From: Planctomycetota bacterium | GTDB taxonomy: Bacteria; Planctomycetota; UBA1135; UBA2386 | Reading direction: 5' to 3' | Assembly: GCA_965250175.1 (NCBI GenBank) | Contig: CBDFNI010000009.1 | Span: 1,258,265-1,322,264 of the forward strand | Length of the DNA: 64,000 nt | In this document: positions 1-64,000 of the stretch, piece by piece | Position numbering within the stretch: the first letter of the stretch is position 1 | Layout: the number at the start of each line of letters is the position of its first letter | Translations under genes and position numbers: made by a program | The notes under the pieces: model-generated | Databases searched by the model: none | What the model saw: only the letters and a program-made list of their open reading frames with translations | What the model was told of the DNA's origin: nothing

Positions 1-176
1 TGAGGATGCAAAGAGGTGAGAATAATTGGCCAAAACCTGATCCTTGACCAAGCCTTTGAGCCTACGTGACCCAGCCCGAATTAAGGTCAAGAATCATGGC
101 AAAACTCCGCCAATATGGGGCGGCCCAGGAATCGGATTGCAGGTCGATTCTCTGCTTTACCGAAGGGTAGGGTGCC

Positions 177-581
177 ATGCTGGATGATCCCAACCTCCTG
201 TTGCTGCCGGCCAAGCTCCTGGTCTATTGGCTGGGGATCTATCTGCTGATGCATTGCCTGCCGGGCCTGGCCAAGAAGGGGCCAGAACCCTTGCGGCTGC
301 GAACTTCGTTTTGGGCAGCGGGTCTGCGCTTCTTCCTGGGGCTGCTGTTGGGGATTCCCTTGGCCTTGGTGGCAGTCCATTTCGAGGAGTGGCTGGTGTT
401 CCTGCTCTATGCGTTGATGCGAATCCTGCTCTGGTTATTGGCCCTGCGTGCCTATCACCGCTGGTCGCCTGGCCGCACCTGGACCTTGGTCCTCAGCATG
501 ACCGCTTTGAACTTCCTTATGGATCGGTTTGTGCTGGGAGGCTGGCTTGCCCCCGTTCTGGCCAACTTCAGCATGTGTTAG
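177..581 (+). CDS. hypothetical small membrane protein
   Basis: 134-aa ORF, hydrophobic throughout with several predicted transmembrane helices; no recognisable family. Confidence 0.35.
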   Translation: MLDDPNLLLLPAKLLVYWLGIYLLMHCLPGLAKKGPEPLRLRTSFWAAGLRFFLGLLLGIPLALVAVHFEEWLVFLLYALMRILLWLLALRAYHRWSPGRTWTLVLSMTALNFLMDRFVLGGWLAPVLANFSMC

Positions 582-641
582 CCAGCAAGTAGGTGCTAGT
601 TGGCAAGCTGCGGCTAGTGCCAGGCATGGCGGGGGAGTACA

Positions 642-962
642 ATGGGTCTTTCCCCTTTTGGCAGCAATACTGGAACAAATATGGATGAACGTGAATTGAG
701 CGATTGGGTGGTCTTGACCAAGGCGCCGACGATTTTCGAAGCAGAGGTGTTGGTGGCGGTGCTGGAGGATGCGGGCATCTCGGTGCAGCATAACGAGACC
801 TTGCTGCAGGATGGTTTTGCCGCCAGTCAAAGAGCCATGGGCAATTTGGAGGTGGCCATCCGGGTGCCAGCGGCGGAAGTGGAAGCTGCCCGTGCCGCCA
901 TTGCCAAGGCCCAAAGCAAGGGCAAGTCCTTGTTGAAAGACGACCCTGAAGTTGAAAGTTGA
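642..962 (+). CDS. DUF2007-like small protein (putative signal-transducing protein fold)
   Basis: Pattern ...VVLTKAPTIFEAEVLVAVLEDAGI... matches the DUF2007 N-terminus; the true start may be the internal ATG at 681 (MDERELSDW). Confidence 0.4.
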   Translation: MGLSPFGSNTGTNMDERELSDWVVLTKAPTIFEAEVLVAVLEDAGISVQHNETLLQDGFAASQRAMGNLEVAIRVPAAEVEAARAAIAKAQSKGKSLLKDDPEVES

Positions 963-1015
963 TGGATCATTGATCCGCTGATTACCTCCCTTCTTTACTT
1001 CGCAATCTTCCTGCA

Positions 1016-1510
1016 ATGAAACTCATCAGTCCCCAATCTGCAGCGCAGAAACAAAGCCAGGGCGCCGTTCTGGTTGATGTTCGAACCAAGGGTGAATGCC
1101 GTGCCGCCTGGGTAGAAGGCTCAGAGCAACGGGAGCTCGGTTCTTTGGACCTTCAGGGTTTTTCCGGCCAGGAGGTGCTGTTGTTGTGCAAGACCGGCAG
1201 CCGCGCCAAAAAGGCGGCGGCCAGGTTTGCCGACGCTGCTCCTGAGCAGGTGCAGGTGGTGGATGGCGGGCTGGATGCCTGGGAAGCTGCTGGTCTGCCC
1301 ATCAGTCGTGGTCAGGGCAGCATGAGTCTGGAGCGTCAGGTGCGCATCGGTGCTGGTCTGTTGGTGGTGCTGGGCGTGGTGCTGGCGCTGCTGGTGAACC
1401 CATGGTTCTGGGTGCTGCCTGCCTTCGTTGGCTCGGGCCTGATCTTCGCCGGTGTCACCGACTGGTGTGGCATGGGTCTGCTGTTGGCAAGGATGCCCTG
1501 GAATCGTTAG
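1016..1510 (+). CDS. rhodanese-domain protein with C-terminal DUF2892 membrane segment (YgaP-like)
   Basis: Rhodanese active-site-like LLLCKTGSRAKKAA loop with GGLDAW, followed by two hydrophobic helices (GVTDWCGMGLLLA) typical of YgaP. Confidence 0.7.
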   Translation: MKLISPQSAAQKQSQGAVLVDVRTKGECRAAWVEGSEQRELGSLDLQGFSGQEVLLLCKTGSRAKKAAARFADAAPEQVQVVDGGLDAWEAAGLPISRGQGSMSLERQVRIGAGLLVVLGVVLALLVNPWFWVLPAFVGSGLIFAGVTDWCGMGLLLARMPWNR

Positions 1511-1615
1511 GGCTGGCCGGCCGGCTTGGATTGACTATGACTCTGGTGGTTTGACGCCGATTGCAATCTGTGTCAACATGTACAGAGTATGGTACAAGAA
1601 GCCGATGGAGGAAAC

Positions 1616-1909
1616 ATGGCCCGCAGCACTGACATCACCAGTTTTTCGGAGCATCGCCAGCACCTCAGGGAGCATTTGACGCAGGTGCGAGAAACCGGTC
1701 GACCGCTCTACGTCACGACCAACGGTGAAACGGATGCAGTGGTCTTGAGTCCAGAAGCCTTTGATGAGTTGGCGGACAAGGCTGAGCTTGCGGAGAGCCT
1801 GGCAACCATCGAACAAAGCATGAAGGACCTGCGTTCCGGTCGAGGCAAACCGTTCAAGGAAGCGATTCACCAGATTGCTGAGGAACTTGGGTTGAAGCTG
1901 GATAGATGA
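1616..1909 (+). CDS. type II antitoxin, Phd/YefM family
   Basis: Phd/YefM-like N-terminus (TDITSFSEHRQHL...GRPLYVTTNGETDAVVLSPEAFDEL); GGAGGA SD upstream of ATG 1616 (a longer ORF starts at 1589); its stop overlaps the toxin start (ATGA). Confidence 0.75.
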   Translation: MARSTDITSFSEHRQHLREHLTQVRETGRPLYVTTNGETDAVVLSPEAFDELADKAELAESLATIEQSMKDLRSGRGKPFKEAIHQIAEELGLKLDR

Positions 1910-2253
1910 CCTACGAGGTCAAGATTGCTCCGCTAGCGTTGGAGAAGTTGTACGAGCAGGCTGTCTACATTGCGAATGAACAGGGTGCGCCAGAAACCGC
2001 GGTGCGTTGGCTGCAAAGAATTCTGCAAGCTGGCGAATCACTTGCGGACATGCCTCGACGTTGTGCGTGGGCACCGGAGGATTCCTCCTGCCCCTACGAA
2101 GTGCGTTCAATGACAATTGGGCAGTTCATGCTGCTCTTTACTATCCTCGAAGAGACCAAGACCGTCTGGATTGTCAACGCAAGGCACGCTCGTCAACTTC
2201 CCCAACCTGGCGATACTCTTCCTGAACTCGACTCGCTGGAGAACGAAGAGTGA
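1906..2253 (+). CDS. type II toxin, ParE/RelE family
   Basis: 115 aa; C-terminal YEVRSMTIGQFMLLFTILEETKTVWIVNARHARQ matches the ParE/RelE core; translationally coupled to the upstream antitoxin. Confidence 0.75.
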   Translation: MTYEVKIAPLALEKLYEQAVYIANEQGAPETAVRWLQRILQAGESLADMPRRCAWAPEDSSCPYEVRSMTIGQFMLLFTILEETKTVWIVNARHARQLPQPGDTLPELDSLENEE

Positions 2254-2272
2254 GGCTTCGCAATGCGAGCGC

Positions 2273-2425
2273 ATGTTCGAACTCTTTGTGCGGGGTGAAA
2301 AACCAGCCACGGTGCGCATTGGCAGCCTGGACTTCGATGCTTGTTGTTTAGACGCACCCATCCCCAAGGGCCAAACCGTCAAGGTGCTTGAGGTTCAGAA
2401 CGGCAAGCTCTTGGTGGGTCTGTAG
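2273..2425 (+). CDS. orphan NfeD-like C-terminal OB-fold fragment (50 aa)
   Basis: MFELFVRGEKPATVRIGS...GQTVKVLEVQNGKLLVGL resembles the NfeD C-terminal beta-barrel motif; the longer ORF 2117..2425 overlaps parE and is unlikely to be real. Confidence 0.25.
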   Translation: MFELFVRGEKPATVRIGSLDFDACCLDAPIPKGQTVKVLEVQNGKLLVGL

Positions 2426-2577
2426 CACTGCACCCGGGATACCGGCGCATGGCTCGGAGGATGGAGCACAGATTTTCTGCGATTTATTCAGGTTGGAATT
2501 ATGGTCAGGAGCCCCGGACTTCGTTAACTGGTGGATGGCGGAGCAACCGCCCACTTCCTCTCCCATTGAGTGTTCCC

Positions 2578-3309
2578 ATGCGTAGACCTGGACTTTTCTC
2601 TCTTTCTCTCTTGGCCATGTTCCTCCAGGCAGCCTTTGCAGCTTTTGCATTGGCCCAGTCGCCGCTCAAAGTGACCGGCCTTCCCGAGGATGCCCCCCTC
2701 AAGATCTCTGCCACGGCAACGTCCTCTGAGATTGTGGTGGAAGTGCAAATCCAGCCGGAGTGGCACATGTATGGTCGCGACACCGGTAGTGGCCAGCCCG
2801 TGACTCTTAAGCTGGGTGATGGCGCTCACTTCGCAGCGGTGGGGTCACTGCGGGTTCCCATGAATGCGGCAGGGGAGGTCGCCGGGTCCCAACGCCTGGT
2901 CCAAGCCATCTCTCGGGTAGCGCCAGGCAATGCGGTTCAGGCCAGTCTGCGTTTCCAGGTCTGTGATGCGATGATGTGCCTCGAGCCCATGGAGATCAGT
3001 CTCAATGGAGAAGTGGCAGCGCTGAAGGTCTTGTTGGTTGTGGATGAGAAGGGAGAGCGCAGCCAACGTATCGCTGATTGGCTGGCCAAGCGTGGTTTTG
3101 CCCAGACAGTGACGACATATGCGGAGGTTTCCAGCGAGCTCTGTGATGCCAGTGACGTAGTGATCGCGGACTCCAGGCTCTTCCGTAAAGGCAAAAGAGT
3201 GGATCCAGAATCCTTCCCGCGAACAAAGACTCCGGTGGTAGCCGTGGGGCTCAACGGCACACGACTAATCGAGGCGCATGGTCTGGCCATGACCAGTGGC
3301 TACATATGA
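2578..3309 (+). CDS. secreted protein with DsbD/DsbC N-terminal-like domain plus C-terminal alpha/beta domain
   Basis: Signal peptide MRRPGLFSLSLLAMFLQAAFAAFALAQS; QPEWHMYGRDTGSGQPVTLKL resembles the DsbD-alpha (PF11412) WHxYW strand; Cys pair QVCDAMMC. Confidence 0.45.
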   Translation: MRRPGLFSLSLLAMFLQAAFAAFALAQSPLKVTGLPEDAPLKISATATSSEIVVEVQIQPEWHMYGRDTGSGQPVTLKLGDGAHFAAVGSLRVPMNAAGEVAGSQRLVQAISRVAPGNAVQASLRFQVCDAMMCLEPMEISLNGEVAALKVLLVVDEKGERSQRIADWLAKRGFAQTVTTYAEVSSELCDASDVVIADSRLFRKGKRVDPESFPRTKTPVVAVGLNGTRLIEAHGLAMTSGYI

Positions 3310-3315
3310 ATTTGT

Positions 3316-4269
3316 ATGAACCACCAGGGCCACGGGTTGGCCCTCAAACACAGCATCTTCAATCATCCCAATGCCGTCGTTTTTCCTTCCACCAAGACAC
3401 CGCGGGAAAAGCAATATGAGGACCTTACTTCGCCCCTCTATCCCGAGGGCATGGGAGAGACCTATGAAGTCGTAGATTTCGAGGTTTCAAAACCGGACGG
3501 TTGGAACCCGACCATTGTCAGCCATGAAGGTTTCTTCACCGATGTCCCAGGCTTTGAGAACCTGGCTGAGGGATGTTCGGGCAAGATGATTGGCAGCCTC
3601 TCGTTGGCTCGGCAGGGTCGTTACTTCTACTGGGGTTATTCCATTGATCCACAACGATTGACGGATCCAGCCCAGGGCACATTGGAGAATGTGATCCACT
3701 ACATGTCCAGCAAGCGGCATAGCCTCACCGTTCCCTTTGCGTGCACGACTCGCAGGTCCCTGTGGATCTATTTGGAGCTGAATCGGCGAGTGGGATACCT
3801 GCGTGGTATTGAGGAGCACTTCTTGGGCACGGTCCAGGAAGAGTCGCGGCAAGGATATGTGGCAACGCCCGAGGGTTTGAAGGCCTGGCTCGACGAAAAC
3901 CTCGCCTATGTGTTTAGCGGCAAAACACCCTCCCACAAGGGAACCAGGTACACGACGGTTTTTGAAGTCGACACCGATGCGAAGGTTCTCAAGACTCCCA
4001 ACGGGGAGCGGGCCAGCTTGGAGACCTGGATTCAACTTGCCGGGGGCGAGGACAAGGAAAAGTCCGCAACAGCCGAAGATCTGCTGGAGCGTTATGTCCA
4101 TCCCGACATTGCGCCAGCATCTGTGGATGGTCGCTGTGACTGGGCCGCCTGGTATGAGCGTAGCCGTGATCGCATTGTGTTCGTGGACTCGGCAGGCTTT
4201 TGGTGGATTGAGGACCCGCGAGTGCTCGAGCGGGAGCAGCGCCAGGCCCGCGCACTGTCTGGTCAGTAG
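3316..4269 (+). CDS. hypothetical protein
   Basis: 317-aa ORF with coding-like composition and no recognisable motifs. Confidence 0.45.
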   Translation: MNHQGHGLALKHSIFNHPNAVVFPSTKTPREKQYEDLTSPLYPEGMGETYEVVDFEVSKPDGWNPTIVSHEGFFTDVPGFENLAEGCSGKMIGSLSLARQGRYFYWGYSIDPQRLTDPAQGTLENVIHYMSSKRHSLTVPFACTTRRSLWIYLELNRRVGYLRGIEEHFLGTVQEESRQGYVATPEGLKAWLDENLAYVFSGKTPSHKGTRYTTVFEVDTDAKVLKTPNGERASLETWIQLAGGEDKEKSATAEDLLERYVHPDIAPASVDGRCDWAAWYERSRDRIVFVDSAGFWWIEDPRVLEREQRQARALSGQ

Positions 4270-4372
4270 GGCTGGTCAATAGATCTGGTAATAGGACAAG
4301 CCAGTGCACCAGTCCTTACGGATTCTACCTAGAGCTCTTTGTCTATCCCTGTGCCAAGGATAGGCTGCCCCT

Positions 4373-5431
4373 GTGATCTCGGCGGTGGTCATCAACTGGA
4401 ATGGCAGGCACTACTTGAAGGCCTGCCTCGACTCTATTGTCGCCCAGGATCCGCCGCCTGATGAGATCATCCTGGTGGACAACCACTCAGAGGATGGCTC
4501 CCGGGAATTCGTCGCCAAGGAATTCCCCCAGGTGCGCATCGTCGACACCGGCAGCAATGTGGGGCCGGCCAAGGCTCGCAACATCGGCGTCAGCCACGCC
4601 AGCCATGATCTGGTCTTGTGCATCGACAACGATGTGGTCATGCAGTCCGAAGCCCTGGCTCACATGCAACGATGCCTGGCAGCCCATGCCGACACCGCCG
4701 TGGTGCAGGCCCGCTCCGTCTGTGCCGATCGTCCCGATGTCCTGCACTACGACGGCAGCGATGTGCACTTCCTGGGACTGCTGGTCTTGCATCACTGGTT
4801 CCAACCCCTCAGCCAGGCCACCAAGCTGGACCACCCCATCGGTGGGCTGGTGGCTCTCTGTTTTCTGGTGCACAAGAAGGACTACCTGCAACTGGCCGGC
4901 TTCAACGACGCCCTCTTCATCCTCTTTGAAGACACGGACTTTGCCCTGCGCCTGCGCATGCATGGTCGGCAGATTCGCCTCTGCACCGATGCGGTGGTGC
5001 AGCACGGCGGTGGGACTGCGCACTTGTCCATGCGGCAAAAATCCGATCCCTATCCGGCGCGGCGCGTGTTCCTGCACAGTCGCAACCGTTGGTTGGTGTT
5101 GTTGACCTGCCTGCAGGCCCAGAGTCTGTTCGTCTTGTTACCCGCACAGCTGTGCTATGAACTGCTGCAGCTCTGTTTTGCCACCGCCAAGGGTCACCCT
5201 CTTGCCTGGCTCAAAGGCAAGTGGGCCTTGTTGCGTCTGCTGCCCAAGGTTCGGACCTGGCGCCGTGCTGCACAGCAAGGCCGCTGTGCCGATGACCGGG
5301 ACCTCTTGGTGGGTGGTCCCCTGACTTTGAATCCGGGGCTGGCGGCCAGCGGCGCCAAGGGTTTCTTGCATCGTTGCCTGAACGGTTTCTTTGCTGGCTA
5401 CTGGCGTCTCCTGGGGAGGTTCTGTGACTGA
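4373..5431 (+). CDS. glycosyltransferase family 2
   Basis: SAVVINWNGRHYLKACLDSI...VDNHSEDGS...CIDNDVV has the GT2 DxD architecture; GTG start. Confidence 0.8.
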   Translation: MISAVVINWNGRHYLKACLDSIVAQDPPPDEIILVDNHSEDGSREFVAKEFPQVRIVDTGSNVGPAKARNIGVSHASHDLVLCIDNDVVMQSEALAHMQRCLAAHADTAVVQARSVCADRPDVLHYDGSDVHFLGLLVLHHWFQPLSQATKLDHPIGGLVALCFLVHKKDYLQLAGFNDALFILFEDTDFALRLRMHGRQIRLCTDAVVQHGGGTAHLSMRQKSDPYPARRVFLHSRNRWLVLLTCLQAQSLFVLLPAQLCYELLQLCFATAKGHPLAWLKGKWALLRLLPKVRTWRRAAQQGRCADDRDLLVGGPLTLNPGLAASGAKGFLHRCLNGFFAGYWRLLGRFCD

Positions 5432-6368
5432 ACCTGTTGTTTCTCAGGCTGCCGTTTCCCAGCCAAAGGTTGCTGTTCTGCTACTGAATTGGCGCCAGGC
5501 ATGGCTGACCCTGCAGTGTCTGGAGGATCTGCGGGCATGCGGCCAGAGCAACATGTTGGTGCTCTGCATGGACAATGGTTCAGGCGCCAAGGATGAAGAG
5601 TTGCTGTGGCAAGAGGTGCATGGCGAGGGCGTGCAACTGCAATTGCTGCACGCCAACCTGGGCTACTGTGCTGCCATGAACCGGGGCATCGAATGGGCCG
5701 TGGACCAAGGCGCGCGCCACGTCCTGTTCCTCAACAACGATGTGCGCCTGCCCAAGGGTTTCTTGCAGCCCATGGTGCAGGCCCTGGAGAATGATACCTC
5801 CCTGGCTGGGGTGGGGCCCACCATCCTGCGGCCGGATGGCATGGTCTGGGCAGCGGGTGCCCAGATGGGGTTTTGCGCCAACCTGACTCGCTTGAGCCAA
5901 CAAGGTCAGCCGCCGGCGCCGCAGGATCAGGGTCCGTCGTTCACCCATTTTCTGCCTGGCGCCTGTGCCCTATATCGCTTGAGTGACCTACAGGCCAATG
6001 GTGGTCTGGACGAAGGCTACTTCATGTACATGGAGGATGCGGATCTGGGCAGGCGCCTATGGCAGCAACAGCGGAAGATCCTCTGGCTGCCCTGGGTGCG
6101 AGTCACCCATGCACCGGGCTCATCTTCCGGCGGTGGCCAGTCACCACTGCGTAAATACCTCATGGCCAACAACAGCCTGCGCTACCTTCGTCGTCACGGC
6201 AGCCTGAAGCTGTGGGCGGCCTTCTGGCTCATTGACTGCCTGGGTCTGCCCCTGGTCTTCTTGCGCAGTGGCTGGCAGCTGGGTATGGCCAAGGCCAAGG
6301 GCTTGCTGCATGGTTTCCAAGGCCGCCGGCCTGGGCTTGCGGCGGTGACAAAGTGGGTACGATTATGA
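5391..6368 (+). CDS. glycosyltransferase family 2
   Basis: VAVLLLNWRQ...CMDNGSGAKDE...FLNNDVRLPKGF are GT2 motifs; the start is uncertain and overlaps the upstream GT2 3' end. Confidence 0.7.
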   Translation: MLATGVSWGGSVTEPVVSQAAVSQPKVAVLLLNWRQAWLTLQCLEDLRACGQSNMLVLCMDNGSGAKDEELLWQEVHGEGVQLQLLHANLGYCAAMNRGIEWAVDQGARHVLFLNNDVRLPKGFLQPMVQALENDTSLAGVGPTILRPDGMVWAAGAQMGFCANLTRLSQQGQPPAPQDQGPSFTHFLPGACALYRLSDLQANGGLDEGYFMYMEDADLGRRLWQQQRKILWLPWVRVTHAPGSSSGGGQSPLRKYLMANNSLRYLRRHGSLKLWAAFWLIDCLGLPLVFLRSGWQLGMAKAKGLLHGFQGRRPGLAAVTKWVRL

Positions 6369-7717
6369 AGATCTGTTTGGTTCTGCACGGTTTCCCGCCT
6401 GAATTGCAGGGTGGTACTGAGAGTACGGTGGAAGCCCTGGCCTTGGCCATGCAGGAGGCAGGGCATGAAGTTCTGCTGGTCTGTGGTTCACTGCAGGGTG
6501 GTTCGCCGCAAACGGTGCAGGAGTCGGTGCACCGTGGCCTGCGGGTGCTGCGAGTGCCCCGGGACGATCTCTACTATGAGCACTGGTACAAGGCCTACCA
6601 TCCGGGCGTTGCCCAAAGCCTGCGTCAGATCTTCCAAGCCGAACAGCCGGATGTGGTGCATGTGCAGCACTGGCTACGCCTGACTTCCAATGTGGGCCGA
6701 CTGGCTCGTATGTGTGGGGCCAAGGTGGTCATCACCATGCACGACTACTTTGCCCCCCTGGCCAGGGTGGTGCGGCGCATGGGGGAAGACGAAGTGTTGC
6801 CACCGGAAGCGCCAATGGGCCTGCCGCCCTTCATGAATGATGCGGAAGTGGCGGAGGCCTTTGCCCATCATCGAGCGGACTTGCAAGATGAGTTGGCGGC
6901 GGCGCATCTCTTGCTGGCACCCAGTGCCGCCCATGCCCAGGGCCTGCAGGCCATGGCCTTGGCTGACCTGGGGCCGATCACCGTGGCAGCACCGCCCCTG
7001 TTGGCGCCGCCGACTCTACCTTCCGCAGCGACCCAGTCTGCCGCAGCGAGCCAGCCTTCTGCAGCGAGCCAACCGCGGGGCCAACGCCTGGTGACCTGGG
7101 GCGCGCTTTATCCGGACAAGGGTTTGGAGTCGGTGTTGGATGCCATGCGTGCGGTGTGGGGCGAATGGTCTCTGGATGTCTGGGGCGAGGCAGCGGACCC
7201 CAAGTATCTGGCGGAGTTGCATCGTTTGGCCCGGGGCATTGAAGTGAACTTTCACGGCGCCTTCCCCAGTGGTCAACTGCAGTCGCTGCAGGGGGACTAC
7301 GCCATCCTGCCTTCGCTCTGCCACGAGTCCTATGGTCTGGTGCTGGACGAAGCCCTGGCTCTGGGCTTGCCAGTGATTGCTTCCGACATTCCTGCCTATC
7401 GGGAACGGGGGCCGGAAGCTTCCTGCGCCTTCTATCCGGCGGGGGATGCTGCCAGCTTGACCATGCTCATGTTGGAGGAGAAGCGTCTGGCAGACCTGCA
7501 GGCGCCAGCACCGCCCAAGTTGCAGACGGCGGCGCAGGCAGCGGCGGAACTTGTGCAGTTGTATGGCGACCTGAAAGCTGATGCCGGTGCCTGGTCCGGA
7601 CCATCAGTGGATGACGAACAGCGTGCCTTGCACTTGTTCCGTCGCGCCGAGCGGCGCTTCTGGTCCATGCTACAGGCAGCGGACCCCGCCTTGCCGCCGG
7701 AAGACTACCTATCCTAG
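6365..7717 (+). CDS. glycosyltransferase family 1 (GT4-type)
   Basis: MKICLVLHGFPPELQGGTESTV... N-terminus and a C-terminal EX7E-like region (CHESYGLVLDEALALGLPVIASD); its ATG overlaps the upstream stop (ATGA). Confidence 0.8.
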   Translation: MKICLVLHGFPPELQGGTESTVEALALAMQEAGHEVLLVCGSLQGGSPQTVQESVHRGLRVLRVPRDDLYYEHWYKAYHPGVAQSLRQIFQAEQPDVVHVQHWLRLTSNVGRLARMCGAKVVITMHDYFAPLARVVRRMGEDEVLPPEAPMGLPPFMNDAEVAEAFAHHRADLQDELAAAHLLLAPSAAHAQGLQAMALADLGPITVAAPPLLAPPTLPSAATQSAAASQPSAASQPRGQRLVTWGALYPDKGLESVLDAMRAVWGEWSLDVWGEAADPKYLAELHRLARGIEVNFHGAFPSGQLQSLQGDYAILPSLCHESYGLVLDEALALGLPVIASDIPAYRERGPEASCAFYPAGDAASLTMLMLEEKRLADLQAPAPPKLQTAAQAAAELVQLYGDLKADAGAWSGPSVDDEQRALHLFRRAERRFWSMLQAADPALPPEDYLS

Positions 7718-7724
7718 CTGCTAA

Positions 7725-8819
7725 CTAGTGGTGTGATGCGCTCTGTTGGGGCATTTTCAGTGCAGCGCGTGCGCGACCGACTTTTTCGAGGATCTCGTCG
7801 GCGGCCTTGGTCCAAACAATCGGCTTCGGATCGTCGTTGTGGTTATCGATGTAGTCCATGATTGCTTTCTTGAGTTGAGGGACGCTGCGAAACGCGTCGC
7901 GCTTCAGGCGTTTTTGATCAAGATTGCGGAAAAACCCCTCCACGATATTGAGCCACGAGCTGCTTGTCGGGATGAAGTGCATGTGGAATCGCGGATGGCG
8001 CTTCAGCCACCGCTTAACCTTCTCATGCTTGTGTGTGGCGTAGTTGTCGGCGATGACGTGCAGATCGAGTTCAGCTGGAGTTTGCTCGTCGATCATTCTC
8101 AGGAACTTGATCCACTCCTGATGTCGATGTCGCTTCATGCAGGTTGCGATCACTTCGCCGTGACCCAACTCGATCGCGGCGAACAAGGTGGTTGTTCCGT
8201 TCCTCTTGTAGTCATGAGTCATCGTGCCGCATCGGCCCTTGACCAGTGGAAGGCTCTTCTGGGTCCGATCGAGAGCCTGAATTGACGTCTTTTCGTCCGC
8301 GCTAAAGACGAGTGCATTCTCGGGTGGATTCAGGTAGAGACCTACCACATCGCGCAGCTTCTCTTCGAACCGAGAATCGTTGCTGACCTTGAACGTCTTC
8401 ACCAAGTGAGGTTTCAGACCGTTGGCCTTCCATGTGCGGTGGACCATCGACTGCGTGATTCCCATCTCCTCTGCAAGGAGTCGCGTGCTCCAGTGTGTCG
8501 CGTTCGCGGGGATCTCTTGCGTAGTCATGCGGATGATCTCACTCTCAACTTCCTCGTTCGCACGGGGACGACCTCCCCGAGGAAGGTCCTTCTCTATACC
8601 AGTGAGGCGATGCTCGCTGAAGCGGTTTCGCCAACGCCCCACAGTGTGTCGCTTGACCCTCATCTCCTCAGCTATATCCGCATTCGAGTAGCCATCAGCG
8701 GCAAGAAGGATCATTCGGGCTCGCTGAGCTTGCCTCACCGAAATTCTCCGACTGCGTGACCAATTCGTCAGGGTGCTTCGCTCGCTCTTGGTAAGTTGAA
8801 TCTCTACTGCAACGCGCAT
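7725..8819 (-). CDS. IS630-family DDE transposase
   Basis: HTH N-terminus and the ...[15 protein letters not shown]...[13 protein letters not shown]... catalytic region; the stop lies within the terminal IR. Confidence 0.85.
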
Positions 8820-8900
8820 CGTCTTGCCTCCAACGATACCTACGCACCGCAAGCGTAGGGAGGCTTAATATAAAGGCCTACTAATTCTGCGTCATACCAC
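7728..8900 (-). mobile_element. IS630-family insertion sequence (~1.17 kb)
   Basis: Imperfect terminal IRs GCGCATCACACCACTA / GCGTCATACCACTA flanked by TA dinucleotides (7726-27 and 8901-02); contains a DDE transposase with the DNYATHK motif. Confidence 0.8.
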
Positions 8901-8910
8901 TAGGTGCAGG

Positions 8911-10305
8911 CTAGCAGGCCGTTGAAGAAGGGGTGATTTGGAGATTGTCGATCCCGAGACATCCGTTTTCTGCCCCGGGATTCTTATGGCGGAAAATAAT
9001 GGCAGTCATTGCGATCCAGCAAGCTGGTTGGGGCCAAACAGATCCACAAAGCTCATATACGCGGCTGAGGAAGCCCTCAAAGCCCCTCTGCAATCCCCTT
9101 GGCGTCCCAACTCCAAACAGGCTACGCATGATCGTGCCAAGATTGCGTGCAGCGACATGGACCACGTACCGCTTTTTGACATTCTCGATGCCGCGCAACC
9201 AAGTCCGGCGTGCACCGCCTGACCCACAGGTGTGCGCAAAGCTTCTCTCCACTCGTTCACTTCGTAAGCGCTGGAGCTTTTTGGATCGCGATCCTGCAAC
9301 ACGCCGACGGTTTGCTCGATAAGCATCCTGCCACGATTCTGGTTTGTCCGTCCACTTGCGGCGGTTCTGTGACCGCGGCTGTGGTATGTAAGAAAGTATC
9401 TCTCTCTCGCTTAGCCATGCCAGGGTTTCAACTTTGTGGTAGCCCTTGTCGGCGACAACTGCCTTGTATTGGTCATCTTGCTCAGCACTGATCAGCACCG
9501 CCTGAGCCTCAATGATTCCGTCTTTCAGTGCCTCGCTGTCAGCAGTATCTGCATGGTGGATCGTCGCGGAGACGATGATCTCGGAGTCAGTGTCCAGCGC
9601 GTGCTGTGCCTTGTAGGCAAGGTGGGTACGCCCATCCTTCATCTTCGCGATCCTGCTGTCGGGGTCTGAGGGCGACTCCCAGTCCTTGTTCGAGGTCTTC
9701 TTCCCACGGCGTTTGCGATCGAATCGCCGTAAGTCCTCCTCCGTTGGGACTTCGGCCCCTTCTTCTTTCGCAAGCTCGCGCACGTAGTCATTCCAGCCCT
9801 TGCCAGTATCCTTGCGCACAATGGACTTCATTGCAGCATTGGCTTCCAACGTCGTTGTGTCCACGGCCAGTGCCTTGCCCTTCACCATGCCCTTGGATTT
9901 GGCGATCTTGACCACGAATGCAAACACCTCTTCGTGCACTTCTACTGGCAGCCGTTTGCGGATCACGGTCAAGCTGGAGTGATCAGGGGTCATCTCTGTC
10001 AGCAAAAGCCCAAGGAATTGCTGGAGCGAGCGGCTGTCACTGCAGCGCCATGCAATCCCACGCTGTGAATCCACACCTTCGAAATAGCCGACCAGCAGCA
10101 TCCGGAAGTAGACGCCTGGCGGAATTGAAGGGCGGCCGCCTTCCTTGTAGTAGGGCTCGCAAAGCGATTCGACATAGTGATCGAACTTCGCTTCGCTGAG
10201 AAGCTCATTCAGCTTCGCGTAAAACGGGTGCCCTGGAGATCGGGGAAGATTGGTCGTCGAGACCAAAAGTGCTTGCTGCTTGTCGCGTCGTTTGCCAAGT
10301 GCCAT
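8911..10305 (-). CDS. IS5-family transposase (DUF772 N-terminus + DDE_Tnp_1)
   Basis: N-terminus ...YYKEGGRPSIPPGVYFRMLLVGYFEGVDSQRGIAWRCSDSRSLQQFLGL is the hallmark of DUF772/IS5-group transposases. Confidence 0.8.
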   Translation of the reverse strand: MALGKRRDKQQALLVSTTNLPRSPGHPFYAKLNELLSEAKFDHYVESLCEPYYKEGGRPSIPPGVYFRMLLVGYFEGVDSQRGIAWRCSDSRSLQQFLGLLLTEMTPDHSSLTVIRKRLPVEVHEEVFAFVVKIAKSKGMVKGKALAVDTTTLEANAAMKSIVRKDTGKGWNDYVRELAKEEGAEVPTEEDLRRFDRKRRGKKTSNKDWESPSDPDSRIAKMKDGRTHLAYKAQHALDTDSEIIVSATIHHADTADSEALKDGIIEAQAVLISAEQDDQYKAVVADKGYHKVETLAWLSEREILSYIPQPRSQNRRKWTDKPESWQDAYRANRRRVAGSRSKKLQRLRSERVERSFAHTCGSGGARRTWLRGIENVKKRYVVHVAARNLGTIMRSLFGVGTPRGLQRGFEGFLSRVYELCGSVWPQPACWIAMTAIIFRHKNPGAENGCLGIDNLQITPSSTAC

Positions 10306-10395
10306 GAAATATCCACCTCCGTGATTGGGATATTATCCCTACGTACGTGGATTGGAGCACGGCTTAACTACTTGGAGTTTTTCAACGGCCTGCTA
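8912..10395 (-). mobile_element. IS5/IS1182-group insertion sequence (~1.48 kb)
   Basis: 15-bp terminal IR TAGCAGGCCGTTGAA at both ends and a 4-bp direct repeat AGGC (8908-8911 and 10396-10399). Confidence 0.75.
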
Positions 10396-10483
10396 AGGCC
10401 GAAATCTATGTGTTGGCGGGTGTGGAACATATGAACCACTGTAACCAAAGCGGCTCAATATGTGTCAGGAGAGCTTTTTTGCT

Positions 10484-11002
10484 TTATCGCCCAGCCATCC
10501 AGTTGGCTTGTTGTTCAGCGCCGGTGTGCAAATACTCAGGCTGCAGGCGTTCTTGCAGGAACAGGCGATAGAGGCCATTGATCAGGCTTTTTAATCCCAT
10601 GAAGTTCTGCATGCGGTCACCGTTGCGCTCCTCAGGGGAGCTGGCGTCCTCGTCGTCTTCCGGCAGCTTGACACTGAGCAAGGCCATGCTGGGGCCATCC
10701 AGGGTGAAACTCCACATGTCGTCGTCCTGCGCCAAGGTGAATTTGGCCCGGGTCAGACGGCGACCGTTGCGCAGGGCAGTGGCTGCTTCCGCACTCCGGC
10801 TGGGCAGGCCGTGGCGCAGGGTCTGCTGGGTTTCATCATCATCCTTGGCGGCAAAGGCAATGAAGTCATCCAGCACCAGGCCAACGATGCTGTCATTGTC
10901 GCCATCTTTACCAAGATTGAATTCGCCGCCGTCGGTTTCGATGCGATACCAAAGCCAGGTGAGAAACTCTTCGCCCAAAAAGGCGTGTGGGTTGTCTTGC
11001 AT
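10484..11002 (-). CDS. rdgC: RdgC C-terminal part (abuts the N-terminal part with a 1-nt overlap, TGATG)
   Basis: Continues the RdgC homology (PHAFLGEEFLTWL~PQGFQLLDEAELK) in the -1 frame. Confidence 0.55.
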   Translation of the reverse strand: MQDNPHAFLGEEFLTWLWYRIETDGGEFNLGKDGDNDSIVGLVLDDFIAFAAKDDDETQQTLRHGLPSRSAEAATALRNGRRLTRAKFTLAQDDDMWSFTLDGPSMALLSVKLPEDDEDASSPEERNGDRMQNFMGLKSLINGLYRLFLQERLQPEYLHTGAEQQANWMAGR

Positions 11003-11643
11003 CAGGCTCCCTCCCGCATGGTCAAGTCAGCCGCTTCTGGCTTCTTGTTCCAGCTGGGCCAATTGATCGGGCCAACCTGGTCCAGTGACTCCGACTGCTC
11101 CTTGGTAAGTCCCAGGTTCAGCGCCAACTGAAATGGGTCGGAGGCTTGCAGTGATGTGCTGAAGGTCTTGTAGAACAAGCTGGTGAAGGCCTCCTTCACC
11201 GCCTGCGAAGTGGAGAAGAGCATGATGGATGACTGCTCCGGCAGGTAGACCAGGTCCACAAGATTGATGGAAGGCAGTACTCGAGGCAGGAGTTTCTGCA
11301 TCAAGTCTTCCTTCAGATCCTTCTTTTCGCTGCTGGTTAGTTTGCGACCTTCTGCTCGCTCCGCCGCGGTGCGGTGGATGGCCATCCACTTGGTGGGGAT
11401 GGCTTTCTTGTCGATGCGAAAGCGCATCCAGACCTTGCCATCAAAGTCCATATCCTCCAGCTCGAAGCTGTTGCCGCTGGGATCAGCCTGCGTTACCCAG
11501 CCCACTGAAGTTTCTTCAGAAGCGGCATTCTCGATACTGCGGAACCTGTGTTTGGCCAGGTTTTGCGCAAAGCTGTCGCTTTGCAGATCAGGCATTGCGC
11601 CCTCGATTGCGTAGAAGATGACGCTGCCACTGCGGCGGAACAT
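11002..11643 (-). CDS. rdgC: RdgC N-terminal part (gene split by a frameshift)
   Basis: Aligns to E. coli RdgC: MFRRSGSVIFYAI~MLWFKNLMVYRL, RKLTSSEKKDLKEDLMQKLLPR~[22 protein letters not shown]. Confidence 0.6.
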   Translation of the reverse strand: MFRRSGSVIFYAIEGAMPDLQSDSFAQNLAKHRFRSIENAASEETSVGWVTQADPSGNSFELEDMDFDGKVWMRFRIDKKAIPTKWMAIHRTAAERAEGRKLTSSEKKDLKEDLMQKLLPRVLPSINLVDLVYLPEQSSIMLFSTSQAVKEAFTSLFYKTFSTSLQASDPFQLALNLGLTKEQSESLDQVGPINWPSWNKKPEAADLTMREGA

Positions 11644-11694
11644 GGGACCCCTCCCTTTTTTGCTTTGGTAAAGTGTTCGGTGGTGCCTGGTGGC

Positions 11695-12693
11695 TTACTT
11701 GTACTGCTTGGGCAGATGTGGGCGCAGGCTCTCCTCGCGGATTGCCAGGTCAATCATGCCTCGATTTACCTTGTGGTGCAGGGCTCCCAGTTTCTCTTTG
11801 GCCGGCGTGTAGAGTTTGACAATGTGCTGGACCTGTGCCCGGTCTTTGGCAGGGGTGTCACCCTTGGTCAAGCTCAGCAGCTTGATCAGGTGGAAGCCAT
11901 ATCTCGTCCGCACAATGTCGGATACCTCGCCTACCTTGAGGGAGAACATGGCCTGCGCAAAGATGCGGTCCAAGTTGGGGTCCTTCCAGCTGACCTCTGG
12001 CATCTTGCCTTCGTTGATCCGCGTCTCCGGATCCATGGAGTGTCGCTTGGCCAAAGCGCCAAAGTCGGCGCCGGCTTCCAGCTCTGCTTGGATCTTGATG
12101 ATTTCATTCTTGGCCGCTGTGGCATACCTGCCAAAGCTGGCTTCCGAGGCCCGTGCCAGGAACAAGGCTTCCAAGGCTGCGGTCTTCGGGTTGGCCTGTC
12201 CCATGGCAGGATGGCTGCGGGTGAATTCTACCAACTGATCCAGCTCTTCTTGCAGGATGGGCATGCGTTCGATGGCGGCGATGGTGGTTGCCGGCAGATC
12301 GGCCAATTCCTTGCCCACTAGCATGCGTGCCTTCCGCTTCCTGATACCACCACCCTTGACCTTGACGGTGTGGGGGTTTTGCAGCGAGCTCCGCAGCTCC
12401 TGGCGTTTTTGAAAACTGCGCACCAGACCTCCGTTCTTGGCGGCGTTCTCCAGGCTGAGCTTCTCCTGTTGCAGCTTTTCCAGGGAGGCTTGCAGTTGTT
12501 TCAGCTTTTCTTCCTGAGTGAGGGGCTGGTCGGCCAACTCTGTGTCAGGCAAATCAGGTACGATGATCAGCTTTTGCTCCGCCGTGCCAGTTGGTTTGCT
12601 GGCTGGTTTGCTGGTGGGGTCTTGGGCCAACAGGGCAGAGGTGGCCAGGAGGGAGAAAACGATGGTGGGAAGTGCTGACATGGGGATGGTCAA
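11695..12693 (-). CDS. parvulin-type peptidyl-prolyl cis-trans isomerase (SurA/PrsA-like), secreted
   Basis: Signal peptide, then a PpiC rotamase domain (FGALAKRHSMDPETRINEGKMPEVSW...GFHLIKL). Confidence 0.7.
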   Translation of the reverse strand: MTIPMSALPTIVFSLLATSALLAQDPTSKPASKPTGTAEQKLIIVPDLPDTELADQPLTQEEKLKQLQASLEKLQQEKLSLENAAKNGGLVRSFQKRQELRSSLQNPHTVKVKGGGIRKRKARMLVGKELADLPATTIAAIERMPILQEELDQLVEFTRSHPAMGQANPKTAALEALFLARASEASFGRYATAAKNEIIKIQAELEAGADFGALAKRHSMDPETRINEGKMPEVSWKDPNLDRIFAQAMFSLKVGEVSDIVRTRYGFHLIKLLSLTKGDTPAKDRAQVQHIVKLYTPAKEKLGALHHKVNRGMIDLAIREESLRPHLPKQYK

Positions 12694-12778
12694 TTGGGGG
12701 GTTCAGATGGGGGCGGAGATCAGACCTGGGTGGCAGTCTGGATGCAAGTTCTAGATGATTTCTCGAGGCCTGGCCCAG

Positions 12779-13750
12779 TCAGGGTCGGCTCAGCAGCTCC
12801 GGCCTCTGGACTCGGCGAGAGCGCAGGAACTCGTCTGCCCAGTTCAGGATAGGATGAATCCCCAGAGCGGCTGTGTAGTGGGCCAAGGGCAGGAGCAGAC
12901 GTCTTGGTCGGCCCAGGGACTCCCACAAAAGGTCCTGATTCTGCCAGGGGATGACCTGGTCCAGGGTGGCAGCCACCATGAGCACCCTGTCACTGGCAAC
13001 ATAGGCCCCGAAGCGAGCCGGTTCCGTGACCACTTCCCGGGCCAGTTCACGGTGGATTTCCGAATCATTCAGGTTGTCCGTCTGGTGGCGCCAATGTCGC
13101 CATTTGATCAAGCGGCTTTCGCCGCTGTGCAGCACCAGACTAGGCAGGTCACCGCCCGCCAGACAGATCACACCGCCTTCTAGGGATGGTTCCAGGGCCA
13201 TCAGCACGCTGCCTACCAGGCCCCCGGTGGAGACGCCCAGCAAGCTGGGGTTGTTAGATTTCAGCCATGGCTGATTCCGTGCCCAGGCGAGGACCATGCG
13301 GTTGTGCTGGATCGTCCGGCGCAGCAGGGTCTCGATTTCCGGGCCCCGCTGGCCAGGTTTCATGGCTGAGGCAACCCGTTGGATCCAGGCTACGGCGTAA
13401 CCGCGCTCGGCCATGTCCTGAGCGATGTACCACATGAGACCCTGGCCGCCGGCCAGGATGGGCAGGCAGAGCAGGAATGCCTCCGGCTCTTGGTCTTCAG
13501 GCAGCAGCAGGTGGAATTCGGCATGTTCTGTGCCGCAAGTCAATTGGCCGCGAAAGATGCGACCCTTCTCGCTGCTGATGTTGAGGTCCAGGGGGACCAG
13601 GAAGTCTTCGTGGACTGGGCCGGGTAAGGCGTGGCTCTTCTGCAGATGGGCCGGCATGGGTAGCGGCGGCCGTGGGTTCCTGGGCAGGGGTTGCATGCTG
13701 CAGCCAGTCAAGCACAGCAGCAGGATTGCTCTAGAACAAGTGTTCAACAT
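12779..13750 (-). CDS. alpha/beta-hydrolase lipoprotein
   Basis: Lipobox MLNTCSRAILLLCLTGC; GxSxG motif LLGVSTGG; the longer upstream extension overlaps the next gene in another frame. Confidence 0.6.
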   Translation of the reverse strand: MLNTCSRAILLLCLTGCSMQPLPRNPRPPLPMPAHLQKSHALPGPVHEDFLVPLDLNISSEKGRIFRGQLTCGTEHAEFHLLLPEDQEPEAFLLCLPILAGGQGLMWYIAQDMAERGYAVAWIQRVASAMKPGQRGPEIETLLRRTIQHNRMVLAWARNQPWLKSNNPSLLGVSTGGLVGSVLMALEPSLEGGVICLAGGDLPSLVLHSGESRLIKWRHWRHQTDNLNDSEIHRELAREVVTEPARFGAYVASDRVLMVAATLDQVIPWQNQDLLWESLGRPRRLLLPLAHYTAALGIHPILNWADEFLRSRRVQRPELLSRP

Positions 13751-14834
13751 AGAACAAGGCGGCCTTGGTGGGGTCGCTTTCCGGTGGGCCACCGGGATAG
13801 CTTGTTGGTCCGCTGAAGATGTCAATGTTGTTGCCGATGAGGAAATTGACAAAGGTGTTTTTGTTCCAGGTGTAGCGCAGTCGCCCGAAGACCCTGGTCT
13901 CGCCATGGTCATAGGCATAAGTGCTACGCATTTCCAAGCGTAGGTCCTCCAGTACATTCTTGCCGTAGGAAAGCTTGAATGATTCCAGGTGAGAGCCGAC
14001 ACGCCAACCGCTGTGGATCCAAGACAGCTCCAAGGGGTTGTCCAGTTTGCTGGCTCGGACACGAATGGAAAGGCGGCCACGTTGGCGGCGGCTACCATGG
14101 GATTCCCGGTAATCACCGGACAATGGCATGTTCGACTTTTTGAACTCCTTGAGCACCATTTCGAAGTCAGTGACCACTCGCAGTTCTTTCAACGAGGAAC
14201 GCAAGGGACGGTTGAGCATGCGAGTGCCGTGTTCGGATACCAGGCGTTCGATGTCTTCTTGATAACGAATGTCCAGGTAGTCGGGCTCCATGACCGTGGA
14301 CTGAAAACGGTTTTGGATGGCCATGATCGGGCTGCCCAGGGCGCGCTGCACCCGGCGTCGATCTTCACCCATCAGTTCCCGCAAGAAACGCATGGAGATG
14401 CGCTCCATGGTGTTATCGATGCTGGAGATGTGCTCTTGCCGCAAGTTCCACTCCGGCAGCCGGGATCCTTCATAACGGGGTGGCGCATATGCTCTTTCCA
14501 GATCGCGAGCCAGGCGACCCTTGGAGCTGGGTTCCGGCTCTCCCCCCGATCCCGCTATACGGTTCTGCGTAGCGTCTGGGGCCGTGCCCGGTAGGCGGGC
14601 CTGTAGCGGGGCATCGAGGCTAAGTTGTGTGCCCAGGGCGTCTTCGGGTGGCAGATATTCCACGCCGATGCGCGGTGAGAGGGTCCATGCCTGTACTGTC
14701 CATGGTGCGGGCGTTGCAGCGACCCAAGCTTTTTCTCTACTGATGGAGCCGTACCCAGCAGGCTGCGAAGCGCAGCCTGCGGCAATCAACAGCCACAAAC
14801 AGGCAAGCTTCTTCAATGAAACCTCACCACTCAC
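13731..14834 (-). CDS. hypothetical lipoprotein
   Basis: Lipobox LLIAAGC after an N-terminal signal; 367 aa with no recognisable domain. Confidence 0.5.
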   Translation of the reverse strand: MSGEVSLKKLACLWLLIAAGCASQPAGYGSISREKAWVAATPAPWTVQAWTLSPRIGVEYLPPEDALGTQLSLDAPLQARLPGTAPDATQNRIAGSGGEPEPSSKGRLARDLERAYAPPRYEGSRLPEWNLRQEHISSIDNTMERISMRFLRELMGEDRRRVQRALGSPIMAIQNRFQSTVMEPDYLDIRYQEDIERLVSEHGTRMLNRPLRSSLKELRVVTDFEMVLKEFKKSNMPLSGDYRESHGSRRQRGRLSIRVRASKLDNPLELSWIHSGWRVGSHLESFKLSYGKNVLEDLRLEMRSTYAYDHGETRVFGRLRYTWNKNTFVNFLIGNNIDIFSGPTSYPGGPPESDPTKAALFYVEHLF

Positions 14835-15135
14835 AGGAGTGGATGAACACTGAGAAAAAGAGCGATGGCCTGCGCTGAGTTGAGTGCTTGTTCCAACTCT
14901 CCGCAGGCGATTCCAGAATAGGAATCTACCCCATCATATCGGCGAAATGAGGCTTATCTGAAAAGCCTGGCAATCGCATTATCTCTATGTGGGACGCGAG
15001 CTTGGGTAACCATGTTCCCTCTCGTGAGCTGCAGAATAGAGGGTCTGCAGCGCAGGGTTCGCAAGCTTCCCATGCCAAGGAACAAGACTTAGGAAAGAGG
15101 GCTCGCGAAAGAATTTGCGTTCCGCAAAAAATGGA

Positions 15136-17295
15136 TCAGCTGCCCTGGTCTTCGCCTTGTGCGGCCTGCCGCAAACCGGGGCCTGGATTAAATCGCGAAT
15201 CCAACTTCTGCGACATCTCTTCCAGCTTGGCCAGGATGTGTTTCAGCCCTTCTTGTCGAGCATACATGGTGATGCCACCGGTGAAGGGCGGGAAGCCCAT
15301 GCCCATGACCATGCCGAGATCCAGGTCTTCTTCCGCATCCACCAGACCTTCGTGCAAGCAGCGATAGGCTTCATCCACCATGGGGTAGATCAGGCGCTCC
15401 AAGACTTCGGAACGGGACAATGGATTTTCCATGTACTTCCCGCGCAAACCCTGCAGCACCTTGGTGCCGGGTCCGGGCTTCTTGCCATGGGCATCATAGA
15501 GGCCGCCACCGCTCTTCTTGCCCAGGTGACCGGCTTGCACCATGGCGGCGAACAGGCTGCTGGGCTGCATGCGTTCAGGGAAAGCCGCGGACATGACTTC
15601 GCTGACTTTGCTGGCGACATCAAAACCAACTTCATCCATGAGGCGGGCGGGCCCCATGGGCAGGCCAAAGTCCAGGATGACCTTGTCGATGAATTCAGGT
15701 TCGCTGCCTTCCAGCATCATCCGTGCTGCTTCATTTAGATACGGTGCCAGGCAGCGATTTACCAGGAAGCCGGGGTGGTCCTTGACCACCACTGGGAATT
15801 TGCCCAGACGGACTGCTAGCTTGCAGGTGGTGGCAATGGCCGCGTCGGAACTCCGCTTGCCGCGAATGACTTCCACCAACGGCATCTTCTCCGGTGGATT
15901 GAAGAAGTGCATGCCGACCACGCGCTCCGGATTTGGCAGGCCTTCAGCCATTTCGTCCACCGGCAGCGAAGAGGTGTTGGTCGCCAGGATTGCGGTATCG
16001 GGCAAGCCCTTGTCGACGGCTTGCTTGAATAGTTTCTGCTTCAGGCTGAGGTCCTCGACCACGGCCTCCAAGAAGAAGTCCCGCCGTGCAAGGTTGCTCC
16101 AGTCGGCGCTGACTGCCAGTCGATCTTGGGCCGCCACTGCCTCGTGGCGTTTGATGCTGCGGCGGCGCAGGCGTTTGTTCAGACCTCCTTGCATGCGCTG
16201 CTTGGCGCGAGCCAGGGAATTCTCATCCAGGTCGCAGAGTCTGGTGTGCACTCCTCGGTTGGCCATCAGTCCGGCAATACCGGCACCCATGGCGCCGGCG
16301 CCAATGACTTGCGCTTGTGCAACCGGCTGTGCATCGGGCGACTTGCCCAGTCGCTTGGCACGTTCGGTCAAGAAGTAGAGATGCACGAGTGCCTTGCAGG
16401 TAGGGCTGACGATAAGTTGGCCCAGGACCTTTGCCTCCTTGGCAAAGCCATCTGCCTGGCTGAGGCTGAAGGCCTCCACGCAGAGCTCCAAAGCCGCCTT
16501 GGGAGCGGCGTAGAAGCGCGCTTGGCCATGCTCTAGTTTCTTGCGCACTTTGCCGGCGACGAAGTTGCGCAGGGGTGCAAAGTTGCTCAGCCAGTAGTCC
16601 ATGCCCCTTAATTTACGCTTCGGCTGTTTGCGTTGCTTGCGTATCAAGCGCTCCACTTCTTGTTGTGCCGCCTGCATGAGGCGAGCGCTCGGCACCACTC
16701 GGTCTACCAGGCCAACGCGTTTGGCCTTGGCTGCGGTCAGGGCCTTGCCCTGCAGGATCAAGTCCAAAGCCTTTGGCAGACCAAGCAGGCGTGCCATTCT
16801 TTGGGTGCCACCAAAGCCAGGGACGATGCCGAGTTTGACTTCCGGCAAGCCAATGCTAGTGCCGCCAAGGTCACTGGCTACTCGCAGGTCAAAGCACAGC
16901 GCCATTTCCAGTCCGCCGCCCAGGCAGGGGCCCTCAATTGCTCCCACTACCGGCACCTTCAATTCCTGAAACAAGCCAAAGATGCTGCGGCCTTTACTGG
17001 CTGCGCGTTCACCTTCTTCGGCGTCTTGAATGCTCTGGATCAGGTTGATGTCAGCGCCAGCGGCAAACATGCCTGGGCCGGGGCCGGTGACGACCAGCCC
17101 TTGCAAATCCTCATTCTTCTGCAGGCGCAGGATTACTTCCTTCAAGGAATCCAAACGCCGTTCGGTCAGGGTGATGACTTGTTCCGAGCTTGGTCCCAGA
17201 CGCAGTACAGCGATGCCGGAAACGTCGGTGGTAAGTTGAACGACACCTTCTTCTGGCTGGGTCACCTGATTCTTCTCTTTGGTCACGGAGCTCAT
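15136..17295 (-). CDS. fadJ: fatty-acid oxidation complex alpha subunit (enoyl-CoA hydratase / 3-hydroxyacyl-CoA dehydrogenase)
   Basis: 719 aa with an N-terminal crotonase fold and an NAD-binding GAGAMGAGIAGLMA motif; follows the thiolase gene as in fadIJ. Confidence 0.85.
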   Translation of the reverse strand: MSSVTKEKNQVTQPEEGVVQLTTDVSGIAVLRLGPSSEQVITLTERRLDSLKEVILRLQKNEDLQGLVVTGPGPGMFAAGADINLIQSIQDAEEGERAASKGRSIFGLFQELKVPVVGAIEGPCLGGGLEMALCFDLRVASDLGGTSIGLPEVKLGIVPGFGGTQRMARLLGLPKALDLILQGKALTAAKAKRVGLVDRVVPSARLMQAAQQEVERLIRKQRKQPKRKLRGMDYWLSNFAPLRNFVAGKVRKKLEHGQARFYAAPKAALELCVEAFSLSQADGFAKEAKVLGQLIVSPTCKALVHLYFLTERAKRLGKSPDAQPVAQAQVIGAGAMGAGIAGLMANRGVHTRLCDLDENSLARAKQRMQGGLNKRLRRRSIKRHEAVAAQDRLAVSADWSNLARRDFFLEAVVEDLSLKQKLFKQAVDKGLPDTAILATNTSSLPVDEMAEGLPNPERVVGMHFFNPPEKMPLVEVIRGKRSSDAAIATTCKLAVRLGKFPVVVKDHPGFLVNRCLAPYLNEAARMMLEGSEPEFIDKVILDFGLPMGPARLMDEVGFDVASKVSEVMSAAFPERMQPSSLFAAMVQAGHLGKKSGGGLYDAHGKKPGPGTKVLQGLRGKYMENPLSRSEVLERLIYPMVDEAYRCLHEGLVDAEEDLDLGMVMGMGFPPFTGGITMYARQEGLKHILAKLEEMSQKLDSRFNPGPGLRQAAQGEDQGS

Positions 17296-18587
17296 GCTAC
17301 CTCCAACACGAACGCTTGGCCTTGGCCTCCTCCTACACAGAGGGAAACCATGCCAAATTGTTTTCCACTTGCTTGCAACTCTTTGGCCATGCTGAGCACC
17401 AGACGAGCGCCGGTCGCGCCGATGGGGTGACCAAGGGCGATAGCGCCGCCGTTGACGTTCAGTTTTTCCGAGCTGATTTCACCCATGGCTTTGCTCATGC
17501 CTAACTCTTGTTGGCAGTAGAGGTCGCTGGCGAAGGCTTCCTGGCAGGCCAGGACCTGGGCAGCAAATGCCTCATTGATTTCAAACAGGTCGATGTCTTG
17601 CAGCATCAAGCCCGCATCCTTCAGCGCCTTGGGTGCTGCATGCACTGGCCCCAGTCCCATCTGTGCGGGATCCAGGCCGGCGCGGGAACTGCCGCGCACA
17701 ATGGCCAGGGGTTGCAAGCCCAGGCTGCGTGCCTTGTCTTCTTGCATGACCAGCATGCCTACGGCGCCATCGGTGACCTGGCAAGCATTGCCAACCGTGA
17801 CATCGCCTTCTTGCTTGTCGAACACTGGCCGTAGCTTTTGCAGGTCAGTCATGCTCTGCCCGGCACGAATACCGTTGTCCATTTTGACCATGCCCTTGAA
17901 TGCCGGTGGTGGCGTGAGCGGGCTGATCTCTTGTTGCAAGCGGCCGCTCTCTTGCGCCGCTGCAGCACGCAGATGGCTTTGCAAGGCGAAGTTGTCTTGC
18001 TGCAGGCGTTGGATGCCAAAGCGTCGAGCCAGGTTCTCCGCCGTGTTACCCATCATCAAGCCGCTGACTGGATCTCGCAGACCTTCCAAGATGGCTACCC
18101 GGGGCTTCAGGAATGAAGGTCGGAAGCTGGCAAGCAGACGCAGCTTTTGCACCGGGCTCTTTGCTTTGAACATCTTCTCGAAGAAGCCTTTGAGCTTCTC
18201 GTTCATCAGCAATGGATAGTTGGACATGGATTCCGCACCACCCACCAGGAAGACCTCGCCCTGTCCTGCTCGCATGCGAACTTCAGCGGTGAACAAGGCC
18301 TCCATGCCCGAGCCGCAATTGCGCATGACCGTGAGGGCAGGCACTGACTGTGGCAGTCCTGCGCGCAAGGCTGCAACTCTGGCAACGTTGGCTTCGTTGG
18401 GGGCCGGTCCCGCACAGCCAAGGATGACTTCGTCAACCAATGCGGGGTCAAGGCCACTGCGATCCATTACTTCGCGGAACACGTGACTGGCCATGTCGGC
18501 CGCCATCGCTCCCCGGAGTTCCGTGCCCGCCTTGCAAAACGGAGTTCTCAGGCCATCGATGATGGCTAGGTTGTTTCCTTCAGTCAT
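17292..18587 (-). CDS. fadI: acetyl-CoA C-acyltransferase (3-ketoacyl-CoA thiolase)
   Basis: Thiolase motifs NACQVTDGAVGMLVM and CVGGGQGQAFVLE; its stop overlaps the fadJ start (ATGA). Confidence 0.85.
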   Translation of the reverse strand: MTEGNNLAIIDGLRTPFCKAGTELRGAMAADMASHVFREVMDRSGLDPALVDEVILGCAGPAPNEANVARVAALRAGLPQSVPALTVMRNCGSGMEALFTAEVRMRAGQGEVFLVGGAESMSNYPLLMNEKLKGFFEKMFKAKSPVQKLRLLASFRPSFLKPRVAILEGLRDPVSGLMMGNTAENLARRFGIQRLQQDNFALQSHLRAAAAQESGRLQQEISPLTPPPAFKGMVKMDNGIRAGQSMTDLQKLRPVFDKQEGDVTVGNACQVTDGAVGMLVMQEDKARSLGLQPLAIVRGSSRAGLDPAQMGLGPVHAAPKALKDAGLMLQDIDLFEINEAFAAQVLACQEAFASDLYCQQELGMSKAMGEISSEKLNVNGGAIALGHPIGATGARLVLSMAKELQASGKQFGMVSLCVGGGQGQAFVLEVA

Positions 18588-20070
18588 ATTGGGGCCTCGA
18601 ATCCACGAACCGCTTTTCTTTGATCTCTGTCTCCATGCCCACCTTCTGCAGCATCTCCTCCAAAGGCAGGAACTCCACCCGGTTGGGGGAGATCTCAATG
18701 CGTCCCTTGAAGGCTTCCTGGATTTTCATGCGAGTGACTTCCTCGTCGGCATTGCCGCGCAGGGCTAGATGTACCACGACCTGGTCTACTTCCAGTGGGT
18801 CATTGTCCTTCTTGATCAACTCCACCTGCCACTCGTCGACTTCGGTCAAGTTGCTCAAGATTTCGGCGCAGTCTTCCAGGTTCACCAGGGTGCCTTTGAT
18901 CTTCAGTAGCTGTAGATCCTTGAGGCTGCTTTCCCGGGTCAGGTTGCTGCTGATGCGTGGGGTGGTGCGACCACAGTGTGGACAGGGCTCATATTGGATG
19001 CCGCCGCGCACCAGATCACCGGTGCGGTAACGGAAGACCGTGCTGCCCCGGCCGGTGATGGGAGTGAAGACCAGTTCGCCATCTTCTCCCTCCGGCACAA
19101 CCTGGCCAGTTTTGGGATCGATGACCTCGAAGATCGCCAGGTCCGGATACAAATGGTAGCCGGAGTAGCAGTCCGTCTCCTCGGTGGGACATTCGGCAAA
19201 GGCCATACGCGCTTCGGTGAAGCCATAGGTGCCAAAGACCTTGACCTGCTTGGCACCCATCTCCGCCAGCATTTCGCGGATCTTCTCCTTCATGCCCGGG
19301 GGCACCCGCTCGGCGCCCAGCACCACGGATTTGACTGCAGACATGTCCACCCCCTCTGCCACGCCGCGGCGCAGGAGATGATAGACATAGCCGGGCACGC
19401 CAAGCAAAGCCTGCGCCCTGGTGCGACTGATGGCTCGCAGGTCACCGGAGCTGCCCATGACCTTGCCGCCACCTGTGCTCAGCACCATCATGCCGCTTTC
19501 AAAGCCAGCAGAGACCACCTGCCAAAAGGCCAGATGTGGTGCGTAGGGGAAGATGTTCACCACTCGGAATTCCGGATTCAGCCCCAGCACCTGCACCAGC
19601 CGGCGGCCGGTGTAGCGAAGGCGTTGCAAATCGTGGCTCGAGTAGAAGAAGGGCACCGGCTCCGCAGAACGTCCCGTGGTGAAGGTCATGAAGCAGGGAT
19701 AGAACTCCCGGCGAATCTTCTCCTTCACCCAGTCCTTGCCTTTCATCCAGGATTGCAGCAGCAGCGGCAGCTTGCGCTGCAGGGGCCAGGCATTCTTGAT
19801 GGCTGCTGCGTCCGGTTGCAGGATGAACTTCTTGAAGCGCTGCAGGTCTTCCTCGGTGGGCAGCAGGTCGGATTTGCTGGTGGCTGGCAGCCGCTGTAGA
19901 TCCGCCACCGAACGGATCTGCTCTGGTCTGACCCCATGCCGGTCAAAATGGTCCTTATAGAACGGGCTGAATGGGTAGAGGTATTCCTGGACGTAGCGAG
20001 CTAGCTGCTTGTCTTGGTAGCTCCGCATCTGGCCTCTCGACCATTTCTCAACCTCTTGCCAATTTGCCAT
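18580..20070 (-). CDS. phenylacetate-CoA ligase family (PaaK-like adenylate-forming enzyme)
   Basis: PaaK/F390-synthetase-like organisation (...FTTGRSAEP..., YRTGDLVRG...CPHCGRTTPRI); 8-nt overlap with the thiolase start. Confidence 0.75.
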   Translation of the reverse strand: MANWQEVEKWSRGQMRSYQDKQLARYVQEYLYPFSPFYKDHFDRHGVRPEQIRSVADLQRLPATSKSDLLPTEEDLQRFKKFILQPDAAAIKNAWPLQRKLPLLLQSWMKGKDWVKEKIRREFYPCFMTFTTGRSAEPVPFFYSSHDLQRLRYTGRRLVQVLGLNPEFRVVNIFPYAPHLAFWQVVSAGFESGMMVLSTGGGKVMGSSGDLRAISRTRAQALLGVPGYVYHLLRRGVAEGVDMSAVKSVVLGAERVPPGMKEKIREMLAEMGAKQVKVFGTYGFTEARMAFAECPTEETDCYSGYHLYPDLAIFEVIDPKTGQVVPEGEDGELVFTPITGRGSTVFRYRTGDLVRGGIQYEPCPHCGRTTPRISSNLTRESSLKDLQLLKIKGTLVNLEDCAEILSNLTEVDEWQVELIKKDNDPLEVDQVVVHLALRGNADEEVTRMKIQEAFKGRIEISPNRVEFLPLEEMLQKVGMETEIKEKRFVDSRPQYD

Positions 20071-20240
20071 AGTGCAGTGGTGTTAACCCCAACGGTATGT
20101 TCTAGCTCCAGAATCCGGGCTGGTTTCAGGCAACTTGCCCTTTGATCCGATCTATCGACAACCAGGGGAGGGATCTTTCTCTCCCTTGTGTGCAGGTTCT
20201 GAACAACCCTTGCGGCGCAGAACATAGGAACAACGGACTT

Positions 20241-21362
20241 ATGTCATATCCAACGGCTTTGAATGGCTCTGCCAACGGCAGCACCCCCTCCTATCGGCCC
20301 AGGACCATTCTGGTGCTGGGGGGCGGCGGCATGCGCGGTTGGGCCCATATCGGAGTGATTCGGGCCCTGGAGCGCCTGGGATTGCACGTGGATGAGGTCA
20401 TTGGCACCAGCATGGGGGCGGTGATTGGTGCGCAGTACGCTGCGGGGGTGGATTCCCAGGGCATCGAAGAGGTGGCGGAAGAGTTTTCCGTGAAGGACTA
20501 CTTCAAGATCAACATCCTGAAGTTCCTGGTTAAGGGCTACCGGCATGCTTCGGTCTACAAGGGCAAGGCGTTTCGCGATGCCTTGGCCAAGAACCTGCCG
20601 CAGAACACCTTCGCTGGTCTCAACATGCCCTTCTTCTGCAATGCGCTGTCGTTGACCTCGGGCACCATGCAGTACTTTGGCCTGCCCAAGGCGCCGCCGA
20701 TTTCGCTGGCGGACGCGGTCTACGCCAGCGCTTGCTTGCCCGGCGTGTTTGAACCCTTGGAATTGGACGGCGACAGCTTCATCGATGGTGGCATGGCGGA
20801 GACCTTGTGCCTGAAGTTGGCCCATGCCCGCCGCCCGGATCTGATCATCGCCGTAGACCTGACCATCAAGGATCATCACAAGAAGGTTCCCTACCGTCCC
20901 ACCCTGCCGCACATCCTGTTCCAGACCTATGAACTCATGGGAGTTGCCTTGAACGAGCACAACCTGCATCGCTATGCCGACAACAAGGTGGTGTTGATCA
21001 AGCCCAAGGTGGCGCACATCGGTGTGCTGGATGACCCTGACGTGAGCGAGCTGATCCGTATTGGCGAGCGCGAGGCCTTGGAAGTCCTGAGTACCCATGC
21101 CCTCACCCGTTACAGCTGTGCTGTGGATGTGGTGGAAGAAGTGGATCGCACCATTCGCGAGCCCCGGGACTATGTGCAGCTGGATGTGGACATGAATGCC
21201 TGCATCAACTGTGGCGTCTGTGCCGTCACCTGTGCGACGGACGGTTATGCGGCCCTGCCCATGGGCAATGTGGTGCGCAAACTGCACAACTACGAGTGCA
21301 CCAGGGATATGGCCTGCGAGCGCAGTTGCCCTACCCGCGCCATTCGTCTGCGCAACCTCTAG
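20241..21362 (+). CDS. patatin-like phospholipase fused to a C-terminal 2x[4Fe-4S] ferredoxin domain
   Basis: Patatin motifs LGGGGMRGWAHIGV (GGxR) and GTSMG (GxSxG); C-terminus CINCGVCAVTCA ... CERSCP are two ferredoxin-type Cys clusters. Confidence 0.7.
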   Translation: MSYPTALNGSANGSTPSYRPRTILVLGGGGMRGWAHIGVIRALERLGLHVDEVIGTSMGAVIGAQYAAGVDSQGIEEVAEEFSVKDYFKINILKFLVKGYRHASVYKGKAFRDALAKNLPQNTFAGLNMPFFCNALSLTSGTMQYFGLPKAPPISLADAVYASACLPGVFEPLELDGDSFIDGGMAETLCLKLAHARRPDLIIAVDLTIKDHHKKVPYRPTLPHILFQTYELMGVALNEHNLHRYADNKVVLIKPKVAHIGVLDDPDVSELIRIGEREALEVLSTHALTRYSCAVDVVEEVDRTIREPRDYVQLDVDMNACINCGVCAVTCATDGYAALPMGNVVRKLHNYECTRDMACERSCPTRAIRLRNL

Positions 21363-21412
21363 CCTTCGCGATTGTCTAGGACCGGCTTCTAGGGCAAGCT
21401 AAGTCGCTGCTT

Positions 21413-22141
21413 ATGAATACATCCTCCACAGCCATCGTTGTCGGTGCTTCTTCAGGTATCGGTGAAGCCCTGGCCCGTCGTCTCGCAGCCCAAGGTCGCA
21501 AGGTCGCCCTGCTGGCTCGCCGCACCGAAGAGATTCAACGCATTGCCCAAGAGATTGGCGGCAAGGCCTATGTCCACGACGTCTGCCAGGCAGGCGAAGT
21601 CGAGGGCCTATGGCAACAAATCGAAGCGGACCTGGGGCCGGTGGGATCCCTGTTCTATGCCGCCGGCGTCATGCCCCCCTTGCAAGAAGACGAGTATGAC
21701 ACCGACAAAGACCTGCAACAGGTGCAGGTGAACACCATGGGTAGCATGGCCTGGGTGAACGCCGCCAGCCGTCGCTTTGCCAGCAAAGGCAGCGGCGAGA
21801 TTGTCGGCATCAGTTCGGTGGCCCAGGATCGCGGGCGTGTGGGCCGGCCGGGTTACAATGCTTCCAAGGCCGGCATGGACGTGCACCTGGAAGGGGTGCG
21901 CAACCGGCTATGGCGTCAAGGCGTGGTGGTTACCACCATCCGTCCCGGCTTCGTGCAGACTCCCATGACCGAAGGAGTGGAGGGCATGTTCTGGGTCATT
22001 TCCGCCGACCGGGCGGCGGAATTGGTCCTGCGCTCCGTCGCCAAGAAGAAGGCAGTGGCCTACATCCCAGCTCGTTGGCGTCTGGTCATGTTCATCATTC
22101 GCAACATTCCTTCCTTCATTTTCCGCAGGCTGAAAGTTTGA
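21413..22141 (+). CDS. DprE2-like short-chain dehydrogenase/reductase
   Basis: TGxxxGIG N-terminus (VVGASSGIGEALA); C-terminus AYIPARWRLVMFIIRNIPSFIFRRLKV matches M. tuberculosis DprE2 [27 protein letters not shown]. Confidence 0.75.
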   Translation: MNTSSTAIVVGASSGIGEALARRLAAQGRKVALLARRTEEIQRIAQEIGGKAYVHDVCQAGEVEGLWQQIEADLGPVGSLFYAAGVMPPLQEDEYDTDKDLQQVQVNTMGSMAWVNAASRRFASKGSGEIVGISSVAQDRGRVGRPGYNASKAGMDVHLEGVRNRLWRQGVVVTTIRPGFVQTPMTEGVEGMFWVISADRAAELVLRSVAKKKAVAYIPARWRLVMFIIRNIPSFIFRRLKV

Positions 22142-23547
22142 CTTCCTGGCAAGAGGAATTGGTCCAGGGCTGGGGCATGGCGGTCTCCGGCCGCTCTCAG
22201 GTCTGCCGCCCGCAGGATGCAGAGACAGTTGCCCAGGCCATGTCGGAGGTGCAGGGCAAAGGTGGGAGCCTGGCTCTGCGTGGCTCCGGCTGCAGCTATG
22301 GCGATGCCTCCTTGAACAGCGGTGGCCACCTCCTGGACATGACCAGGATGAATCGGCTGCTGGACTTTGACGTCGAAACCGGTGTGGCCCTGGTAGAGCC
22401 TGGCGTGACCATCCGGCAGCTGTGGCGGCATGCCATTACCTTTGGTTATTGGCCGGCGGTGGTGCCGGGCACCATGGAAGTAAGTTGTGGAGGAGCGGCG
22501 GCCATGAACATCCATGGCAAGAACAACTTTGCCCTGGGCAGCTTTGGTGAACACATCCTCAGCTTCCGCCTGCTGACTCCCCAGGGCGAAATCCTGGACT
22601 GCTCCCGGCAGGAGAATGCGCAGGTCTTCCACGGGGCCATCGGCGGCTTTGGCATGCTGGGGTGCTTTTTGCAGCTGCGCCTGCAGTTGAAGAAGGTGTA
22701 CTCCGGTCGCCTGCGGGTCACCGCTGTGGCGACAGCAGACTTGCAGGCCAACCTGGCCTACATGAATGAGCACAAGGACAGTGCCGACTACCTGGTGGGT
22801 TGGCTGGATTACTATGGCAAGGGCAAGGCCTTGGGTCGCGGTCTGATTCACCGCGGGGATCAGTGCAAGGCCGGCGAGGATCCGGCGGGCGAGAAGTTGC
22901 TGCAGCCCGAGTTGCAGGATGTGCCTTCAAGAATCATGGGCATCTATCCCAAGGCCTGGGCCTGGCCTGGCATGTGGTGCGTCGTCAAGGGCGGCATGCT
23001 GCGCTTCTTGAATGCTGCCAAGTTCCGCGCCGGCACCATGGAAGCCAATAAGCCGCCGTACCTGCAAACCCACGGTGCCTTCCACTTCCTGCTGGACTAT
23101 GTGCCCAATTGGAAGAAGGCCTTCAGCCCCGGTGGCCTGATCCAGTTCCAACCCTTCGTGCCCGCTAATGAGGCGGCGCGGGTGTTGGGCAAGCTCATTG
23201 AGATGAGCCAGCAGCGGGGCTTCATCCCCTACCTGGGGGTGCTGAAGCGCCACCGTCCTGATCCCTTCTTGATGACCCATGCGGTGGATGGCTTTTCCAT
23301 GGCCATGGACTATGCGGTGACTCAGGGGCGGCGGCAGCGGCTCTGGCATCTCTGCCGGGACATGGCCGAGGTGGTGCTGGAGGCGGGGGGGCGCTTCTAC
23401 TATGCCAAGGATGCGGTATTGCAGGCATCTTCCTTCGGCCGCATCCACGGCAGCCAGGCGGAGCAGGAGTTCCGCGCCCTCAAGGCCCAGCTGGATCCCC
23501 AGGGTCTTCTGCAAACAGATCTCTCCCGGCGGCTGTTAGGCCCTTAA
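22138..23547 (+). CDS. DprE1-like FAD-dependent oxidoreductase
   Basis: Collinear with Mtb DprE1: GWG N-terminal motif, LALRGSGCSYGDASLNSGGHLLDM, PGTMEVSCGGAAAMNIHGKNNFALGSFGEHI, LIQFQPFVPANEA, GGRFYYAKD; TTG start overlaps the DprE2-like stop (TTGA), alternative ATG at 22177. Confidence 0.8.
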   Translation: MTSWQEELVQGWGMAVSGRSQVCRPQDAETVAQAMSEVQGKGGSLALRGSGCSYGDASLNSGGHLLDMTRMNRLLDFDVETGVALVEPGVTIRQLWRHAITFGYWPAVVPGTMEVSCGGAAAMNIHGKNNFALGSFGEHILSFRLLTPQGEILDCSRQENAQVFHGAIGGFGMLGCFLQLRLQLKKVYSGRLRVTAVATADLQANLAYMNEHKDSADYLVGWLDYYGKGKALGRGLIHRGDQCKAGEDPAGEKLLQPELQDVPSRIMGIYPKAWAWPGMWCVVKGGMLRFLNAAKFRAGTMEANKPPYLQTHGAFHFLLDYVPNWKKAFSPGGLIQFQPFVPANEAARVLGKLIEMSQQRGFIPYLGVLKRHRPDPFLMTHAVDGFSMAMDYAVTQGRRQRLWHLCRDMAEVVLEAGGRFYYAKDAVLQASSFGRIHGSQAEQEFRALKAQLDPQGLLQTDLSRRLLGP

Positions 23548-23889
23548 CAAGAGAGGGGAGGCGCGGTAGACTGCCGCCGGTCCAGCCCAGGGAGGGCTAG
23601 ATTCCTGCTGGAATCCTGGCAGGAAGGTATACGATGGGCCGTAATAGGTGCGGAATGAAGGCAAACCGCCAGCCTGTCGATAAAAGAGACATCGGTGCAT
23701 GAGACATCGATCAACATTCAACTTAGGCGCCCTTTGGAGGAGCCCCATTTGATCCCGGCAGACGGAGTCCGGTAAGCGGGGCATGAAAAGACCGGCGAGG
23801 CCGGCAGGAACGCGAAGGTCGCGTTCGCCTGACCAAGAGTCGGGCAAGAGATAATCAGTAAGCCGTTAGGCAAGAGAAAAACAAACAAC
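23548..23889 (+). promoter_or_regulatory. long (~340 nt) 5' leader/promoter region upstream of rhlE
   Basis: No credible ORF; DEAD-box helicase genes commonly carry long structured 5' UTRs. Confidence 0.3.
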
Positions 23890-25161
23890 GTGACATTCAA
23901 GAAGCTCGGGCTAAGCAAGCCCATCTTGGATGGAGTCAGGGCCGCCGGATATGAGGCGCCCACCGAAATTCAACAGAACTCCATCCCTCTCGTGCTCGAC
24001 GGGCACGACCTTATTTCCTGTGGCGAAACCGGATCCGGCAAGACCGCAGCCTTTGGCCTGCCCATCCTGGAAGGGATGTTGGACCTCGAACCCGGCCTGC
24101 GTGCCGTCATCCTGGTACCAACTCGCGAACTCTGCGTGCAGGTGGCAGAAAACCTGCGCTTGTATGCCAGCCACACTGACATCAAAGTTTGCACCGCCTT
24201 TGGTGGTGTGAACATGAGCATCCAAGAGTCCGCCTTCAAGCGCGGCTTGGATGTGGTGGTTGGCTGTCCTGGTCGGATGATCGATCATCTGGAGCGGGGT
24301 AACTTCGAACTGTCCAAGGTTACGACCCTGGTGCTGGACGAAGCGGACCGCATGCTGGACATGGGCTTCATGCCGCAGATCCAGAAGATCCTCATGCGCT
24401 GCCCTGATGATCGGCAGAACCTGCTGTTCTCCGCCACCATGCCGCCGGAAGTGTCGCACCTGTGCAAGGACTTCTTGCCCGACGCCAAAAAGATCCAGGT
24501 GGGTCGGCGTTCACAGGCGGCGGCCACCATCAGCCATGAATTTGTCCAGGTGAATGGCTCGGACAAGATCCGCAAACTGGAAGATGTGCTCAGCAGGGAG
24601 CGGGGTCGGGTGCTGATCTTCGTCAAGACCAAGCTGGGAGCCCAGCGTCTGGGCAACTCCCTGCGCAAAGATGGTCTGGCGGCGGATTCCATCCACGGCG
24701 ACAAATCAGCCGAGTCTCGTTACACGGTGCTGCAGGCCTTCAACCGCGGCAAGATTCGTTGCCTGGTGGCCACGGACGTGGCGGCTCGCGGTATCGATGT
24801 GGACGACATCACCCTGGTGGTGAACTACGACATGCCCCGGGCAGTGGAAGACTATGTGCACCGGGTGGGCCGTACTGGCCGCGCCGGCAACAAGGGTCGC
24901 GCCCTGAGTCTGGTCACTGGGGCGGATCGGGGTGTGCATAATGCCATCCTGCACAACCTGGATGCGAAGACCGACAAGGAAGCTGGCGAAGCCTCTCAGG
25001 AAGGGGTGGCGGCGACGGAAGCACGAGAAGGTCGTGGTCGCGGTGGTGGTGGAAGAAGTGGCGGCGGCGGTCGAAACGGCGGCGGTCGCGGAGGCCCGCG
25101 CCGCAGCGGTGCCCCTGTAGGAGGTCGATCCTCCGGTGGCCGGTCTTCTGGTCGCCGATAA
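23890..25161 (+). CDS. rhlE: ATP-dependent DEAD-box RNA helicase
   Basis: Q-motif, GSGKT, DEAD (VLDEADRMLDMGF), SAT, HRVGRTGRAG, and a C-terminal RGG-rich tail; GTG start. Confidence 0.85.
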   Translation: MTFKKLGLSKPILDGVRAAGYEAPTEIQQNSIPLVLDGHDLISCGETGSGKTAAFGLPILEGMLDLEPGLRAVILVPTRELCVQVAENLRLYASHTDIKVCTAFGGVNMSIQESAFKRGLDVVVGCPGRMIDHLERGNFELSKVTTLVLDEADRMLDMGFMPQIQKILMRCPDDRQNLLFSATMPPEVSHLCKDFLPDAKKIQVGRRSQAAATISHEFVQVNGSDKIRKLEDVLSRERGRVLIFVKTKLGAQRLGNSLRKDGLAADSIHGDKSAESRYTVLQAFNRGKIRCLVATDVAARGIDVDDITLVVNYDMPRAVEDYVHRVGRTGRAGNKGRALSLVTGADRGVHNAILHNLDAKTDKEAGEASQEGVAATEAREGRGRGGGGRSGGGGRNGGGRGGPRRSGAPVGGRSSGGRSSGRR

Positions 25162-25240
25162 GAAGTAGTTTGCAGTTCTGCTGAAATAGAACAGCCCGTT
25201 GGTTCGTAGAACGGCTGTCCTATCCCTCCAGACAGAACTC

Positions 25241-25930
25241 ATGGAACCCTACTTCTTATACTTCGCTCTCATTGTCCCCTTTGCCCTGCTGGCCATGTGG
25301 GCCAGCAGCCGGGTCAAAGGCACCTTCCACAAGTACAGCAAGGTGGCCATTCGCAGTGGCTACTCCGGTGCCGATGCGGCCCGAGCCATCCTGCAGGGCG
25401 CCGGCATTCATGACGTACAGATCCAACCGGTGCCGGGCATGCTTTCCGACCACTATGATCCGCGGCGCAAGGTGGTCTGCCTCTCCGGCGAGATCCTGAA
25501 CGGCCGCTCGGTGGCGGCGGTGGCGGTGGCGGCACACGAAGTGGGTCACGCCATCCAGCACGCCCAGGCCTATGCGCCCATGGCCTGGCGCGCCTCCCTG
25601 GTGCCAGTGGTCAGCCTTAGCAATCGGTTGGCTTTTCCCATGATCCTTGTTGGCATCCTTGTCAGCACATTGTCGCCTTTGGCATGGATCGGGGTGGCTG
25701 CATTTGGCGCTGCGGTCCTGTTCCACCTGGTGACCCTGCCGGTGGAATACGACGCCTCTTTTCGGGCGATGAAGATCCTGGAAGGTTCGGGCATTGTGGC
25801 TGCGGACGAAATGCCCGGTGTGCGCAAGACGCTGTACGCCGCCGGCTTCACCTATGTGGCCGCCACTCTGGTGGCCGCCGCCCAGCTGCTTTACTTCGTG
25901 ATGATGGTGATGGGTTCCAGTCGCGACTAG
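25241..25930 (+). CDS. zinc metallopeptidase (Zn_peptidase_2 / neutral zinc metallopeptidase family), membrane-anchored
   Basis: HEVGHAIQH zinc-binding motif with flanking transmembrane helices. Confidence 0.65.
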   Translation: MEPYFLYFALIVPFALLAMWASSRVKGTFHKYSKVAIRSGYSGADAARAILQGAGIHDVQIQPVPGMLSDHYDPRRKVVCLSGEILNGRSVAAVAVAAHEVGHAIQHAQAYAPMAWRASLVPVVSLSNRLAFPMILVGILVSTLSPLAWIGVAAFGAAVLFHLVTLPVEYDASFRAMKILEGSGIVAADEMPGVRKTLYAAGFTYVAATLVAAAQLLYFVMMVMGSSRD

Positions 25931-26002
25931 AGTCGCGGTCTTGTTTCCTCAACATGACCCGGCGAAACTACTGCGCATGGGGTTCCTATCTATGAGGCAG
26001 AG

Positions 26003-26575
26003 TTGCTAGTTTCCATCTGGTGGGTGGAGATCCTGGCTGTTGGAATCCTGCCGGCCTTGGCCTTGGGTTGGTTTTTAAAACTGGGGAGGGATCGGGTAAG
26101 TGACAACCCACGCGGCCCAGGGCACATGTTGGAACTGCGTTTGGGTTTGAAGCTCATTGCTCTCTACTCTCTTTTGGTCATGGTCCCGGTGGTGGTAGTG
26201 GTTGGCATGGAAAAGGTCGGCCCAGACTTTTTCATGGCAGTCCTGGCATTTGCCGTCTTAGGGCTCGTTGCTCTCTTCATGCTGCGGGAGAAGATTCTGG
26301 TGGATGAAGATGGGTTGACCCGCATTCCGCCTTTTGGTTCCGAACTGAACATCCCCTGGTCGGCAGTAGAACATGTGCGTCTGGCCAAGCCCGACAAGCA
26401 TCTACACAAGAAGGCGCCCGTGAATAGACCCCTGAAGATCACTGCCCGGGATGGACGTGGCTTTACGATTCACGGCTACATTGCTGGTACCCAGGTGCTG
26501 AAAGAATACTGCCAGCGTCACCTGCAACCCCTGCAGTACCGGCAGGCCTTCAGTTCCCTGGTGCGCCGGCAGTAG
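26003..26575 (+). CDS. hypothetical membrane protein (possible bacterial PH-like domain)
   Basis: Two N-terminal transmembrane segments followed by a soluble domain. Confidence 0.4.
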   Translation: MLVSIWWVEILAVGILPALALGWFLKLGRDRVSDNPRGPGHMLELRLGLKLIALYSLLVMVPVVVVVGMEKVGPDFFMAVLAFAVLGLVALFMLREKILVDEDGLTRIPPFGSELNIPWSAVEHVRLAKPDKHLHKKAPVNRPLKITARDGRGFTIHGYIAGTQVLKEYCQRHLQPLQYRQAFSSLVRRQ

Positions 26576-26684
26576 GATGGGAACAACGGTGAGGTAGACA
26601 AGATCGCTAGTTCACAGCAGCCATGCCATGGCGCTGGGGGCTAAGGGGTCAATGCCATGGAGATTGCGCGTCGATCCATAGGTC

Positions 26685-27902
26685 GTGCTGCCTATCAACA
26701 TCAAACCCATTCGCTTCCTTGGCATTCTTGCTGGGATCATTGTTGTGGCAGTGGTCGCAGGTCTGACCTTCAAGATCAGGGTTGACCAGCATTGGACTGC
26801 AATGCAGACCTGGGCGGAGGAGCAGCGTCTGGCATGGGAACATAGAAAATTCCAACGCAGTCCCTTGTGGGGCGAGTCACTGCCGGGCAATGCCTGGGAG
26901 GCTTATGATCAGGCCTTTGCAGCTTGTGCTGATCATGTTGACGATGGTGCCGGCGGCATCCTCAACCAACTCATCAACAGGCAGGCGCAGGTTTCGCAAG
27001 AGGAGCAGGCTGCCATACTGAAACGGTGGAGTGAGCCTTTGCAGCTGTTGCAAGCAGGCGCTCACTGTTCAGATAATCGCCGGGCCGTTGTCTGGGAAAA
27101 CGGTTTCAGCAACGTGATGATTCATAACCTTTTGACTGCTAGAAGCCTGTCCAATGCGGCCCACTATCAGGCCCTGGTGCATCTAGAAGCTGGCCGTGGC
27201 GCTGCAGCAGTGCAGATTCTCCTGGATGCGGCAACCATGGGGGCTGACTTCACCCATGCGCCCCTCCTCATTGAGGAGATGATTGGCATTGCTCTTGTCG
27301 CAATCCCAATTCATGCCTTGGAGTCTGAATTTCTGGACGGTCTCAATTCCGAAGCGCTGGAATTGTTGGCTTCAGGTCTGGCCAAATTGGATGATCACTT
27401 CACCCTGATATCGGAGAATGCGTTTTATGAAGTTCTTCTCCTTGCTTACCACAAAGTTGGGGCTGAAGAAGATGACGAATGGGACGAATTGCCAACTGCT
27501 CGCTATGGCTTTTCCAAACGCTTGATGAAGGCCCTATGTGTCCAGGAGCTTCGCAATGCTTACCAGGATCTGGCAAGCAAGCGAAATCTGTCCTGGTCCG
27601 ATCGGCAAGACTACATCCAGCGAAGGGGCGAAATTGTGGCGCAAAGTGACAACCCAATGACCGGGATGTTTATTGCTCCCGCATCTTTGATCTCAGTTGA
27701 GCAGATCAAACGGCAGACTGTGGCCAAGCTGCGGATGCTGCGCATGGAGGTTGACCATCGCCTAGGACGTCAGGTCGTGCCTCTGCCCGATCCTCTGGGT
27801 GATGCGGACCTGACCTTCGCTGTGCATGAGGATGGCATCCGCATCAACAGCGCCGGAAAGATGGGGAATCGCCCCCTACAGCGGCCCATGCCACCGCGCT
27901 AG
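26685..27902 (+). CDS. hypothetical protein with N-terminal transmembrane anchor
   Basis: 405-aa ORF; transmembrane helix ILAGIIVVAVVAGL; no recognisable family. Confidence 0.45.
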   Translation: MLPINIKPIRFLGILAGIIVVAVVAGLTFKIRVDQHWTAMQTWAEEQRLAWEHRKFQRSPLWGESLPGNAWEAYDQAFAACADHVDDGAGGILNQLINRQAQVSQEEQAAILKRWSEPLQLLQAGAHCSDNRRAVVWENGFSNVMIHNLLTARSLSNAAHYQALVHLEAGRGAAAVQILLDAATMGADFTHAPLLIEEMIGIALVAIPIHALESEFLDGLNSEALELLASGLAKLDDHFTLISENAFYEVLLLAYHKVGAEEDDEWDELPTARYGFSKRLMKALCVQELRNAYQDLASKRNLSWSDRQDYIQRRGEIVAQSDNPMTGMFIAPASLISVEQIKRQTVAKLRMLRMEVDHRLGRQVVPLPDPLGDADLTFAVHEDGIRINSAGKMGNRPLQRPMPPR

Positions 27903-28038
27903 TTTGCCGCTGGGGAATAAGGGTGGGCGCTGGGATGAGCAGGGGATTACCCTTTGCGATTCCATCGGTACCGCCCTGTAAGAAGTGGCTGCAGCGACAC
28001 TCCTCTCCCTACAGCCATGGACGCCGGCAAAGATTTGC

Positions 28039-29022
28039 ATGTCGATTTCGCCAACTAGTTCACAGCCAACGATCCCCACCCTGGCAGATATCCGTGCGGC
28101 CCATGCGCGTATCCAGGAGCACATTCACCAGACCTCGGTGCTGACCAGCGGCAGCATGGATGCGTTGTTGGGGGCCAGGTTCTTCTTCAAGTGCGAGAAC
28201 TTCCAGAAGGTGGGCGCCTTCAAGTTCCGCGGTGCCTGCAATGCTGTGCTCAGTTTGGATCAAGCCAGCCTGCAGCGTGGGGTAGCCACCCATTCCTCCG
28301 GCAACCACGCTGCCGCCTTGTCCTTGGCCGCAAGGATACAAGGCGTGCCGGCATACATCGTCATGCCGGAGAATGCGCCGGCGGTGAAGAAGCAGGCGGT
28401 GGCGGGCTATGGAGCCAAGATCACTTTTTGTGAATCCACTTTACAGGCCAGGGAAGCGAACTTGGCGGCAGTGGTGGCCGAGACCGGTGCCATCTTCATT
28501 CCTCCCTATGATGACCGGCGCATCATCTGCGGTCAGGGCACGGCGGCCTTGGAGCTTTTGCAACAAGTGAAGAAGGAAGGTGAAGACTTGGACATGGTCC
28601 TGGCACCAGTAGGCGGCGGTGGCTTGTTGAGCGGCAGCGCCTGTGCGAGCAAGGGAGTCGATGCGGGTATCAAGGTGTACGGCTGTGAGCCCGCCGGTGC
28701 GGATGACGCGCACCGTTCCTTCAAGGCTGGTCAGTTGCTGCCATCAACGAATCCCAAGACCATTGCCGATGGCTTGCTGACTTCTCTGAGTGAATTGACC
28801 TTCGGCATCATCCAGGCCCGGGCGGACGACATCGTCACTGCCGAGGAGGCATCCATCATCCAAGCCATGCGTATGATCTGGGAGCGGATGAAGATTGTAA
28901 TCGAGCCATCGTCGGCGTTACCCCTGGCTGTTTTGCTGGAGCAGAAGTTGGACTTTTCCGGCAAGCGGGTAGGGATCATCCTGTCCGGCGGCAATGTGGA
29001 CCTGTCTCGCCTACCGTTCTAG
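28039..29022 (+). CDS. PLP-dependent threonine/serine dehydratase family (serine racemase-like)
   Basis: FFFKCENFQKVGAFKFRGACN (PLP-lysine motif) and SSGNHAAALSLAA, GGGGL; the ORF starts at 27985, internal ATG 28039 is more plausible. Confidence 0.75.
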   Translation: MSISPTSSQPTIPTLADIRAAHARIQEHIHQTSVLTSGSMDALLGARFFFKCENFQKVGAFKFRGACNAVLSLDQASLQRGVATHSSGNHAAALSLAARIQGVPAYIVMPENAPAVKKQAVAGYGAKITFCESTLQAREANLAAVVAETGAIFIPPYDDRRIICGQGTAALELLQQVKKEGEDLDMVLAPVGGGGLLSGSACASKGVDAGIKVYGCEPAGADDAHRSFKAGQLLPSTNPKTIADGLLTSLSELTFGIIQARADDIVTAEEASIIQAMRMIWERMKIVIEPSSALPLAVLLEQKLDFSGKRVGIILSGGNVDLSRLPF

Positions 29023-29041
29023 GCGGGGTTGAAACTTTGGT

Positions 29042-29602
29042 CTACCAGCCGCTGCGCTCGCTTTCGCGAGTGATCCTCTCGGCCGCAGAGAACACCACGA
29101 TGGACAGTAGGTCAAAGACGCTTACATAGCCACAGAATATTGCGAAGAGGATGCCGATAACGAAGCTGATGAGGGGTCCGGTAAATCTGTTTGCTTTGGT
29201 GATGTGCCAAAGGAAACCAACTGCTGCGCCAACACCCGTGGCCAGCAGAATGCCCATGAAGTGGAAGCCGAAGAAGAATCCCTGATCCAAGAGTTGCGCC
29301 AGCAAGAAGATCACAGCGCCGCCCAGCAAGTCCTGCTTTAGCCGGGTTTGTTGATTCCTTGCCCACATGGCATCTTGCTCAGCTTGCTTCTGCCAGTCCT
29401 TGCGGACGGTTTCCTTGACGCCCTCCGGCAGGCGAGCGAACTCGTCATTGTGTTCTCTAGGATCGACTTGTGGAAGTTGGCTGGTGAGTTCTCTCATGCG
29501 TTTGGCTGTCCTTGTCATGGCGATGCAGGCCATGGCTTGGCTTGTTGAACTCTTTAGGTATCGGAATGCATGGGTTTGCTGCCTGAGCCCGGAATGATGC
29601 AA
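29042..29602 (-). CDS. hypothetical membrane protein
   Basis: 186 aa with several hydrophobic helices in the C-terminal half. Confidence 0.4.
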   Translation of the reverse strand: MHHSGLRQQTHAFRYLKSSTSQAMACIAMTRTAKRMRELTSQLPQVDPREHNDEFARLPEGVKETVRKDWQKQAEQDAMWARNQQTRLKQDLLGGAVIFLLAQLLDQGFFFGFHFMGILLATGVGAAVGFLWHITKANRFTGPLISFVIGILFAIFCGYVSVFDLLSIVVFSAAERITRESERSGW

Positions 29603-29692
29603 TTGGCTGAACTCCTCTTGCAGGACACGAGAGTGCGTTGGTAAGGGATGGTTACCTGCTAATTCAAGTCAGGCTCCGCTTGCAAAGTTGGA

Positions 29693-29992
29693 TCAGTGAA
29701 ACACCTTCGTTTCTCCATGTCTGCGACCCTCGACATCACCAGGCCGCATGTAAGCCGTTTCTTTGAGGGTGAAATGCGTGTGCAGGCGAGGGCGTTGAAC
29801 CAGAACATTGTCAGCGCAGAGTTCTTTTAAGGTGCGCTTCACCTTGGCGTATTCGAGCTTGGGAAAATTTGGGTAGCGGGCAACAACCATGCGTTCCAGA
29901 ACTATGGATGCAGTCCAAATGATGCGTCGCCGATTCTTTGGATCTTTGATGCATTCCATGATCCGACTGCGGGAAAAGAGTTCAGAGTTCAC
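29693..29992 (-). CDS. hypothetical small protein in a low-GC patch
   Basis: 99-aa ORF in a locally AT-richer segment (29.6-30.35 kb); possible winged-helix-like segment. Confidence 0.3.
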   Translation of the reverse strand: MNSELFSRSRIMECIKDPKNRRRIIWTASIVLERMVVARYPNFPKLEYAKVKRTLKELCADNVLVQRPRLHTHFTLKETAYMRPGDVEGRRHGETKVFH

Positions 29993-30448
29993 CCAGTTCT
30001 CCTTTGGTTAGAGAAATGTGGATGGTCGTAAGTTGAATGCGGTAAATCGTACATGCTTGCAAAATGCTTTCGTTTCGCTATGCTAGGAAACTGCTTTGTG
30101 CGGGTGCTGGCGCGCTAAGATCCCCAAAGATAATGCGCTAGCAAAGGAAGAGAGCTGTTTTTGAGAATATCTGCCAACGCAAACGTTAGCAGTTCAAAGT
30201 CAGTGCGAGGACCCTGTCCTTTTCCCATGCACCTAACCATGAACCATGCCAAGCACTGGCATGCTGTCCTGCAACCCCTCGGGACAATTTCTGGGTCAAA
30301 CTGGCCCGGCAAGTCAAACTAGGGAGCAGATCACCGCAAGGGTTGGCGGTTGGCGACTAGCCGACGCGTTTCTCTTGTATCCGTTTTCAATAGGGCCATA
30401 TTGGCCCGGCAGCACCCTGCTTTCGTGCTGGTTTTTACCCCCAGGCCT

Positions 30449-31072
30449 ATGGAATCCATCTACTTCTACTGTGCTGCCATTGGTGGTGGCGTCCTGATCC
30501 TGCAGACTCTGCTGTTGATCTTTGTCGGTGGCGACATGGACGGCGACATGGATGCGGACTTTGGCGATGCCAGTGATGCTCTGGATGGCGCGGGGGAATC
30601 CAGTGGCGGCCTGGCCGCCGACGCTGCCGACGCCGCTGATCTCGCGGATTCCAGCGACAGCATCCTGAAGGTGTTGTCCTTAAAGACCGTGGTCGCCTTC
30701 CTGACCTTCTTTGGCTTGACCGGGCTGGCTTGCATTGAAGCGGAGATGGACAACAACTGGACCATTGTCATTTCCTTCGCTGCAGGATCCGTCGCGGTCT
30801 TCATCGTCGCCTACCTCATGCGGGGTCTGTCGGAGTTGCACTCCTCAGGAAATATGAATCTCAAGAATGCCGTGAACTGTCGGGGGCAGGTCTACCTGCG
30901 CATCCCCGGTAAGTTTGCCGGCGAGGGCAAAGTCACCTTGACGGTGCAAGGTCGCAAGATCACCCGCAAGGCTGTGACCTCGGGGCCGGAGATCCCCACC
31001 GGTGCTGCTATCCGTGTAACCGGACTGAGCGGCACTGAAATATTGGAAGTAACTTCACTGGTGGAACAATAA
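30449..31072 (+). CDS. NfeD-family membrane protein (flotillin-associated, short form)
   Basis: N-terminal transmembrane helices, acidic linker, C-terminal OB-fold (GQVYLRIPGKFAGEGKVTLTVQGRKI...IRVTGLSGTEILEV); immediately upstream of flotillin. Confidence 0.65.
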   Translation: MESIYFYCAAIGGGVLILQTLLLIFVGGDMDGDMDADFGDASDALDGAGESSGGLAADAADAADLADSSDSILKVLSLKTVVAFLTFFGLTGLACIEAEMDNNWTIVISFAAGSVAVFIVAYLMRGLSELHSSGNMNLKNAVNCRGQVYLRIPGKFAGEGKVTLTVQGRKITRKAVTSGPEIPTGAAIRVTGLSGTEILEVTSLVEQ

Positions 31073-31082
31073 GGAGAGAACC

Positions 31083-32918
31083 ATGCTTACTACGTCTTTG
31101 TCAGTCGCGTCTGTGTTGATGCAATCTCCGTCTGGGTTGAAAAACACCGACGGACAGAATGCTTTTCTACTGCTGCTTATCGGCGCCGGTATCCTCATTC
31201 TCTTCGGCTTGTTCATGGTGGTGGCCAAGCGCTACAAGCGCTGCCCCTCCAACAAGGTATTGGTGATCTTTGGCCGCATCAAACAGGGTGAGTCTTCTCG
31301 CTGTTTGCATGGTGGTGGCGCCTTTGTCTGGCCGCTGATTCAGGACTACGACTACCTGTCTCTGGATCCCATTCAGATTGAAGTGCCCCTCAAGGGAGCG
31401 CTGTCCATTGAGAACATTCGGGTGAATGTGCCCTCTGTGTTCACCGTCGCCATCGGCACCGAACGGGGTGTCATGCAAAACGCCGCTGTGCGTTTGCTGG
31501 CCTTGAAGACCGGTGAGATCATGAAGCAGGCGGAAGACATCATCTTTGGTCAGCTGCGCCAGGTGATCGCCTCCATGGGCATCGAGGACATCAACCGCGA
31601 CCGGGACAAGTTCCTGGAGAACATCCAGACATCCCTGGAAGGTGAGTTGGAAAAGATTGGCCTGGTGCTGATCAACGTGAACATCACTGACATCACTGAT
31701 GAGTCCGGCTACATCGAGGCCATCGGACGCAAGGCAGCGTCCACCGCGGTGCAGCAGGCAGAGATTGACGTGGCAGTACAGCAGAAGAAGGGTGCTATCG
31801 GTGTGGCGGAAGCCAACCGGGAACGCGCCGTGCAGGTGGCACAGGCGGAAAAGGTGCGGGACATTGGCACCAAGGAAGCGGACCGTGACCGGACGGTGGA
31901 AGTGGCTTCCTTGCAGCGGGACACCGTCATTGGTGAGCAGACTGCTGCATTTGATCAGGAGTCCCAGGTCAAGGAGGCGGAGCGCGGCATGCGTATTGCC
32001 GTGGCCAATGCGGACGCCAAGGCAGTGGCCGGTGAGAACCTTTCCAAGGCGGATATTGCTGATGCCAATGCAACCCTCAGGGTGAAGCAGGCCGAGGCAT
32101 ACCAGTTGGGTGAGACGCGGCATCGGGAAGCGGAAGCTGCGGTGTTGGAAGCTCAGTACGAAGCGCAGACCCGGGCGGCGGAAGCCATGGGGCGCAAGGT
32201 GGAACAGGAGAAGCGGGCCGAGTTGGAAGCAGTGGCCAAGGCTGCCAAGGCCAAGCAAATCGTGGACGCCGAAGCCGACGCGCAGGAAGTTCGTATTGCT
32301 GCGGATGCCGCAGCGGCGGCGACCTATGCCAAGTTGGAAGCGCAAGCTCGCGGTGAGTACGAAATCCTGGCGAAGAAGGCCGAAGGTCTGGAACGCATCG
32401 TCAAGGGTTGTGGTGGTTCACAGGAAGCCTTCCAACTGCTCATGCTGGAGCACCTGGAACAGCTTTCGGAAACTGCAGCCAAGGCTATCTCCAACATCAA
32501 GTTCGACAAGATCGTGGTCTGGGATGGTTCAAAGGGCGATTCCACTGCCGGCTTCTTGCAGAACCTGGGCCGTTCCCTGCCACCCATGCTCAACATGATG
32601 AAGGACGTGGGCGGCGTCGAGATGCCCGAGTTCTTCGGCAAGTTGGTGGATGACAAGGCGAATGCCAAGGCGAAGGTGAAGACTGCCAAGGCAGAGGAGG
32701 TCGTAGCCAAGCCTCATGCGGCCAAGTCGGAGTCGGGCCAAGTCGCAGTCTCCCAAGCAGCAGCCTCCCAGCCAACAGGGCGGCGGACAGGGGCCAGCCG
32801 ACCGCAGCTAGGAACTGGCGGGGCGAGGATTGGGTCCGTTGCGCGAGGAAAACCTTGCGCGCTCCTCGCCCCTTTGCTGAGCTATGGGGTTGGAATGTTC
32901 TTCATCTTCAACCCCTAG
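31083..32918 (+). CDS. flotillin-family SPFH/Band-7 protein (FloT/YuaG-like)
   Basis: N-terminal membrane hairpin, SPFH domain, long coiled coil with EA-rich repeats; 10 nt downstream of nfeD. Confidence 0.8.
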   Translation: MLTTSLSVASVLMQSPSGLKNTDGQNAFLLLLIGAGILILFGLFMVVAKRYKRCPSNKVLVIFGRIKQGESSRCLHGGGAFVWPLIQDYDYLSLDPIQIEVPLKGALSIENIRVNVPSVFTVAIGTERGVMQNAAVRLLALKTGEIMKQAEDIIFGQLRQVIASMGIEDINRDRDKFLENIQTSLEGELEKIGLVLINVNITDITDESGYIEAIGRKAASTAVQQAEIDVAVQQKKGAIGVAEANRERAVQVAQAEKVRDIGTKEADRDRTVEVASLQRDTVIGEQTAAFDQESQVKEAERGMRIAVANADAKAVAGENLSKADIADANATLRVKQAEAYQLGETRHREAEAAVLEAQYEAQTRAAEAMGRKVEQEKRAELEAVAKAAKAKQIVDAEADAQEVRIAADAAAAATYAKLEAQARGEYEILAKKAEGLERIVKGCGGSQEAFQLLMLEHLEQLSETAAKAISNIKFDKIVVWDGSKGDSTAGFLQNLGRSLPPMLNMMKDVGGVEMPEFFGKLVDDKANAKAKVKTAKAEEVVAKPHAAKSESGQVAVSQAAASQPTGRRTGASRPQLGTGGARIGSVARGKPCALLAPLLSYGVGMFFIFNP

Positions 32919-32931
32919 CAAACAGCTCGCC

Positions 32932-33108
32932 ATGACCTACCCAAACAAACCTGCGGCCAAATTCCATCTCACCATCCTTGCCTGCTGCCTCTTCGCTGTT
33001 CCCGGCTTTAGCCAGACTCGGGAGAAGAAGCCTAGTGCGAAGAACTTCCCTACCTTGATCAATGAAAGCTTGATGGAGTTTGAGGGGAAGAAATTCAGCC
33101 TCTCCTAA
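32932..33108 (+). pseudogene. 5' part of a secreted-protein gene interrupted by ISL3
   Basis: Signal peptide MTYPNKPAAKFHLTILACCLFAVPGFSQT; the frame ...EGKKFS reaches the IS target duplication at 33090-33099 and continues at 34721 in the same frame. Confidence 0.55.
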
Positions 33109-34710
33109 AGGAGGTGTAGGTCATGCCGGGTGCTGATTTCGTCTGGGGACCTTGTATTCGCAAAGGAGAACGCGGATAGCTGCATCTGAAACTCGGTGGG
33201 TTCCCGGTACAGGTTGTAGGCCCTCTTTGAGGATGTGGCAGAGTGCCAAGCCGCCCTGGCGGTTTGGCATCTAAGGAAAGGGCCGTGAGCCGTAGGGGCA
33301 GTCAAGGCTGGCCGTAGGCCACGAGCGGAGCGAGCTTGGCCTTTATGGCACCGAGGCTTGCGGCACAGAGCTGGGGAAAGCTGTTTGCGTTGAGCCAAGC
33401 GTACATAGAAATTGCGCACTGACTGCGTCGAGCATGTTTGATCGCTCTCGACGCAATGGACTTAGTTTTACGCAAGGTCGCATCAGTGCGCGTCACCACC
33501 CTACTCAACAAGCTCCTCAATCTCCAGGGGCTCCGGGTCACCGGAGCCCAATTTCAAGACGGCGAGATGATTCTCAGTGTCCACCGACGATTCCAGCTTC
33601 TGACCTGCCCACACTGTGGCAAGCGCAAGCGTGGCCGAGAATCCAAACGAAAGCGGCGATGGCGACACTTGGGCATCTGGGGCCATGAGGTTTACTTGGA
33701 GGGTGAAATACGGCGTTTACGGTGCAAGAAATGCAATGTGGTTGTGACCGAGGCGGTCCCCTGGGCCAGGCATGGCAGTGACTTTACCAAGCCCTTTGAG
33801 GATGTGGTCGCCCTGCTGGCGCAGCAAACAAACGTAACAGCCGTCGCCAGGCTGACTGGGATTTCGTGGGTGACCGTAGGAGCAATCGCTGAGCGTGTCG
33901 TCAGCGAGAACCTTGACCCAAACCGCTTTGATGGTCTGCGCCGCATTGCTGTGGACGAAATCAGCTTCCGCAAGCGACACCGCTACCTGACGGTGGTCAC
34001 CGACCACGACAAGAGAAGGGTAATCTGGGTCGCCGAAGGCAAGAGTGCTGATGTGTTCAAGAGATTTTTCACCGAAATCGGTGCTGATGCTTGCGAGCAC
34101 ATCGAAATTGCCACCATGGACATGTCGGCTGCCTACCGAAAGGCGGCAGCGGAAAATCTTCCAAATGCACAGATCGTCTTTGATCACTTCCACATTGCCA
34201 AGTTGGCCAACGAAGCTCTCAACGAGGTCCGGCGTGAACTCATGCGCAATGCCGACAATCCCGATGCCAAGAAGGCAATCAAGGGAACGATGTGGGCACT
34301 CCTTCACCGCCAAGATAACACCACCGAAAAGCACATGGGCATCATCGGTCATCTTCGCCCGGAGCAACCACTTGGGCGCGCCTACTTGCTCAAGGAGACT
34401 CTGCTCGACATCCTGCGAGGCAGCATCAAAGAGTCAGAGCTTGCTCTTGATGGTTGGATGGCCTGGGCTTCACGCTCCCGACTCAAGCCATTCGTCAAAC
34501 TCGGCAAAACGATCCGCAAACACCTTGGCGGGATCCTGGCTCTCTTCAAAGAACGATTCACCAATGGCCTGGCGGAAGGCATGAACAACAAAATTCGCCT
34601 CCTCAGCCATCGCGCCTATGGCTTCCACAGCGCAGCCCCTTTGATTGCTACCATCTTCCTCTGCTGTGGTGGGGTCAGGCTTCCTGACCTACAACTGCTT
34701 TAGGAGAACC
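33100..34710 (+). mobile_element. ISL3-family insertion sequence (~1.6 kb)
   Basis: ~24-bp terminal IRs TCTCCTAAAG[G/C]AG[G/T]TGTAGGTCA (33101-33123; 34685-34708 reverse complement) flanked by direct repeat (G)AAATTCAGC (33090-33099 and 34711-34720). Confidence 0.8.
33438..34703 (+). CDS. ISL3-family transposase
   Basis: zf-ISL3 N-terminus (LLNLQGLRVTG...CPHCG...C) and DDE region with C-terminal TNGLAEGMNNKIRLL...RAYGF typical of ISL3. Confidence 0.85.
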   Translation: MIALDAMDLVLRKVASVRVTTLLNKLLNLQGLRVTGAQFQDGEMILSVHRRFQLLTCPHCGKRKRGRESKRKRRWRHLGIWGHEVYLEGEIRRLRCKKCNVVVTEAVPWARHGSDFTKPFEDVVALLAQQTNVTAVARLTGISWVTVGAIAERVVSENLDPNRFDGLRRIAVDEISFRKRHRYLTVVTDHDKRRVIWVAEGKSADVFKRFFTEIGADACEHIEIATMDMSAAYRKAAAENLPNAQIVFDHFHIAKLANEALNEVRRELMRNADNPDAKKAIKGTMWALLHRQDNTTEKHMGIIGHLRPEQPLGRAYLLKETLLDILRGSIKESELALDGWMAWASRSRLKPFVKLGKTIRKHLGGILALFKERFTNGLAEGMNNKIRLLSHRAYGFHSAAPLIATIFLCCGGVRLPDLQLL

Positions 34711-34711
34711 G

Positions 34712-35200
34712 AAATTCAGCTCTGCCATCAGCAAGCTGCAGGAGGCCATCCGCATTGCCAAGGAGGAGCTGAAGAAGGCTCTCATCGCAGCAATGCCCAA
34801 CCCTGAGGGTTTCACCGTAAAGAAGCCACGGAGGAACAGGAACGCGGGGAATCCTTTTGCAAAAAACCTGCTCGGTAGCATTGCCGACCCTATTGAGCAC
34901 ACCCTCAATGGGGCCGATGGCAAGAGTATCAAGATCTCATGTGTGATGGATTCGCCATTGATCCAGATGCTGAATATGACTTTTGGTCTTGCTGAGAGCA
35001 ACCCGGATCAGGAAGCCATTGGCTACAATGAGCAAAAGGGTATGCTGGAGAAGAAGGGTGACAATGGCTTCAACTTGCAAATCATTCTCTGGGGCAAGCA
35101 CCTGATCACTATAGTTACCAAGGGAATCAGCGAAGAGGATCTGTTCAAGTGGTTCAACCAGGAATGGGTGGACAAGATTGCTGCCCTGCTAGGGAAGTAA
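34712..35200 (+). pseudogene. 3' part of the ISL3-interrupted secreted-protein gene
   Basis: The frame KFSSAISKLQEAIRIAKEELKK... continues in frame from the duplicated target; the annotated 135-aa ORF (34793..35200) is its tail. Confidence 0.5.
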
Positions 35201-36949
35201 TCATTCGGGCAGTGACAGGGTGAGCACCTGGGTCATGACGCCGTATCTTTGATCTGCGTCATTGAGCAGGCCGCCCTGCAAGTAGATCTTGCTAGGCAAC
35301 TTGTCCTCGGGCCAGGGAAAGACTTGGCGAGCAAGCAGCTGGCCATGTTTGTCCACCTGCTTGCTAAATCCCAGCAGCTCCAACTTGTCAAAACGGAAGA
35401 GCCCGGGCAATTTTGGCAGCAGGCCGTCAGGAGATGCGGCCAGGTGAAAGGAGCCGAACTGGGTTTGCACCGGCTGCGGCCGCAGCTTGGTGGACAGCCA
35501 AAACATGGTGCCCCAGCCAGGTGGGCCAGCCATTTCCACCTCCAGCACCAGGTTATTGCCCTCTTTACTCAGAGTGGCCCGAAGTTCCACTGGCAGTACC
35601 CGCAGCGGTTCTTCTGCCGTATGCCAGCCAGTCTCTGTCAGGAAGCGCAGGGCCTGGTCGCCGGGAAGCAGGTAGGGCGGCAGTTGCAGCAGCAGGCCAT
35701 CCTTGTTGCTTTGCACATCGGGTATCCACTGCTCACCCAGCTCTACCCGTTGCAGCCAGGCTGCGGGCAGTTCTTGCTGCAGGTGTACCTGTAGCGCAGT
35801 GCTCTCGAGGCAAGAGACCTGAACCGGCGAAATTGTGGCGTCCGCCAAAGGCCCCTTCTCCGGGTCACCGCCAGCTTGGCTGTGTTGGATCGAAGTAACC
35901 CGGGGGATCAACTTCTGCTGTAGGGCTTGGGCCAGGAATTCGTGGCCAAGATTGTCCGGGTGTACCCAATCCAGGAAACCCAGAGGTTCCTCCTGTGGCC
36001 ATGGGTAGGCGTCGATGCAGGTTGCGAACTCGTCATTGCCTTCCAACATCGCCACGCCATTTTCCTGCATGGTCTGGCGGGTGCTTTGGCGGTAATCCTT
36101 GGCAATGGGAAACTCAACCAAGGTCTTGGCGGGCAGGGGAGGGATCACACAGAGAACATGGGAGCCCAGGGCGCGAGCTTGTTCCACCATGGCCACCAGG
36201 TTGCTGCGGTATTCGGCAATGGGCACCCGGCGGCCATCCGGTGCCTTGCCTCCTCTGAAAGCCTCCTTGTAGGCTTCCCGAGTTTCTTCAGTGGAGGCGG
36301 CGGCCTTGCTGGTGGCCTTGCGATAGAGAGCTGTCAGTCGCAGCGAATGCAAGATGCTGCCGGACTCCATGGGTTCGCTGCGCTGGGCGTCAGTCATGCC
36401 GATGGCCGGCACGAAGTCATTCCAAACACCACAGTACAGGATGGTGACATCTGGCTTGATCTGTGCACCGTACTCCCGCAAGAAGATCTTGTTCTGGTGG
36501 GTGCTGTAGCCAGGCAGCGCCCCCAGAAAGCAGGAGACATCCCGCTGCGGCAGCATTTGTTGCAGTTTGTTTTCCAGCCGCGGTCCATAGGCCTGTTCGT
36601 GCCGGACCCCGAAACCAAAGGTGCATGAGTCGCCAAGGCAAAGGATGCGCAGTTCCCGTTCGTTCTTCTTGCTAATGGGCCAAGGCCCGCGGAATCCATG
36701 GGTATTGACTGCATAGGTGTCCCGGTCCTGGCGCAGGCGCCAGAACAGCAGGGGGTCTTGCGCAAACAGGTCCCTGTTGTCCAGCTCCGGTCCCATGAAG
36801 TGAAAGCTGGCGTCGCGGGGGAGGTCTAGAACTCTGAGTGCTACTTCCGCCAGACCGAGGCAGAAGCAAACCGTCAACAGGGCCAGGCAAAGGCGAGCCA
36901 TGAGGCTGCGCTTGCGACTTTGGGCTTTTGGAGAGTCTGCAGTTGGCAT
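35201..36949 (-). CDS. SGNH/GDSL-family hydrolase with N-terminal membrane anchor
   Basis: N-terminal transmembrane helix; GDS block ILCLGDSCTFGFG; ~580 aa with a C-terminal extension. Confidence 0.7.
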   Translation of the reverse strand: MPTADSPKAQSRKRSLMARLCLALLTVCFCLGLAEVALRVLDLPRDASFHFMGPELDNRDLFAQDPLLFWRLRQDRDTYAVNTHGFRGPWPISKKNERELRILCLGDSCTFGFGVRHEQAYGPRLENKLQQMLPQRDVSCFLGALPGYSTHQNKIFLREYGAQIKPDVTILYCGVWNDFVPAIGMTDAQRSEPMESGSILHSLRLTALYRKATSKAAASTEETREAYKEAFRGGKAPDGRRVPIAEYRSNLVAMVEQARALGSHVLCVIPPLPAKTLVEFPIAKDYRQSTRQTMQENGVAMLEGNDEFATCIDAYPWPQEEPLGFLDWVHPDNLGHEFLAQALQQKLIPRVTSIQHSQAGGDPEKGPLADATISPVQVSCLESTALQVHLQQELPAAWLQRVELGEQWIPDVQSNKDGLLLQLPPYLLPGDQALRFLTETGWHTAEEPLRVLPVELRATLSKEGNNLVLEVEMAGPPGWGTMFWLSTKLRPQPVQTQFGSFHLAASPDGLLPKLPGLFRFDKLELLGFSKQVDKHGQLLARQVFPWPEDKLPSKIYLQGGLLNDADQRYGVMTQVLTLSLPE

Positions 36950-37041
36950 CTTCGAAGAAACAGGCAGCCGGGAAAACCTGCGGCTGTTGAATCCATGTTG
37001 CTTGTCTTCTCAACCATTGCCCATACCTTGGGGGGGAACTT

Positions 37042-38085
37042 ATGGATTATTTAAAGAAAATCCTCGAAGCGCTGCCTGAGTTTCTGCCGGTTCTCGCAGC
37101 CATAGCTGTCTGCACCTTGGCTTTGTGGTTGGCTCATAGGTTTTTGGTGCATCCCAAGCTGCAGGTGGCGCAGAGCGAAAAGCTATCCAGGCAATTGCTC
37201 ATGTTGGCGCTCACCGCCGCGGCCATCGTCAGCATCATCTTGACTTTGCCTATTGATGGTGAAATGAAGGGTCAGTTGGTGGGTCTGCTGGGCTTGATCC
37301 TTACTGCGGTCATCGCTCTATCTTCCACCACCTTCGTGGCCAACATCATGGCGGGCATGATGCTGCGCAGCGTGCGCAGCTTTCGCACCGGTGACTTCAT
37401 TCGCATTGGTGATGAATTCGGTCGCGTCACTGAGCGGGGTCTGTTCCATATTGAGATTCAGACGGAGGATCGGGACCTCACCACCCTGCCCAACATGTAC
37501 CTGGTGTCTCAGCCGGTGACGGTAGTGCGGGCTTCGGGCACCATCATCTCCACGACCCTGTCTTTGGGTTACGGCGTTTCCCATGCCCAGGTGGAACCCC
37601 TGTTGGAAGAGGCAGCGCGGGAAGCGGGCCTCACCGATCCATTCGTGCAAGTTACGGAGTTGGGCAACTACGCGGTGACCTATCGGGTGGCTGGCATCTC
37701 GGATCAGGTGAAGCATTTGTTGACCACCCGCTCGCTGCTGCGGCGCGAGGTGTTGGACAACCTGCACAACGCGGGTATCGAGATTGCTTCGCCCACCATC
37801 ATGGACCAACGCCCACTGCCGGAAGATGCGCCCATCGTGCCCAGCGAAAATCCGAAGCGGAAGAAGCGTGCTCCCGACGCCACGCCGGAAGGGGTGATCT
37901 TCGACAAGGCCGACAAGGCAGAGAAGGTTGAGCTCTTGCGGGAGGAACGAGAGAAGCTGTTGGCGAAAGCCAAGGCCTTGGAGGAGGAGAAGCCGCAGCC
38001 CAAGGAGCGGATTTCAGCCTTGAAGAAGCGAGCCGAAGAGTTGGCGAAGAAGCTGCAGAGCGATGAGGGGCAGTTGGAGGACTAG
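37042..38085 (+). CDS. mechanosensitive ion channel, MscS family
   Basis: Three transmembrane helices followed by the MscS beta-domain (FRTGDFIRIGDEFGRVTERGLFHIEIQTEDRDLTTLPN); C-terminal coiled-coil tail. Confidence 0.8.
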   Translation: MDYLKKILEALPEFLPVLAAIAVCTLALWLAHRFLVHPKLQVAQSEKLSRQLLMLALTAAAIVSIILTLPIDGEMKGQLVGLLGLILTAVIALSSTTFVANIMAGMMLRSVRSFRTGDFIRIGDEFGRVTERGLFHIEIQTEDRDLTTLPNMYLVSQPVTVVRASGTIISTTLSLGYGVSHAQVEPLLEEAAREAGLTDPFVQVTELGNYAVTYRVAGISDQVKHLLTTRSLLRREVLDNLHNAGIEIASPTIMDQRPLPEDAPIVPSENPKRKKRAPDATPEGVIFDKADKAEKVELLREEREKLLAKAKALEEEKPQPKERISALKKRAEELAKKLQSDEGQLED

Positions 38086-38190
38086 AGGCAGGACTTGATT
38101 ACATAGTCGATACCTCCTCGGACATTCTCTCGGCGGGACTCCGTGCTACACTGGCCCGCCGTCATGAAAGTGTGGAAGACGCGAACCTCG

Positions 38191-40143
38191 ATGCATGGGA
38201 AGATTCTGTTCCTCTTGGGCTTGGTCCTGCTTGTTGGTTTGGCAGTGGTTGCCATTCGCTCCAGCTGGGCATTGCCCGAAGGGGCTTTGGGGACGGCACA
38301 CCAGCTATTGCATGAGCAGGATGATCTACTTGCTGCTGAGGCTTTGCACGCCGAGGCATCAGGGACAGCGCAAGCTCCTGCTGATAAAGCTCGGCGTCAA
38401 GAATTGTCCAAGAATGCTGCAGGGGATAGCAAAAGCTTCTACTTCATCACTGGTCGTTGTGTGGCGGCGGAGGATGGTTTGCCCTTGCCAGGTTGCAAGG
38501 TGGTTCTAAACGATCGCTGGAACTTGAAGTTGAATCTGGACGCCATTCCCCTGCATTTTCCCCAGACCGTTAGTGATGAGCATGGTTTCTTCCGTCTGGA
38601 GCTACAGTGGGAAAAACATCGGCATCCGCCGTTGGTCTTCTTTGCCCCACACCGGGTCACGTTGGCGATCAATTCATGGAAAGTCGATGAACGTGAGCAA
38701 TGGGAATTGGGGGATGTGGCATTGCCACTTGGCTCCAGAGTTCGACTTCAAATTTTGGACCAAGGCAGCCTGCCGGTTCGGGGAGTGCAAGTCACTCTCA
38801 TATATCAGGGTGATCTTGCGCCGCTCGTTAAATCCAAAGCAGAGCCCTTGAGAACCATTCAGGATTTCAGCGATGCTGCCGGAGTCGTACACTTTGGCCA
38901 GAATAGTTTGTCCCCAGGGGACTGGAAGATTCGTGTCTCCGAGTTTCAGCCGCCGAAAGAGTTTCCTGCGCTTAGCATCCTTCCCGGGCAGAAATCGGTA
39001 GAGCGCACTCTTGTGTTGGAAGTGCCATCCAAAGACATCGTTGCTGGGGTGATCATGGATGAAGAAGGAAAGCCAATGGCTGGTCGAACTTTGCAGGTTT
39101 CATGTCAGCGCGCCAGGCGCCTCCGTCCTGGCTCGAACACCATTTACATGTCTACCAAAATTCTTGCAGACGGGTTCTTTCGAGTGCAGCGCAGCGGCGA
39201 GAAGGAGCCGCAAAGTTTGCATGTTGTGGACCAGCCGGAATATGAAGAGTTGCACTTTCCTGGTCCTCTGCCCTGGGGGCGGACAGACCTGCATTTGGTC
39301 ATGCACAAGAAGGCAAGGCCGGATCCCCAGTTCCACTTGCGGGTATTGGAGGCATCAACCGGCAAGCCAGTGTTGGGCTATGGCCTGCGATTCTATGCTT
39401 CACCCTGGACTTCAAGTCCGTTGCAACGTCCTCAAGCTGAAGCTGCTGCCAAGAAAGTGATATTGCATGGCCGCCATGAGGATGGACGTGTGAGTCTGGC
39501 TTGCTTGCCGGAATACTCCCATGCCTTGACCATATATCCACATAAGAAAAACCTGGCTTGCAACGGCATTGCTTTTGTAGATACAGCTGCGTCTGGAGAT
39601 ACGGACTTCACCTTGTTGCTTTTTCCCAAGGTGAAGCAGTCGGTGCGATTGCTTCACACAGATGGGCAGCCCGTTGTTGGCTGTGAAGTGCAGTTGCTGC
39701 GATGGATGTCCAGAAATACAGGCGGGCCAAGCATCAATGCTATGCTGCACGGATTCATCGTTCCTGTTGAGTATGCTTATCTGCCCAGTAGGCGAACTAA
39801 GGGATGGCCCAATTATTTGTCTACTATCTTGTTGCAGTATGATCGAGGGCTTACGGACCACGAGGGTAGGGTGCAATTGTCGGGTCCTGGGGACGGCCAG
39901 GCTCTATTGCTGTGGGCGCAGAGTGAGGATATGCAGCCTGCACTAGAAGAAGGGGTGCTGTTGCAGGATGGCGCGGCGGAACGGGTGATGACCGTTGTTT
40001 CCTCTGCGAAGCTATCCATTCAGTTACATCCCAATGAACATTGGCAACGCATTGTCAATGCCGTGGGATGGGAAGCCGAATCCAGGCAGGCTGCGATTGC
40101 GCAGTGCAAAGACCGGCAGATATGTTCCCAATTTGGTTGGTGA
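38191..40143 (+). CDS. large secreted repeat protein, paralog copy 1, main part (frameshifted gene)
   Basis: Signal anchor MHGKILFLLGLVLLVGLAVVAIRSS; carboxypeptidase-regulatory-like (transthyretin-fold) motifs (ITGRCVAAEDGLPLPGCKVVL); ~50% identical to copy 2; the frame is lost at ~40050-40075. Confidence 0.55.
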   Translation: MHGKILFLLGLVLLVGLAVVAIRSSWALPEGALGTAHQLLHEQDDLLAAEALHAEASGTAQAPADKARRQELSKNAAGDSKSFYFITGRCVAAEDGLPLPGCKVVLNDRWNLKLNLDAIPLHFPQTVSDEHGFFRLELQWEKHRHPPLVFFAPHRVTLAINSWKVDEREQWELGDVALPLGSRVRLQILDQGSLPVRGVQVTLIYQGDLAPLVKSKAEPLRTIQDFSDAAGVVHFGQNSLSPGDWKIRVSEFQPPKEFPALSILPGQKSVERTLVLEVPSKDIVAGVIMDEEGKPMAGRTLQVSCQRARRLRPGSNTIYMSTKILADGFFRVQRSGEKEPQSLHVVDQPEYEELHFPGPLPWGRTDLHLVMHKKARPDPQFHLRVLEASTGKPVLGYGLRFYASPWTSSPLQRPQAEAAAKKVILHGRHEDGRVSLACLPEYSHALTIYPHKKNLACNGIAFVDTAASGDTDFTLLLFPKVKQSVRLLHTDGQPVVGCEVQLLRWMSRNTGGPSINAMLHGFIVPVEYAYLPSRRTKGWPNYLSTILLQYDRGLTDHEGRVQLSGPGDGQALLLWAQSEDMQPALEEGVLLQDGAAERVMTVVSSAKLSIQLHPNEHWQRIVNAVGWEAESRQAAIAQCKDRQICSQFGW

Positions 40144-40915
40144 GGGTGAGGTGTCCAAAGGAGGGAGTATTCAGGTCAGCAGTCTGCCACCTGGGACTTA
40201 TGACATAGAACTGAGCTTGCGACTGCCACCGACCTACATCGAGCAGCGGGTGATTCTTGATGGGCCCTGGGAGGTGCAGGCAGGGCAAAAACGCAGCGTG
40301 GAGTTGGATATCAGTCACTTGGTTCCTGTGAATCTAACTGGGGAGGCAATGCTCAATGGGCGGCCTCTGGCCGAGGGAGAATTCATCCTGCGACGTTGTC
40401 AGCCAGCGGCTTCTCGAAGGGAGAAACCTAGAGGAATGAGAACGCGGCTGGTTGACTTGAAACTGAAGACCGATGCTCAAGGTGCTTTCAGCATGGAGAA
40501 TGCTGTACCCGGCGAATATGAGGCCGTCTTGCGGGTCGCGCGCTCCGGTCCTGTCAGGGAGATCGTTGCGGTGGACAAAGTTGTATTGCTGCCCGGCGAG
40601 AGTCGTCATGTCCTGTTTGTCTTCACCAAGACCCGAGCCCGGATTCGGATTCTATCTGCAGATGGAAAGCAAGCCCTGGTCAACCGCCGGGTTTCCTGGA
40701 GAGTGAAGGGGATCTTTTTCTACCAACCGTTCAAGGATCCTACTGACGACCAAGGCCTGCTTGATATTCCGGTGCTGCCTGCTGGGGAGTTGGAGTTCCA
40801 GCTCATGCCAGTTCCAGGTAAGAGCAATAGTGTTCCCTTGGGCATGTTGATTGTGCCTGTGGGCCAGGCGGACTTCACCGCGGAGCTGCGGGCGCCGGCA
40901 GAGGAAGGCAAGTGA
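39995..40915 (+). CDS. paralog copy 1, C-terminal part in the +1 frame
   Basis: From ~40072 (GKPNPGRLRLRSAKTG...) it aligns with the copy 2 C-terminal third (GHLRLRSAKTG...PGTYDISLSF...VVDISHLVP...). Confidence 0.5.
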   Translation: MFPLRSYPFSYIPMNIGNALSMPWDGKPNPGRLRLRSAKTGRYVPNLVGEGEVSKGGSIQVSSLPPGTYDIELSLRLPPTYIEQRVILDGPWEVQAGQKRSVELDISHLVPVNLTGEAMLNGRPLAEGEFILRRCQPAASRREKPRGMRTRLVDLKLKTDAQGAFSMENAVPGEYEAVLRVARSGPVREIVAVDKVVLLPGESRHVLFVFTKTRARIRILSADGKQALVNRRVSWRVKGIFFYQPFKDPTDDQGLLDIPVLPAGELEFQLMPVPGKSNSVPLGMLIVPVGQADFTAELRAPAEEGK

Positions 40916-40957
40916 GGTCAAAGCTTGGACAACCATCCTCTGCCAACGAGGGACGTC

Positions 40958-41500
40958 ATGATGAATAGGAGAGTCCTGCTGCTGTTGGCTTTGTTCCTGT
41001 GCTTGGGTTTGACTGTTGTGGTCATTCGTTCCAGCGGGACTTTTCCAGAAGGAGCTTTGGAGACGTTGCCGCAGAATGCACAGGAACAAGAGGCTTCTCT
41101 TTCGGCTGAGGCTTTGCTAGCTGAGAAATCTGCGGAAGAGCAACTTGTCACAACGAAGGGTCATCGACAAAGGATCGACAAGGATGAGAAACCGGCAATA
41201 GATCCGAAACATTTCTACCTCCTCCACGGCCGGTGCATTGCGGCAGAGACGGGTTTCCCCTTGTCGAACTGCAAGGTGTTGCTCAATGTCAATCAATCTG
41301 TCTTGCGTGACCCGGAGAACATTCCCAGTTGGGTTCAGCATGCTGTCAGTGATGATAAAGGCAAGTTCAGTCTGCGCCTGCGCAAGTACTCGAATCCACG
41401 ATTGATTCTATATGCGAAGGGCAGAGCCATCCTGGTTGCAATGCCCGGCAAGGTTCGGGAGCTCAGTGAGTTGGATATTGGTGATTTGTTCTTTCGCTAG
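40958..41500 (+). CDS. paralog copy 2, N-terminal part (frameshifted gene)
   Basis: MMNRRVLLLLALFLCLGLTVVVIRSS signal anchor; HGRCIAAETGFPLSNCKVLL motif; ends at an in-frame TAG where copy 1 continues. Confidence 0.5.
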   Translation: MMNRRVLLLLALFLCLGLTVVVIRSSGTFPEGALETLPQNAQEQEASLSAEALLAEKSAEEQLVTTKGHRQRIDKDEKPAIDPKHFYLLHGRCIAAETGFPLSNCKVLLNVNQSVLRDPENIPSWVQHAVSDDKGKFSLRLRKYSNPRLILYAKGRAILVAMPGKVRELSELDIGDLFFR

Positions 41501-41508
41501 GGGCTCGC

Positions 41509-43701
41509 GTGCAGATTCAAATTGTGGACCAAGAGAATCAAGCTGTCCGCGGGTTAAACATGTCCTTGAATGCCGAGCTGCCGGATGCGCGGCGTAGAGG
41601 GTTGGTGGTCGTGCCTTGGGCCAGGCTCAACTTCAGCAGTGATGCCAATGGCTTGGTGGACTCCGGATCACTTTGCCTGGCGGCGGGGGAATGGGTGTTG
41701 GCGGTTTCTGAATTCAAACCAGCGCAGGAGCAGGTCTTGAAAATTTCAGCGAACCAAACCTTGGCAACGAAAACGCTGATATTGCAGGTTCCCCATGCGG
41801 ACTTGATTGAGGGTGTGCTGCAGAGCGAAGGTGGTCAGGCTTTGGGCAAGCAAACCATGCAGCTTTCCTATGATGACTTACAGGGAAGGCGCGTCTTCTA
41901 TGTCGAGCACACTTTGGCAGATGGCTTTTTCCGTTTGCAACGTAGAGGCAAGCTAGTGCCAAAGGAATTGCATGTGGTGGATATCCCTGATTATCAGGAT
42001 CTACATCTACCCGGTCCTTTGCCTTGGGGTCGATCCGATCTGCGATTGGTAATGCAGAAGATGCGAGGGCCTGAATCCAAGCTTCACTTGCAAGTCGTGG
42101 CCGCAGAGACCGGTCATCCGGTGGAGCAATATGGTCTGCGTTTTTATATCTCTCCCTGGCGCGATGATCCCCTGCAGCGTCCCCATGCAGAGGGCGCCGG
42201 CGAAAAGGTGATTTTACAGGGTAGGCATGAAGCAGGGCAGGTGGACCTTCCTTGTCTACTTGGATCGACTTATGCCTTGACCGTTTACCCCGAGGACAAG
42301 AGTCTGGCATGCAATGGTATTGCTTTTGTGGACACCGCTGCCACAGGCGATACTCAATTCACCCTACAGCTCTATCCCCTGGTGTCGCAGTCGGTGCGAG
42401 TGCTGCATGGCGATGGCCGACCGGTATCTGGCTGCAAAGTGCAATTGCTCCGTCAGGTGGTTGAGATTCCTGACGGTTCAGGCCGACAGCATGTAATGCG
42501 TGGAGCCAAGCTATTGCTGAAAGACGCACGCTTGGCCAAGCGTGGTAGCTTTAGGATGAGTGGTCTTAGCATTAGCCGGAGCGTTTCCCTGGTATATGAC
42601 GAAGGCCTCACGGACAAAGAGGGTCGGGTGCTGCTTATGGGGCCAGCTGATGGGCAGCCTATGGACCTAATGGCGCAAAGCGACGAAGCGCAGCCAGCGA
42701 AGATAGAAGGTGTGCAGCTACAGAAAGGTGCCGCAGAAGTGCTGATGACCGTCATGACTTCGGCCAAGGTTTCCGTGCAACTCCAACCCAAAGAACTATG
42801 GCAACGACTGTCGCCGCAGCGGAAGGGGCGTTGGCAGATTGGTCATCTGCGCCTGCGGAGTGCCAAGACCGGTTATGAGTTTCCAGCTGGCACCAACGAG
42901 GGTGAGGTGTCCGTGGACGGCAACATCCAGATCAAAGATGTGTCGCCGGGCACCTATGACATTTCTCTCAGCTTCCGCATGCCACCTACCTATTACCCGC
43001 AGTGGGCAATCCTTGGTCCAGAGTGGGAGATCGGTGAAGGGGAACAACGCGACATGGTAGTGGACATCAGCCATCTTGTTCCCGCCAGCTTTGCTGGCCG
43101 AGCCATGGTGAATGGCAAACCAGTGGTAGAGGGGGATTTGACCCTGCGTCGATATCGACCAATGCCTTCCGGGACCAATCCGCGCCGTGGCAAGTCTGCC
43201 ATGCGAGTGGATATACCGGTGCAGACGGATTCCCTGGGTGCCTTCAGAATGGAGAACTTGATCCCCGGTGAGTATGAAGTGATCTTGAAGGTGATGCAGG
43301 GAAGGCGGCAGTATCCGGTCAGCAGCCAGAGCAAGTTCATGTTGGCGCCGGGCGAGAACCGCCACGAGCTCATTGTCTATTCCCGAACCGAAGCAAAGGT
43401 TCAACTGCAGGCCGGGGCGGCTGACATCTCTCTGGCCTATCGCCAAGTTGTTTGGCAGGCCCGCACCGGCCAGCTGCAAAAAAATGGGACGGGTCATTCT
43501 GATGCTGAGGGCATGTTGTTCATACCTGATCTGCGTGCAGGTGAGTGGCACTTCACCCTCTCCCCTGACCGGAGTCAGGTGAACTTGTTGGGCGGGAAAG
43601 CCAAGGGAGTCTCCTTGGGCACCTTGTTCGTGCCAGAAGGCTTGACTGAATTTACAGCGGAGTTGAAGGTGCCGGGGGAGGAACTCAGTGAGTCTCGATA
43701 G
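41509..43701 (+). CDS. paralog copy 2, main part (different frame, GTG start per ORF track)
   Basis: GARVQIQIVDQ aligns to copy 1 GSRVRLQILDQ and continues collinearly to the C-terminus; the frame change lies at ~41465-41490. Confidence 0.55.
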   Translation: MQIQIVDQENQAVRGLNMSLNAELPDARRRGLVVVPWARLNFSSDANGLVDSGSLCLAAGEWVLAVSEFKPAQEQVLKISANQTLATKTLILQVPHADLIEGVLQSEGGQALGKQTMQLSYDDLQGRRVFYVEHTLADGFFRLQRRGKLVPKELHVVDIPDYQDLHLPGPLPWGRSDLRLVMQKMRGPESKLHLQVVAAETGHPVEQYGLRFYISPWRDDPLQRPHAEGAGEKVILQGRHEAGQVDLPCLLGSTYALTVYPEDKSLACNGIAFVDTAATGDTQFTLQLYPLVSQSVRVLHGDGRPVSGCKVQLLRQVVEIPDGSGRQHVMRGAKLLLKDARLAKRGSFRMSGLSISRSVSLVYDEGLTDKEGRVLLMGPADGQPMDLMAQSDEAQPAKIEGVQLQKGAAEVLMTVMTSAKVSVQLQPKELWQRLSPQRKGRWQIGHLRLRSAKTGYEFPAGTNEGEVSVDGNIQIKDVSPGTYDISLSFRMPPTYYPQWAILGPEWEIGEGEQRDMVVDISHLVPASFAGRAMVNGKPVVEGDLTLRRYRPMPSGTNPRRGKSAMRVDIPVQTDSLGAFRMENLIPGEYEVILKVMQGRRQYPVSSQSKFMLAPGENRHELIVYSRTEAKVQLQAGAADISLAYRQVVWQARTGQLQKNGTGHSDAEGMLFIPDLRAGEWHFTLSPDRSQVNLLGGKAKGVSLGTLFVPEGLTEFTAELKVPGEELSESR

Positions 43702-43768
43702 TTGTTCGGCTATCCTTTGTCCCCTGTCCCATGCGTAACCGTCCAGCCTTCTTTGGCACCGCCTCTGC

Positions 43769-45268
43769 GTGGCGGAGATTTGTGCCAGTGTATCTGTGGC
43801 CTACCAGCGGCGGGAGCCGGAGAAATCGGTGCTCTACCGGGTGCTGGCAAATCATCTGCAGGACTTCATCCAGCAGGTCGAAGCGGACCCGGACCGATCC
43901 GGTCTACCGACCTTCGTCAAGCGGGAGCTGTTTGGCTACCTGGACTGCGGCTTGCTGAGCAAAGGCTTTGTCCGGGTCCATTGCCTGACATGTGGCAGGG
44001 ATGCTCTGGTAGCCTTCTCTTGTAAGGGCCGTGGCTTTTGTCCCTGCTGTGGTGGACGGCGCATGGCGGACATGGCGGCTCATCTGGTGGACCATGTGCT
44101 GCCGGCAGTTCGAGTGCGGCAATGGGTCTTGAGTCTGCCGCCGCAACTGCGCTACCTGTTGGCTTTCCACCCTGAGGTCTGCCGGCAGGTCCGGGGCATC
44201 TTCATGCGGTCAGTGCTGGGCTTTTATCGGCGCCGGGCTTTGCGCCAGCAGCAAGTGGATGGGCGCTGTGGTGCGGTGACAGTTTTGCAACGCTTCGACT
44301 CTGCTCTGCGCCTGGACCCTCACTTTCATGCTGTGGTTTTGGATGGGGTGTTTACGGGACTTGAGGAGGGGTCAGTGCCAAGGTTTCAGCGGGCAAAAGC
44401 CTTGCACGATAAGGAAGTTGCCTGGCTGTGCCGTCATGTGCGCCGCCTGATCCTTGGCCATCTGCAGCGGCGGGGGTTTCTGGATGCAGACGAAGGTCTG
44501 GCGACGGACAGTTTTGATGAGCACAACGCTCTGACGGTGTGCCAGGCAGCGGCAGTGCAGGGGAAGATCCCCTTTGGGGCGAGTGCTGGAGCACAGGTTA
44601 CTCAGTTGGGTCTGTTTGCGGAAATGTCGGCACAGGATGCCAGGGTTTCGTCAAACAAGAAACGGCTATGTACCGATGTTGGGGGCTTCTCCCTACATGC
44701 CGGGGTGCATGTGAAAGCAGGGAAGCGCAAAAAGTTGGAGCACCTGTGCCGCTACCTGCTCAGGCCTGCGGTGTGTGGTGAGCGTTTGACGATGACCCGG
44801 CGGGGGCAGGTGGTGTACCGGTTTCGGCATCCATGGCGCAATGGGACGCAGGCTGTGTTGATGAGCCCCATGACCTTCATCTCAAGGCTGGCAGCACTGG
44901 TGCCGTATCCGCGAGCGCATGTGCTGACCTACCATGGTGTGTTGGCGCCGGCGGCCAAGGGTCGGCGCAAGGTGGTACCGCCGTTGGTAGAAGCAGTAGG
45001 CAATGCAACCCGCTCCCTGCCGGATGCCAGCCGCAGGACATGGCTTGGTGGTGTGCGGCGCAGGCGGCTTTTGTGGGCGGAGTTGATGCAGCGGGTGTTT
45101 TTGCGGGATGTGCTGCAGTGTGATGCCTGCGGGGGCAGACGCAGGGTGCTGCGCTTTGTGCTGGAGGGGCGTGCGGTGACGCGCATCTTGCGGCACTTGG
45201 GTTTGCCTACTACAGCGCCACCGATTGCATCGGCTCGTGCATCACCGGGGATGTTGCCCTTTGCTTAG
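43769..45268 (+). CDS. IS91-family (Y2/HUH rolling-circle) transposase
   Basis: N-terminal zinc-binding HCLTCG...FSCKGRGFCPCCGGRRM and the HUH motif LDPHFHAVVLDGVF, both hallmarks of IS91/ISCR transposases. Confidence 0.7.
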   Translation: MAEICASVSVAYQRREPEKSVLYRVLANHLQDFIQQVEADPDRSGLPTFVKRELFGYLDCGLLSKGFVRVHCLTCGRDALVAFSCKGRGFCPCCGGRRMADMAAHLVDHVLPAVRVRQWVLSLPPQLRYLLAFHPEVCRQVRGIFMRSVLGFYRRRALRQQQVDGRCGAVTVLQRFDSALRLDPHFHAVVLDGVFTGLEEGSVPRFQRAKALHDKEVAWLCRHVRRLILGHLQRRGFLDADEGLATDSFDEHNALTVCQAAAVQGKIPFGASAGAQVTQLGLFAEMSAQDARVSSNKKRLCTDVGGFSLHAGVHVKAGKRKKLEHLCRYLLRPAVCGERLTMTRRGQVVYRFRHPWRNGTQAVLMSPMTFISRLAALVPYPRAHVLTYHGVLAPAAKGRRKVVPPLVEAVGNATRSLPDASRRTWLGGVRRRRLLWAELMQRVFLRDVLQCDACGGRRRVLRFVLEGRAVTRILRHLGLPTTAPPIASARASPGMLPFA

Positions 45269-46945
45269 CCCGGACTATTCACGAGTGTGCTGTTGATCGC
45301 GATTTTTTGGTCCTTGCTGGCCGGCATGGTGAAGAATCAAGGGGATTTGCTTTCGACACTCTGAAGTGAGCGTTGGCAAAGGTCCATGGGCCTGAAATAT
45401 CGCCGGAATGGCCACCTCCGTACAGTCCCGTGGCGCAGTAGATGCGATGCAGTTGGATTCCATTCGGCGCTACGCCGTCTTTGGTCTACCGCGAGCACTG
45501 ACAGCACATGCTGCACGCTCCCACAATTCTACCCATGGATAACATTTCGGCAGATGGACCACTACCCGACGCACTGATTCTTGTACGCGAGCTGCGACCT
45601 TGATCAACATTTCCCGAAATCGCCCTACCTGGGTGCGGCCTGCATCAGTCCGACGAAGGCGCCAGCGCAGCTCCTGGTAGAGCAGATACGCCGTAGCCGT
45701 CATCAATACTCGGAATTGATTGGCGATGTAGCTTGAGCAGCTTGTGCGATCAATGTCGAGATCATGCAGTAGTTCTTTGATGCGGTTCTCGGAATCACCT
45801 CGACCACGATAGATCTTGTACACGTTTTCCGGTGTGTGCCGAAGATTGGTGATCACAAATCGAGGATTCGACTTTGCACTTCTTCCTTCATACTGCAGCA
45901 CCTCAGCTTTGAGGATGACCCTCCGCTCGCGATTCCATGACTTTGCACGGTAAGCAGCCTCTCCAAAGAGTTGGATGGATTCGTTTTGGCGAGCAGAGAG
46001 CGTCTGGGCCATGGTCATCCAATCCTTGGCTTTCGCTTTGAGGACGCTGTTGCTGGCCATTGCGACCACATACTCGACTTTTAGATCTTCAAGCGCAGCG
46101 ATGATCCTTGGGTTTGCAAAGCCGCCATCTAACCGTACACGAATCTTTGCTTTCGGGAATCGGTACCTGAGCTCGGCGACCGTCCGCTGCAACAATGGAA
46201 TGCATCCTCGGTTTGCCGTTGAGTTCCCTGGTCGAAGCCGAGCGGAGAAGAGAAATTGATCTGGATGACCATCCACTGACAAAAAGCCAAGGAGAGGATG
46301 GAAACACCAGGTGTCGTAGTAGCCATTGAAAAAGCTGAATGCTTGCTGACCATGGGTGGGATCGTCAGTGGAATCAAAGTCGATGGTGATGCGCTTTGGT
46401 CGCCGATGACGCTTCTTGAGCAGACCAATAGCTTTCTTCTCCAGCCAACGTGTGGCTTGTACAGCCTCTTTTGCCGTGGGCATGTTTTCAAACCGGGATA
46501 ACGTCGGTTGCGATGCCAGCTGATCTTCGCCAAGTGCATCCATGCCGCTGATCATTTTCAGGATCGGGTCATTTGCCATTTTGGCTGCGTCGTTGCCATC
46601 GCTGTAGCCCATGGCGATGGAAAACACACGTTGCCGGAGAATCGTCAAAAAGTCGTGTGTTGTGCGGCCCGGATTGCGTCGATCGCAAAATTGAGCTGCA
46701 AGTCCGCTGGTCAGGCCGAGTTGCTGATCGAGCTGGCCAAGCAGGATTGCACCGCCATCGGAGCTTTGTCCTTCTGCGTCAAAGATGGGGACGACGGACT
46801 TCTTGGCGATGTCTGGAAGAATAACAGACTGTTGAGTAGGCTTGGCCATGCGGATTGTGGTGTCGTTTGTTCCAAGTAGCGTGTAGTTACCACTTAGTAC
46901 GAATGATCCACAGTCCGCGGTTTACCTATTCATGAATAGTCCAGG
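45269..46945 (-). mobile_element. IS1380-family insertion sequence (~1.68 kb)
   Basis: Terminal IRs CCCGGACTATTCA / CCTGGACTATTCA (46933-46945 reverse complement) flanked by 4-bp direct repeat TTAG (45265-68, 46946-49); the left TTAG contains the IS91 transposase stop codon. Confidence 0.75.
45470..46849 (-). CDS. IS1380-family DDE transposase
   Basis: ITIDFDSTDDPTHGQQ, VRLDGGFANPRII and the C-terminal Y(2)R(3)E(6)K-like IYRGRGDSENRIKEL align with ISEcp1-type IS1380 transposases. Confidence 0.8.
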   Translation of the reverse strand: MAKPTQQSVILPDIAKKSVVPIFDAEGQSSDGGAILLGQLDQQLGLTSGLAAQFCDRRNPGRTTHDFLTILRQRVFSIAMGYSDGNDAAKMANDPILKMISGMDALGEDQLASQPTLSRFENMPTAKEAVQATRWLEKKAIGLLKKRHRRPKRITIDFDSTDDPTHGQQAFSFFNGYYDTWCFHPLLGFLSVDGHPDQFLFSARLRPGNSTANRGCIPLLQRTVAELRYRFPKAKIRVRLDGGFANPRIIAALEDLKVEYVVAMASNSVLKAKAKDWMTMAQTLSARQNESIQLFGEAAYRAKSWNRERRVILKAEVLQYEGRSAKSNPRFVITNLRHTPENVYKIYRGRGDSENRIKELLHDLDIDRTSCSSYIANQFRVLMTATAYLLYQELRWRLRRTDAGRTQVGRFREMLIKVAARVQESVRRVVVHLPKCYPWVELWERAACAVSARGRPKTA

Positions 46946-47040
46946 TTAGGTGGGTAGGCTTGGCTGAACGGCAACAAGCAGAACAGGGGGAAGGTAGTTG
47001 ACGCCAGCCAGGGGTGTGTACCAAGCCGGGAAAAAGCGGA

Positions 47041-47092
47041 CTTGGGGCGGAGGCAGGGTTGTGGAGATGGGGGAGGAGTGATGGAATGTGGC
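47041..47092. repeat. ~52-62 bp repeat, copy A (copy B at 62807..62868)
   Basis: CTTGGGGCGGAGGCAGGGTTGTGGAGATGGGGGAGGAGTGATGGAATGTGGC vs CTTAGGGCGAAGACATGGGTTGTGGAG(GTTGTGGAG)ATGGTGGGGGAGTGATGGAATGTGGC, ~85-90% identity. Confidence 0.6.
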
Positions 47093-47123
47093 GACCAAGA
47101 ATTCTGAACGGTGGTGTTTGGAA

Positions 47124-47447
47124 CTAAAAACCCTGGTTTGGAATACCTGTCCTCCAGGACGGCGCCTTCTTGCCAGAGTAGACATTGACCTGCCCTTCAA
47201 AGCCGCGCTCACTCTTTGACCAACCAATCTGGCTGGCCACGATGTCCAGGACACCGTCATTGTTCACATCGCCAGCGCCGCTCACTGATCTGCCTAGCAT
47301 ATCATTCCTTTTCTCACCCTCGATAGCCCAGAACGTTGAGCCGTTCTTTCCGGAATAGACAGCAAATCGACCTGCACCTCGAATTTCGTCGCTTGTGTAT
47401 GGGGTTCCATCTGGTTTGGAATACCTGTCCTCGTGCCGGTGAAACAC
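47124..47447 (-). pseudogene. FG-GAP repeat protein fragment
   Basis: SVSGAGDVNNDGVLDIVAS and SDEIRGAGRFAVYSG are FG-GAP motifs; 107 aa, bounded by identical 22-bp direct repeats CTGGTTTGGAATACCTGTCCTC (47134-47155, 47411-47432). Confidence 0.45.
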
Positions 47448-47899
47448 GCAGCATGATAGTGGACATCAGCCACTTGGCTCCAGCAAGCCTTTCGGGTCGT
47501 GCCACGTTGAATGGGAAGCCCCTGGTCAAGGAGAGCTTCATCCTGTGGCACCAGCGTCCGAAGTCTGGTGGGACTGGGCATCGACAGCCTGGTTATTCTC
47601 AGGTGGGGGATGTGCCGGTGGAGACCGATGCTCTGGGCGACTTCCAGATGGTGAATCTGGTTCCCGTGGAATACCAGGCCATCCATAGGCTGGTGATTGA
47701 CAAGAGGAAGTACGAAATCAAGGCAGAGGGCAAGTTCACACTGGTTCCGGGGGAGAACACCGTGACCCAGCTCGTCTTCACCAAGGTCCCTGCGCCGGCT
47801 ACCGAAGAAGTCCGCGAGTCCCTGCCTGCACTATCTTGCCATCTACCCTCATCCGCCCGCGTTTCCCGCAAAGCCCGCCCCCCGCCGCCAAGGAGCTAG
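47440..47899 (+). pseudogene. 5'-truncated third copy of the large secreted paralog family
   Basis: MIVDISHLAPASLSGRATLNGKPLVKESFILWHQRP ~ copy 2 MVVDISHLVPASFAGRAMVNGKPVVEGDLTLRRYRP and downstream GDFQMVNLVPVEYQAI ~ GAFRMENLIPGEYEVI; it then diverges and ends. Confidence 0.45.
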
Positions 47900-47933
47900 A
47901 TCCTGGCGCCGCTTTCGCTAGCATGGCCGGACT

Positions 47934-48476
47934 ATGGCCAAGGTTGATGCAAAACCTCCGCAGCCGCGAACCGAGCTGGCGGAATTCAAAGTCAATGGCG
48001 AAGGGCACCAGGTTGCCTACGCCACCCACAAGACCCTTCTAGAGGTGCTGCGGGAGGATATGAACCTCACCGGCACCAAGCACGGCTGCGAGCTGGGCGA
48101 GTGCGGGACCTGCACTATATTGCTCGACGGCAAGCCGGTGCTTTCCTGTCTGGTCCTGGCGCAGGATGCGGTGGGTCAGGACATCCGCACCGTGGAGGGA
48201 ATGGCCGATGGTCCAACCCTGCACCCGCTGCAGGATGCCTTTGCTGATCTGGGTGCGGCCCAGTGCGGCTACTGCACGCCGGGCTTCTTGTTGACTGCCC
48301 AGGCCCTGTTGGAAAAGAACCCCAAGCCCGAGCGCCAGACCCTGGTGGAAGAGTTGGCGGGCAATCTTTGCCGCTGTACCGGATACCTGAAGATCTACGA
48401 GGCCGTTGAACTGGCGGCGGCTCGCATGCGCGGAGAAAAAGCGGAGCCCAGCAAGGAGAGCATCTATGGCCACTAA
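47934..48476 (+). CDS. molybdenum hydroxylase small subunit, (2Fe-2S)-binding
   Basis: Both 2Fe-2S motifs: CELGECGTCT...C and CRCTGY / CGYCTPG. Confidence 0.85.
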   Translation: MAKVDAKPPQPRTELAEFKVNGEGHQVAYATHKTLLEVLREDMNLTGTKHGCELGECGTCTILLDGKPVLSCLVLAQDAVGQDIRTVEGMADGPTLHPLQDAFADLGAAQCGYCTPGFLLTAQALLEKNPKPERQTLVEELAGNLCRCTGYLKIYEAVELAAARMRGEKAEPSKESIYGH

Positions 48477-51021
48477 AAGTAATGGCAAGGGTGACAAGGC
48501 CAAGAGCGACAAGCCCCCGAGTGAGAAGTCAGAGTACTCGGACCGCTACCACCAGCACGACAAGAAGGCCAAGGATCTGAAAGTGGTGGGGCAGCCCTAC
48601 CGCAAGGTGGATGCTCGCAGCAAAGTCACCGGCCTGACCCAGTTCGCCGACGACATGAGCCTGCCGCGCATGCTGCACATGAAGATGCTGCGCAGCACCA
48701 TGGCTCACGCTCTGATCAAGAGCATCGATGCCAGTGCGGCGGTCGCCATGCCCGGTGTGCATGCGGTGTTGCTGGGCAAGGAACTGCCAGAACCCTTTGG
48801 TATTTTGCCGGTGAGCCAGGATGAACACACCATGTGCATCGACAAGGTGCGCTTTGTTGGTGATCCGGTGGCGGCCGTCGCAGCCGTGGATGAGGACACG
48901 GCCTGGGAAGCCTGCCGCCTCATCAAGGTGGAGTATGAGCCCCTGGAGATCCTGGGCTCCATCTTCCAGGCTGCCGAGACCAAGACGCCGCAGATTCACG
49001 AATACGCCGACGCCGGCAATGCGCACAAGCTCATCAACCTGGAGTTTGGCAACCTGCAAGAGGGCTTCGACAGCGCCGATCATGTGCGGGAAGACACCTT
49101 CTTCTTCGAAGGCAACACCCACCTGCCCATGGAGCAGCACGCCAGCCTGGCCCAGTATGACACCGACGACAAGCTGTGCATCTGGAGCAGCACGCAGACC
49201 CCGCATTACCTGCACCGGGCTCTGTCCAAAGTCCTGGCGCCCTTGCCAGCCACTAACATTCGCGTCATTGCCTGTCCCAATGGTGGTGGCTTTGGCGGCA
49301 AGTCGGATCCCTTCAATCACGAGATAGCCGCGGCGGCCTTGAGTCGCAAGACTGGTCGGCCGGTGAAGGTGGCGCTGACTCGGGAAGAAGTGTTCTACTG
49401 TCACCGTGGTCGGCATCCGGTTTTGATGAAGACCAAGATGGGCATGAGCAAGGACGGCGAGATCCAGGCTCTGGACTTTGAGAGTTACCTGGATGGTGGC
49501 GCCTATGGTTCATATGGCGTGGCCAGCACCTTCTACACCGGTGCTCTGCAGACCGTGACCTACAAGGTGAAGAACTACCACTTCCGTGGTGCCCGTTACT
49601 TCACCAACAAGGCGCCCTGTGGTCCCAAGCGGGGTCACGGCACGGTGCAGCCGCGCTTTGCTCTGGAAGTGCAGATGGACAAGATGGCCTGTGACCTGGG
49701 CATGGATCCCGCCGAGATCCGGCGCAAGCATCTGGCGCCCAAGGAATCTCTCACCGCCAACTTCATGCGCATCGGCTCCATGGGCCTGGGTGCCTGCATT
49801 GACAAGGTGGTGGAGGGCTGCGGCTGGAAAGAGCGCCGGGCAAAGATGCCACATGGCAAGGGTCTGGGCATGGCCTGCAGTTCTTATCTCTCCGGTGCCG
49901 GCCTGCCCATCTATTGGAACGGCATGCCGCACTCCGGTGTGCAACTCAAGCTGGATCGCAGTGGCCTGGTCACTGTGTTCTGCGGCAGCACCGACATTGG
50001 TCAGGGCAGTGATTCGGTCCTGGCCTACGTGGTTGCCGAAGTCCTGGGTCTGGATCCCATGAAGATGCGGGTGATCACCGCCGACACCGACCTGACGCCG
50101 GTGGACCTGGGCAGTTATTCCAGCCGGGTGACGGTGATGACTGGCAACGCTGCCATGCAGGCAGCGGAGCGGGCCAAGGAAATCGTCGCCGCTGGCGCCG
50201 CCAAGAAATTGGAAGTGCCCAAGGGTCGGTTGGTCTTTGCTGACGAGCGGGTGTTCGACGCCGAGGATCCGGAGCGGGGCATGAGCTTTGCCGAAGCGGT
50301 GGTGGCCGCCGAGTCGGTTTTTGGCACCATCGGCACCGTCGGCTCCTATCGTCCGCCGAAGAGTGCAGCGCGCTTCAAGGGTGGTGGCGTTGGCCCCAGC
50401 CCTTCTTATTCCTACAGCTGTGCGGTGGTGGAAGTTGACGTGGATCCGGAGACCGGCATCTACAAGGTGCCGAAGATCTGGGTGGCCCACGACATTGGTC
50501 GCTCCCTCAACCCCACCATTGCCATGGGGCAGATTGAAGGCGGTGTCTACATGGGCCTGGGTGAAGCCATGATGGAGGAGATGGCCTACCGGGATCGTTC
50601 GCATAAGGGCCAGCGGCTGTTCCTGCACAAGATTCCTTCCATGTTGGAATACAAGAGTCCCACCACCTTCGAGATGCCGGACATCGTCACCTATGTGGTG
50701 GAAGATCCGGATCCCAACGGTCCCTATGGCGCCAAGGAAGTGGGCCAGGGTCCCTTGCTGCCCATCATGCCGGCAGTGGCCAACGCGGTGTTTGACGCCG
50801 TCGGGGTGCGGGTGGATGAGATCCCGGTGACGCAGGAGAAGATCTTTGCCGGCATGCAACTGAAAGCCAAAGGCAAGGATCCGCGAGTGGGTCCCGACAA
50901 GACCCCGGATGAAAATTGGCCCGAACCCCGTCGGGTGCGCACACCCTGGCAGGGTGGCACTGGTGTGGAAGTGGAGCGCGAAGCCATACAAACGCAAAAG
51001 GCGGGAGGCAAGTCATGCTAA
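48466..51021 (+). CDS. molybdenum hydroxylase large (molybdopterin-binding) subunit, xanthine dehydrogenase/CoxL family
   Basis: ~850 aa with Ald_Xan_dh_C-type architecture; ATG 48466 preceded by GGAG, overlaps the small-subunit stop by 11 nt. Confidence 0.85.
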   Translation: MATKSNGKGDKAKSDKPPSEKSEYSDRYHQHDKKAKDLKVVGQPYRKVDARSKVTGLTQFADDMSLPRMLHMKMLRSTMAHALIKSIDASAAVAMPGVHAVLLGKELPEPFGILPVSQDEHTMCIDKVRFVGDPVAAVAAVDEDTAWEACRLIKVEYEPLEILGSIFQAAETKTPQIHEYADAGNAHKLINLEFGNLQEGFDSADHVREDTFFFEGNTHLPMEQHASLAQYDTDDKLCIWSSTQTPHYLHRALSKVLAPLPATNIRVIACPNGGGFGGKSDPFNHEIAAAALSRKTGRPVKVALTREEVFYCHRGRHPVLMKTKMGMSKDGEIQALDFESYLDGGAYGSYGVASTFYTGALQTVTYKVKNYHFRGARYFTNKAPCGPKRGHGTVQPRFALEVQMDKMACDLGMDPAEIRRKHLAPKESLTANFMRIGSMGLGACIDKVVEGCGWKERRAKMPHGKGLGMACSSYLSGAGLPIYWNGMPHSGVQLKLDRSGLVTVFCGSTDIGQGSDSVLAYVVAEVLGLDPMKMRVITADTDLTPVDLGSYSSRVTVMTGNAAMQAAERAKEIVAAGAAKKLEVPKGRLVFADERVFDAEDPERGMSFAEAVVAAESVFGTIGTVGSYRPPKSAARFKGGGVGPSPSYSYSCAVVEVDVDPETGIYKVPKIWVAHDIGRSLNPTIAMGQIEGGVYMGLGEAMMEEMAYRDRSHKGQRLFLHKIPSMLEYKSPTTFEMPDIVTYVVEDPDPNGPYGAKEVGQGPLLPIMPAVANAVFDAVGVRVDEIPVTQEKIFAGMQLKAKGKDPRVGPDKTPDENWPEPRRVRTPWQGGTGVEVEREAIQTQKAGGKSC

Positions 51022-51995
51022 GGCTACCAACCTTCAACTATCACCGTCCCAAGACTGCTGCTGAAGCGGTAAAGATTGTCGCTGAACACGGTCCGGCTTC
51101 CCGCTTTGTCGCCGGCGGCACCGACCTCTATCCCAACATGAAGCGTCGGCATCAAACGCCGACGGAAGTGGTGGGCTTAGGACGCATTGCTGAACTGCAA
51201 GGCCTGTCCGGCGATGGCAAGTCCGGCCTGACCCTGGGGGCGATGACCAGCCTCACCGATCTGGAACACAACCAACAGCTGTTGGAGCAGTATCCATCGG
51301 TGGCGAACTGCGTGAGTCTGATCTCCACACCCTTGTTGCGCAACATGGGCACCATCGGCGGCAACCTGCTGTTGGACACCCGCTGCACCTACTATGACCA
51401 GACCTTCGAATGGCGGGAGTCCATCGATTTTTGCATGAAGGAAAAGGGGGCGATCTGCTGGGTGGCCCCGGGTAGTCCGCGTTGCTGGGCAGTGCAGAGT
51501 TCGGACTCGGTGCCCCTGTTGTGCGCCATGGATGCGGAAGTGACCCTGGTATCCGCCGAGGGTGAACGCCGCATCAAGCTGGATGCGCTCTACAACGACG
51601 ACGGCATCCAATATCTCACCAAGAAGCCCGGTGAGCTGCTGACCCAGGTGCACCTGCCGGCCTTGAATGGTTGGCGGGCCTCGTACCGGAAGCTGCGCCG
51701 GCGGGATACCTTCGACTTCCCGGTATTGGGAGTGGGAGCTTGTGTGCATCTGGATGGGGATGTGATCCAGGAGGTGAAGATTCGCATTGGCGGTGCTGGT
51801 TCCTACGCCATCCACGCCACCGCCGCTGAGGACATGTTGCGGGGTCAGAAGGCGACGGAAGAATTGATTCAGGCGGCGGCGCAAGCAGCTTTCAAGCCAG
51901 CGCGCCCCATGGACAACACGGACCACGAAGTGGCCTGGCGCAAGAAGATGGCGCCGATCTTCACCGCCCGGGCATTGCGAGATTGTCTGGGGTAA
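51015..51995 (+). CDS. molybdenum hydroxylase medium (FAD-binding) subunit, CoxM-like
   Basis: MLRLPTFNYHRPKTAAEAV...FVAGGTDLYPNMK is a CO-dehydrogenase flavoprotein-type N-terminus; overlaps the large-subunit stop (ATGCTAA). Confidence 0.8.
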   Translation: MLRLPTFNYHRPKTAAEAVKIVAEHGPASRFVAGGTDLYPNMKRRHQTPTEVVGLGRIAELQGLSGDGKSGLTLGAMTSLTDLEHNQQLLEQYPSVANCVSLISTPLLRNMGTIGGNLLLDTRCTYYDQTFEWRESIDFCMKEKGAICWVAPGSPRCWAVQSSDSVPLLCAMDAEVTLVSAEGERRIKLDALYNDDGIQYLTKKPGELLTQVHLPALNGWRASYRKLRRRDTFDFPVLGVGACVHLDGDVIQEVKIRIGGAGSYAIHATAAEDMLRGQKATEELIQAAAQAAFKPARPMDNTDHEVAWRKKMAPIFTARALRDCLG

Positions 51996-52024
51996 AGCGC
52001 GGCCAGATGAATTAGGGTAAGGCA

Positions 52025-52759
52025 ATGCGCATCCCCTTCCTCTCGGCTCGCTGGCATCACCTTGCCGTGCTGAACTATGCGGTGGACCCGGGGCTGTTGG
52101 AGTCCTACGTGCCGGCGGGCACCGAGTTGGACTTCCATGAGGGGAATTGCCTGCTGAGTCTGGTGGGTTTTCGCTTTCTGCGCACGCGAGTGTTGGGTGT
52201 GCCGGTACCCTTCCATCGCAACTTCGAAGAAGTGAACCTGCGCTTCTATGTACGACGTCAAACTGACGAGGGTTGGCGACGAGGAGTGGTGTTCATCAAG
52301 GAAGTGGTGCCCAAGCGAGCCATCACCGCAATGGCGCGAGGGGTCTACAACGAAAACTACATCACCTGCCCCATGTATTCGCAGGTTTGCCTGCCCGATG
52401 CCGAGACCAATGCTGTGGGCTGGGCGGAGTACGGTTGGCAAGGTGCCGGCGGCGAGCATGTCATCCAGTTGCGCTGTTCCGGAAGATCCCAGGAGATGCT
52501 TGTGGGTTCGGAGGAGGAATTCATCTTGGAGCACTACTACGGCTATACCCGGCAGGCCAATGGCGAGACCCTGGAGTACCGGGTGGACCATCCTTCCTGG
52601 CGCTATTGGTCGGTGCAAAGTGCTGGCTACCAGGGGGATGCGGCTTCGTTCTATGGTCCTGAGTTTGCCGAGGTTCTGACGGCTGAGCCCCGCTCGGCCC
52701 AGTTCGTCGATGGCTCGAAAGTGGCGGTGTTTTTTGGTCGGCGGGGCTTTTCCAGCTAA
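52025..52759 (+). CDS. hypothetical protein (possibly DUF2071 / acetoacetate-decarboxylase-like fold)
   Basis: 244-aa ORF; only a weak resemblance to DUF2071 proteins. Confidence 0.4.
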   Translation: MRIPFLSARWHHLAVLNYAVDPGLLESYVPAGTELDFHEGNCLLSLVGFRFLRTRVLGVPVPFHRNFEEVNLRFYVRRQTDEGWRRGVVFIKEVVPKRAITAMARGVYNENYITCPMYSQVCLPDAETNAVGWAEYGWQGAGGEHVIQLRCSGRSQEMLVGSEEEFILEHYYGYTRQANGETLEYRVDHPSWRYWSVQSAGYQGDAASFYGPEFAEVLTAEPRSAQFVDGSKVAVFFGRRGFSS

Positions 52760-52801
52760 TTCCCAGGTCCTCAGCAGGTCGAAAGTGTTCCTGGCATTGA
52801 T

Positions 52802-53668
52802 ATGGCAGGGATCCTCAAGAAAAGTCTGGTGTGGATGCGGGCTCCGGTAAATACCGCTTCCTTTCAACTGCGACGCAGCTTGCGTTGGCAGCGGGGTTGT
52901 CCGCTGCTGGTGAATGAGGAAAAGACCGAACTCTTTGACTACCTGCAAGGTGAGGAAAAGGACTGGGCCGTGGCGCGGGAAGAACATCTCCGTTGTCAGT
53001 TCAAGTTGCAGGAATTGCGCAAGGAATCCAACCGCCTGGACTACCGCGAGAATCTGCAACTTCTGGATGCATTGGATCGTTTGTTGGAAGCCACGCAAGA
53101 TTCCGTGTCTCTTCCTGCAGGTAAGCTGCGGGCCTTGGATGTAGGGTCCAGAAACTGGAGCTATGTCTACGGACTAGAGCGCTTCTTGCGCTACTGGCAG
53201 CTGGGTTCCCAAAAGCCCCGGCAGGTTGAGCTCCGGGGTTTGGAACTGGATGGTCACGGTGTCTACAGTGACCTGCACTCCCGCGCCGACCACGCCCAGG
53301 CCTATGTGCAGCAGTTGCACAATGATGAGGTGCAGTACCAGGTGCAGGACTTCATGCAATGTCAGTTGCAGGGCTTGGATGTGGTTACCATGTTCTATCC
53401 CTTCCTGACGCGCTATGCCCTGCTGCAGTGGGGCTTGCCCCTGGGGCACTACCAGCCTCAGCGTTTGTTGGCTAAAGCCTTGGCCTGTCTGCGGCCAGGC
53501 GGTGTGCTATTGATCTTTAATCAAACCGAAGTGGAGCAAGAACGCTTGCTGGGTATGTTGAGCGACATGGGAGTTGCTCCCACTGCCAGCTGTGCTTTGG
53601 GGTCCACCCTGGTGCATTACCATGATCGAACCAACCGACGGCTGGGAACCGTGGTTGTTGCCTCCTGA
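52802..53668 (+). CDS. hypothetical protein (possible divergent SAM-dependent methyltransferase fold)
   Basis: LDVGS..., VVTMFYPF and LRPGGVLLIFNQ loosely resemble class I methyltransferase motifs I-III; weak. Confidence 0.3.
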   Translation: MAGILKKSLVWMRAPVNTASFQLRRSLRWQRGCPLLVNEEKTELFDYLQGEEKDWAVAREEHLRCQFKLQELRKESNRLDYRENLQLLDALDRLLEATQDSVSLPAGKLRALDVGSRNWSYVYGLERFLRYWQLGSQKPRQVELRGLELDGHGVYSDLHSRADHAQAYVQQLHNDEVQYQVQDFMQCQLQGLDVVTMFYPFLTRYALLQWGLPLGHYQPQRLLAKALACLRPGGVLLIFNQTEVEQERLLGMLSDMGVAPTASCALGSTLVHYHDRTNRRLGTVVVAS

Positions 53669-53674
53669 AATCCT

Positions 53675-54601
53675 ATGCGAACTTATCGTTATCACCGTGT
53701 TGATGTATTCACCGAGGAGATCTTTGGCGGCAATCCTTTGGTGGTGTTTCCCGAAGCCGAGGGTCTTTCCGATCGGGAAATGCAGAACATCGCTCGGGAG
53801 ATGAACCTGTCGGAAACCGTGTTCTGCTTTGCTCCCAGCACCGGGGATGCCCATGTGCGCATGCGCATCTTCACCGTCGATCGGGAGCTGCCAATGGCCG
53901 GGCACCCGGTGGTGGGGACCCACTATGTCTTGGCCAGCACTGGCCGTTATGACCATGATGGTCGGGACTTCACGGTGCAGGCTGAGTTGCCCGCCGGTGT
54001 CCTACCCGCCGATGTGCTGTTCCAAGAGGGCGAACTGCGTTCCGTGGTCATGACCCAGAGAGCTCCCAGCTTTGGCGAGCCATATAAGGATCAGGCCACC
54101 CTGGCCAAGGCCTTGGGAGTGGATGAGTCAGCTTTGGACTTCGCCGACATGGTGCCCATGGTGGTTGACACCGGCGTGCCCTGGTTCGTGATTCCGATGC
54201 GGGACCTGCGGGCTATCCGCAGTTTGGTGCCATATCCAGGGCTGTGTGGGCAGATCGCTGAGCAAGTTGGCACTGACATGTTCTATGCCTTCACGCAGGA
54301 GACCGAGGATGCCATGGCCGCGGCCCATGCTCGCCACGTCTGGTTTGGTGCGGTGACTCCCGGCGAAGATCCGGTGACCGGCTCAGCTGCCGGCTGCCTG
54401 GGTTCCTACCTGGTGCAGCAAGAGGTGCTGCTGGCTGCACCCGGTGCCCAGGCCTTCATCGAGCAGGGTGTGGAAGTGGGGCGGCCCGGCATGGTGGAAG
54501 TGCTGGTGGATGTGAAGGGCAATGAACTCTCCCGCGTGCGGGTGGGTGGTCATGCCGTGCACCTGGGCGATGGCGAAATTCGCCTGGACGACATCTCTTA
54601 G
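53675..54601 (+). CDS. PhzF-family isomerase
   Basis: N-terminus YRYHRVDVFTEEIFGGNPLVVF...LSETVF and an overall two-domain PhzF/DapF-like layout. Confidence 0.8.
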   Translation: MRTYRYHRVDVFTEEIFGGNPLVVFPEAEGLSDREMQNIAREMNLSETVFCFAPSTGDAHVRMRIFTVDRELPMAGHPVVGTHYVLASTGRYDHDGRDFTVQAELPAGVLPADVLFQEGELRSVVMTQRAPSFGEPYKDQATLAKALGVDESALDFADMVPMVVDTGVPWFVIPMRDLRAIRSLVPYPGLCGQIAEQVGTDMFYAFTQETEDAMAAAHARHVWFGAVTPGEDPVTGSAAGCLGSYLVQQEVLLAAPGAQAFIEQGVEVGRPGMVEVLVDVKGNELSRVRVGGHAVHLGDGEIRLDDIS

Positions 54602-54611
54602 GAGTCACTGT

Positions 54612-55808
54612 CTAGGAGTTGCTGCCCTTCGAGTTGCTGCCCTTCGAGTCAGGATAGAGGGCCGCGATTTCTTCCTGGCATGCTTTCAGATCCTCCGGCG
54701 TTTTTACTGGCAAGAAGCGGTTGTCCAGTCCGGTGCGTTTGATGCGCAAAAACGAAGTCTCCAAATGGCGCGTCAACTCGCCAATGAGACGTTCCATTTG
54801 CACGGTCTTTTGTCCCTCGACCTCCTTCTCCACAAAGTACCAGTTCAGGTCGAAGTCCTGGTCCAGTGCGCTGGCGTCAAAGTGGAAGGTGTTGGTGTTG
54901 AACACATCCACTATGTCAGGGTCGAAACCCTTGGGGTAGCGGATCTGCTCCACCAGTTGGAGCTTGCCGTCTAGCAGATAGGGTGAACCGCCAGTGTCGT
55001 CAGGCCATTTGGGCGCCAGTTCCACAGTGGCTTGCGCCCGCTTCTGGATGTGGTGGCCCAGCACCAGCGGGCTGATGCGAGCCCCCAGGTTGTCCACGTT
55101 GGAGATAAACAGATACTTGCGTCCACAGGCCAGGAATTGTTTCAGCAGACCGTGCTGGCGGAAGGCGGCGGCAAAGTCGCCGTGACCCGGCCCGTAGGGA
55201 GAGATATCTCCTGCAGGCGTCAGGAACAAGTCGCCGTCCTTCTGCATCCGCACGGAGATGAACTGGGTGAAGTGGTGTATTTGCTCGGCGTCCAAGCCAA
55301 AGTTGTCGTGTTCCTTGAAGTGCTCCCGTGTGGCTTCGTCGGTGGCGAAGCTGTTCATCAAGTAGACCGGGATGCGTTGGCCGCAGGCTTCTTGCATCTG
55401 TCGCACATCTTGCATCTTCAATGCCAGGAAGCTGCGCTTGCCCAGCACCTTGACGCCGCCTTTGACGACCCCGCCAAAGCGGGTGGCCATGCCGCCGTTG
55501 AGGATGACCACGCCCAACTCGTTACGCTCCAGCGAACGCATGCCGATGCTTTCCAGCACGTTGTACTCTGGGTCATCTCGGCGCGGCAGGCCGTGGATGC
55601 TGCCGCTCTCCGGCACCAGGATCTCACCTTCAAGGCAGTTGTTCTCCTTGCTGTACCAGCGCTCCTTCACCCCTTTGCGCCAGTTTTCCCAGAGCAGAAT
55701 GTCGAAGTCGTAGCGGTTGAGAAATTCGAGTTGTTCTTCAGTTAGGGATCGCAAGCCGGCCTCACCTTCAAGGAGAGCAAACGGTAGCCGATTCCAGCCG
55801 CCAGCCAA
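54612..55808 (-). CDS. UDPGP-family (eukaryotic-type) UTP-sugar-1-phosphate uridylyltransferase
   Basis: LNGGMATRFGG (cf. LNGGLGTSMG), PYGPGHGD and FISNVDNLGA blocks of PF01704; C-terminus ends in the tandem-duplicated KGSNSKGSNS. Confidence 0.7.
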   Translation of the reverse strand: MAGGWNRLPFALLEGEAGLRSLTEEQLEFLNRYDFDILLWENWRKGVKERWYSKENNCLEGEILVPESGSIHGLPRRDDPEYNVLESIGMRSLERNELGVVILNGGMATRFGGVVKGGVKVLGKRSFLALKMQDVRQMQEACGQRIPVYLMNSFATDEATREHFKEHDNFGLDAEQIHHFTQFISVRMQKDGDLFLTPAGDISPYGPGHGDFAAAFRQHGLLKQFLACGRKYLFISNVDNLGARISPLVLGHHIQKRAQATVELAPKWPDDTGGSPYLLDGKLQLVEQIRYPKGFDPDIVDVFNTNTFHFDASALDQDFDLNWYFVEKEVEGQKTVQMERLIGELTRHLETSFLRIKRTGLDNRFLPVKTPEDLKACQEEIAALYPDSKGSNSKGSNS

Positions 55809-55897
55809 GGCTCAAGTCTTGCTGGCAAGCCCTTGATAAGGACCTTGGAGCTTGCGTTCTCCCCGCCTTTCTGCCCTAATCACTCCTTGCTCGCAGC

Positions 55898-56893
55898 GTG
55901 CCCAGGGAGGCCGTAGCGAAGCTGGATCCTATGGTCAGACGGGCGACAAAACAGAGCGGGAGTGGCAAAGCAACTGCCTCCCCGTCCGCCCTGGGGCCGC
56001 GGGGCCGCGGGCTGTTCGGCCGTTTATTCGGTGCCCAGAAGCCGGCCCACCAGTCGACCCAGCGCCGCCGCGAAGCTGCCAGTTTCGCCATTGCCAGTGG
56101 CAAGGGTGGCACCGGCAAGTCCTTTTTCGCCACCAATCTGGCCATTCTCCTGAGCCAGCGGCTGAAGTCCGTGGTGTTGGTGGACTGTGATTTCGGCCTG
56201 GCCTGTGACCATTTGCTGCTGGGTGTCACGCCTGAGCAAACGCTGCAGCATTTCCTGGCCAGCAAGACCACGGTGGACGAATTGCGGGTTACCACCCATG
56301 AGGGTTTGCAGTTGGTACCCGGCGGTTCCGGGGTGATGCAGATGACCGACCTGGATGACCGTCAGCTGCTTATGCTGGGTGGCATGCTGGGGGAGTTGGC
56401 CATTGACAGTGATGCTCTGGTATTGGATGTGGGGGCGGGGATTTCTCCGCAGAATGTCCTCTCCCTCCTGGCTGCCGATCTGGTGATCCTGGTTACCCAG
56501 CCGGAGATCGCCGCCTTGACCGATGCCTATGCGGTGATCAAGTGCTGCGTGCAGCGCAACGAGAACATGCGCTTTGCGGTGGTGGTCAATCGAGTGATGA
56601 AAGAAGGTCATGGCCAGGCCACCTTTGAGCGGCTGGCGTCGGTGGCAAATAAGCACGTGGGCGTGCAGCTGGATTACCTGGGTGAAATTGCGGATGACCC
56701 GCAGATTACCCAACGCCGTCTGAACCAACTGCCAGTGGTGCTTTCAGATCCGGATGGGGCCACTGCCGTGTCCATGCACGCCATTGCCGACCAATTGCAG
56801 AAACTCATGTCGCCCATGGGTTGCAGGCTGGTGGAAGCCCAACAAGGCTTGGAAGCTCGATTCCGGGAACATCGCCTCTTTTTGGGCACCTAG
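55898..56893 (+). CDS. MinD/ParA-family P-loop ATPase (FlhG/MinD-like)
   Basis: Deviant Walker A IASGKGGTGKS and downstream VLVDCDFG; the start may be the internal ATG at 55931. Confidence 0.7.
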   Translation: MPREAVAKLDPMVRRATKQSGSGKATASPSALGPRGRGLFGRLFGAQKPAHQSTQRRREAASFAIASGKGGTGKSFFATNLAILLSQRLKSVVLVDCDFGLACDHLLLGVTPEQTLQHFLASKTTVDELRVTTHEGLQLVPGGSGVMQMTDLDDRQLLMLGGMLGELAIDSDALVLDVGAGISPQNVLSLLAADLVILVTQPEIAALTDAYAVIKCCVQRNENMRFAVVVNRVMKEGHGQATFERLASVANKHVGVQLDYLGEIADDPQITQRRLNQLPVVLSDPDGATAVSMHAIADQLQKLMSPMGCRLVEAQQGLEARFREHRLFLGT

Positions 56894-56958
56894 GTTAGAG
56901 GCCTCCTTCACTGTGGGCTTGCGACAGGGCGATAAGAATGGATGATTGAGGAGTTGTC

Positions 56959-58071
56959 ATGTTCAAACCTTCCGCCTTCACTGTCACCTTCCTAGCCTGC
57001 GCCTTGCTGTCGTCAGGGCTTTGGGCACAGACCACCCGGCCCACCTCCCGCCCTACTTCCCGTCCTGCCAATCAGCAGGCGAACCAGCAGGGCAATAAGC
57101 AGGTCAAGAAGCAGGCCAAGAAGATGGACCGGCGTGCCATGCGGGCCGCCCGATCCTTCAAGCGCTTGCAAGTCCCTGGCGAACAGGTTGCCAGCAATGT
57201 GGCCAGGCTGAAGCGGGAGTTGAGGTGGCACAAGAACCTGGGTTCAGCCTTGGAAGCAGGACGGGACAGCAAGAAGCCGGTGTTGTGGATCCAGGCCCTG
57301 GGAGATCTGGATGGTTTTCTTTGAAGCGCTGGGCAGAGTTTGCGGGGCGTGTCCCTGGCCAGTGATTCGGTGCTCTCCATCCTGAAGAACGACTTTGTCG
57401 TCGGCTGGAAGAACATCAACCGGGAAGATTACGTGGGCTCTTCCCACGGCTACAAATGCGACGAAGCGGCGGTAGGCACCACCAATGGTGCCGGGCCCCG
57501 CAACATCCAGATGTTTGTGCTGTCCCGCGGCAGCAGGGTGGTGCATTGCCTGCCTGGCTTCTGGCATCCGGAAGATCTGGCAGTGGAGCTGCAGCATGCC
57601 AAGGTGTTGCACCGGTTGTGGGTTGATGATCGGCCCAATACGGACAAAAGCGCCATGTTTGCGCGCATCCAAATGACCGCATTGCGCACCCACTCCAAAG
57701 CCATGACTGCCCGCAGTTCCTGGCAGGGCTTCGATGCCAAGAACGAGAAGATGCGCCTGGAATCCGGCCCCCGGGACACCTTCTACTATGACGATCAGGG
57801 CCAAGCGAAGGCGCTCAAGCCCATCAATGTGTTGGTGCATGAGCGCATGGCCAAGCGCCCCTTCCTGAGCTTCCGGAAGTTCGATACGGAGCAATTCATC
57901 GACTACGGCCGCCCCTACTACGACAACAACAAGAAGTTGGGCGTCGGCGTTCAGTTCGGCACCGAGGGCTACATGGAAAGCCAGAAGCGCATGGAGCAGC
58001 GACGCAAGGCCAGGGAGAAGGCCAAGGGGAAAGCGGAGCCCGAATCCCAGCCCAAACCCCAGCCGAACTAG
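56959..58071 (+). CDS. secreted thioredoxin-fold (Thioredoxin_7-like) protein interrupted by one in-frame TGA at 57322-57324 (candidate selenoprotein or pseudogene)
   Basis: ORFs 56959..57324 and 57340..58071 are in the same frame, separated only by TGA; signal peptide, then LRWHKNLGSALEAGRDSKKPVLW...[TGA]...SDSVLSILKNDFVVGWKNIN...VVHCLPGFWHPEDLAVELQHA is collinear with the Thioredoxin_7 family (IKW..LEEALK.AK.ENKPVFVDF..WC..C...F.....VHKV.G......FLEE), and the TGA falls where the CxxC motif sits. Confidence 0.45.
57334..57362 (+). promoter_or_regulatory. GC-rich hairpin 10 nt downstream of the in-frame TGA (possible bacterial SECIS)
   Basis: CAGAGUUUGCGGGGCGUGUCCCUGGCCAG can pair into an interrupted stem with a CGUGU apical loop (GU in the loop as in a bacterial SECIS); not verified by folding. 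Confidence 0.2.
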
Positions 58072-58101
58072 CCCTTGTGGTGGCCAGGACTCTTGGCCAA
58101 C

Positions 58102-60102
58102 ATGAGCTGCGTGAAAGGCGATACGGCACCGGTTCAGAACTGCGACAACAGCCAGGCGGATGCGCCCTTGACGGTGCTGCGTGGGGTGGGACCCAAACTG
58201 GCTGAACGCCTGGCAGCCGTGGGGCTCACCGATCTCGGCGCCCTGCTCCGCTTCTTCCCGCGCCGGCACCAGGAGGTTCTGCAACTGGAGACCGCGGACC
58301 TGGCGGCCTTGGATCTGGCCGAGCCGGATCCCGAACTGGAGGGTCGCTTTGTGCGCCTTGCCGGGCGAGTGGACAACTGCCGCCTGAACTGGTTGCCGGG
58401 ACGGCGCAGCATGGTGACGGTGACTCTGAGTACGGAAGCCGGCCTGCCGGTGGCCGCCCGCTTCTTCAATCAGCCCTACCTGAAGAATTCCTATCCGGCG
58501 GGCCGGGATTACTGGGTTGAAGGTCGCTTGCAGATCAAGCCCAAGCTCCTGCAGGTGTTGACCCCCAAGTTGTTTGCCGCTGACAAGGTGCAGGAGGGGC
58601 CCTGTCATCTCACCTATGCGGAGGTGCCTGGAGTATCGGAAGCCCGACTGCGCAGCCTCATCCAGCAGGCCCTGGCCCAGGTGGATCTGGTTTCCCTGGT
58701 CTTGCAGGATCTGCCGCCGTCCCTGCGTCATACCTTCCCCGGTTATGCAGAGGCTCTGCGCGCCATGCATCAGCCTGTGGATTTGCAAGAGTATGAGAAT
58801 GCTCGGCAACGCTTTGCCCTGGTGGAAGCGGTGGCTCTGTTTCGGCGGGTGGAGCGGGGTCGGCGGCAACGGCAGGCCTGCCATGGGCCAGAGATCTCCC
58901 TGGATGAAGCCTTGCATACGCGCATCCGTAGCCGCCTGCCATTTCAACTCACCGCCGAACAAGAGACCGCCGTCGCCGCTCTAATCGAGCAAATCCGCGG
59001 TCCTTCGCCCATGGGTATGATGCTGCAAGGGGATGTGGGCACGGGCAAAACGGCAGTGGCCCTCTATGCCGCCCTGGCGGCCCTGGCCCGCGGTTGGCAG
59101 GTGGCCTTCCTGGCGCCCACTGAGTTGTTGGCGGAGCAGCACCATGCGGGCTTAAAAAGTTGGTTGCAGGACAGTCCGGTGCAGCCTGGATTGTTGACTG
59201 CAAGTCAGGAACCGGAAGAGCGTCTTGCACTGGAAGAGGAACTGCGCAGTGGTCAGCCCAAGTTGGTGTTTGGCACGCACGCGCTTTGTTCCAAGAACAC
59301 GGTCTTTGCCAGGCTGGGTTTGGTGATCATCGATGAGCAACACCGCTTTGGTGTGCGGCAGAGGCTACAGCTCTTGCACAAGGGGGATAACCCGCATGTG
59401 CTCTACATGACGGCGACGCCCATCCCTCGCACCCTGTGCCTGACTTTGTTTGGTGATTTGTCCCAGCAGATCCTAAGGCAGCGGCCGCCGGGTCATCGCT
59501 CGGCACCGGCCTTGTACCTGCCGGGCAAGCAGTGGTCGCGGGCGATGCATACCATGACGCAGCATCTGCGTCGGGGAGGGCAGGTCTTCGTGGTCTGTCC
59601 CAAGGTGGGGGAGGATGGCAGTAAGGGGGGTGCGGTGCACTTGCATGCTCTGCTGGCGAAAAAATTCAATTGCGGCCTGGTGCATGGGCAGATGAAGACA
59701 GTGAAGCGGCAAAAGGTCCTGGATGACTTTCGCGATGGCAGGGTACGGCTGCTGGTGGGGACTACGGTCTTGGAGGTGGGGGTGGATGTGCCGAAGGCTA
59801 CCCTCATGGTGGTGGTGGGTGCAGATCGCTTTGGCCTGGCTACCTTGCATCAGTTGCGGGGACGAGTGGGGCGGGGGCAGCGCCGGGGGTTGTGTTTGTT
59901 GGTGGGTAAGCCGGGCCCGCGCATTCGGGCATTGTGTGCAACTACGGATGGTTTTGCTCTGGCGGAAGAAGACCTGCGCTTGCGCAAGGCGGGAGAGTTG
60001 TTGGGCACGAAGCAGAGTGGTCTGGGGGATTTGCGGGCCTTGGATCCGCTGTCGGATTTGGACTTGTTGGTGCAGGCACGCAAGGCCGTGCAGGAGGAGT
60101 AG
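58102..60102 (+). CDS. recG: ATP-dependent DNA helicase RecG
   Basis: Wedge/OB N-terminus; helicase motifs GDVGTGKT, DEQHRFGV and QLRGRVGRG; the ORF starts at 58075, ATG 58102 is plausible. Confidence 0.85.
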   Translation: MSCVKGDTAPVQNCDNSQADAPLTVLRGVGPKLAERLAAVGLTDLGALLRFFPRRHQEVLQLETADLAALDLAEPDPELEGRFVRLAGRVDNCRLNWLPGRRSMVTVTLSTEAGLPVAARFFNQPYLKNSYPAGRDYWVEGRLQIKPKLLQVLTPKLFAADKVQEGPCHLTYAEVPGVSEARLRSLIQQALAQVDLVSLVLQDLPPSLRHTFPGYAEALRAMHQPVDLQEYENARQRFALVEAVALFRRVERGRRQRQACHGPEISLDEALHTRIRSRLPFQLTAEQETAVAALIEQIRGPSPMGMMLQGDVGTGKTAVALYAALAALARGWQVAFLAPTELLAEQHHAGLKSWLQDSPVQPGLLTASQEPEERLALEEELRSGQPKLVFGTHALCSKNTVFARLGLVIIDEQHRFGVRQRLQLLHKGDNPHVLYMTATPIPRTLCLTLFGDLSQQILRQRPPGHRSAPALYLPGKQWSRAMHTMTQHLRRGGQVFVVCPKVGEDGSKGGAVHLHALLAKKFNCGLVHGQMKTVKRQKVLDDFRDGRVRLLVGTTVLEVGVDVPKATLMVVVGADRFGLATLHQLRGRVGRGQRRGLCLLVGKPGPRIRALCATTDGFALAEEDLRLRKAGELLGTKQSGLGDLRALDPLSDLDLLVQARKAVQEE

Positions 60103-60105
60103 ATC

Positions 60106-60720
60106 ATGCAGCAGGGAATCTCAGTGGCAGAGGCCAGGGCAGTAGATCAGGACGCGGTGCAGCGTCTGGGCATGCCTTCCATTTTATTGATGGAGAATGC
60201 CAGCCGGGCGGTGGCGGAGGCTGCGCGAGAGATGGGCGATAGCTATTTCATCTACTGTGGCCCGGGCAACAACGGTGGCGATGGTCTGGCGGCGGCCAGG
60301 CATCTGGGGGCTGCGGCGAAGGTCTACTTGTGGGCTGAGCCCAATCCCAAGACGGCACCGGACGCTTATCTGCAGTTGCAGATCCTGTGCAAGGCGGGCT
60401 ATGAGATTGAAGTGGGTGCCTTACCGCCTGAAGATCTACCCGCCGATGCGGTGTGTGTGGATGCTATGTTCGGTACGGGCTTGACCCGCGAACTCAGCGG
60501 CGTACCTCGAACTTGGGTGGAGCACTTCAATGGGGCAAAGGCGCGCAAGCTAAGCGTGGACATTCCCAGTGGTTTGCATGGCGACACCGGCCATGTACTG
60601 GGTGTGGCTTGTCGGGCGGAGGTGACGGTGACCTTCGTGGCGCCCAAGCTGGGTATGTTGCTGCCAGTGGCGCAAGATTACGTCGGCGATATCTGTGTCG
60701 TTGGCCTGGGTCTGCCTTAG
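60106..60720 (+). CDS. NAD(P)H-hydrate epimerase (YjeF N-terminal domain)
   Basis: YCGPGNNGGDGLAAARHL motif of the YjeF-N family. Confidence 0.7.
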   Translation: MQQGISVAEARAVDQDAVQRLGMPSILLMENASRAVAEAAREMGDSYFIYCGPGNNGGDGLAAARHLGAAAKVYLWAEPNPKTAPDAYLQLQILCKAGYEIEVGALPPEDLPADAVCVDAMFGTGLTRELSGVPRTWVEHFNGAKARKLSVDIPSGLHGDTGHVLGVACRAEVTVTFVAPKLGMLLPVAQDYVGDICVVGLGLP

Positions 60721-60762
60721 GCAGAAAAAAGTCCGGGTTGGACTACCCGCCCACGACTCGAC

Positions 60763-61773
60763 TTACTTGATTTCGAGCAGTTCCACTTCGAAGATCAGTG
60801 CCGCGTTGGGCGGGATGACGCCGCCGGCGCCACGCGCGCCGTAGCCCAGCTCTGGCGGGATGAACAACTTGATCTTGCTGCCCAGGTTCATCAGTTGCAC
60901 GCCTTCTGACCAGCCCGGGATCACCCCGTTCAATGAAAACTCGATGGGCTTGTTGCGCTTGTAGGAGCTGTCAAACTCGGTGCCGTTGACCAGGGCGCCC
61001 TTGTAATGGACCTTTACAGTGTCGGTTTTCGCCGGCTTCTTTCCCTTGGTTTCCTTGATCCAGGAATACTGCAGGCCGCTGGCGGTGGTTTTCACACCCT
61101 CCTTGAGCTTGTTGGCGGCGAGGAAGGCCATCGCTTCTTTCTTTGCCTTCGCTCCTGGGCTGTTGGTCTTGGCTGCCTCGCGGTATTTCGAGAAAGCGGC
61201 GTCGCTGACATCAAATGCCTTTGCAGCATCGCCGATGCGAAGAATAGTGACCTTGTCGATCATGTCGCCCTTGGCAATTTTGTTGACAACGTCCTGGCCG
61301 GTGATCACCTTGCCGAACACGGTGTGCTTGCCATTGAGGTGCGGTGTGGCTGCATGGGTGATGAAGAACTGGCTGCCATTGGTGGCAGGGCCGGAGTTTG
61401 CCATGGACAGGATGCCTGGTCCGGTGTGCTTCAGATCGGGATGAATCTCGTCCTCGAACTTGTATCCCGGCCCGCCGGTTCCCCGGCCCTGCGGGCAGCC
61501 GCCCTGGATCATGAACTTGGGAATGACCCGGTGAAAGATCAGCCCATCATAATAGGGGGCCCCGGAGTCTTTTTCCTTGTTGGTAAGCTTGCCTTCAGCG
61601 AGCCCGACGAAGTTGCATACCGTCATCGGTGTCTTCTCGAACTCGAGGTTGAGAATGATCTTGCCCTTGCTGGTAGCCAGTTCGGCGTACAGGCCGTTCT
61701 TTAGCGGGTCTGCCTGGCCGTATGCAGATAGGGGGAACATCAGGAGTGCAAGGAGGGTGATGATCTTGTTCAT
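60763..61773 (-). CDS. secreted peptidyl-prolyl isomerase, cyclophilin + FKBP fusion
   Basis: Signal peptide MNKIITLLALLMFPLSAYG; cyclophilin block HRVIPKFMIQGGCPQGRGTGGPGY...MANSGP.TNGSQFFIT; C-terminal FKBP block VKVHYKGALVNGTEFDSSY...GVIPGWSEG...IPPNAALIFEVELL; the longer ORF extension is rejected. Confidence 0.8.
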   Translation of the reverse strand: MNKIITLLALLMFPLSAYGQADPLKNGLYAELATSKGKIILNLEFEKTPMTVCNFVGLAEGKLTNKEKDSGAPYYDGLIFHRVIPKFMIQGGCPQGRGTGGPGYKFEDEIHPDLKHTGPGILSMANSGPATNGSQFFITHAATPHLNGKHTVFGKVITGQDVVNKIAKGDMIDKVTILRIGDAAKAFDVSDAAFSKYREAAKTNSPGAKAKKEAMAFLAANKLKEGVKTTASGLQYSWIKETKGKKPAKTDTVKVHYKGALVNGTEFDSSYKRNKPIEFSLNGVIPGWSEGVQLMNLGSKIKLFIPPELGYGARGAGGVIPPNAALIFEVELLEIK

Positions 61774-61900
61774 GGTCCGTGAAACATAGGATTGGAGTGG
61801 ATATTCCGCCAGCCTTTGTGGATGGCTGAATCTGTACTCATCCAAAAAATGATGGCCGGCCTGTCTGCCTGCGGGTACCACTTCGGCCGCTGCCCGGCTC

Positions 61901-62617
61901 CTACAGTTCGGCGTTGTGGTAGACGTTTTGTACGTCGTCCAGATCGTTAAGCATCGCCAGGAACTTCTCGAACATCGGCATGTCATCGGCGCCGATTGCG
62001 GTGGTGCTCTGTGCGATGAACTGAATTTCATCCACGTCGTAGTCGATTTCTCCAAACGCCTCGCTCAGGGCTTTCTTGGCCTTGCCGTACTCGGTGTTGG
62101 GTGAAAATACGGTGATCTTGCCATCGGCTTGTTCCACATCCGTGACGTCGACGTCGTGCATGAGCAGTGCTTCGAGGACGGCGTCTTCGCTCTCACCTGC
62201 GAAGACCAGGATCGTGCAGTGATCGAACATGTGGAGCACCGTGCCCGTGCTGCCGATCTTGGAGTTGGTCTTGACGAAGCACTGACGCACGTCACCGTAG
62301 GTTCGGGTCGGGTTGTCGGTGAGGCATTCGACGATGGCCATGCAACCCCCCGGGCCGAAACCCTCGTAGCGGGCGGGGGCGAAATCCTCGCCGCCGCCGC
62401 CTCGCGCCTTGTCGATCGCCCGATCGATCACATGGCTCGGCACCTGATCCTTTTTGGCGCGATCGATGAGGCCGCGCAGCAGCAAGTTGCCGGCGGGATC
62501 CAGGCCGCCGGCCTTGGCGCACATGTAGATCTCACGGCCGTACTTGCTGTAGACCTTGGCCTTGGCGTCAGACGTCTTGGCGATGGATTCTTTGCGGTTC
62601 TGGTAGGCTCTGCCCAT
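61901..62617 (-). CDS. yebC: YebC/PmpR-family transcriptional regulator
   Basis: [30 protein letters not shown]...GGLDP... matches the YebC N-terminus throughout. Confidence 0.85.
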
Positions 62618-62806
62618 GGCGGTATCTCGTAGCAGGAAGCTGCAAACCCCGACGCACGCCCGTGTGCGGCGACGAGGCGGGGGTGGGACAGTAAGGCAGG
62701 TCGCGGATTTCGCCCGCTATTTTTCGGGGATGTCCGCCCGCAAGGGAGACACCGCCCCGACTGCAGACCCGGTGCCCGGGCGCTTACGGAGTCAGGAGAA
62801 GGTGGG

Positions 62807-62868
62807 CTTAGGGCGAAGACATGGGTTGTGGAGGTTGTGGAGATGGTGGGGGAGTGATGGAATGTGGC
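62807..62868. repeat. ~62 bp repeat, copy B (see copy A at 47041..47092)
   Basis: Near-identical core GGTTGTGGAGATGG(T)GGGGGAGTGATGGAATGTGGC; internal 9-bp duplication GTTGTGGAG. Confidence 0.6.
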
Positions 62869-62893
62869 AATGAGAGGATGGCCATGAGCTGGT

Positions 62894-63157
62894 GTGCAAG
62901 TGAATCCCGGCCGTGCGCCGACTCCAATCGGAGGCGATGGGATCCTGCCCTTCGTCGACGTGCCGCACTGGATCACCTTGGAGCTGACTCGACTGCTTCG
63001 CCACCACCGAATCGAATACCAGGTGCGTGCAGGCTACATCCGGCGAGCCGACTCCGATGATCCGGATGACCACATGGATCGACTGATGTTCCCCTTGGCG
63101 CGACCCGAGCAAGTGCAGGTCTTGGTCGATTCCATCAAACCGCCCGGCTGCGGGTAG
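62894..63157 (+). CDS. hypothetical small protein
   Basis: 87-aa ORF with reasonable coding composition; no recognisable family. Confidence 0.25.
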   Translation: MQVNPGRAPTPIGGDGILPFVDVPHWITLELTRLLRHHRIEYQVRAGYIRRADSDDPDDHMDRLMFPLARPEQVQVLVDSIKPPGCG

Positions 63158-63365
63158 GATCGGGCTTTGACACCGGACAGACCGATCAGCATGTCGGGGC
63201 AAGAATGCGTAGTCGAAATCCGTGTTGCCAGTCTGGGGCTGCCCTAGAAGAAAATGGTAGGGGGTATGAATGCGACAGGCGGGGCTGAGTCCAGAAGACT
63301 CAGCTCCGCCTGTCTCTAATGCAACCATGGATAGGACTCCCAAGTGCTGGAAGCCCTGGTTCCTA

Positions 63366-64000
63366 TCATGGCGTGGTTGTCATCGGCACCCAGTTGGTAG
63401 CCTTCTGGAAGGTATCACAGCCAACACCGCAACCATCCGAGGTGTAGACCAACGCAGCATGGTGCAGGGTGATGCCTAGGGGTGCTGGCGTTGGGCCAAA
63501 GGTGTTCAGGGAAGGCGTCCCCTTGCCAAAGCCATCCAGAGTGCTCTTCCAGCCAACAAAGGTGGGAGCGCCACCGCCCAGCTGGGTGAGACCAATGACA
63601 AAGCTGGTCAAGGGATCAGGCTGGTTCAGTGGGATCACCACACCAGGGGCCATTACGACACCGGGGGTGTCGCCACTAGCAGCAAAGCCGGTGAACAGCC
63701 AGTAGTTCTTGCCTGCGTTGACAACACCCGCATCGATGGTCATGGTTTGGGAGTTGGCCACGCTCAGCGACAACAGGTGCTTGTCTGCAGTAAGGGACAT
63801 CGAGGTGCTGGAGATCACGTAGGCCCGGCCATTGTCCATGGACTCGTCGCCGGTGCCCGCGGTGCCATCAGGGCCCAGTGGATCGGCATCCCAAAAGGGC
63901 GCACCGGCCAGGATGTCGGGGGTACCATCCCCGTTCATATCGCCGGCGCCGCTCACGCTGTTGCCCAGGAAGTCACCATCACCGAAGTAAAGACCACCGA
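63366..64000 (-). CDS. FG-GAP repeat protein, C-terminal part (gene continues beyond the window end)
   Basis: GAGDMNGDGTPDILAGAP FG-GAP motif; the frame is open to 64000. Confidence 0.6.
   Translation of the reverse strand, partial: GGLYFGDGDFLGNSVSGAGDMNGDGTPDILAGAPFWDADPLGPDGTAGTGDESMDNGRAYVISSTSMSLTADKHLLSLSVANSQTMTIDAGVVNAGKNYWLFTGFAASGDTPGVVMAPGVVIPLNQPDPLTSFVIGLTQLGGGAPTFVGWKSTLDGFGKGTPSLNTFGPTPAPLGITLHHAALVYTSDGCGVGCDTFQKATNWVPMTTTP

What the first reader, a model, noticed from the sequence alone, without database searches (positions are those of the whole stretch)
21413..23547. DprE2-like SDR and DprE1-like FAD oxidase pair (putative polyprenyl-phospho-sugar 2'-epimerase) with overlapping start and stop
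The 545-aa FAD oxidase is collinear with M. tuberculosis DprE1 (GWG N-terminus, ...GRSYGD..., PGT..VTVGGAIA.DIHGKN.., FLQYQFVIP, GGRLYTAKD, C-terminal VDP...F.SD..RRL). The upstream 242-aa SDR ends AYIPARWRLVMFIIRNIPSFIFRRLKV, nearly the DprE2 C-terminus. The two genes overlap by 4 nt (TTGA), implying a coupled heteromeric system. In mycobacteria this pair converts decaprenyl-P-ribose to decaprenyl-P-arabinose. Here there are no mycobacterial arabinan genes nearby; a patatin-ferredoxin fusion lies upstream and a GT2/GT2/GT1 cluster lies elsewhere in the window. This suggests a non-canonical arabinofuranose-type (or other 2'-epimerised) lipid-linked sugar pathway.
Basis: partly seen in the sequence, partly recalled or inferred. 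Interest (0 to 1): 0.65.

Follow-up and report, generated by a model that had tools for sequence, protein, structure and literature searches.

The report
Divergent DprE2/DprE1-like lipid-sugar epimerase pair
Two overlapping genes in a planctomycete genome encode distant relatives of the two-enzyme system that tuberculosis bacteria use to make the arabinose donor for their cell wall, which is a credible but fairly ordinary hint that this phylum also makes a lipid-linked arabinofuranose.

Summary
A 242-aa SDR (21413-22141) and a FAD oxidase sit head to tail and share TTGA. The oxidase is 469 aa from TTG 22138.

The oxidase is a full-length DprE1 homologue by HMM, sequence and fold, and it keeps the DprE1 pocket residues. 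The SDR is DprE2-like, including the characteristic C-terminal helix. Both score below NCBI's family cut-offs. The oxidase lies outside the clade that holds M. tuberculosis DprE1 and the proteobacterial enzymes (100/100 NJ bootstraps).

The pair belongs to a large uncharacterised "SDR-first" clade found in Planctomycetota, Armatimonadota and others. The SDR is directly upstream in 82 of 85 related genome loci. None of these loci, nor the window, has a polyprenyl-phosphoribose synthase, GtrA or GT-C gene nearby.

In other SDR-first lineages, 14 of 50 evaluable metagenome loci carry a bona fide phosphoribosyltransferase directly upstream. One of these lineages is close to the window's.

The most likely function is therefore 2'-epimerisation of polyprenyl-phospho-ribose to polyprenyl-phospho-arabinofuranose, with the partner genes dispersed elsewhere. 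This is a new, divergent member of a known kind and of modest interest. I could not test whether this genome has a synthase.

The parts
21413..22141 (+). Gene for a 242-aa classical short-chain dehydrogenase/reductase, DprE2-like (predicted 2'-keto reductase)
   Evidence: ORF. Pfam adh_short 1e-36. Best NCBIfam match is PRK07102, 187 bits against a cut-off of 267; DprE2 NF053786 scores 126 bits against 250. Both matches are full length. PRK07102 is the family of the synthase-linked proteobacterial DprE2-like SDRs, which score 359 bits. The PDB DprE2 chain 21gq_C matches residues 5-241 and is the only full-length match. GxxxGxG and the Ser134/Tyr148/Lys152 triad are conserved with DprE2.
22067..22138 (+). 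C-terminal helical tail of the SDR (residues 219-242, PARWRLVMFIIRNIPSFIFRRLKV). This is the DprE2-type signature and a likely membrane or partner contact.
   Evidence: Alignment with M. tuberculosis and Rhodococcus DprE2 and three proteobacterial DprE2-like SDRs: M226, P233 and F237 are invariant, and the pattern W/F-R-x-[VI]-M-x-[IV]-[IL]-R-x-[IV]-P-x-x-[IV]-F-[RK]-[RK]-L is shared. The AF2 model has helices at 221-231 and 234-239. Other SDRs in the PDB align only up to about residue 190-200.
22138..22141 (+). TTGA: the oxidase start codon TTG overlaps the SDR stop codon TGA, giving 4-nt translational coupling
   Evidence: Sequence read directly. The start position is supported by conserved N-termini of homologues and by the GC frame pattern.
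22138..23547 (+). Gene for a 469-aa FAD-dependent oxidase, DprE1-like (predicted 2'-oxidase)
   Evidence: NCBIfam DprE1 NF053785 scores 301 bits over 8-466 of the protein and 4-447 of 449 model positions, against a cut-off of 500. The next family scores 73 bits. PDB DprE1 matches at E 1.8e-57 over residues 9-466. The AF2 model has pLDDT 83 and pTM 0.86. Foldseek's top 49 hits are all DprE1 with TM 0.77-0.91.
22198..22605 (+). FAD-binding PCMH/VAO-type domain (residues 21-156)
   Evidence: Pfam PF01565 FAD_binding_4, 1.5e-28, profile positions 3-139 of 139.
22513..22521 (+). His126-Gly127-Lys128, equivalent to M. tuberculosis DprE1 His132-Gly133-Lys134 of the active site
   Evidence: Pairwise alignment with PDB DprE1. 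Invariant in 40 close homologues and in both the SDR-first and canonical clades.
23407..23409 (+). Lys424 codon, equivalent to the catalytic Lys418 of M. tuberculosis DprE1 (motif GGRFYYAKD)
   Evidence: Alignment. Invariant in homologues.
21910..22137 (+). Non-coding 5' extension of the oxidase reading frame.
   Evidence: GC by codon position is [0.74, 0.57, 0.45] in this frame and [0.57, 0.45, 0.74] in the SDR frame. No homology upstream of the TTG.

Best explanation
The two genes encode a cytoplasmic, membrane-peripheral two-enzyme epimerase of the DprE1/DprE2 type.

Proposed mechanism:
1. The FAD oxidase (22138-23547) oxidises the 2'-hydroxyl of a polyprenyl-phosphate-linked beta-D-ribofuranose to the 2'-keto sugar. 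The reduced flavin is re-oxidised by quinone or O2.
2. The SDR (21413-22141) reduces the keto group from the opposite face with NAD(P)H. An Arg-Arg after strand beta2 suggests NADPH.
3. The product is polyprenyl-phospho-D-arabinofuranose, a donor for glycosylation outside the cytoplasmic membrane.

The TTGA overlap couples translation of the two subunits, which in characterised systems form a complex.

The pair belongs to a large, uncharacterised 'SDR-first' sister clade of the canonical DprE1/DprE2. In the window's own lineage (Planctomycetota) the synthase, flippase and transferase genes are not adjacent and must lie elsewhere in the genome.

Shown here: homology, fold, conserved pocket, conserved pairing, and synthase linkage in related lineages. 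Inferred: the substrate, the stereochemical outcome, the cofactor preference, the complex formation, and the existence of the partner genes in this genome.
For: (1) The oxidase's best and only strong family match is DprE1, full length, 301 bits against 73 for the next family. PDB DprE1 matches at E 1.8e-57. The top 49 fold matches are DprE1, TM 0.77-0.91.

(2) The DprE1 pocket columns Y60, G117, H132, K134, N135, W230, L317, Q334, Q336, L363, V365, K367, D389, Y415, K418 and D419 are kept in the window protein and in the 17 representatives of its clade examined (all identical except single substitutions at V365 and Y415). They match the canonical clade.

(3) The SDR's best NCBIfam matches include the proteobacterial DprE2-like family PRK07102 and DprE2 itself, both full length. 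It shares the catalytic triad and the DprE2-specific C-terminal helix.

(4) The SDR is directly upstream on the same strand in 82 of 85 related genome loci (two exceptions are contig edges). The flanking genes differ between lineages, so the pair is the conserved unit.

(5) In a metagenome sample of the SDR-first clade, 14 of 50 evaluable loci have a UbiA-type gene directly upstream, mostly 0-20 nt away. The three tested pass NCBIfam's curated cut-offs for decaprenyl-phosphate phosphoribosyltransferase: NF008977 235 and 252 bits against 234, NF008978 219-224 bits against 207. Their SDR and oxidase give the same sub-threshold scores as the window pair.

(6) One such locus, L179, has an oxidase 46% and an SDR 52% identical to the window's. 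It reads 7-TM membrane protein, synthase, SDR, oxidase. It groups with the window oxidase to the exclusion of the canonical and aminotransferase-linked clades in 54 of 60 NJ bootstraps.

(7) Experimentally validated DprE1 of P. aeruginosa is only 33% identical to the M. tuberculosis enzyme (bioRxiv 10.1101/2020.04.19.049825). The window's 30% identity is therefore not disqualifying.
Against: - Neither protein reaches the NCBIfam equivalog cut-off: 301 against 500, 126 against 250, 187 against 267.
- The oxidase is outside the clade containing every enzyme with known or context-supported function, 100/100.
- No phosphoribose synthase, GtrA or GT-C-like gene lies in the 64-kb window or within 10 kb of the pair in any of the 85 closest genome loci, 1.46 Mb in all. 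All 7 canonical clusters examined have them adjacent.
- The window clade has invariant differences in the pocket: F369 to His, and Ser at the N385 position where most canonical members have Thr.
- No D-arabinofuranose glycan is reported for Planctomycetota in the literature I could search.
- Whether this genome has a synthase is untested.
- The trees are neighbour-joining only and have no outgroup.
Confidence: 0.65

Rival explanations
1. Same chemistry, different substrate. The pair oxidises and then re-reduces a secondary alcohol of another membrane-anchored glycosyl compound, such as a different polyprenyl-phospho-sugar or a ribosylated lipid like ribosylhopane. In the window's lineage it would have become independent of the phosphoribose synthase.
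For: There is no synthase, GtrA or GT-C linkage in 85 of 85 nearest loci or in the window. The clade is distinct from all validated enzymes. It has clade-specific pocket changes, His at the F369 position and Ser at the N385 position. The wider family does show functional drift: in the P0171 clade an aminotransferase and an acetyltransferase replace the SDR, and Q334/Q336 become Glu.
Against: The pocket residues, including the Lys and Arg positions, are otherwise the same as in canonical DprE1. SDR-first relatives are operon-linked to a bona fide phosphoribose synthase in two sublineages, one of them near the window's. No alternative pathway genes, for example hopanoid genes, recur next to the pair. 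Dispersed pathway genes are usual in planctomycete genomes (my own knowledge, not tested here).
Confidence: 0.2
2. The pair is part of a lipid-turnover module with its upstream neighbours: the patatin-ferredoxin fusion, a PaaK/FlxY-like acyl-CoA ligase, and thiolase with FadB. It would act on an acyl-lipid or fatty-acid-derived alcohol, not on a sugar.
For: The patatin-ferredoxin gene ends only 50 nt upstream of the SDR on the same strand. The same fusion lies 1-3 gene positions upstream of the oxidase in 12 related loci, and FadB is nearby in 9.
Against: These neighbours occur only in the closest relatives. In other sublineages they are replaced by SurA-like, prenyltransferase-repeat, SMC or transposase genes while the pair stays intact. 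That is synteny by descent. The thiolase, FadB and ligase genes are on the opposite strand. The oxidase matches a sugar-2'-oxidase over its full length and keeps that enzyme's pocket.
Confidence: 0.04
3. The two genes are unrelated general oxidoreductases, a VAO-type alcohol or lactone oxidase and a FabG-like ketoreductase, that happen to be adjacent.
For: Public records name them only 'FAD-binding oxidoreductase' and 'SDR family NAD(P)-dependent oxidoreductase'. The SDR fold search is dominated by FabG-like reductases. By sequence, three FabG-like chains score slightly above DprE2 in the PDB.
Against: The adjacency is conserved in 82 of 85 genome loci and 71 of 80 metagenome loci across several phyla. 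SDR and oxidase identities fall together, about 60% with 60% and about 48% with 50%. Only DprE2 matches the SDR through its C-terminal tail. Lactone and alditol oxidase models score at most 73 bits.
Confidence: 0.05

Closest known systems
Mycobacterium tuberculosis DprE1 (Rv3790) / DprE2 (Rv3791), decaprenyl-phospho-ribose 2'-epimerase
   Same: Same two protein families and the same predicted two-step oxidation and reduction. Full-length collinearity for both proteins. Same fold for the oxidase (TM 0.8-0.9). The catalytic Lys, His-Gly-Lys and Gln-x-Gln pocket are conserved. The SDR has the same catalytic triad and C-terminal helix. The genes are adjacent.
   Different: Identity is only 29.5% for the oxidase and 27% for the SDR. 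Both are below the NCBIfam cut-offs. The oxidase is in a separate clade, 100/100. The gene order is reversed. Cys387, the benzothiazinone target, is Ala. No aftA/emb or GtrA-like genes are adjacent.
Gram-negative D-Araf clusters: P. aeruginosa PsPA7_6245-6249, and the HAD-UbiA / GtrA / oxidase / SDR (PRK07102) / membrane-protein clusters on Rhizobium, Tateyamaria, Salipiger, Cereibacter and Paracoccus plasmids
   Same: These are non-actinobacterial DprE1/E2 homologues. The window SDR's best NCBIfam match is their SDR family PRK07102, and it is 34-36% identical to them. Their two genes also overlap by 4 nt. Ala at the Cys387 position is common to both.
   Different: In those clusters the order is oxidase then SDR, and the synthase, GtrA and polytopic membrane proteins are always adjacent, 6 of 6. 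Their oxidases score 404 bits on the DprE1 model against 301 here and cluster with M. tuberculosis DprE1.
Uncharacterised SDR-first operons found here in metagenomes (for example L108, L115, L179): phosphoribosyltransferase, SDR, oxidase
   Same: Same gene order. Same sub-threshold HMM profile: oxidase 282-301 bits on DprE1, and PRK07102 is the SDR's best match. Same side of the tree as the window. L179 has an oxidase 46% and an SDR 52% identical to the window's.
   Different: They carry the synthase directly upstream, and L179 also carries a 7-TM membrane protein. The window and its 85 nearest relatives do not.
Three-component pentofuranose glycosylation systems (Kelly et al. 2024, PMC11127046)
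   Same: This is the conceptual framework: a polyprenyl-phospho-ribose donor made from PRPP, optionally epimerised, then flipped and used by a GT-C enzyme. DprE1/E2 homologues accompany Araf-containing glycans.
   Different: None of the three components (synthase, MATE or GtrA flippase, GT-C) is present in the window. The Citrobacter epimerase ORF13 is a single GalE-like SDR, not an oxidase/reductase pair.

Membership tests
DprE1 (decaprenylphosphoryl-beta-D-ribose oxidase, NCBIfam NF053785) | Score at or above the curated equivalog cut-off (500 bits) | tested here: not met
   301.2 bits, full length. Synthase-linked proteobacterial homologues also fall short at 404 bits.
DprE1 (decaprenylphosphoryl-beta-D-ribose oxidase, NCBIfam NF053785) | DprE1 is the best-matching family among VAO/PCMH flavoenzymes, and the match is collinear over the whole protein | tested here: met
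   Residues 8-466 match model positions 4-447 of 449. The next family, bact_FAD_ox, scores 73 bits. PDB DprE1 matches at E 1.8e-57, and the next PDB protein at 6e-12.
DprE1 (decaprenylphosphoryl-beta-D-ribose oxidase, NCBIfam NF053785) | DprE1 fold: FAD-binding domain plus DprE1-type substrate domain | tested here: met
   AF2 model pLDDT 83, pTM 0.86. The top 49 PDB matches are all DprE1, TM 0.77-0.91. The first non-DprE1 match has TM 0.70.
DprE1 (decaprenylphosphoryl-beta-D-ribose oxidase, NCBIfam NF053785) | Active-site residues Lys418, His132, Lys134, Tyr60, Gln334, Gln336 and Lys367 | tested here: met
   All are conserved in the window protein and invariant in its clade.
DprE1 (decaprenylphosphoryl-beta-D-ribose oxidase, NCBIfam NF053785) | Cys387 (site of benzothiazinone adduct; characteristic of mycobacterial DprE1, not required for catalysis) | tested here: not met
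   Ala389 is at this position, as in most non-mycobacterial homologues.
DprE1 (decaprenylphosphoryl-beta-D-ribose oxidase, NCBIfam NF053785) | Falls inside the clade that contains M. tuberculosis DprE1 and the synthase-linked proteobacterial enzymes | tested here: not met
   The canonical set of 22 sequences is monophyletic and excludes the window in 100 of 100 NJ bootstraps. The tree is distance-based with no outgroup.
DprE1 (decaprenylphosphoryl-beta-D-ribose oxidase, NCBIfam NF053785) | Oxidises polyprenyl-phospho-beta-D-ribofuranose at C2' | not testable with these tools
   Needs an enzyme assay.
DprE2 (NF053786) / proteobacterial DprE2-like SDR (PRK07102, NF005489) | Score at or above the curated cut-offs (250 and 267 bits) | tested here: not met
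   126.3 and 187.3 bits. Both matches are full length, and PRK07102 is the best of 221 SDR models.
DprE2 (NF053786) / proteobacterial DprE2-like SDR (PRK07102, NF005489) | Classical SDR cofactor motif and Ser-Tyr-Lys triad | tested here: met
   GASSGIG, Ser134/135, Tyr148 and Lys152 are aligned with DprE2 and invariant across 7 sequences.
DprE2 (NF053786) / proteobacterial DprE2-like SDR (PRK07102, NF005489) | C-terminal helix ending ...R-x-[IV]-P-x-x-[IV]-F-[RK]-[RK]-L-x-x | tested here: met
   WRLVMFIIRNIPSFIFRRLKV aligns with [21 protein letters not shown] of M. tuberculosis and IWRLIMFIIRAIPETIFKKLSL of Tateyamaria. Only DprE2 among PDB SDRs aligns through residue 241.
DprE2 (NF053786) / proteobacterial DprE2-like SDR (PRK07102, NF005489) | Encoded next to a DprE1-type oxidase | tested here: met
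   Adjacent in the window with a 4-nt overlap, in 82 of 85 genome loci and in 71 of 80 metagenome loci. The order is reversed relative to all 7 canonical clusters.
Lipid-linked pentofuranose (D-Araf) glycosylation pathway (synthase + phosphatase + epimerase + flippase + GT-C) | Polyprenyl-phosphate phosphoribosyltransferase (UbiA family) encoded with the epimerase | tested here: not met
   None in the 64-kb window or within 10 kb in 85 related loci. The positive control works. The feature is met in 14 of 50 more distant SDR-first loci.
Lipid-linked pentofuranose (D-Araf) glycosylation pathway (synthase + phosphatase + epimerase + flippase + GT-C) | Phosphoribosyltransferase present anywhere in the same genome | not testable with these tools
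   Only 64 kb of a contig of at least 1.67 Mb is available. A profile search for the synthase listed only Rhodobacterales and Mycobacterium proteins among the rows that carry an organism name.
Lipid-linked pentofuranose (D-Araf) glycosylation pathway (synthase + phosphatase + epimerase + flippase + GT-C) | GtrA/MATE flippase and GT-C transferase encoded nearby | tested here: not met
   No GtrA and no homologue of the proteobacterial cluster membrane proteins in any locus. The window Pfam scan shows only cytoplasmic GT2/GT2/GT4 genes 14 kb away, beyond two transposases. Single cases elsewhere: a MatE gene upstream in L079 and a 7-TM protein in L179.

The most novel reading that the evidence does not exclude
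In the window's lineage the SDR-first pair has been uncoupled from the phosphoribose synthase and epimerises a different ribofuranosyl lipid. The most interesting candidate is ribosylhopane. Its ribose C-2' becomes C-34 of bacteriohopanetetrol (my own knowledge of the hpnH/hpnG route). A 2'-epimerase would therefore yield the 34R stereoisomer used as an anammox and planctomycete biomarker, and the one hopanoid survey I consulted names no gene for it. Nothing found here supports this reading beyond the lack of synthase linkage. The conserved Lys and Arg of the pocket argue for a phospho-sugar.
Probability: 0.07. Interest if true: 0.75.

Novelty: new member of a known kind. Interest (0 to 1): 0.33.

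Why it matters
If the inference is right, Planctomycetota, together with Armatimonadota, Sumerlaeota and other little-studied phyla, make a polyprenyl-phospho-D-arabinofuranose donor. They would therefore carry a D-arabinofuranose-containing envelope glycan or glycoprotein that has not been described.

That would extend a pathway known mainly as an anti-tuberculosis drug target and from a few proteobacterial glycans to a much wider part of the bacterial tree.

The practical outputs are these:
- Recognition of a large SDR-first subfamily. The wider DprE1-like superfamily has about 1,100 clusters at 50% identity, and current NCBIfam equivalog models leave this subfamily named only 'FAD-binding oxidoreductase' and 'SDR family oxidoreductase'.
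- A corrected start for this oxidase gene.
- A short list of metagenome operons (synthase, SDR, oxidase) suitable for biochemical testing.

It does not overturn anything. The concept of auxiliary DprE1/E2 epimerases in non-mycobacterial glycan pathways is already published.

Tried and rejected
(1) Synthase in planctomycete genomes. I searched the protein database with a profile of Rv3806c plus three proteobacterial synthase domains. Among the 120 rows shown, every row that carries an organism name is Rhodobacterales or Mycobacterium, so co-occurrence could not be tested. The Rv3806c sequence was recalled from memory and verified as identical to PDB 8j8j.

(2) Identifying the source assembly. 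The exact-sequence look-ups of P0001 and P0390 are not on record. The genome scan did not return the window itself.

(3) Promoter and terminator scan of 19900-24100. Counts equal those of shuffled sequence.

(4) Fold search with the SDR model. It returns generic FabG-like SDRs and does not discriminate DprE2.

(5) Literature on DprE1 in Planctomycetota or other phyla. Nothing relevant. One search was a badly posed query.

(6) First gene-calling pass by longest ORF. It picked antisense ORFs in these GC-rich loci. I replaced it with a codon-position GC filter and with direct tblastn.

(7) Functional link to the patatin-ferredoxin, FadAB and ligase genes. Rejected as lineage-restricted synteny.

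(8) MatE (L079) and Wzy_C (L090/L091) neighbours as recurrent partners. Each occurs in one lineage only.

(9) Hopanoid idea. The recurrent neighbour with prenyltransferase-like repeats has only a sub-threshold SQHop_cyclase_C hit, 22 bits against 26. No other support.

(10) DHH/DHHA1 phosphoesterase downstream of the oxidase in L092, L105 and L113, and one gene further on in L115, as a possible 5'-phosphatase. In L092 it is followed by truB, so this may be housekeeping synteny. Left open.

Full report
**What is there.** On the + strand an ATG-initiated ORF (21413-22141, 242 aa) is followed by a second ORF that ends at 23547. The sequence at 22138-22141 is TTGA, so a TTG start overlaps the TGA stop of the first gene by 4 nt.

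That stretch overlaps the SDR gene in another frame. Its codon-position GC is non-coding in that frame, [0.74, 0.57, 0.45], against [0.57, 0.45, 0.74] in the SDR frame. Homologues begin within three residues of the TTG and conserve W4, G11, W12 and G13 just after it. The oxidase is therefore 469 aa. The public gene call (456 aa, from ATG 22177) is conversely too short.

**Family assignment of the oxidase.**
- Pfam sees only the FAD_binding_4 domain.
- NCBIfam's DprE1 model matches end to end at 301 bits, against 73 bits for the next flavoenzyme family. This is below the 500-bit equivalog cut-off.
- Against the PDB, only DprE1 chains match strongly: E 1.8e-57 over residues 9-466, with the next protein at 6e-12.
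- An AlphaFold model (pLDDT 83, pTM 0.86) has DprE1 as its top 49 structural matches, TM 0.77-0.91. The first other enzyme is L-galactonolactone dehydrogenase at TM 0.70.
- The pocket residues of M. tuberculosis DprE1 (Y60, H132, K134, W230, Q334, Q336, K367, D389 and the catalytic K418) are all present in the window protein and invariant in its clade. Cys387 is Ala, as in most non-mycobacterial homologues. F369 is His and the N385 position is Ser.

**Family assignment of the SDR.**
- It is a classical SDR.
- Of 221 matching NCBIfam SDR models, the best is PRK07102 (187 bits against a cut-off of 267). DprE2 scores 126 bits against 250. Both matches are full length.
- PRK07102 turned out to be the family of the DprE2-like reductases in proteobacterial arabinofuranose-type clusters. 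The Rhizobium protein scores 359 bits.
- In the PDB, only DprE2 (21gq chain C) aligns through the C-terminus.
- A multiple alignment shows the shared triad and the shared C-terminal helix.
- The SDR fold itself is not discriminating.

**The pair is the conserved unit.** A scan of one genome per species found 569 relatives. The best 80 are Planctomycetota MAGs at 59-68% identity, plus Armatimonadota-, Sumerlaeota- and Chlorobiota-labelled MAGs at about 50%.

In 82 of the 85 loci held at that point, the SDR lies directly upstream on the same strand. Two of the three exceptions are contig edges. The gap is usually 2-190 nt, and the 4-nt overlap is shared only with L016.

The flanking genes change between sublineages:
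- a patatin-ferredoxin fusion and FadB in the closest relatives;
- a SurA-like protein and a prenyltransferase-repeat protein in another group;
- SMC, transposases and others elsewhere.

**Relation to the known systems.** Seven canonical clusters were examined: six proteobacterial plasmids and Rhodococcus. All read oxidase then SDR. All have GtrA adjacent, together with a HAD-UbiA phosphoribose synthase and polytopic membrane proteins, or AftA in Rhodococcus. The P. aeruginosa PsPA7_6245-6249 cluster has the same organisation (bioRxiv 10.1101/2020.04.19.049825).

M. tuberculosis DprE1 is 37% identical to the proteobacterial oxidases, whereas the window oxidase is 30-33% identical to either.

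Among 1.84 billion representative proteins there are 1,103 clusters with E <= 1e-30, and they form a continuum of similarity. In NJ trees, the clade holding M. tuberculosis and the proteobacterial enzymes is monophyletic and excludes the window in 100 of 100 bootstraps.

The window pair is thus not an orthologue of Rv3790/Rv3791. It is a member of a sister 'SDR-first' group. Sampled contexts of other non-canonical clusters confirm SDR then oxidase without a synthase. They also reveal a further clade in which an aminotransferase and an acetyltransferase replace the SDR.

**Is the substrate still polyprenyl-phospho-ribose?** I built profiles from Rv3806c (recalled, then verified against PDB 8j8j) plus the proteobacterial synthases, and from the proteobacterial GtrA and cluster membrane proteins. 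They find nothing in the window or within 10 kb of the pair in the 85 nearest loci, 1.46 Mb in all. They do recover their own sources.

I then scanned metagenome contigs with an alignment of non-canonical representatives. This gave 80 more SDR-first loci, with a median of 45% identity to the window oxidase.
- In 14 of the 50 with at least 1 kb upstream, a UbiA-family gene sits directly upstream on the same strand, mostly 0-20 nt away.
- Three were tested. Two pass NF008977 (235 and 252 bits against 234; the third scores 222) and all three pass NF008978 (219-224 bits against 207), NCBIfam's curated models for decaprenyl-phosphate phosphoribosyltransferase.
- Their SDR and oxidase show the same sub-threshold scores as the window pair.
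- Thirteen of the 14 form one sublineage.
- The fourteenth, L179, has an oxidase 46% and an SDR 52% identical to the window's. It reads 7-TM membrane protein, synthase, SDR, oxidase.
- L179 groups with the window to the exclusion of the canonical and aminotransferase clades in 54 of 60 bootstraps.

This is the main positive evidence that the SDR-first enzymes work on the synthase's product.

**Mechanism proposed.** The oxidase is predicted to convert polyprenyl-phospho-beta-D-ribofuranose to the 2'-keto intermediate. The SDR is predicted to reduce it to polyprenyl-phospho-beta-D-arabinofuranose. The two proteins would act as a complex at the cytoplasmic face of the membrane, as shown for the mycobacterial and Pseudomonas enzymes (PMC9993113; bioRxiv 10.1101/2020.04.19.049825). 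The product would then be flipped and used by GT-C-type transferases encoded elsewhere.

Shown here: homology, fold, pocket, pairing, and synthase linkage in relatives. Inferred: everything about the substrate, the product, the cofactor and the partner genes in this genome.

**What remains open.** I could not determine whether this genome encodes a synthase. The only route available returned other taxa. The absence of linkage in all 85 nearest relatives leaves room for a different substrate in this lineage; I put that at about 0.2. Dispersed pathway genes are typical of planctomycetes, but that is my own knowledge and was not tested here. The trees are distance-based and unrooted by any outgroup. 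No literature on this pair in Planctomycetota was found.

**Verdict.**
The idea of such epimerases outside mycobacteria is already established (PMC11127046).
- It is a new, divergent member of a known kind. Interest is about 0.33.

Noticed in passing
window 20142-21362 (+): A patatin-like phospholipase is fused to a C-terminal 2x[4Fe-4S] ferredoxin domain, an unusual pairing of a lipase with a redox module. It sits 50 nt upstream of the SDR. The same fusion lies 1-3 gene positions upstream of the oxidase in 12 of 85 related loci.
   Followed up: partly
window 22138-22176 (public gene call starts at 22177): The public protein for the oxidase (P0001, 456 aa) starts at the internal ATG and omits 13 conserved N-terminal residues, including the GWG motif. 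The likely true start is the TTG that overlaps the SDR stop.
   Followed up: yes
window 7725-8852, 8911-10305, 33438-34703, 43769-45268, 45470-46849: Five transposase genes of five different families (DDE_3, DUF772+DDE_Tnp_1, ISL3, IS91-type Y2, DDE_Tnp_1_4) lie in 64 kb. Two of them separate the GT2/GT2/GT4 genes (4373-7717) from the rest.
   Followed up: no
L094 5635-9300 and L095 (protein P0171): A DprE1-like oxidase 34% identical to the window's is flanked by a class-III aminotransferase and an acetyltransferase instead of an SDR. It sits inside a glycan cluster (GT2, two GT4, DUF2079, two B12-radical SAM, Bac_transf). Its pocket has Q334/Q336 changed to Glu/Glu and W230 changed to Gln. 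This looks like oxidation, transamination and N-acetylation of a lipid-linked sugar, which as far as I know is an undescribed variation.
   Followed up: partly
L179 3083-8084; L108 8173-11389; L102-L116 and L119: Compact metagenome operons read phosphoribosyltransferase, SDR, oxidase, with abutting or overlapping ORFs. In L179 a 505-aa protein with 7 TM segments and no Pfam match precedes them; it is a candidate new GT-C-like transferase.
   Followed up: partly
L079 2411-3955 (Candidatus Sumerlaeota MAG): A MatE-family transporter lies directly upstream of the oxidase, and no SDR is in the locus. MATE proteins are the proposed flippases of undecaprenyl-phospho-ribose in Citrobacter (PMC11127046). 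This is a single case.
   Followed up: partly
L092 1962-2966; L105 11448-12431; L113 11461-12450; L115 12742-13719: A DHH/DHHA1 phosphoesterase lies directly downstream of the SDR-first pair in L092, L105 and L113, and one gene further on in L115. It could be the missing 5'-phosphatase of the pathway, or just nrnA-truB housekeeping synteny.
   Followed up: no
window 15136-20070 (-): FadB-like multifunctional enzyme, thiolase and a PaaK/FlxY-like adenylate-forming ligase lie in a row on the minus strand, divergent from the patatin-ferredoxin gene.
   Followed up: no
L090 9236-14095 and L091 (protein P0127): SDR, oxidase, a Wzy_C (O-antigen ligase-like) membrane protein and a methyltransferase lie in a row in a lineage 43% identical to the window oxidase. 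This is another hint of a surface-glycan role.
   Followed up: partly

What the first reader, a model, noticed from the sequence alone, without database searches (positions are those of the whole stretch)
38143..43701. Tandem pair of ~920-aa paralogous secreted proteins, each carrying an apparent frameshift
Copy 1 (38191..40915) and copy 2 (40958..43701) are collinear and ~50% identical, with signal anchors and repeated carboxypeptidase-regulatory/transthyretin-like modules. Each is split into two ORFs: copy 1 at ~40050-40075 (+1 shift) and copy 2 at ~41465-41490. A third truncated copy lies at 47440..47899, beyond an IS91-family and an IS1380 element. The pattern suggests a locally expanding and decaying gene family, possibly mobilised by the rolling-circle IS91 element. 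Alternatively the shifts are sequencing indels.
Basis: seen in the sequence. Interest (0 to 1): 0.55.

Follow-up and report, generated by a model that had tools for sequence, protein, structure and literature searches.

The report
Two frameshifted tandem beta-sandwich protein genes
Two neighbouring, anciently duplicated genes for membrane-anchored, all-beta repeat proteins in a planctomycete genome are each broken by a single-base indel, next to a stump of a third copy and two nested insertion sequences; this is most likely ordinary gene decay in a transposon-rich region.

Summary
Copy 1 (38191..40915) and copy 2 (40958..43701) are collinear paralogs, 45-49% identical in protein. A one-base edit restores each to a single ORF of 907 or 914 aa. 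Each has one N-terminal membrane anchor followed by about nine transthyretin-like (CarboxypepD_reg) beta-sandwich domains. A 121-aa stump of a third copy lies at 47432..47794, beyond an IS91-family element with an IS1380 element nested at its stop codon.

The organism is a Planctomycetota bacterium with no close relative in public data. The proteins belong to a distant family (20-26% identity) of mostly intact 850-910 aa proteins. Some relatives carry an N-terminal ECF sigma-factor fusion.

Nothing supports programmed frameshifting or phase variation. I found no other frameshift in the roughly 50 other genes of the window, so random sequencing indels are an unlikely cause of two hits in adjacent paralogs (p about 0.005). 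They cannot be excluded without reads.

The duplication is ancient (synonymous sites saturated, dN/dS below 1), so "locally expanding" and "mobilised by IS91" are not supported. IS91-associated rearrangement probably did destroy the third copy.

Verdict: recent pseudogenes in an IS-rich, compositionally atypical patch. Ordinary, low interest.

The parts
38191..40915 (+). Copy 1: gene for a 907-aa (reconstructed) membrane-anchored multi-CarboxypepD_reg protein. It is split into frame 1 (38191..40143; the 650-aa product is P0003 in public data) and frame 2 (about 40067..40915).
40052..40084 (+). Copy 1 frameshift site (+1, one extra base). The most parsimonious position is the GGG run at 40065-40067.
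40958..43701 (+). Copy 2: gene for a 914-aa (reconstructed) paralog. It is split into frame 2 (40958..41500, 180 aa, P0002) and frame 1 (41509..43701, 730 aa, P0001).
41482..41499 (+). Copy 2 frameshift site (-1, one missing base). Most likely TTTT became TTT at 41492-41494. The resulting stop codon TAG lies at 41498-41500.
43769..45268 (+). IS91-family (HUH rolling-circle) transposase gene, 499 aa and apparently intact. It starts at most 67-94 nt after the copy 2 stop codon.
   Evidence: Y2_Tnp 95.9 bits, Zn_Tnp_IS91 57.9 bits
45269..46945 (-). IS1380-family element (transposase 45470..46849, 459 aa) with imperfect terminal inverted repeats and a 4-bp target duplication TTAG (45265-45268 and 46946-46949). 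It is inserted exactly at the IS91 tnpA stop codon.
   Evidence: (I14)
46950..47154 (+). 3' arm of the IS91-like element, ending in the 22-mer CTGGTTTGGAATACCTGTCCTC (47133-47154). A similar terminal motif, GAA..CCTRYCCTC, occurs 155-267 nt downstream of tnpA in the three closest metagenomic relatives.
   Evidence: (D11)
47155..47410 (-). Antisense fragment of an FG-GAP repeat gene, similar to the genes at 62792..63956(-).
47411..47432 (+). Second, solo, perfect copy of the 22-nt IS91-like terminus, directly abutting the copy 3 fragment.
   Evidence: (D11)
47432..47794 (+). Copy 3 remnant: 121 aa matching aa 695-816 of copies 1 and 2 at 40-45% identity, truncated at both ends. It sits inside ORF 47336..47899 (P0005).

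Best explanation
Copies 1 and 2 are old tandem paralogs of a Planctomycetota family of type-II membrane-anchored, extracytoplasmic proteins. Each has a short N-terminal tail, one transmembrane helix, an acidic and alanine-rich linker, and then about nine transthyretin-like (CarboxypepD_reg) beta-sandwich domains with no enzymatic domain. The most probable role is a periplasmic or cell-envelope binding or scaffold protein; this is inferred.

Both genes evolved under purifying selection for most of their history. Each has recently acquired one single-base indel at a short homopolymer: an extra base in copy 1 and a missing base in copy 2. Copy 1 would now give a 650-aa anchored truncation lacking the last three or so domains. 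Copy 2 would give a 180-aa anchored stub plus, at best, a 730-aa remainder with no export signal.

Together with the stump of a third copy and the IS91/IS1380 pile-up, this is a gene cluster under relaxed selection that is being lost.

Shown: paralogy, architecture, the lesions, the IS structure and the age of the duplication. Inferred: that the indels are real mutations rather than consensus errors, and the function of the proteins.
For: 1. One frame change per copy, each restorable by a one-base edit.
2. Remote relatives are single ORFs of 850-910 aa, collinear over the whole length. For example, P0007 (900 aa) aligns at residues 25-896 with residues 29-902 of copy 1. The unsplit form is therefore the family norm.
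3. Copy 1 and copy 2 diverge as coding sequence in every segment, both upstream and downstream of each shift. Mismatches run pos3 > pos1 > pos2, with dN/dS about 0.08-0.38 and saturated dS. No further stops occur in 282 and 730 downstream codons. The lesions are therefore recent relative to the duplication.
4. No other frameshift candidate survives in the window. This rests on a codon-usage frame scan, near-full-length Pfam coverage of about 45 other genes including five intact transposases, and resolution of the one ambiguous pair as two coupled genes. With uniform errors, two hits landing one in each paralog has p of about 2 x (2.7/57)^2, roughly 0.005.
5. Independent decay lies nearby: copy 3 is reduced to 121 aa next to a solo IS91 terminus; IS1380 is nested in the IS91 element with an intact TSD; and ISL3 interrupts another gene 4 kb upstream.
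Against: - No reads are available, and no second genome of the species exists in any collection searched, so the indels cannot be verified.
- Both fall at short homopolymers, the error class of long-read assemblies. A 1.67-Mb contig that spans several IS copies suggests long reads.
- If this is a MAG, strain heterogeneity in fast-evolving envelope genes could produce consensus indels specifically here.
- The function is inferred from fold only.
Confidence: 0.6

Rival explanations
1. Both frameshifts are assembly or consensus indel errors, and the genome really carries two intact paralogs of 907 and 914 aa.
For: - Each is repaired by a single-base change at a homopolymer, GGG or TTT.
- No other lesion occurs in 2.7 kb of either gene, and all segments show a coding-type divergence pattern.
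- The long contig crossing IS elements suggests long-read data.
Against: - The runs are only 3-4 nt long, which is not the typical error-prone length.
- No other gene of about 50 in 64 kb shows a frameshift. Chance co-location of two errors, one in each paralog, has p of about 0.005.
- The neighbourhood shows real decay: the copy 3 stump and IS insertions with target duplications.
Confidence: 0.3
2. The split is functional: programmed ribosomal frameshifting, transcriptional slippage or phase variation yields full-length protein conditionally, or the separate pieces work as subunits.
For: - Both shifts fall in inter-domain linker regions.
- SD-like G-rich stretches precede possible restart codons: GTG 41509 and GTG 40151.
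Against: - There is no X XXY YYZ slippery heptamer at 41486-41499.
- The copy 1 zero frame runs about 60-90 nt past the shift window before its stop, so there is no stop-codon-stimulated +1 site.
- Downstream RNA folds no better than shuffles (z 0.20 and -0.17).
- Homopolymers of 3 nt are far too short for slippage or phase variation.
- The two shifts differ in position and direction.
- Relatives are unsplit.
- The downstream pieces lack any export signal.
Confidence: 0.04
3. Copies 1 and 2 are cargo brought in by the IS91-like element through one-ended rolling-circle transposition (read-through past its upstream end), so the cluster is a mobile island. This is compatible with either reading of the frameshifts.
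For: - The copies lie directly 5' of tnpA on the same strand, with at most 67-94 nt between the copy 2 stop and the tnpA start. In related metagenomic IS91-like contigs tnpA starts 244-513 nt from the contig end.
- All four gene pieces are among the six lowest GC3 values of 51 genes, 0.56-0.61 against about 0.70-0.80 for core genes.
- Relatives show no conserved synteny around the XDH operon.
Against: - No left boundary or terminator-like end was identified.
- IS91 tnpA GC3 (0.68) differs from that of the copies.
- Copy 3, on the other side of the IS, has host-like GC3 (0.71) and is an equally old paralog. This argues that the family was resident here before the IS arrived and that the IS landed in a pre-existing array.
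- The metagenomic contig ends are not proven IS ends.
Confidence: 0.1

Closest known systems
Multi-domain CarboxypepD_reg (PF13620, transthyretin-like fold) proteins of Planctomycetota and Acidobacteriota, annotated 'carboxypeptidase regulatory-like domain-containing protein', or mis-annotated 'dioxygenase' / 'protocatechuate 3,4-dioxygenase beta subunit'
   Same: - N-terminal anchor followed by a string of about 85-95-aa seven-stranded beta-sandwich domains, with no catalytic domain.
- Collinear HMM matches over about 720 positions to 850-910-aa proteins.
- All 50 relatives tested hit PF13620.
   Different: - Only 20-26% identical to any relative.
- The window copies barely reach, or miss, the Pfam threshold: 34.9, 29.2 and 29.8 bits against a cutoff of 32.3.
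- Both are frameshifted here.
ECF sigma factors fused through a transmembrane helix to an extracytoplasmic domain (one-polypeptide sigma/sensor proteins)
   Same: Nine of 50 relatives, for example P0008 (1114 aa), carry Sigma70_r2 + Sigma70_r4_2, then a TM helix, then the same beta-sandwich ectodomain.
   Different: The window copies have only 3-5 residues before the membrane helix, so they have no sigma domain and no cytoplasmic signalling part. No ECF sigma gene was detected among the neighbours scanned.
IS91/ISCR-family rolling-circle elements, known for one-ended transposition that co-mobilises adjacent DNA (established knowledge; not re-read here)
   Same: - Transposase with Zn_Tnp_IS91 and Y2_Tnp domains and an HFH (HUH) motif.
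- A conserved terminal motif downstream of tnpA.
- The paralogs sit on the tnpA-upstream side.
   Different: The upstream end of the element is undefined and no cargo boundary was found. The paralogs' divergence is far older than the IS activity, so the IS does not explain the duplication.
Bead-on-a-string surface proteins and macroglobulin (MG) domain proteins: B. anthracis TIE, Gram-positive pilins, bacterial alpha-2-macroglobulin
   Same: The best Foldseek matches are strings of Ig-like or prealbumin-like beta-sandwiches.
   Different: - Global TM-scores are only 0.08-0.16.
- There is no thioester CxEQ motif and no helical thioester domain.
- There is no LPXTG sorting signal.

Membership tests
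CarboxypepD_reg (PF13620) repeat proteins | Pfam PF13620 score at or above the gathering threshold (32.3 bits) | tested here: inconclusive
   Reconstructed copy 2 scores 34.9 bits (passes). Reconstructed copy 1 scores 29.2 and the 730-aa ORF alone 29.8 (both just below). All 50 collinear remote relatives match, with best E 2.3e-39.
CarboxypepD_reg (PF13620) repeat proteins | Seven-stranded transthyretin-like beta-sandwich fold | tested here: met
Signal-anchored / secreted protein | N-terminal positively charged residues followed by a hydrophobic helix, with no other TM segment | tested here: met
   The Kyte-Doolittle 19-residue window peaks at 2.8 at residues 4-23 in both copies and nowhere else. 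There is no lipobox. Cleavage versus anchoring was not predicted with a dedicated tool.
Programmed -1/+1 ribosomal frameshift sites | Slippery heptamer (X XXY YYZ) or a stop/rare-codon +1 site, a downstream stimulatory structure, and conservation in homologues | tested here: not met
   No heptamer is present. Downstream folds give z 0.20 and -0.17. Homologues are single ORFs.
Phase-variable contingency genes | A long homopolymer or short tandem repeat (usually at least 7 units) at the shift site | tested here: not met
   The runs are GGG and TTT only.
IS91 family (neighbouring element) | HUH rolling-circle transposase with an N-terminal zinc-binding domain | tested here: met
   Y2_Tnp 95.9 bits (cutoff 20.9) and Zn_Tnp_IS91 57.9 bits (cutoff 26.3). 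The HFH motif is seen in the sequence. The upstream end and target tetranucleotide were not defined.
IS1380 family (nested element) | DDE_Tnp_1_4 transposase, terminal inverted repeats, 4-5 bp target duplication | tested here: met
   PF13701 scores 397.6 bits. The inverted repeats are 19 nt and 84% complementary (I14). The TTAG duplication lies at 45265-45268 and 46946-46949.
Bacterial alpha-2-macroglobulin | Thioester CxEQ motif and a helical thioester domain | tested here: not met
   Neither copy has CxEQ. The model has no helical domain.
ECF sigma factor fused to a sensor ectodomain | Sigma70_r2 and r4 domains N-terminal to the membrane helix | tested here: not met
   The window copies start 3-5 residues before the helix and give no sigma Pfam hit. 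The domains are present in 9 of 50 relatives.

The most novel reading that the evidence does not exclude
The copy 1 - copy 2 pair is cargo captured and carried by an ISCR-like IS91-family element through one-ended rolling-circle transposition. The solo 22-nt terminus plus the captured antisense FG-GAP fragment next to copy 3 would then be further scars of the same gene-capturing activity. This would be an example of ISCR-style gene capture of envelope-protein genes in Planctomycetota.
Probability: 0.1. Interest if true: 0.45.

Novelty: new member of a known kind. Interest (0 to 1): 0.18.

Why it matters
Mostly it matters as housekeeping.
- It tells annotators that five small or odd ORFs (650, 254, 180, 730 and 166 aa in public protein sets) are really two broken genes and one gene stump.
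- It flags two exact sites to check against reads.

There is a modest biological point. An uncharacterised, fast-evolving Planctomycetota family of membrane-anchored beta-sandwich arrays, whose ectodomain is fused to ECF sigma factors in some relatives, is dispensable in this lineage and is being eroded in an IS-rich patch. If the sigma-fused relatives are sensors, the ectodomain is a candidate ligand-binding module worth testing in a cultivable planctomycete.

Tried and rejected
- Close homologues. The word-indexed search of 5.8 billion proteins returned only the window's own ORFs. The HMMER search of 1.84 billion representatives found nothing closer than E 1e-38. A species-level check of copy number and intactness is therefore impossible with these data.
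- Own genome. The look-up of encoding contigs had no record for P0001 or for the IS1380 transposase. A genome-contig scan with P0001 found nothing, and the alignment A1 was too divergent to use for a scan.
- Synteny. Eighty Planctomycetota and Acidobacteriota loci were retrieved through the neighbouring XDH large subunit (65-77% identity). None share upstream synteny, and only one has a weak family hit, which lies downstream.
- Tandem arrays elsewhere. P0007 sits after two other CarboxypepD_reg proteins in contig L081, but these are not BLASTP-detectable paralogs of it. I do not use this as evidence that tandem paralogy is typical of the family.
- Programmed frameshift, transcriptional slippage and phase variation were rejected.
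- Alpha-2-macroglobulin and pilin membership were rejected.
- Other frameshifts in the window. The candidate pairs 12779-14834(-), 1541-2425(+) and 10484-11643(-) all resolve into separate genes with their own starts.
- Promoter and terminator scan of 37.9-48 kb found nothing above shuffle expectation.
- No tRNA or Rfam hit marks an island border.
- The afdb50 fold library was unavailable.
- Literature searches for this architecture in Planctomycetes found nothing specific.
Full report
**Observation**

The ORF list and translations show four same-strand ORFs between 38143 and 43701: 666 aa in frame 1, 306 aa in frame 2, 191 aa in frame 2 and 730 aa in frame 1. Reciprocal tblastn shows that the first two ORFs together are collinear with the last two together, with exactly one frame change per copy.
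- A three-frame view and trial edits locate the lesions.
- Copy 1 carries one extra base. Any single deletion in 39989-40143 restores one ORF. Homology to copy 2 is in frame 1 up to '...HWQRI' and in frame 2 from 'GRLRLRSAKTG', which narrows the site to 40052-40084. Removing one G from the GGG run at 40065-40067 gives a linker of the same length as in copy 2.
- Copy 2 lacks one base. Only an insertion within 41482-41499 restores the ORF. Adding a T to the TTT run at 41492-41494 yields 'GDLFFSLGARVQIQIV', which aligns with copy 1's 'GDVALPLGSRVRLQIL'.
- The restored proteins are 907 and 914 aa, 45% identical over 900 aligned columns.
- A third fragment, 47432-47794, matches residues 695-816 at 40-45% identity (E 2e-27 and 6e-19). 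No other fragment exists in the window.

**What the proteins are**

- Pfam gives only weak CarboxypepD_reg hits on the window copies: 34.9 and 29.2 bits against a threshold of 32.3.
- The word-indexed search found only the window's own ORFs.
- A profile search of 1.84 billion cluster representatives found 494 relatives. Nearly all are single proteins of about 850-910 aa or about 1050-1140 aa that match the profile collinearly end to end.
- These relatives are 20-26% identical to the window proteins.
- All 50 relatives examined hit PF13620. Nine of the 50 carry N-terminal Sigma70_r2 and r4_2 domains ahead of the membrane helix.
- An AlphaFold2 model of the 730-aa ORF, built with these relatives as its alignment, is confident (pLDDT 81.6, pTM 0.67) and all-beta.
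- Foldseek finds only strings of beta-sandwiches at low TM-score: TIE protein, pilins and macroglobulin domains.
- Each copy has one hydrophobic segment at residues 4-23 and none elsewhere. There is no lipobox, no CxEQ thioester motif and no catalytic domain.

The architecture is thus a short tail, one membrane helix, an acidic linker and about nine transthyretin-like domains. That points to an extracytoplasmic, membrane-tethered binding or scaffold protein. This function is inferred from architecture only.

**Organism and context**

- The neighbouring xanthine-dehydrogenase-type large subunit is 65-77% identical to genes in Planctomycetota MAGs, so the window comes from a planctomycete without a close sequenced relative.
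- Those loci share the XDH operon but nothing upstream of it. Comparative intactness could not be tested.
- The window holds five apparently intact transposase genes: IS630-like, IS5-like, ISL3, IS91 and IS1380.
- IS1380 spans 45269-46945 with a TTAG target duplication, and it sits exactly on the IS91 tnpA stop codon.
- After removing IS1380, the IS91-like element continues to 47154. It ends in a 22-mer whose 3' motif (GAA..CCTRYCCTC) recurs 155-267 nt downstream of tnpA in the three closest metagenomic relatives. That motif was defined from the same hits, so this support is only suggestive.
- A second perfect copy of the 22-mer (47411-47432) directly abuts the copy 3 stump. Between the two 22-mers lies a 256-nt antisense FG-GAP gene fragment.
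- Copy 3 was therefore most likely destroyed by IS91-associated insertion and rearrangement.
- ISL3 (33092-34716) interrupts another small gene 4 kb upstream.

**Are the frameshifts real?**

I could not see reads. The indirect evidence is as follows.
1. The unsplit form is the family norm.
2. In all three segments, upstream and downstream of each shift, copies 1 and 2 differ in the coding pattern pos3 > pos1 > pos2. dN/dS is about 0.08-0.38 and synonymous sites are saturated. No further stops occur. The lesions are therefore recent and the duplication ancient.
3. A codon-usage frame scan of the whole window flags only these two sites as unexplained frame switches. About 45 other genes show near-full-length Pfam coverage. 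The one ambiguous pair, an RdgC-like ORF and its neighbour, has a TGATG overlap with a GGAGG ribosome-binding site and is two genes.
4. If indel errors were uniform, two of them falling one in each paralog has a probability of about 0.005.
5. The cluster sits in a patch of demonstrable decay.

Against this, both sites are homopolymers (though only 3-4 nt long). The 1.67-Mb contig that crosses IS copies hints at long-read assembly. Strain heterogeneity in a MAG could also cause consensus indels specifically in variable envelope genes.

I put real pseudogenisation at about 0.6 and artefact at about 0.3.

**Recoding and phase variation**

- There is no slippery heptamer.
- The downstream RNA folds no better than shuffles (z 0.20 and -0.17).
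- The runs are far too short for slippage.
- The two sites differ in position and direction.
- The downstream products would lack export signals.

I reject recoding and phase variation (about 0.04).

**Expansion and mobilisation**

The three copies are mutually 40-49% identical, so nothing here is a recent local expansion. The four gene pieces of copies 1 and 2 are among the six lowest GC3 values of 51 genes: 0.56-0.61 against 0.70-0.80 for core genes and 0.71 for copy 3. They also lie on the tnpA-upstream side, at most 94 nt from the tnpA start. In established IS91/ISCR biology, that is the side that can be co-mobilised. This keeps a cargo hypothesis alive at about 0.1, but no boundary or second copy supports it. 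The host-like copy 3 on the far side argues that the IS landed in a pre-existing array.

**Comparison and verdict**

These are new, highly divergent members of the known class of multi-CarboxypepD_reg envelope proteins. Here they are inactivated, or apparently inactivated, by single-base indels, beside ordinary IS91 and IS1380 elements. Nothing about the mechanism is new. Interest is low (0.18). The only mildly notable points are the ECF-sigma-fused relatives of the ectodomain and the solo IS91 terminus with a captured gene fragment.

Noticed in passing
window 32932-35200 (ISL3 at 33092-34716): An ISL3-family element (32-nt inverted repeats, 421-aa transposase) interrupts a small gene for a secreted protein. 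Removing the IS joins 'MTYPNKPAAKFHLTILACCLFAVPGFSQ...EFEGK' in frame to the ORF that ends at 35200.
   Followed up: partly
window 47133-47154 and 47411-47432, with 47155-47410 between: A perfect 22-nt direct repeat. The first copy is the probable 3' terminus of the IS91-like element. The second is a solo copy abutting the copy 3 stump. Between them lies an antisense FG-GAP gene fragment similar to 62833-62868 and 63906-63956. How this arrangement arose is not explained.
   Followed up: partly
relatives P0008 (L086 4161-7505), P0167, P0173: Some relatives of the family have an ECF sigma factor (Sigma70_r2 + r4_2) fused N-terminally to the membrane helix and the same beta-sandwich ectodomain; this applies to 9 of 50 examined. 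It suggests the ectodomain can act as a sensor module.
   Followed up: partly
window 38191-43701: The two copies have much lower GC3 (0.56-0.61) and weaker host-type codon usage than nearly all other genes in the window. They are comparable only to the IS1380 transposase.
   Followed up: partly
window 7725-10305 (- strand): Two further adjacent, apparently intact transposase genes: IS630-like DDE_3 (375 aa) and DUF772/DDE_Tnp_1 IS5-like (464 aa). The window therefore holds five IS families in 64 kb.
   Followed up: no
window 1541-2253: Two small overlapping ORFs (1541..1909 and 1906..2253, 4-nt overlap) look by eye like an antitoxin/toxin pair: a Phd/YefM-like 'PLYVTTNGETDAVVLSPEAFDEL' followed by a roughly 115-aa partner. 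This was not tested against any library.
   Followed up: no
window 10484-11643 (- strand): A 213-aa ORF matches only the N-terminal half of RdgC (Pfam positions 7-157 of 298; PDB 2owl residues 37-156). It is translationally coupled (TGATG overlap, GGAGG RBS) to a 172-aa ORF with no detectable family. I read this as two genes, not a frameshift.
   Followed up: yes
window 47934-51995; loci L001-L080: A three-gene molybdopterin dehydrogenase operon (2Fe-2S, MoCo-binding and FAD subunits) is conserved at 60-77% identity across many Planctomycetota and Thermoanaerobaculia MAGs. Only L001 and L029 also share downstream genes with the window.
   Followed up: partly
window 15136-20070 (- strand): A fatty-acid beta-oxidation cluster: an AMP-binding ligase, a thiolase and a FadB-type enoyl-CoA hydratase/3-hydroxyacyl-CoA dehydrogenase. 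All appear intact.
   Followed up: no

Follow-up and report, generated by a model that had tools for sequence, protein, structure and literature searches.

A single gene for an exported thioredoxin-fold selenoprotein of 370 residues very probably lies at 56959–58071 (plus strand) of the 64,000-nucleotide stretch of Planctomycetota DNA analysed here (the window), with the UGA at 57322–57324 encoding selenocysteine (Sec). In one frame the region translates as 121 codons, TGA, 248 codons and then TAG (58069–58071), which makes the UGA codon 122 of 370; orthologues read through in the same frame. Two ORFs had been called, 56959–57324 (121 aa) and 57340–58071, and the sequence-only reading had claimed that they share one frame with nothing but the TGA between them, as one-frame translation of the region confirms. 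Public databases store the gene as two proteins, P0121 (121 aa) and P0001 (240/243 aa), both matching at 100% identity and both from one contig of 1,667,487 bp; in all of the public copies that we saw, the two parts are annotated as hypothetical proteins unrelated to each other. Sec insertion, the presence of selA, selB, selC and selD in the genome, the cellular location of the product and its chemistry are what we infer from the comparisons below.

The encoded protein is differentiated into several regions. A signal peptide (56959–57027; residues 1–23, MFKPSAFTVTFLACALLSSGLWA) was read directly from the sequence, with cleavage predicted before Q24; its pattern of n-region, hydrophobic core and AxA↓Q is conserved in about 60 orthologues (judged by eye). 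There follow a low-complexity linker rich in Pro, Thr, Arg, Gln and Lys that runs into the start of a long helix (57028–57180, little conserved), a thioredoxin-like domain (57181–57624; approximately residues 75–222), a conserved C-terminal domain of unassigned function (57625–57993; approximately residues 223–345) and a Lys/Glu/Pro-rich tail whose length varies among orthologues (57994–58068). The thioredoxin-like domain begins with strand β-1 (KPVLWIQAL) and continues through FVVGW, GTTNGAG and VVHCLPGFWHP; the C-terminal domain holds invariant RS-WQ-FD, RD, HER and DYG-YDNN motifs. Sec122 is placed in the loop after β-1, and the TGA splits the thioredoxin-like domain. The surrounding peptide is ...KKPVLWIQALGDLDGFL-(TGA)-SAGQSLRGVSLASDSVLSILKNDFVVGWKNI..., with the motif LGDLDGFL-TGA-SAGQSLRGVSL and no Cys at −3 or +3. 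Signal peptide, low-complexity linker and a single-Sec site without a partner Cys at −3/+3 had all been proposed from the bare sequence, and all three stand; the family has no conserved partner Cys at the site.

Querying with the read-through protein returned 309 homologues from the database, nearly all of 210–290 aa and covering only the part after the TGA. At the DNA level two homologues (73% and 60% identical) each revealed an in-frame upstream ORF with a signal peptide, a KPxLWIxALGDxxGFL block and a TGA in the equivalent place. Scanning species-representative genomes extended this to 69 loci, almost all from Planctomycetota MAGs, plus three from Candidatus Obscuribacter. Taking the window and those loci together (about 60 species-representative genomes, 40–74% identity), the homologous codon is TGA in 68 of the 69 distinct genes, a recurrence that excludes chance, and TGC in one paralogue. 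Its flanks are conserved, with signal peptides and KPxLWxQALGDxDG upstream and SAxQSLRGV and the remainder of the protein downstream. Alignment of orthologues, which had been suggested as a check, gave TGA at the same codon in orthologues and Cys (TGC) in paralogues; an in-frame UGA with coding conservation on both sides is one of the marks of a bacterial selenoprotein gene.

Database records of the family are fractured at the same point. As a search query the N-terminal fragment found only 4 matches, and a profile built across the TGA site recovered 115 further proteins, all of them short N-terminal fragments (55–177 aa), as expected if gene calling halts at the TGA. Database-wide, some 300 C-terminal and 115 N-terminal fragments begin or end at the TGA codon. 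An exhaustive HMMER search of 1.84 billion representatives identified 341 family members; where the match extends to the first positions of the profile, about 50 proteins start at the break and 9 are full length. Several genomes carry at least two TGA copies at distant sites (L003 and L016, L005 and L031, L006 and L035, L009 and L012, L008 and L065), which implies that the family expanded as a selenoprotein. The three Candidatus Obscuribacter (Melainabacteria) loci, L062, L063 and L064, have the Sec form GFT-U-SAGNSLRAV with a register-shifted, compensated version of the hairpin described below, and their sequences suggest horizontal transfer out of Planctomycetota.

Cysteine replaces Sec exactly at the TGA position in the full-length proteins P0113, P0243, P0244 and P0248 (...LGELDGLA-C-STLQSLRG...) and in the gene at L057:11236; Cys homologues that align to the UGA are a second mark of a selenoprotein gene. 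Two unrelated contigs each hold a tandem pair of Sec and Cys paralogues: L057 has a TGA copy at 9995 and the TGC copy at 11236, and L072 has a Sec copy at 1473–2507 (TGA 1764) and the Cys copy P0113 at 2574–3833. The tandem Cys paralogues keep the QSLRG peptide, spell its Arg as CGC and lack the SECIS hairpin. Across the family, Sec forms far outnumber Cys forms. The site can also lose both residues: P0267 (L074:5193, 446 aa), a divergent paralogue in which a domain is duplicated internally, encodes Trp there by a true TGG and has no hairpin, and the distant relatives P0284, P0296, P0288 and P0322 have Ser, Ala or Pro. These Trp, Ser, Ala and Pro relatives are presumably non-redox derivatives, and they show that the scaffold can exist without a redox residue. 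A further apparent Trp form, P0269 (L073:268), was rejected: its DNA reads TGA, the 'W' being an artefact of code-4 translation of a 38%-GC contig on which a second TGA, at codon 2, is likewise printed W. With this gene the family reaches a low-GC, non-planctomycete-like lineage, where the hairpin persists in compensated form.

We aligned the 60 nt from the TGA across 68 Sec genes. A SECIS-like hairpin (57342–57358, plus strand) is defined there by pairing, covariation, codon bias and absence from Cys paralogues; its arms are columns 21–26 and 32–37 (57342–57347 and 57353–57358 in the window), with the first base 17 nt past the TGA. The window stem has five canonical pairs (57343–57347 with 57353–57357), the outermost position, 57342/57358, being G-G here and paired in 66 of the 68. 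The five-nucleotide loop (57348–57352) is CGUGU in the window and C-G-U-G-N in the alignment, with G57349 and U57350 (columns 28 and 29) invariant and a UGA-to-loop spacing of 23 nt. At pair 22–36, 46 sequences have C-G and 19 have A-U, and neither base changes without the other; pair 21–37 is G-C in 55, G-U in 6 and C-G in 5. Paired cells amount to 95.8% overall, whereas no slid register exceeds 73.5%, and the observed covariation was reached by 0 of 500 shuffles (a figure uncorrected for the relatedness of the sequences). The outliers, L002, L062–64, L068 and the low-GC L073, form a hairpin of 5–7 bp at the same place through different compensations. A covarying structure that is lost in non-Sec homologues is a third mark of a selenoprotein gene.

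The published bSECIS model has a loop of 3–9 nt, a stem of 4–16 bp and a minimum free energy of −7.5 kcal/mol or lower (PMC13188914, Fig. 2A), with a G among the first two nucleotides of the loop, typically with G or U after it, and a UGA-to-loop distance of 16–37 nt (PMC13188914). The element described here agrees on every count (loop 5 nt, stem 5–6 bp, spacing 23 nt), folding at −8.2 kcal/mol in the window and at −7.5 kcal/mol or lower in 65 of the 68 sequences. An RNA fold of the region had been recommended from the outset; the fold does form at this energy, but taken alone the window hairpin is no more stable than shuffled sequence (z = 0.41), and the evidence for it is comparative rather than a matter of single-sequence stability. 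The sequence-only reading had placed a GC-rich, GU-looped hairpin about 10 nt after the TGA: a GU-loop, SECIS-like hairpin is borne out, now with covariation, but the conserved structure starts at 17 nt. A longer lower stem beginning directly after the TGA can form in the window and is not conserved. An Rfam scan of the window gave no match, SECIS not being a family that Rfam detects here.

How the UGA is decoded bears on a rival reading that we consider very improbable: that near-cognate or suppressor decoding inserts Trp, Cys or Arg, the hairpin acting as a generic stimulator. The genuine TGG in the divergent L074 paralogue would fit such decoding, as would the failure to find Sec machinery in the sequence searched. 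Neither the 64-kb window nor some 1.1 Mb of flanking sequence (71 loci, related genomes) contained a detectable selA, selB, selD or tRNA-Sec, a result that at this coverage is uninformative rather than negative. Local tblastn with E. coli SelA, SelB and SelD (approximate queries) matched LepA/EF4 only. Against non-Sec read-through, the close full-length relatives carry Cys, not Trp; the hairpin fits every bacterial SECIS criterion, including the invariant loop GU and the spacing; and the Trp paralogue is divergent, duplicated and devoid of the hairpin. TGA is moreover an ordinary stop in this genome: it ends 6 of the 24 long high-GC3 ORFs in the window, and we therefore regard it as not reassigned. 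For bacterial redox proteins, no such conserved system of UGA read-through without Sec is known.

Two long tRNA calls by ARAGORN, each about 2.3 kb upstream of a family gene, are probable false positives: a 93-nt 'Cys-GCA' at L011:7597–7689, for which Rfam gave no similarity to tRNA or tRNA-Sec even at E ≤ 1, and a 96-nt 'Ser-GCT' at L030:7758–7853 (anticodon at position 40), for which Rfam likewise gave no similarity at E ≤ 1. A second recoding candidate within the window, the TGA at 6366–6368 (a 328-codon ORF followed by 104 open codons in frame), was also rejected, as this TGA is the stop in an ATGA that also holds the start of the next gene, which lies in another frame.

A screen of the flanks for conserved in-frame TGAs yielded a second, more conventional selenoprotein candidate, on the minus strand of L036 (TGA 6880) with an orthologue on the minus strand of L043 (TGA 2480), about 3 kb from a family member in both genomes. 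Its motif is ...GRPVFVYFSKTY-U-PHC-IPVEQQLL... (FSKTY-U-PHC), and the read-through product of about 443 aa has a long helical-repeat C terminus. Once U is replaced by C, Pfam Thioredoxin_7 (33.5 bits) and Thioredoxin_2 (32.1 bits) both match it beyond their gathering thresholds; a hairpin, CAGC-AGUU-GCUG, with a GU loop lies 25 nt past its UGA. The full Sec machinery has been reported in several Planctomycetes (PMC4807772), and these reports, together with the UxxC candidate, give indirect support to Sec decoding.

Codon choice beneath the hairpin bears on a further alternative, to which we assign very little probability: that the hairpin merely follows from the conserved peptide QSLRGV(S/T)LP, without a function at the RNA level. 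Amino-acid conservation in the region is indeed strong, and the single-sequence fold is, as noted, no better than shuffles. Synonymous choice, however, is constrained. Of 68 genes, 65 spell the Arg at +7 as CGG or AGG and none as CGC, whereas in the rest of the same genes CGG and AGG make up 23% of Arg codons and CGC 61% (binomial P ~1e-37, uncorrected for phylogeny). The C-G to A-U switch at pair 22–36 is a synonymous change of Arg from CGG to AGG paired with one of Leu from CTG to CTT, CGG occurring only with CTG and AGG only with CTT. The Cys paralogues encode the same QSLRG with CGC and form no hairpin, and both the non-synonymous compensations (G-C to C-G at 21–37) and the register-shifted hairpins of the outliers argue against the peptide as the sole source of the pairing.

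Equally slight, in our estimate, is the chance that the TGA is a true stop between two separate genes, the downstream one starting at TTG 57340 or GTG 57349. Gene callers do place starts there, and two genes kept side by side could in principle have a conserved stop between them, but the starts themselves are not conserved: most sequences have CTG at columns 19–21, and 10 have GTT in place of the GTG. Such an arrangement would cut the thioredoxin fold between β-1 and α-1 and would leave both the SECIS-type hairpin and its loss in Cys forms unexplained. The sequence-only reading had judged two independent genes unlikely, and it is upheld by the split fold, by the downstream piece having no signal peptide and by the Cys paralogues being single polypeptides. 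The main alternative it had named, a sequencing or assembly error or recent pseudogene in which a TGC or TGG became TGA in this sequence alone, has a negligible probability. Such events most commonly show themselves as one in-frame stop, and public annotation does split the gene into two hypothetical proteins, but 68 of 69 distinct genes share the TGA although their assemblies and technologies are independent; the sequence on either side of it is under purifying selection, and several genomes have at least two TGA copies.

For the selenoprotein, structural comparisons used a model of the Cys paralogue P0113. Its C-terminal domain is modelled with confidence (pLDDT > 90); the equivalent of the linker and the active-site loop both fall below pLDDT 50. 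The β-α-β...β-β-α core superposes on known thioredoxin-fold structures, the Foldseek matches being modest (E ~5e-3). Cys177, the single Cys of mature P0113, lies 9 residues past β-1 (163–168), the redox residue falling at the β-1 end/α-1 start in a loop that is locally of low pLDDT, and aligns with the Cys of the AGR2 CPHS motif (a weak match). There is no CxxC, UxxC or CxxU dithiol motif; the motif is U-S-A-[G/A/L]. The model supports a thioredoxin-like fold of the Thioredoxin_7/DsbH/AGR2 type with Sec or Cys at the canonical first-Cys position. The sequence-only reading had called the fold Thioredoxin_7-like, which structure comparison sustains and the Pfam model does not: with U replaced by C, the read-through protein has no thioredoxin-family match even at E ≤ 1 (Thioredoxin_7, PF13899). 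Its other claim, that the TGA sits where family members carry the redox Cys, agrees with the position after β-1 in the P0113 model. The C-terminal ~125 residues are strongly conserved and confidently modelled; they have no match in Pfam, NCBIfam or the PDB, a PDB profile search giving only low-complexity noise.

Scans of the window protein and of P0113 against Pfam and NCBIfam (release 20.0) found no family. A May 2026 catalogue lists 119 prokaryotic selenoprotein families (PMC13188914, Table 1); none matches through Pfam, TIGR or NCBIfam models, a few entries resting on CDD/PANTHER identifiers alone. None of the GOS 'hypothetical' selenoprotein families fits, and our literature search found no paper that ties a selenoprotein family of this kind to Planctomycetota. 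This is a Planctomycetota-wide family, absent from the selenoprotein catalogues checked, that probably works like the known bacterial thioredoxin-fold selenoproteins. It shares with them the in-frame UGA at the redox position after β-1, the existence of Cys homologues and, within the coding region shortly after the UGA, a SECIS hairpin whose small apical loop carries G[U] at a distance of 16–37 nt from that codon. Unlike the catalogued members, it has no Pfam or NCBIfam match, a single Sec (U-S-A-G/A/L) without a partner Cys or Sec, a conserved C-terminal domain of about 125 residues and many more Sec than Cys forms; it is also exported (by signal peptide), present in several copies per genome and nearly limited to Planctomycetota.

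The structural neighbours are AGR2/AGR3 and other Thioredoxin_7/DsbH/DUF255-type domains (PDB 3f9u, 3ira, 7tkv, 2ju5 and 3ph9), to which sequence similarity is not significant (E = 0.2). Relative to these domains, the family has a five-residue insertion (GDLDG) before Sec, Sec in place of Cys and the extra C-terminal domain; the AGR proteins, moreover, are eukaryotic, unlike the family here. With single-Sec peroxidase-type selenoproteins (GPx-like UxxT, Prx TxxU, OsmC-like UxxT) it has in common one catalytic Sec, no resolving Cys in the motif and a thioredoxin-type fold, and its conserved Trp, Gln and Asn elsewhere in the protein may loosely recall the GPx tetrad. It differs from them in having no match to PF00255, PF00578 or PF02566 and in details of motif and topology.

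SelB/SECIS-dependent insertion is the standard bacterial mechanism for Sec, and a corresponding route can be proposed for this protein. The mRNA hairpin at 57342–57358 would be bound by SelB loaded with Sec-tRNA(Sec), which would deliver Sec to the ribosome, so that UGA 57322–57324 would be read as Sec during translation. Because a signal peptide is present, the product would then be exported, presumably to the periplasm. Sec122 would take the place of the nucleophilic first Cys of CxxC, right after β-1, and since no conserved resolving Cys stands beside it, a one-selenol redox mechanism seems likely. The selenolate would attack an oxidized substrate (a disulfide, peroxide or similar) to give a selenenylsulfide or selenenic acid, an intermediate that an external thiol or partner would resolve, and the C-terminal domain would probably supply the substrate pocket. 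The single-selenol site and the C-terminal domain may point to an uncharacterized periplasmic redox activity. It is possible, though on balance doubtful, that the family comprises near-obligate-Sec exported single-selenol enzymes in which the C-terminal domain and the invariant His, Arg, Asp, Trp, Gln and Asn build a site for chemistry beyond that of known thioredoxin-fold selenoproteins (for example, a periplasmic peroxide/organic-hydroperoxide reductase or a chalcogen- or metal-handling enzyme), and that this multi-copy family goes far to explain the retention of the Sec machinery in many Planctomycetota.

Because its public copies are annotated as two unrelated hypothetical proteins, the family has been invisible to function prediction and to selenoproteome censuses alike. 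It adds to the Planctomycetota a widespread, multi-copy, Sec-dominant family that also reaches Candidatus Obscuribacter and a low-GC lineage, and provides a clean, covariation-backed example of a SECIS within a strongly conserved peptide. The tandem Sec/Cys paralogues are natural pairs for asking why Sec is preferred, and a profile model would let annotation pipelines repair hundreds of split genes.

Analysis of conserved neighbours identified no functional partner; what recurs, such as a downstream enoyl-CoA hydratase-like gene, reflects lineage synteny, and the neighbours of the gene in the window are housekeeping genes. About 5 kb upstream (48391–51995, plus strand) lie genes for a molybdenum enzyme of the xanthine-dehydrogenase/CO-dehydrogenase family, with MoCoBD_1/2 and Ald_Xan_dh_C domains followed by a FAD_binding_5/CO_deh_flav_C subunit; some enzymes of this class use a labile selenium cofactor.
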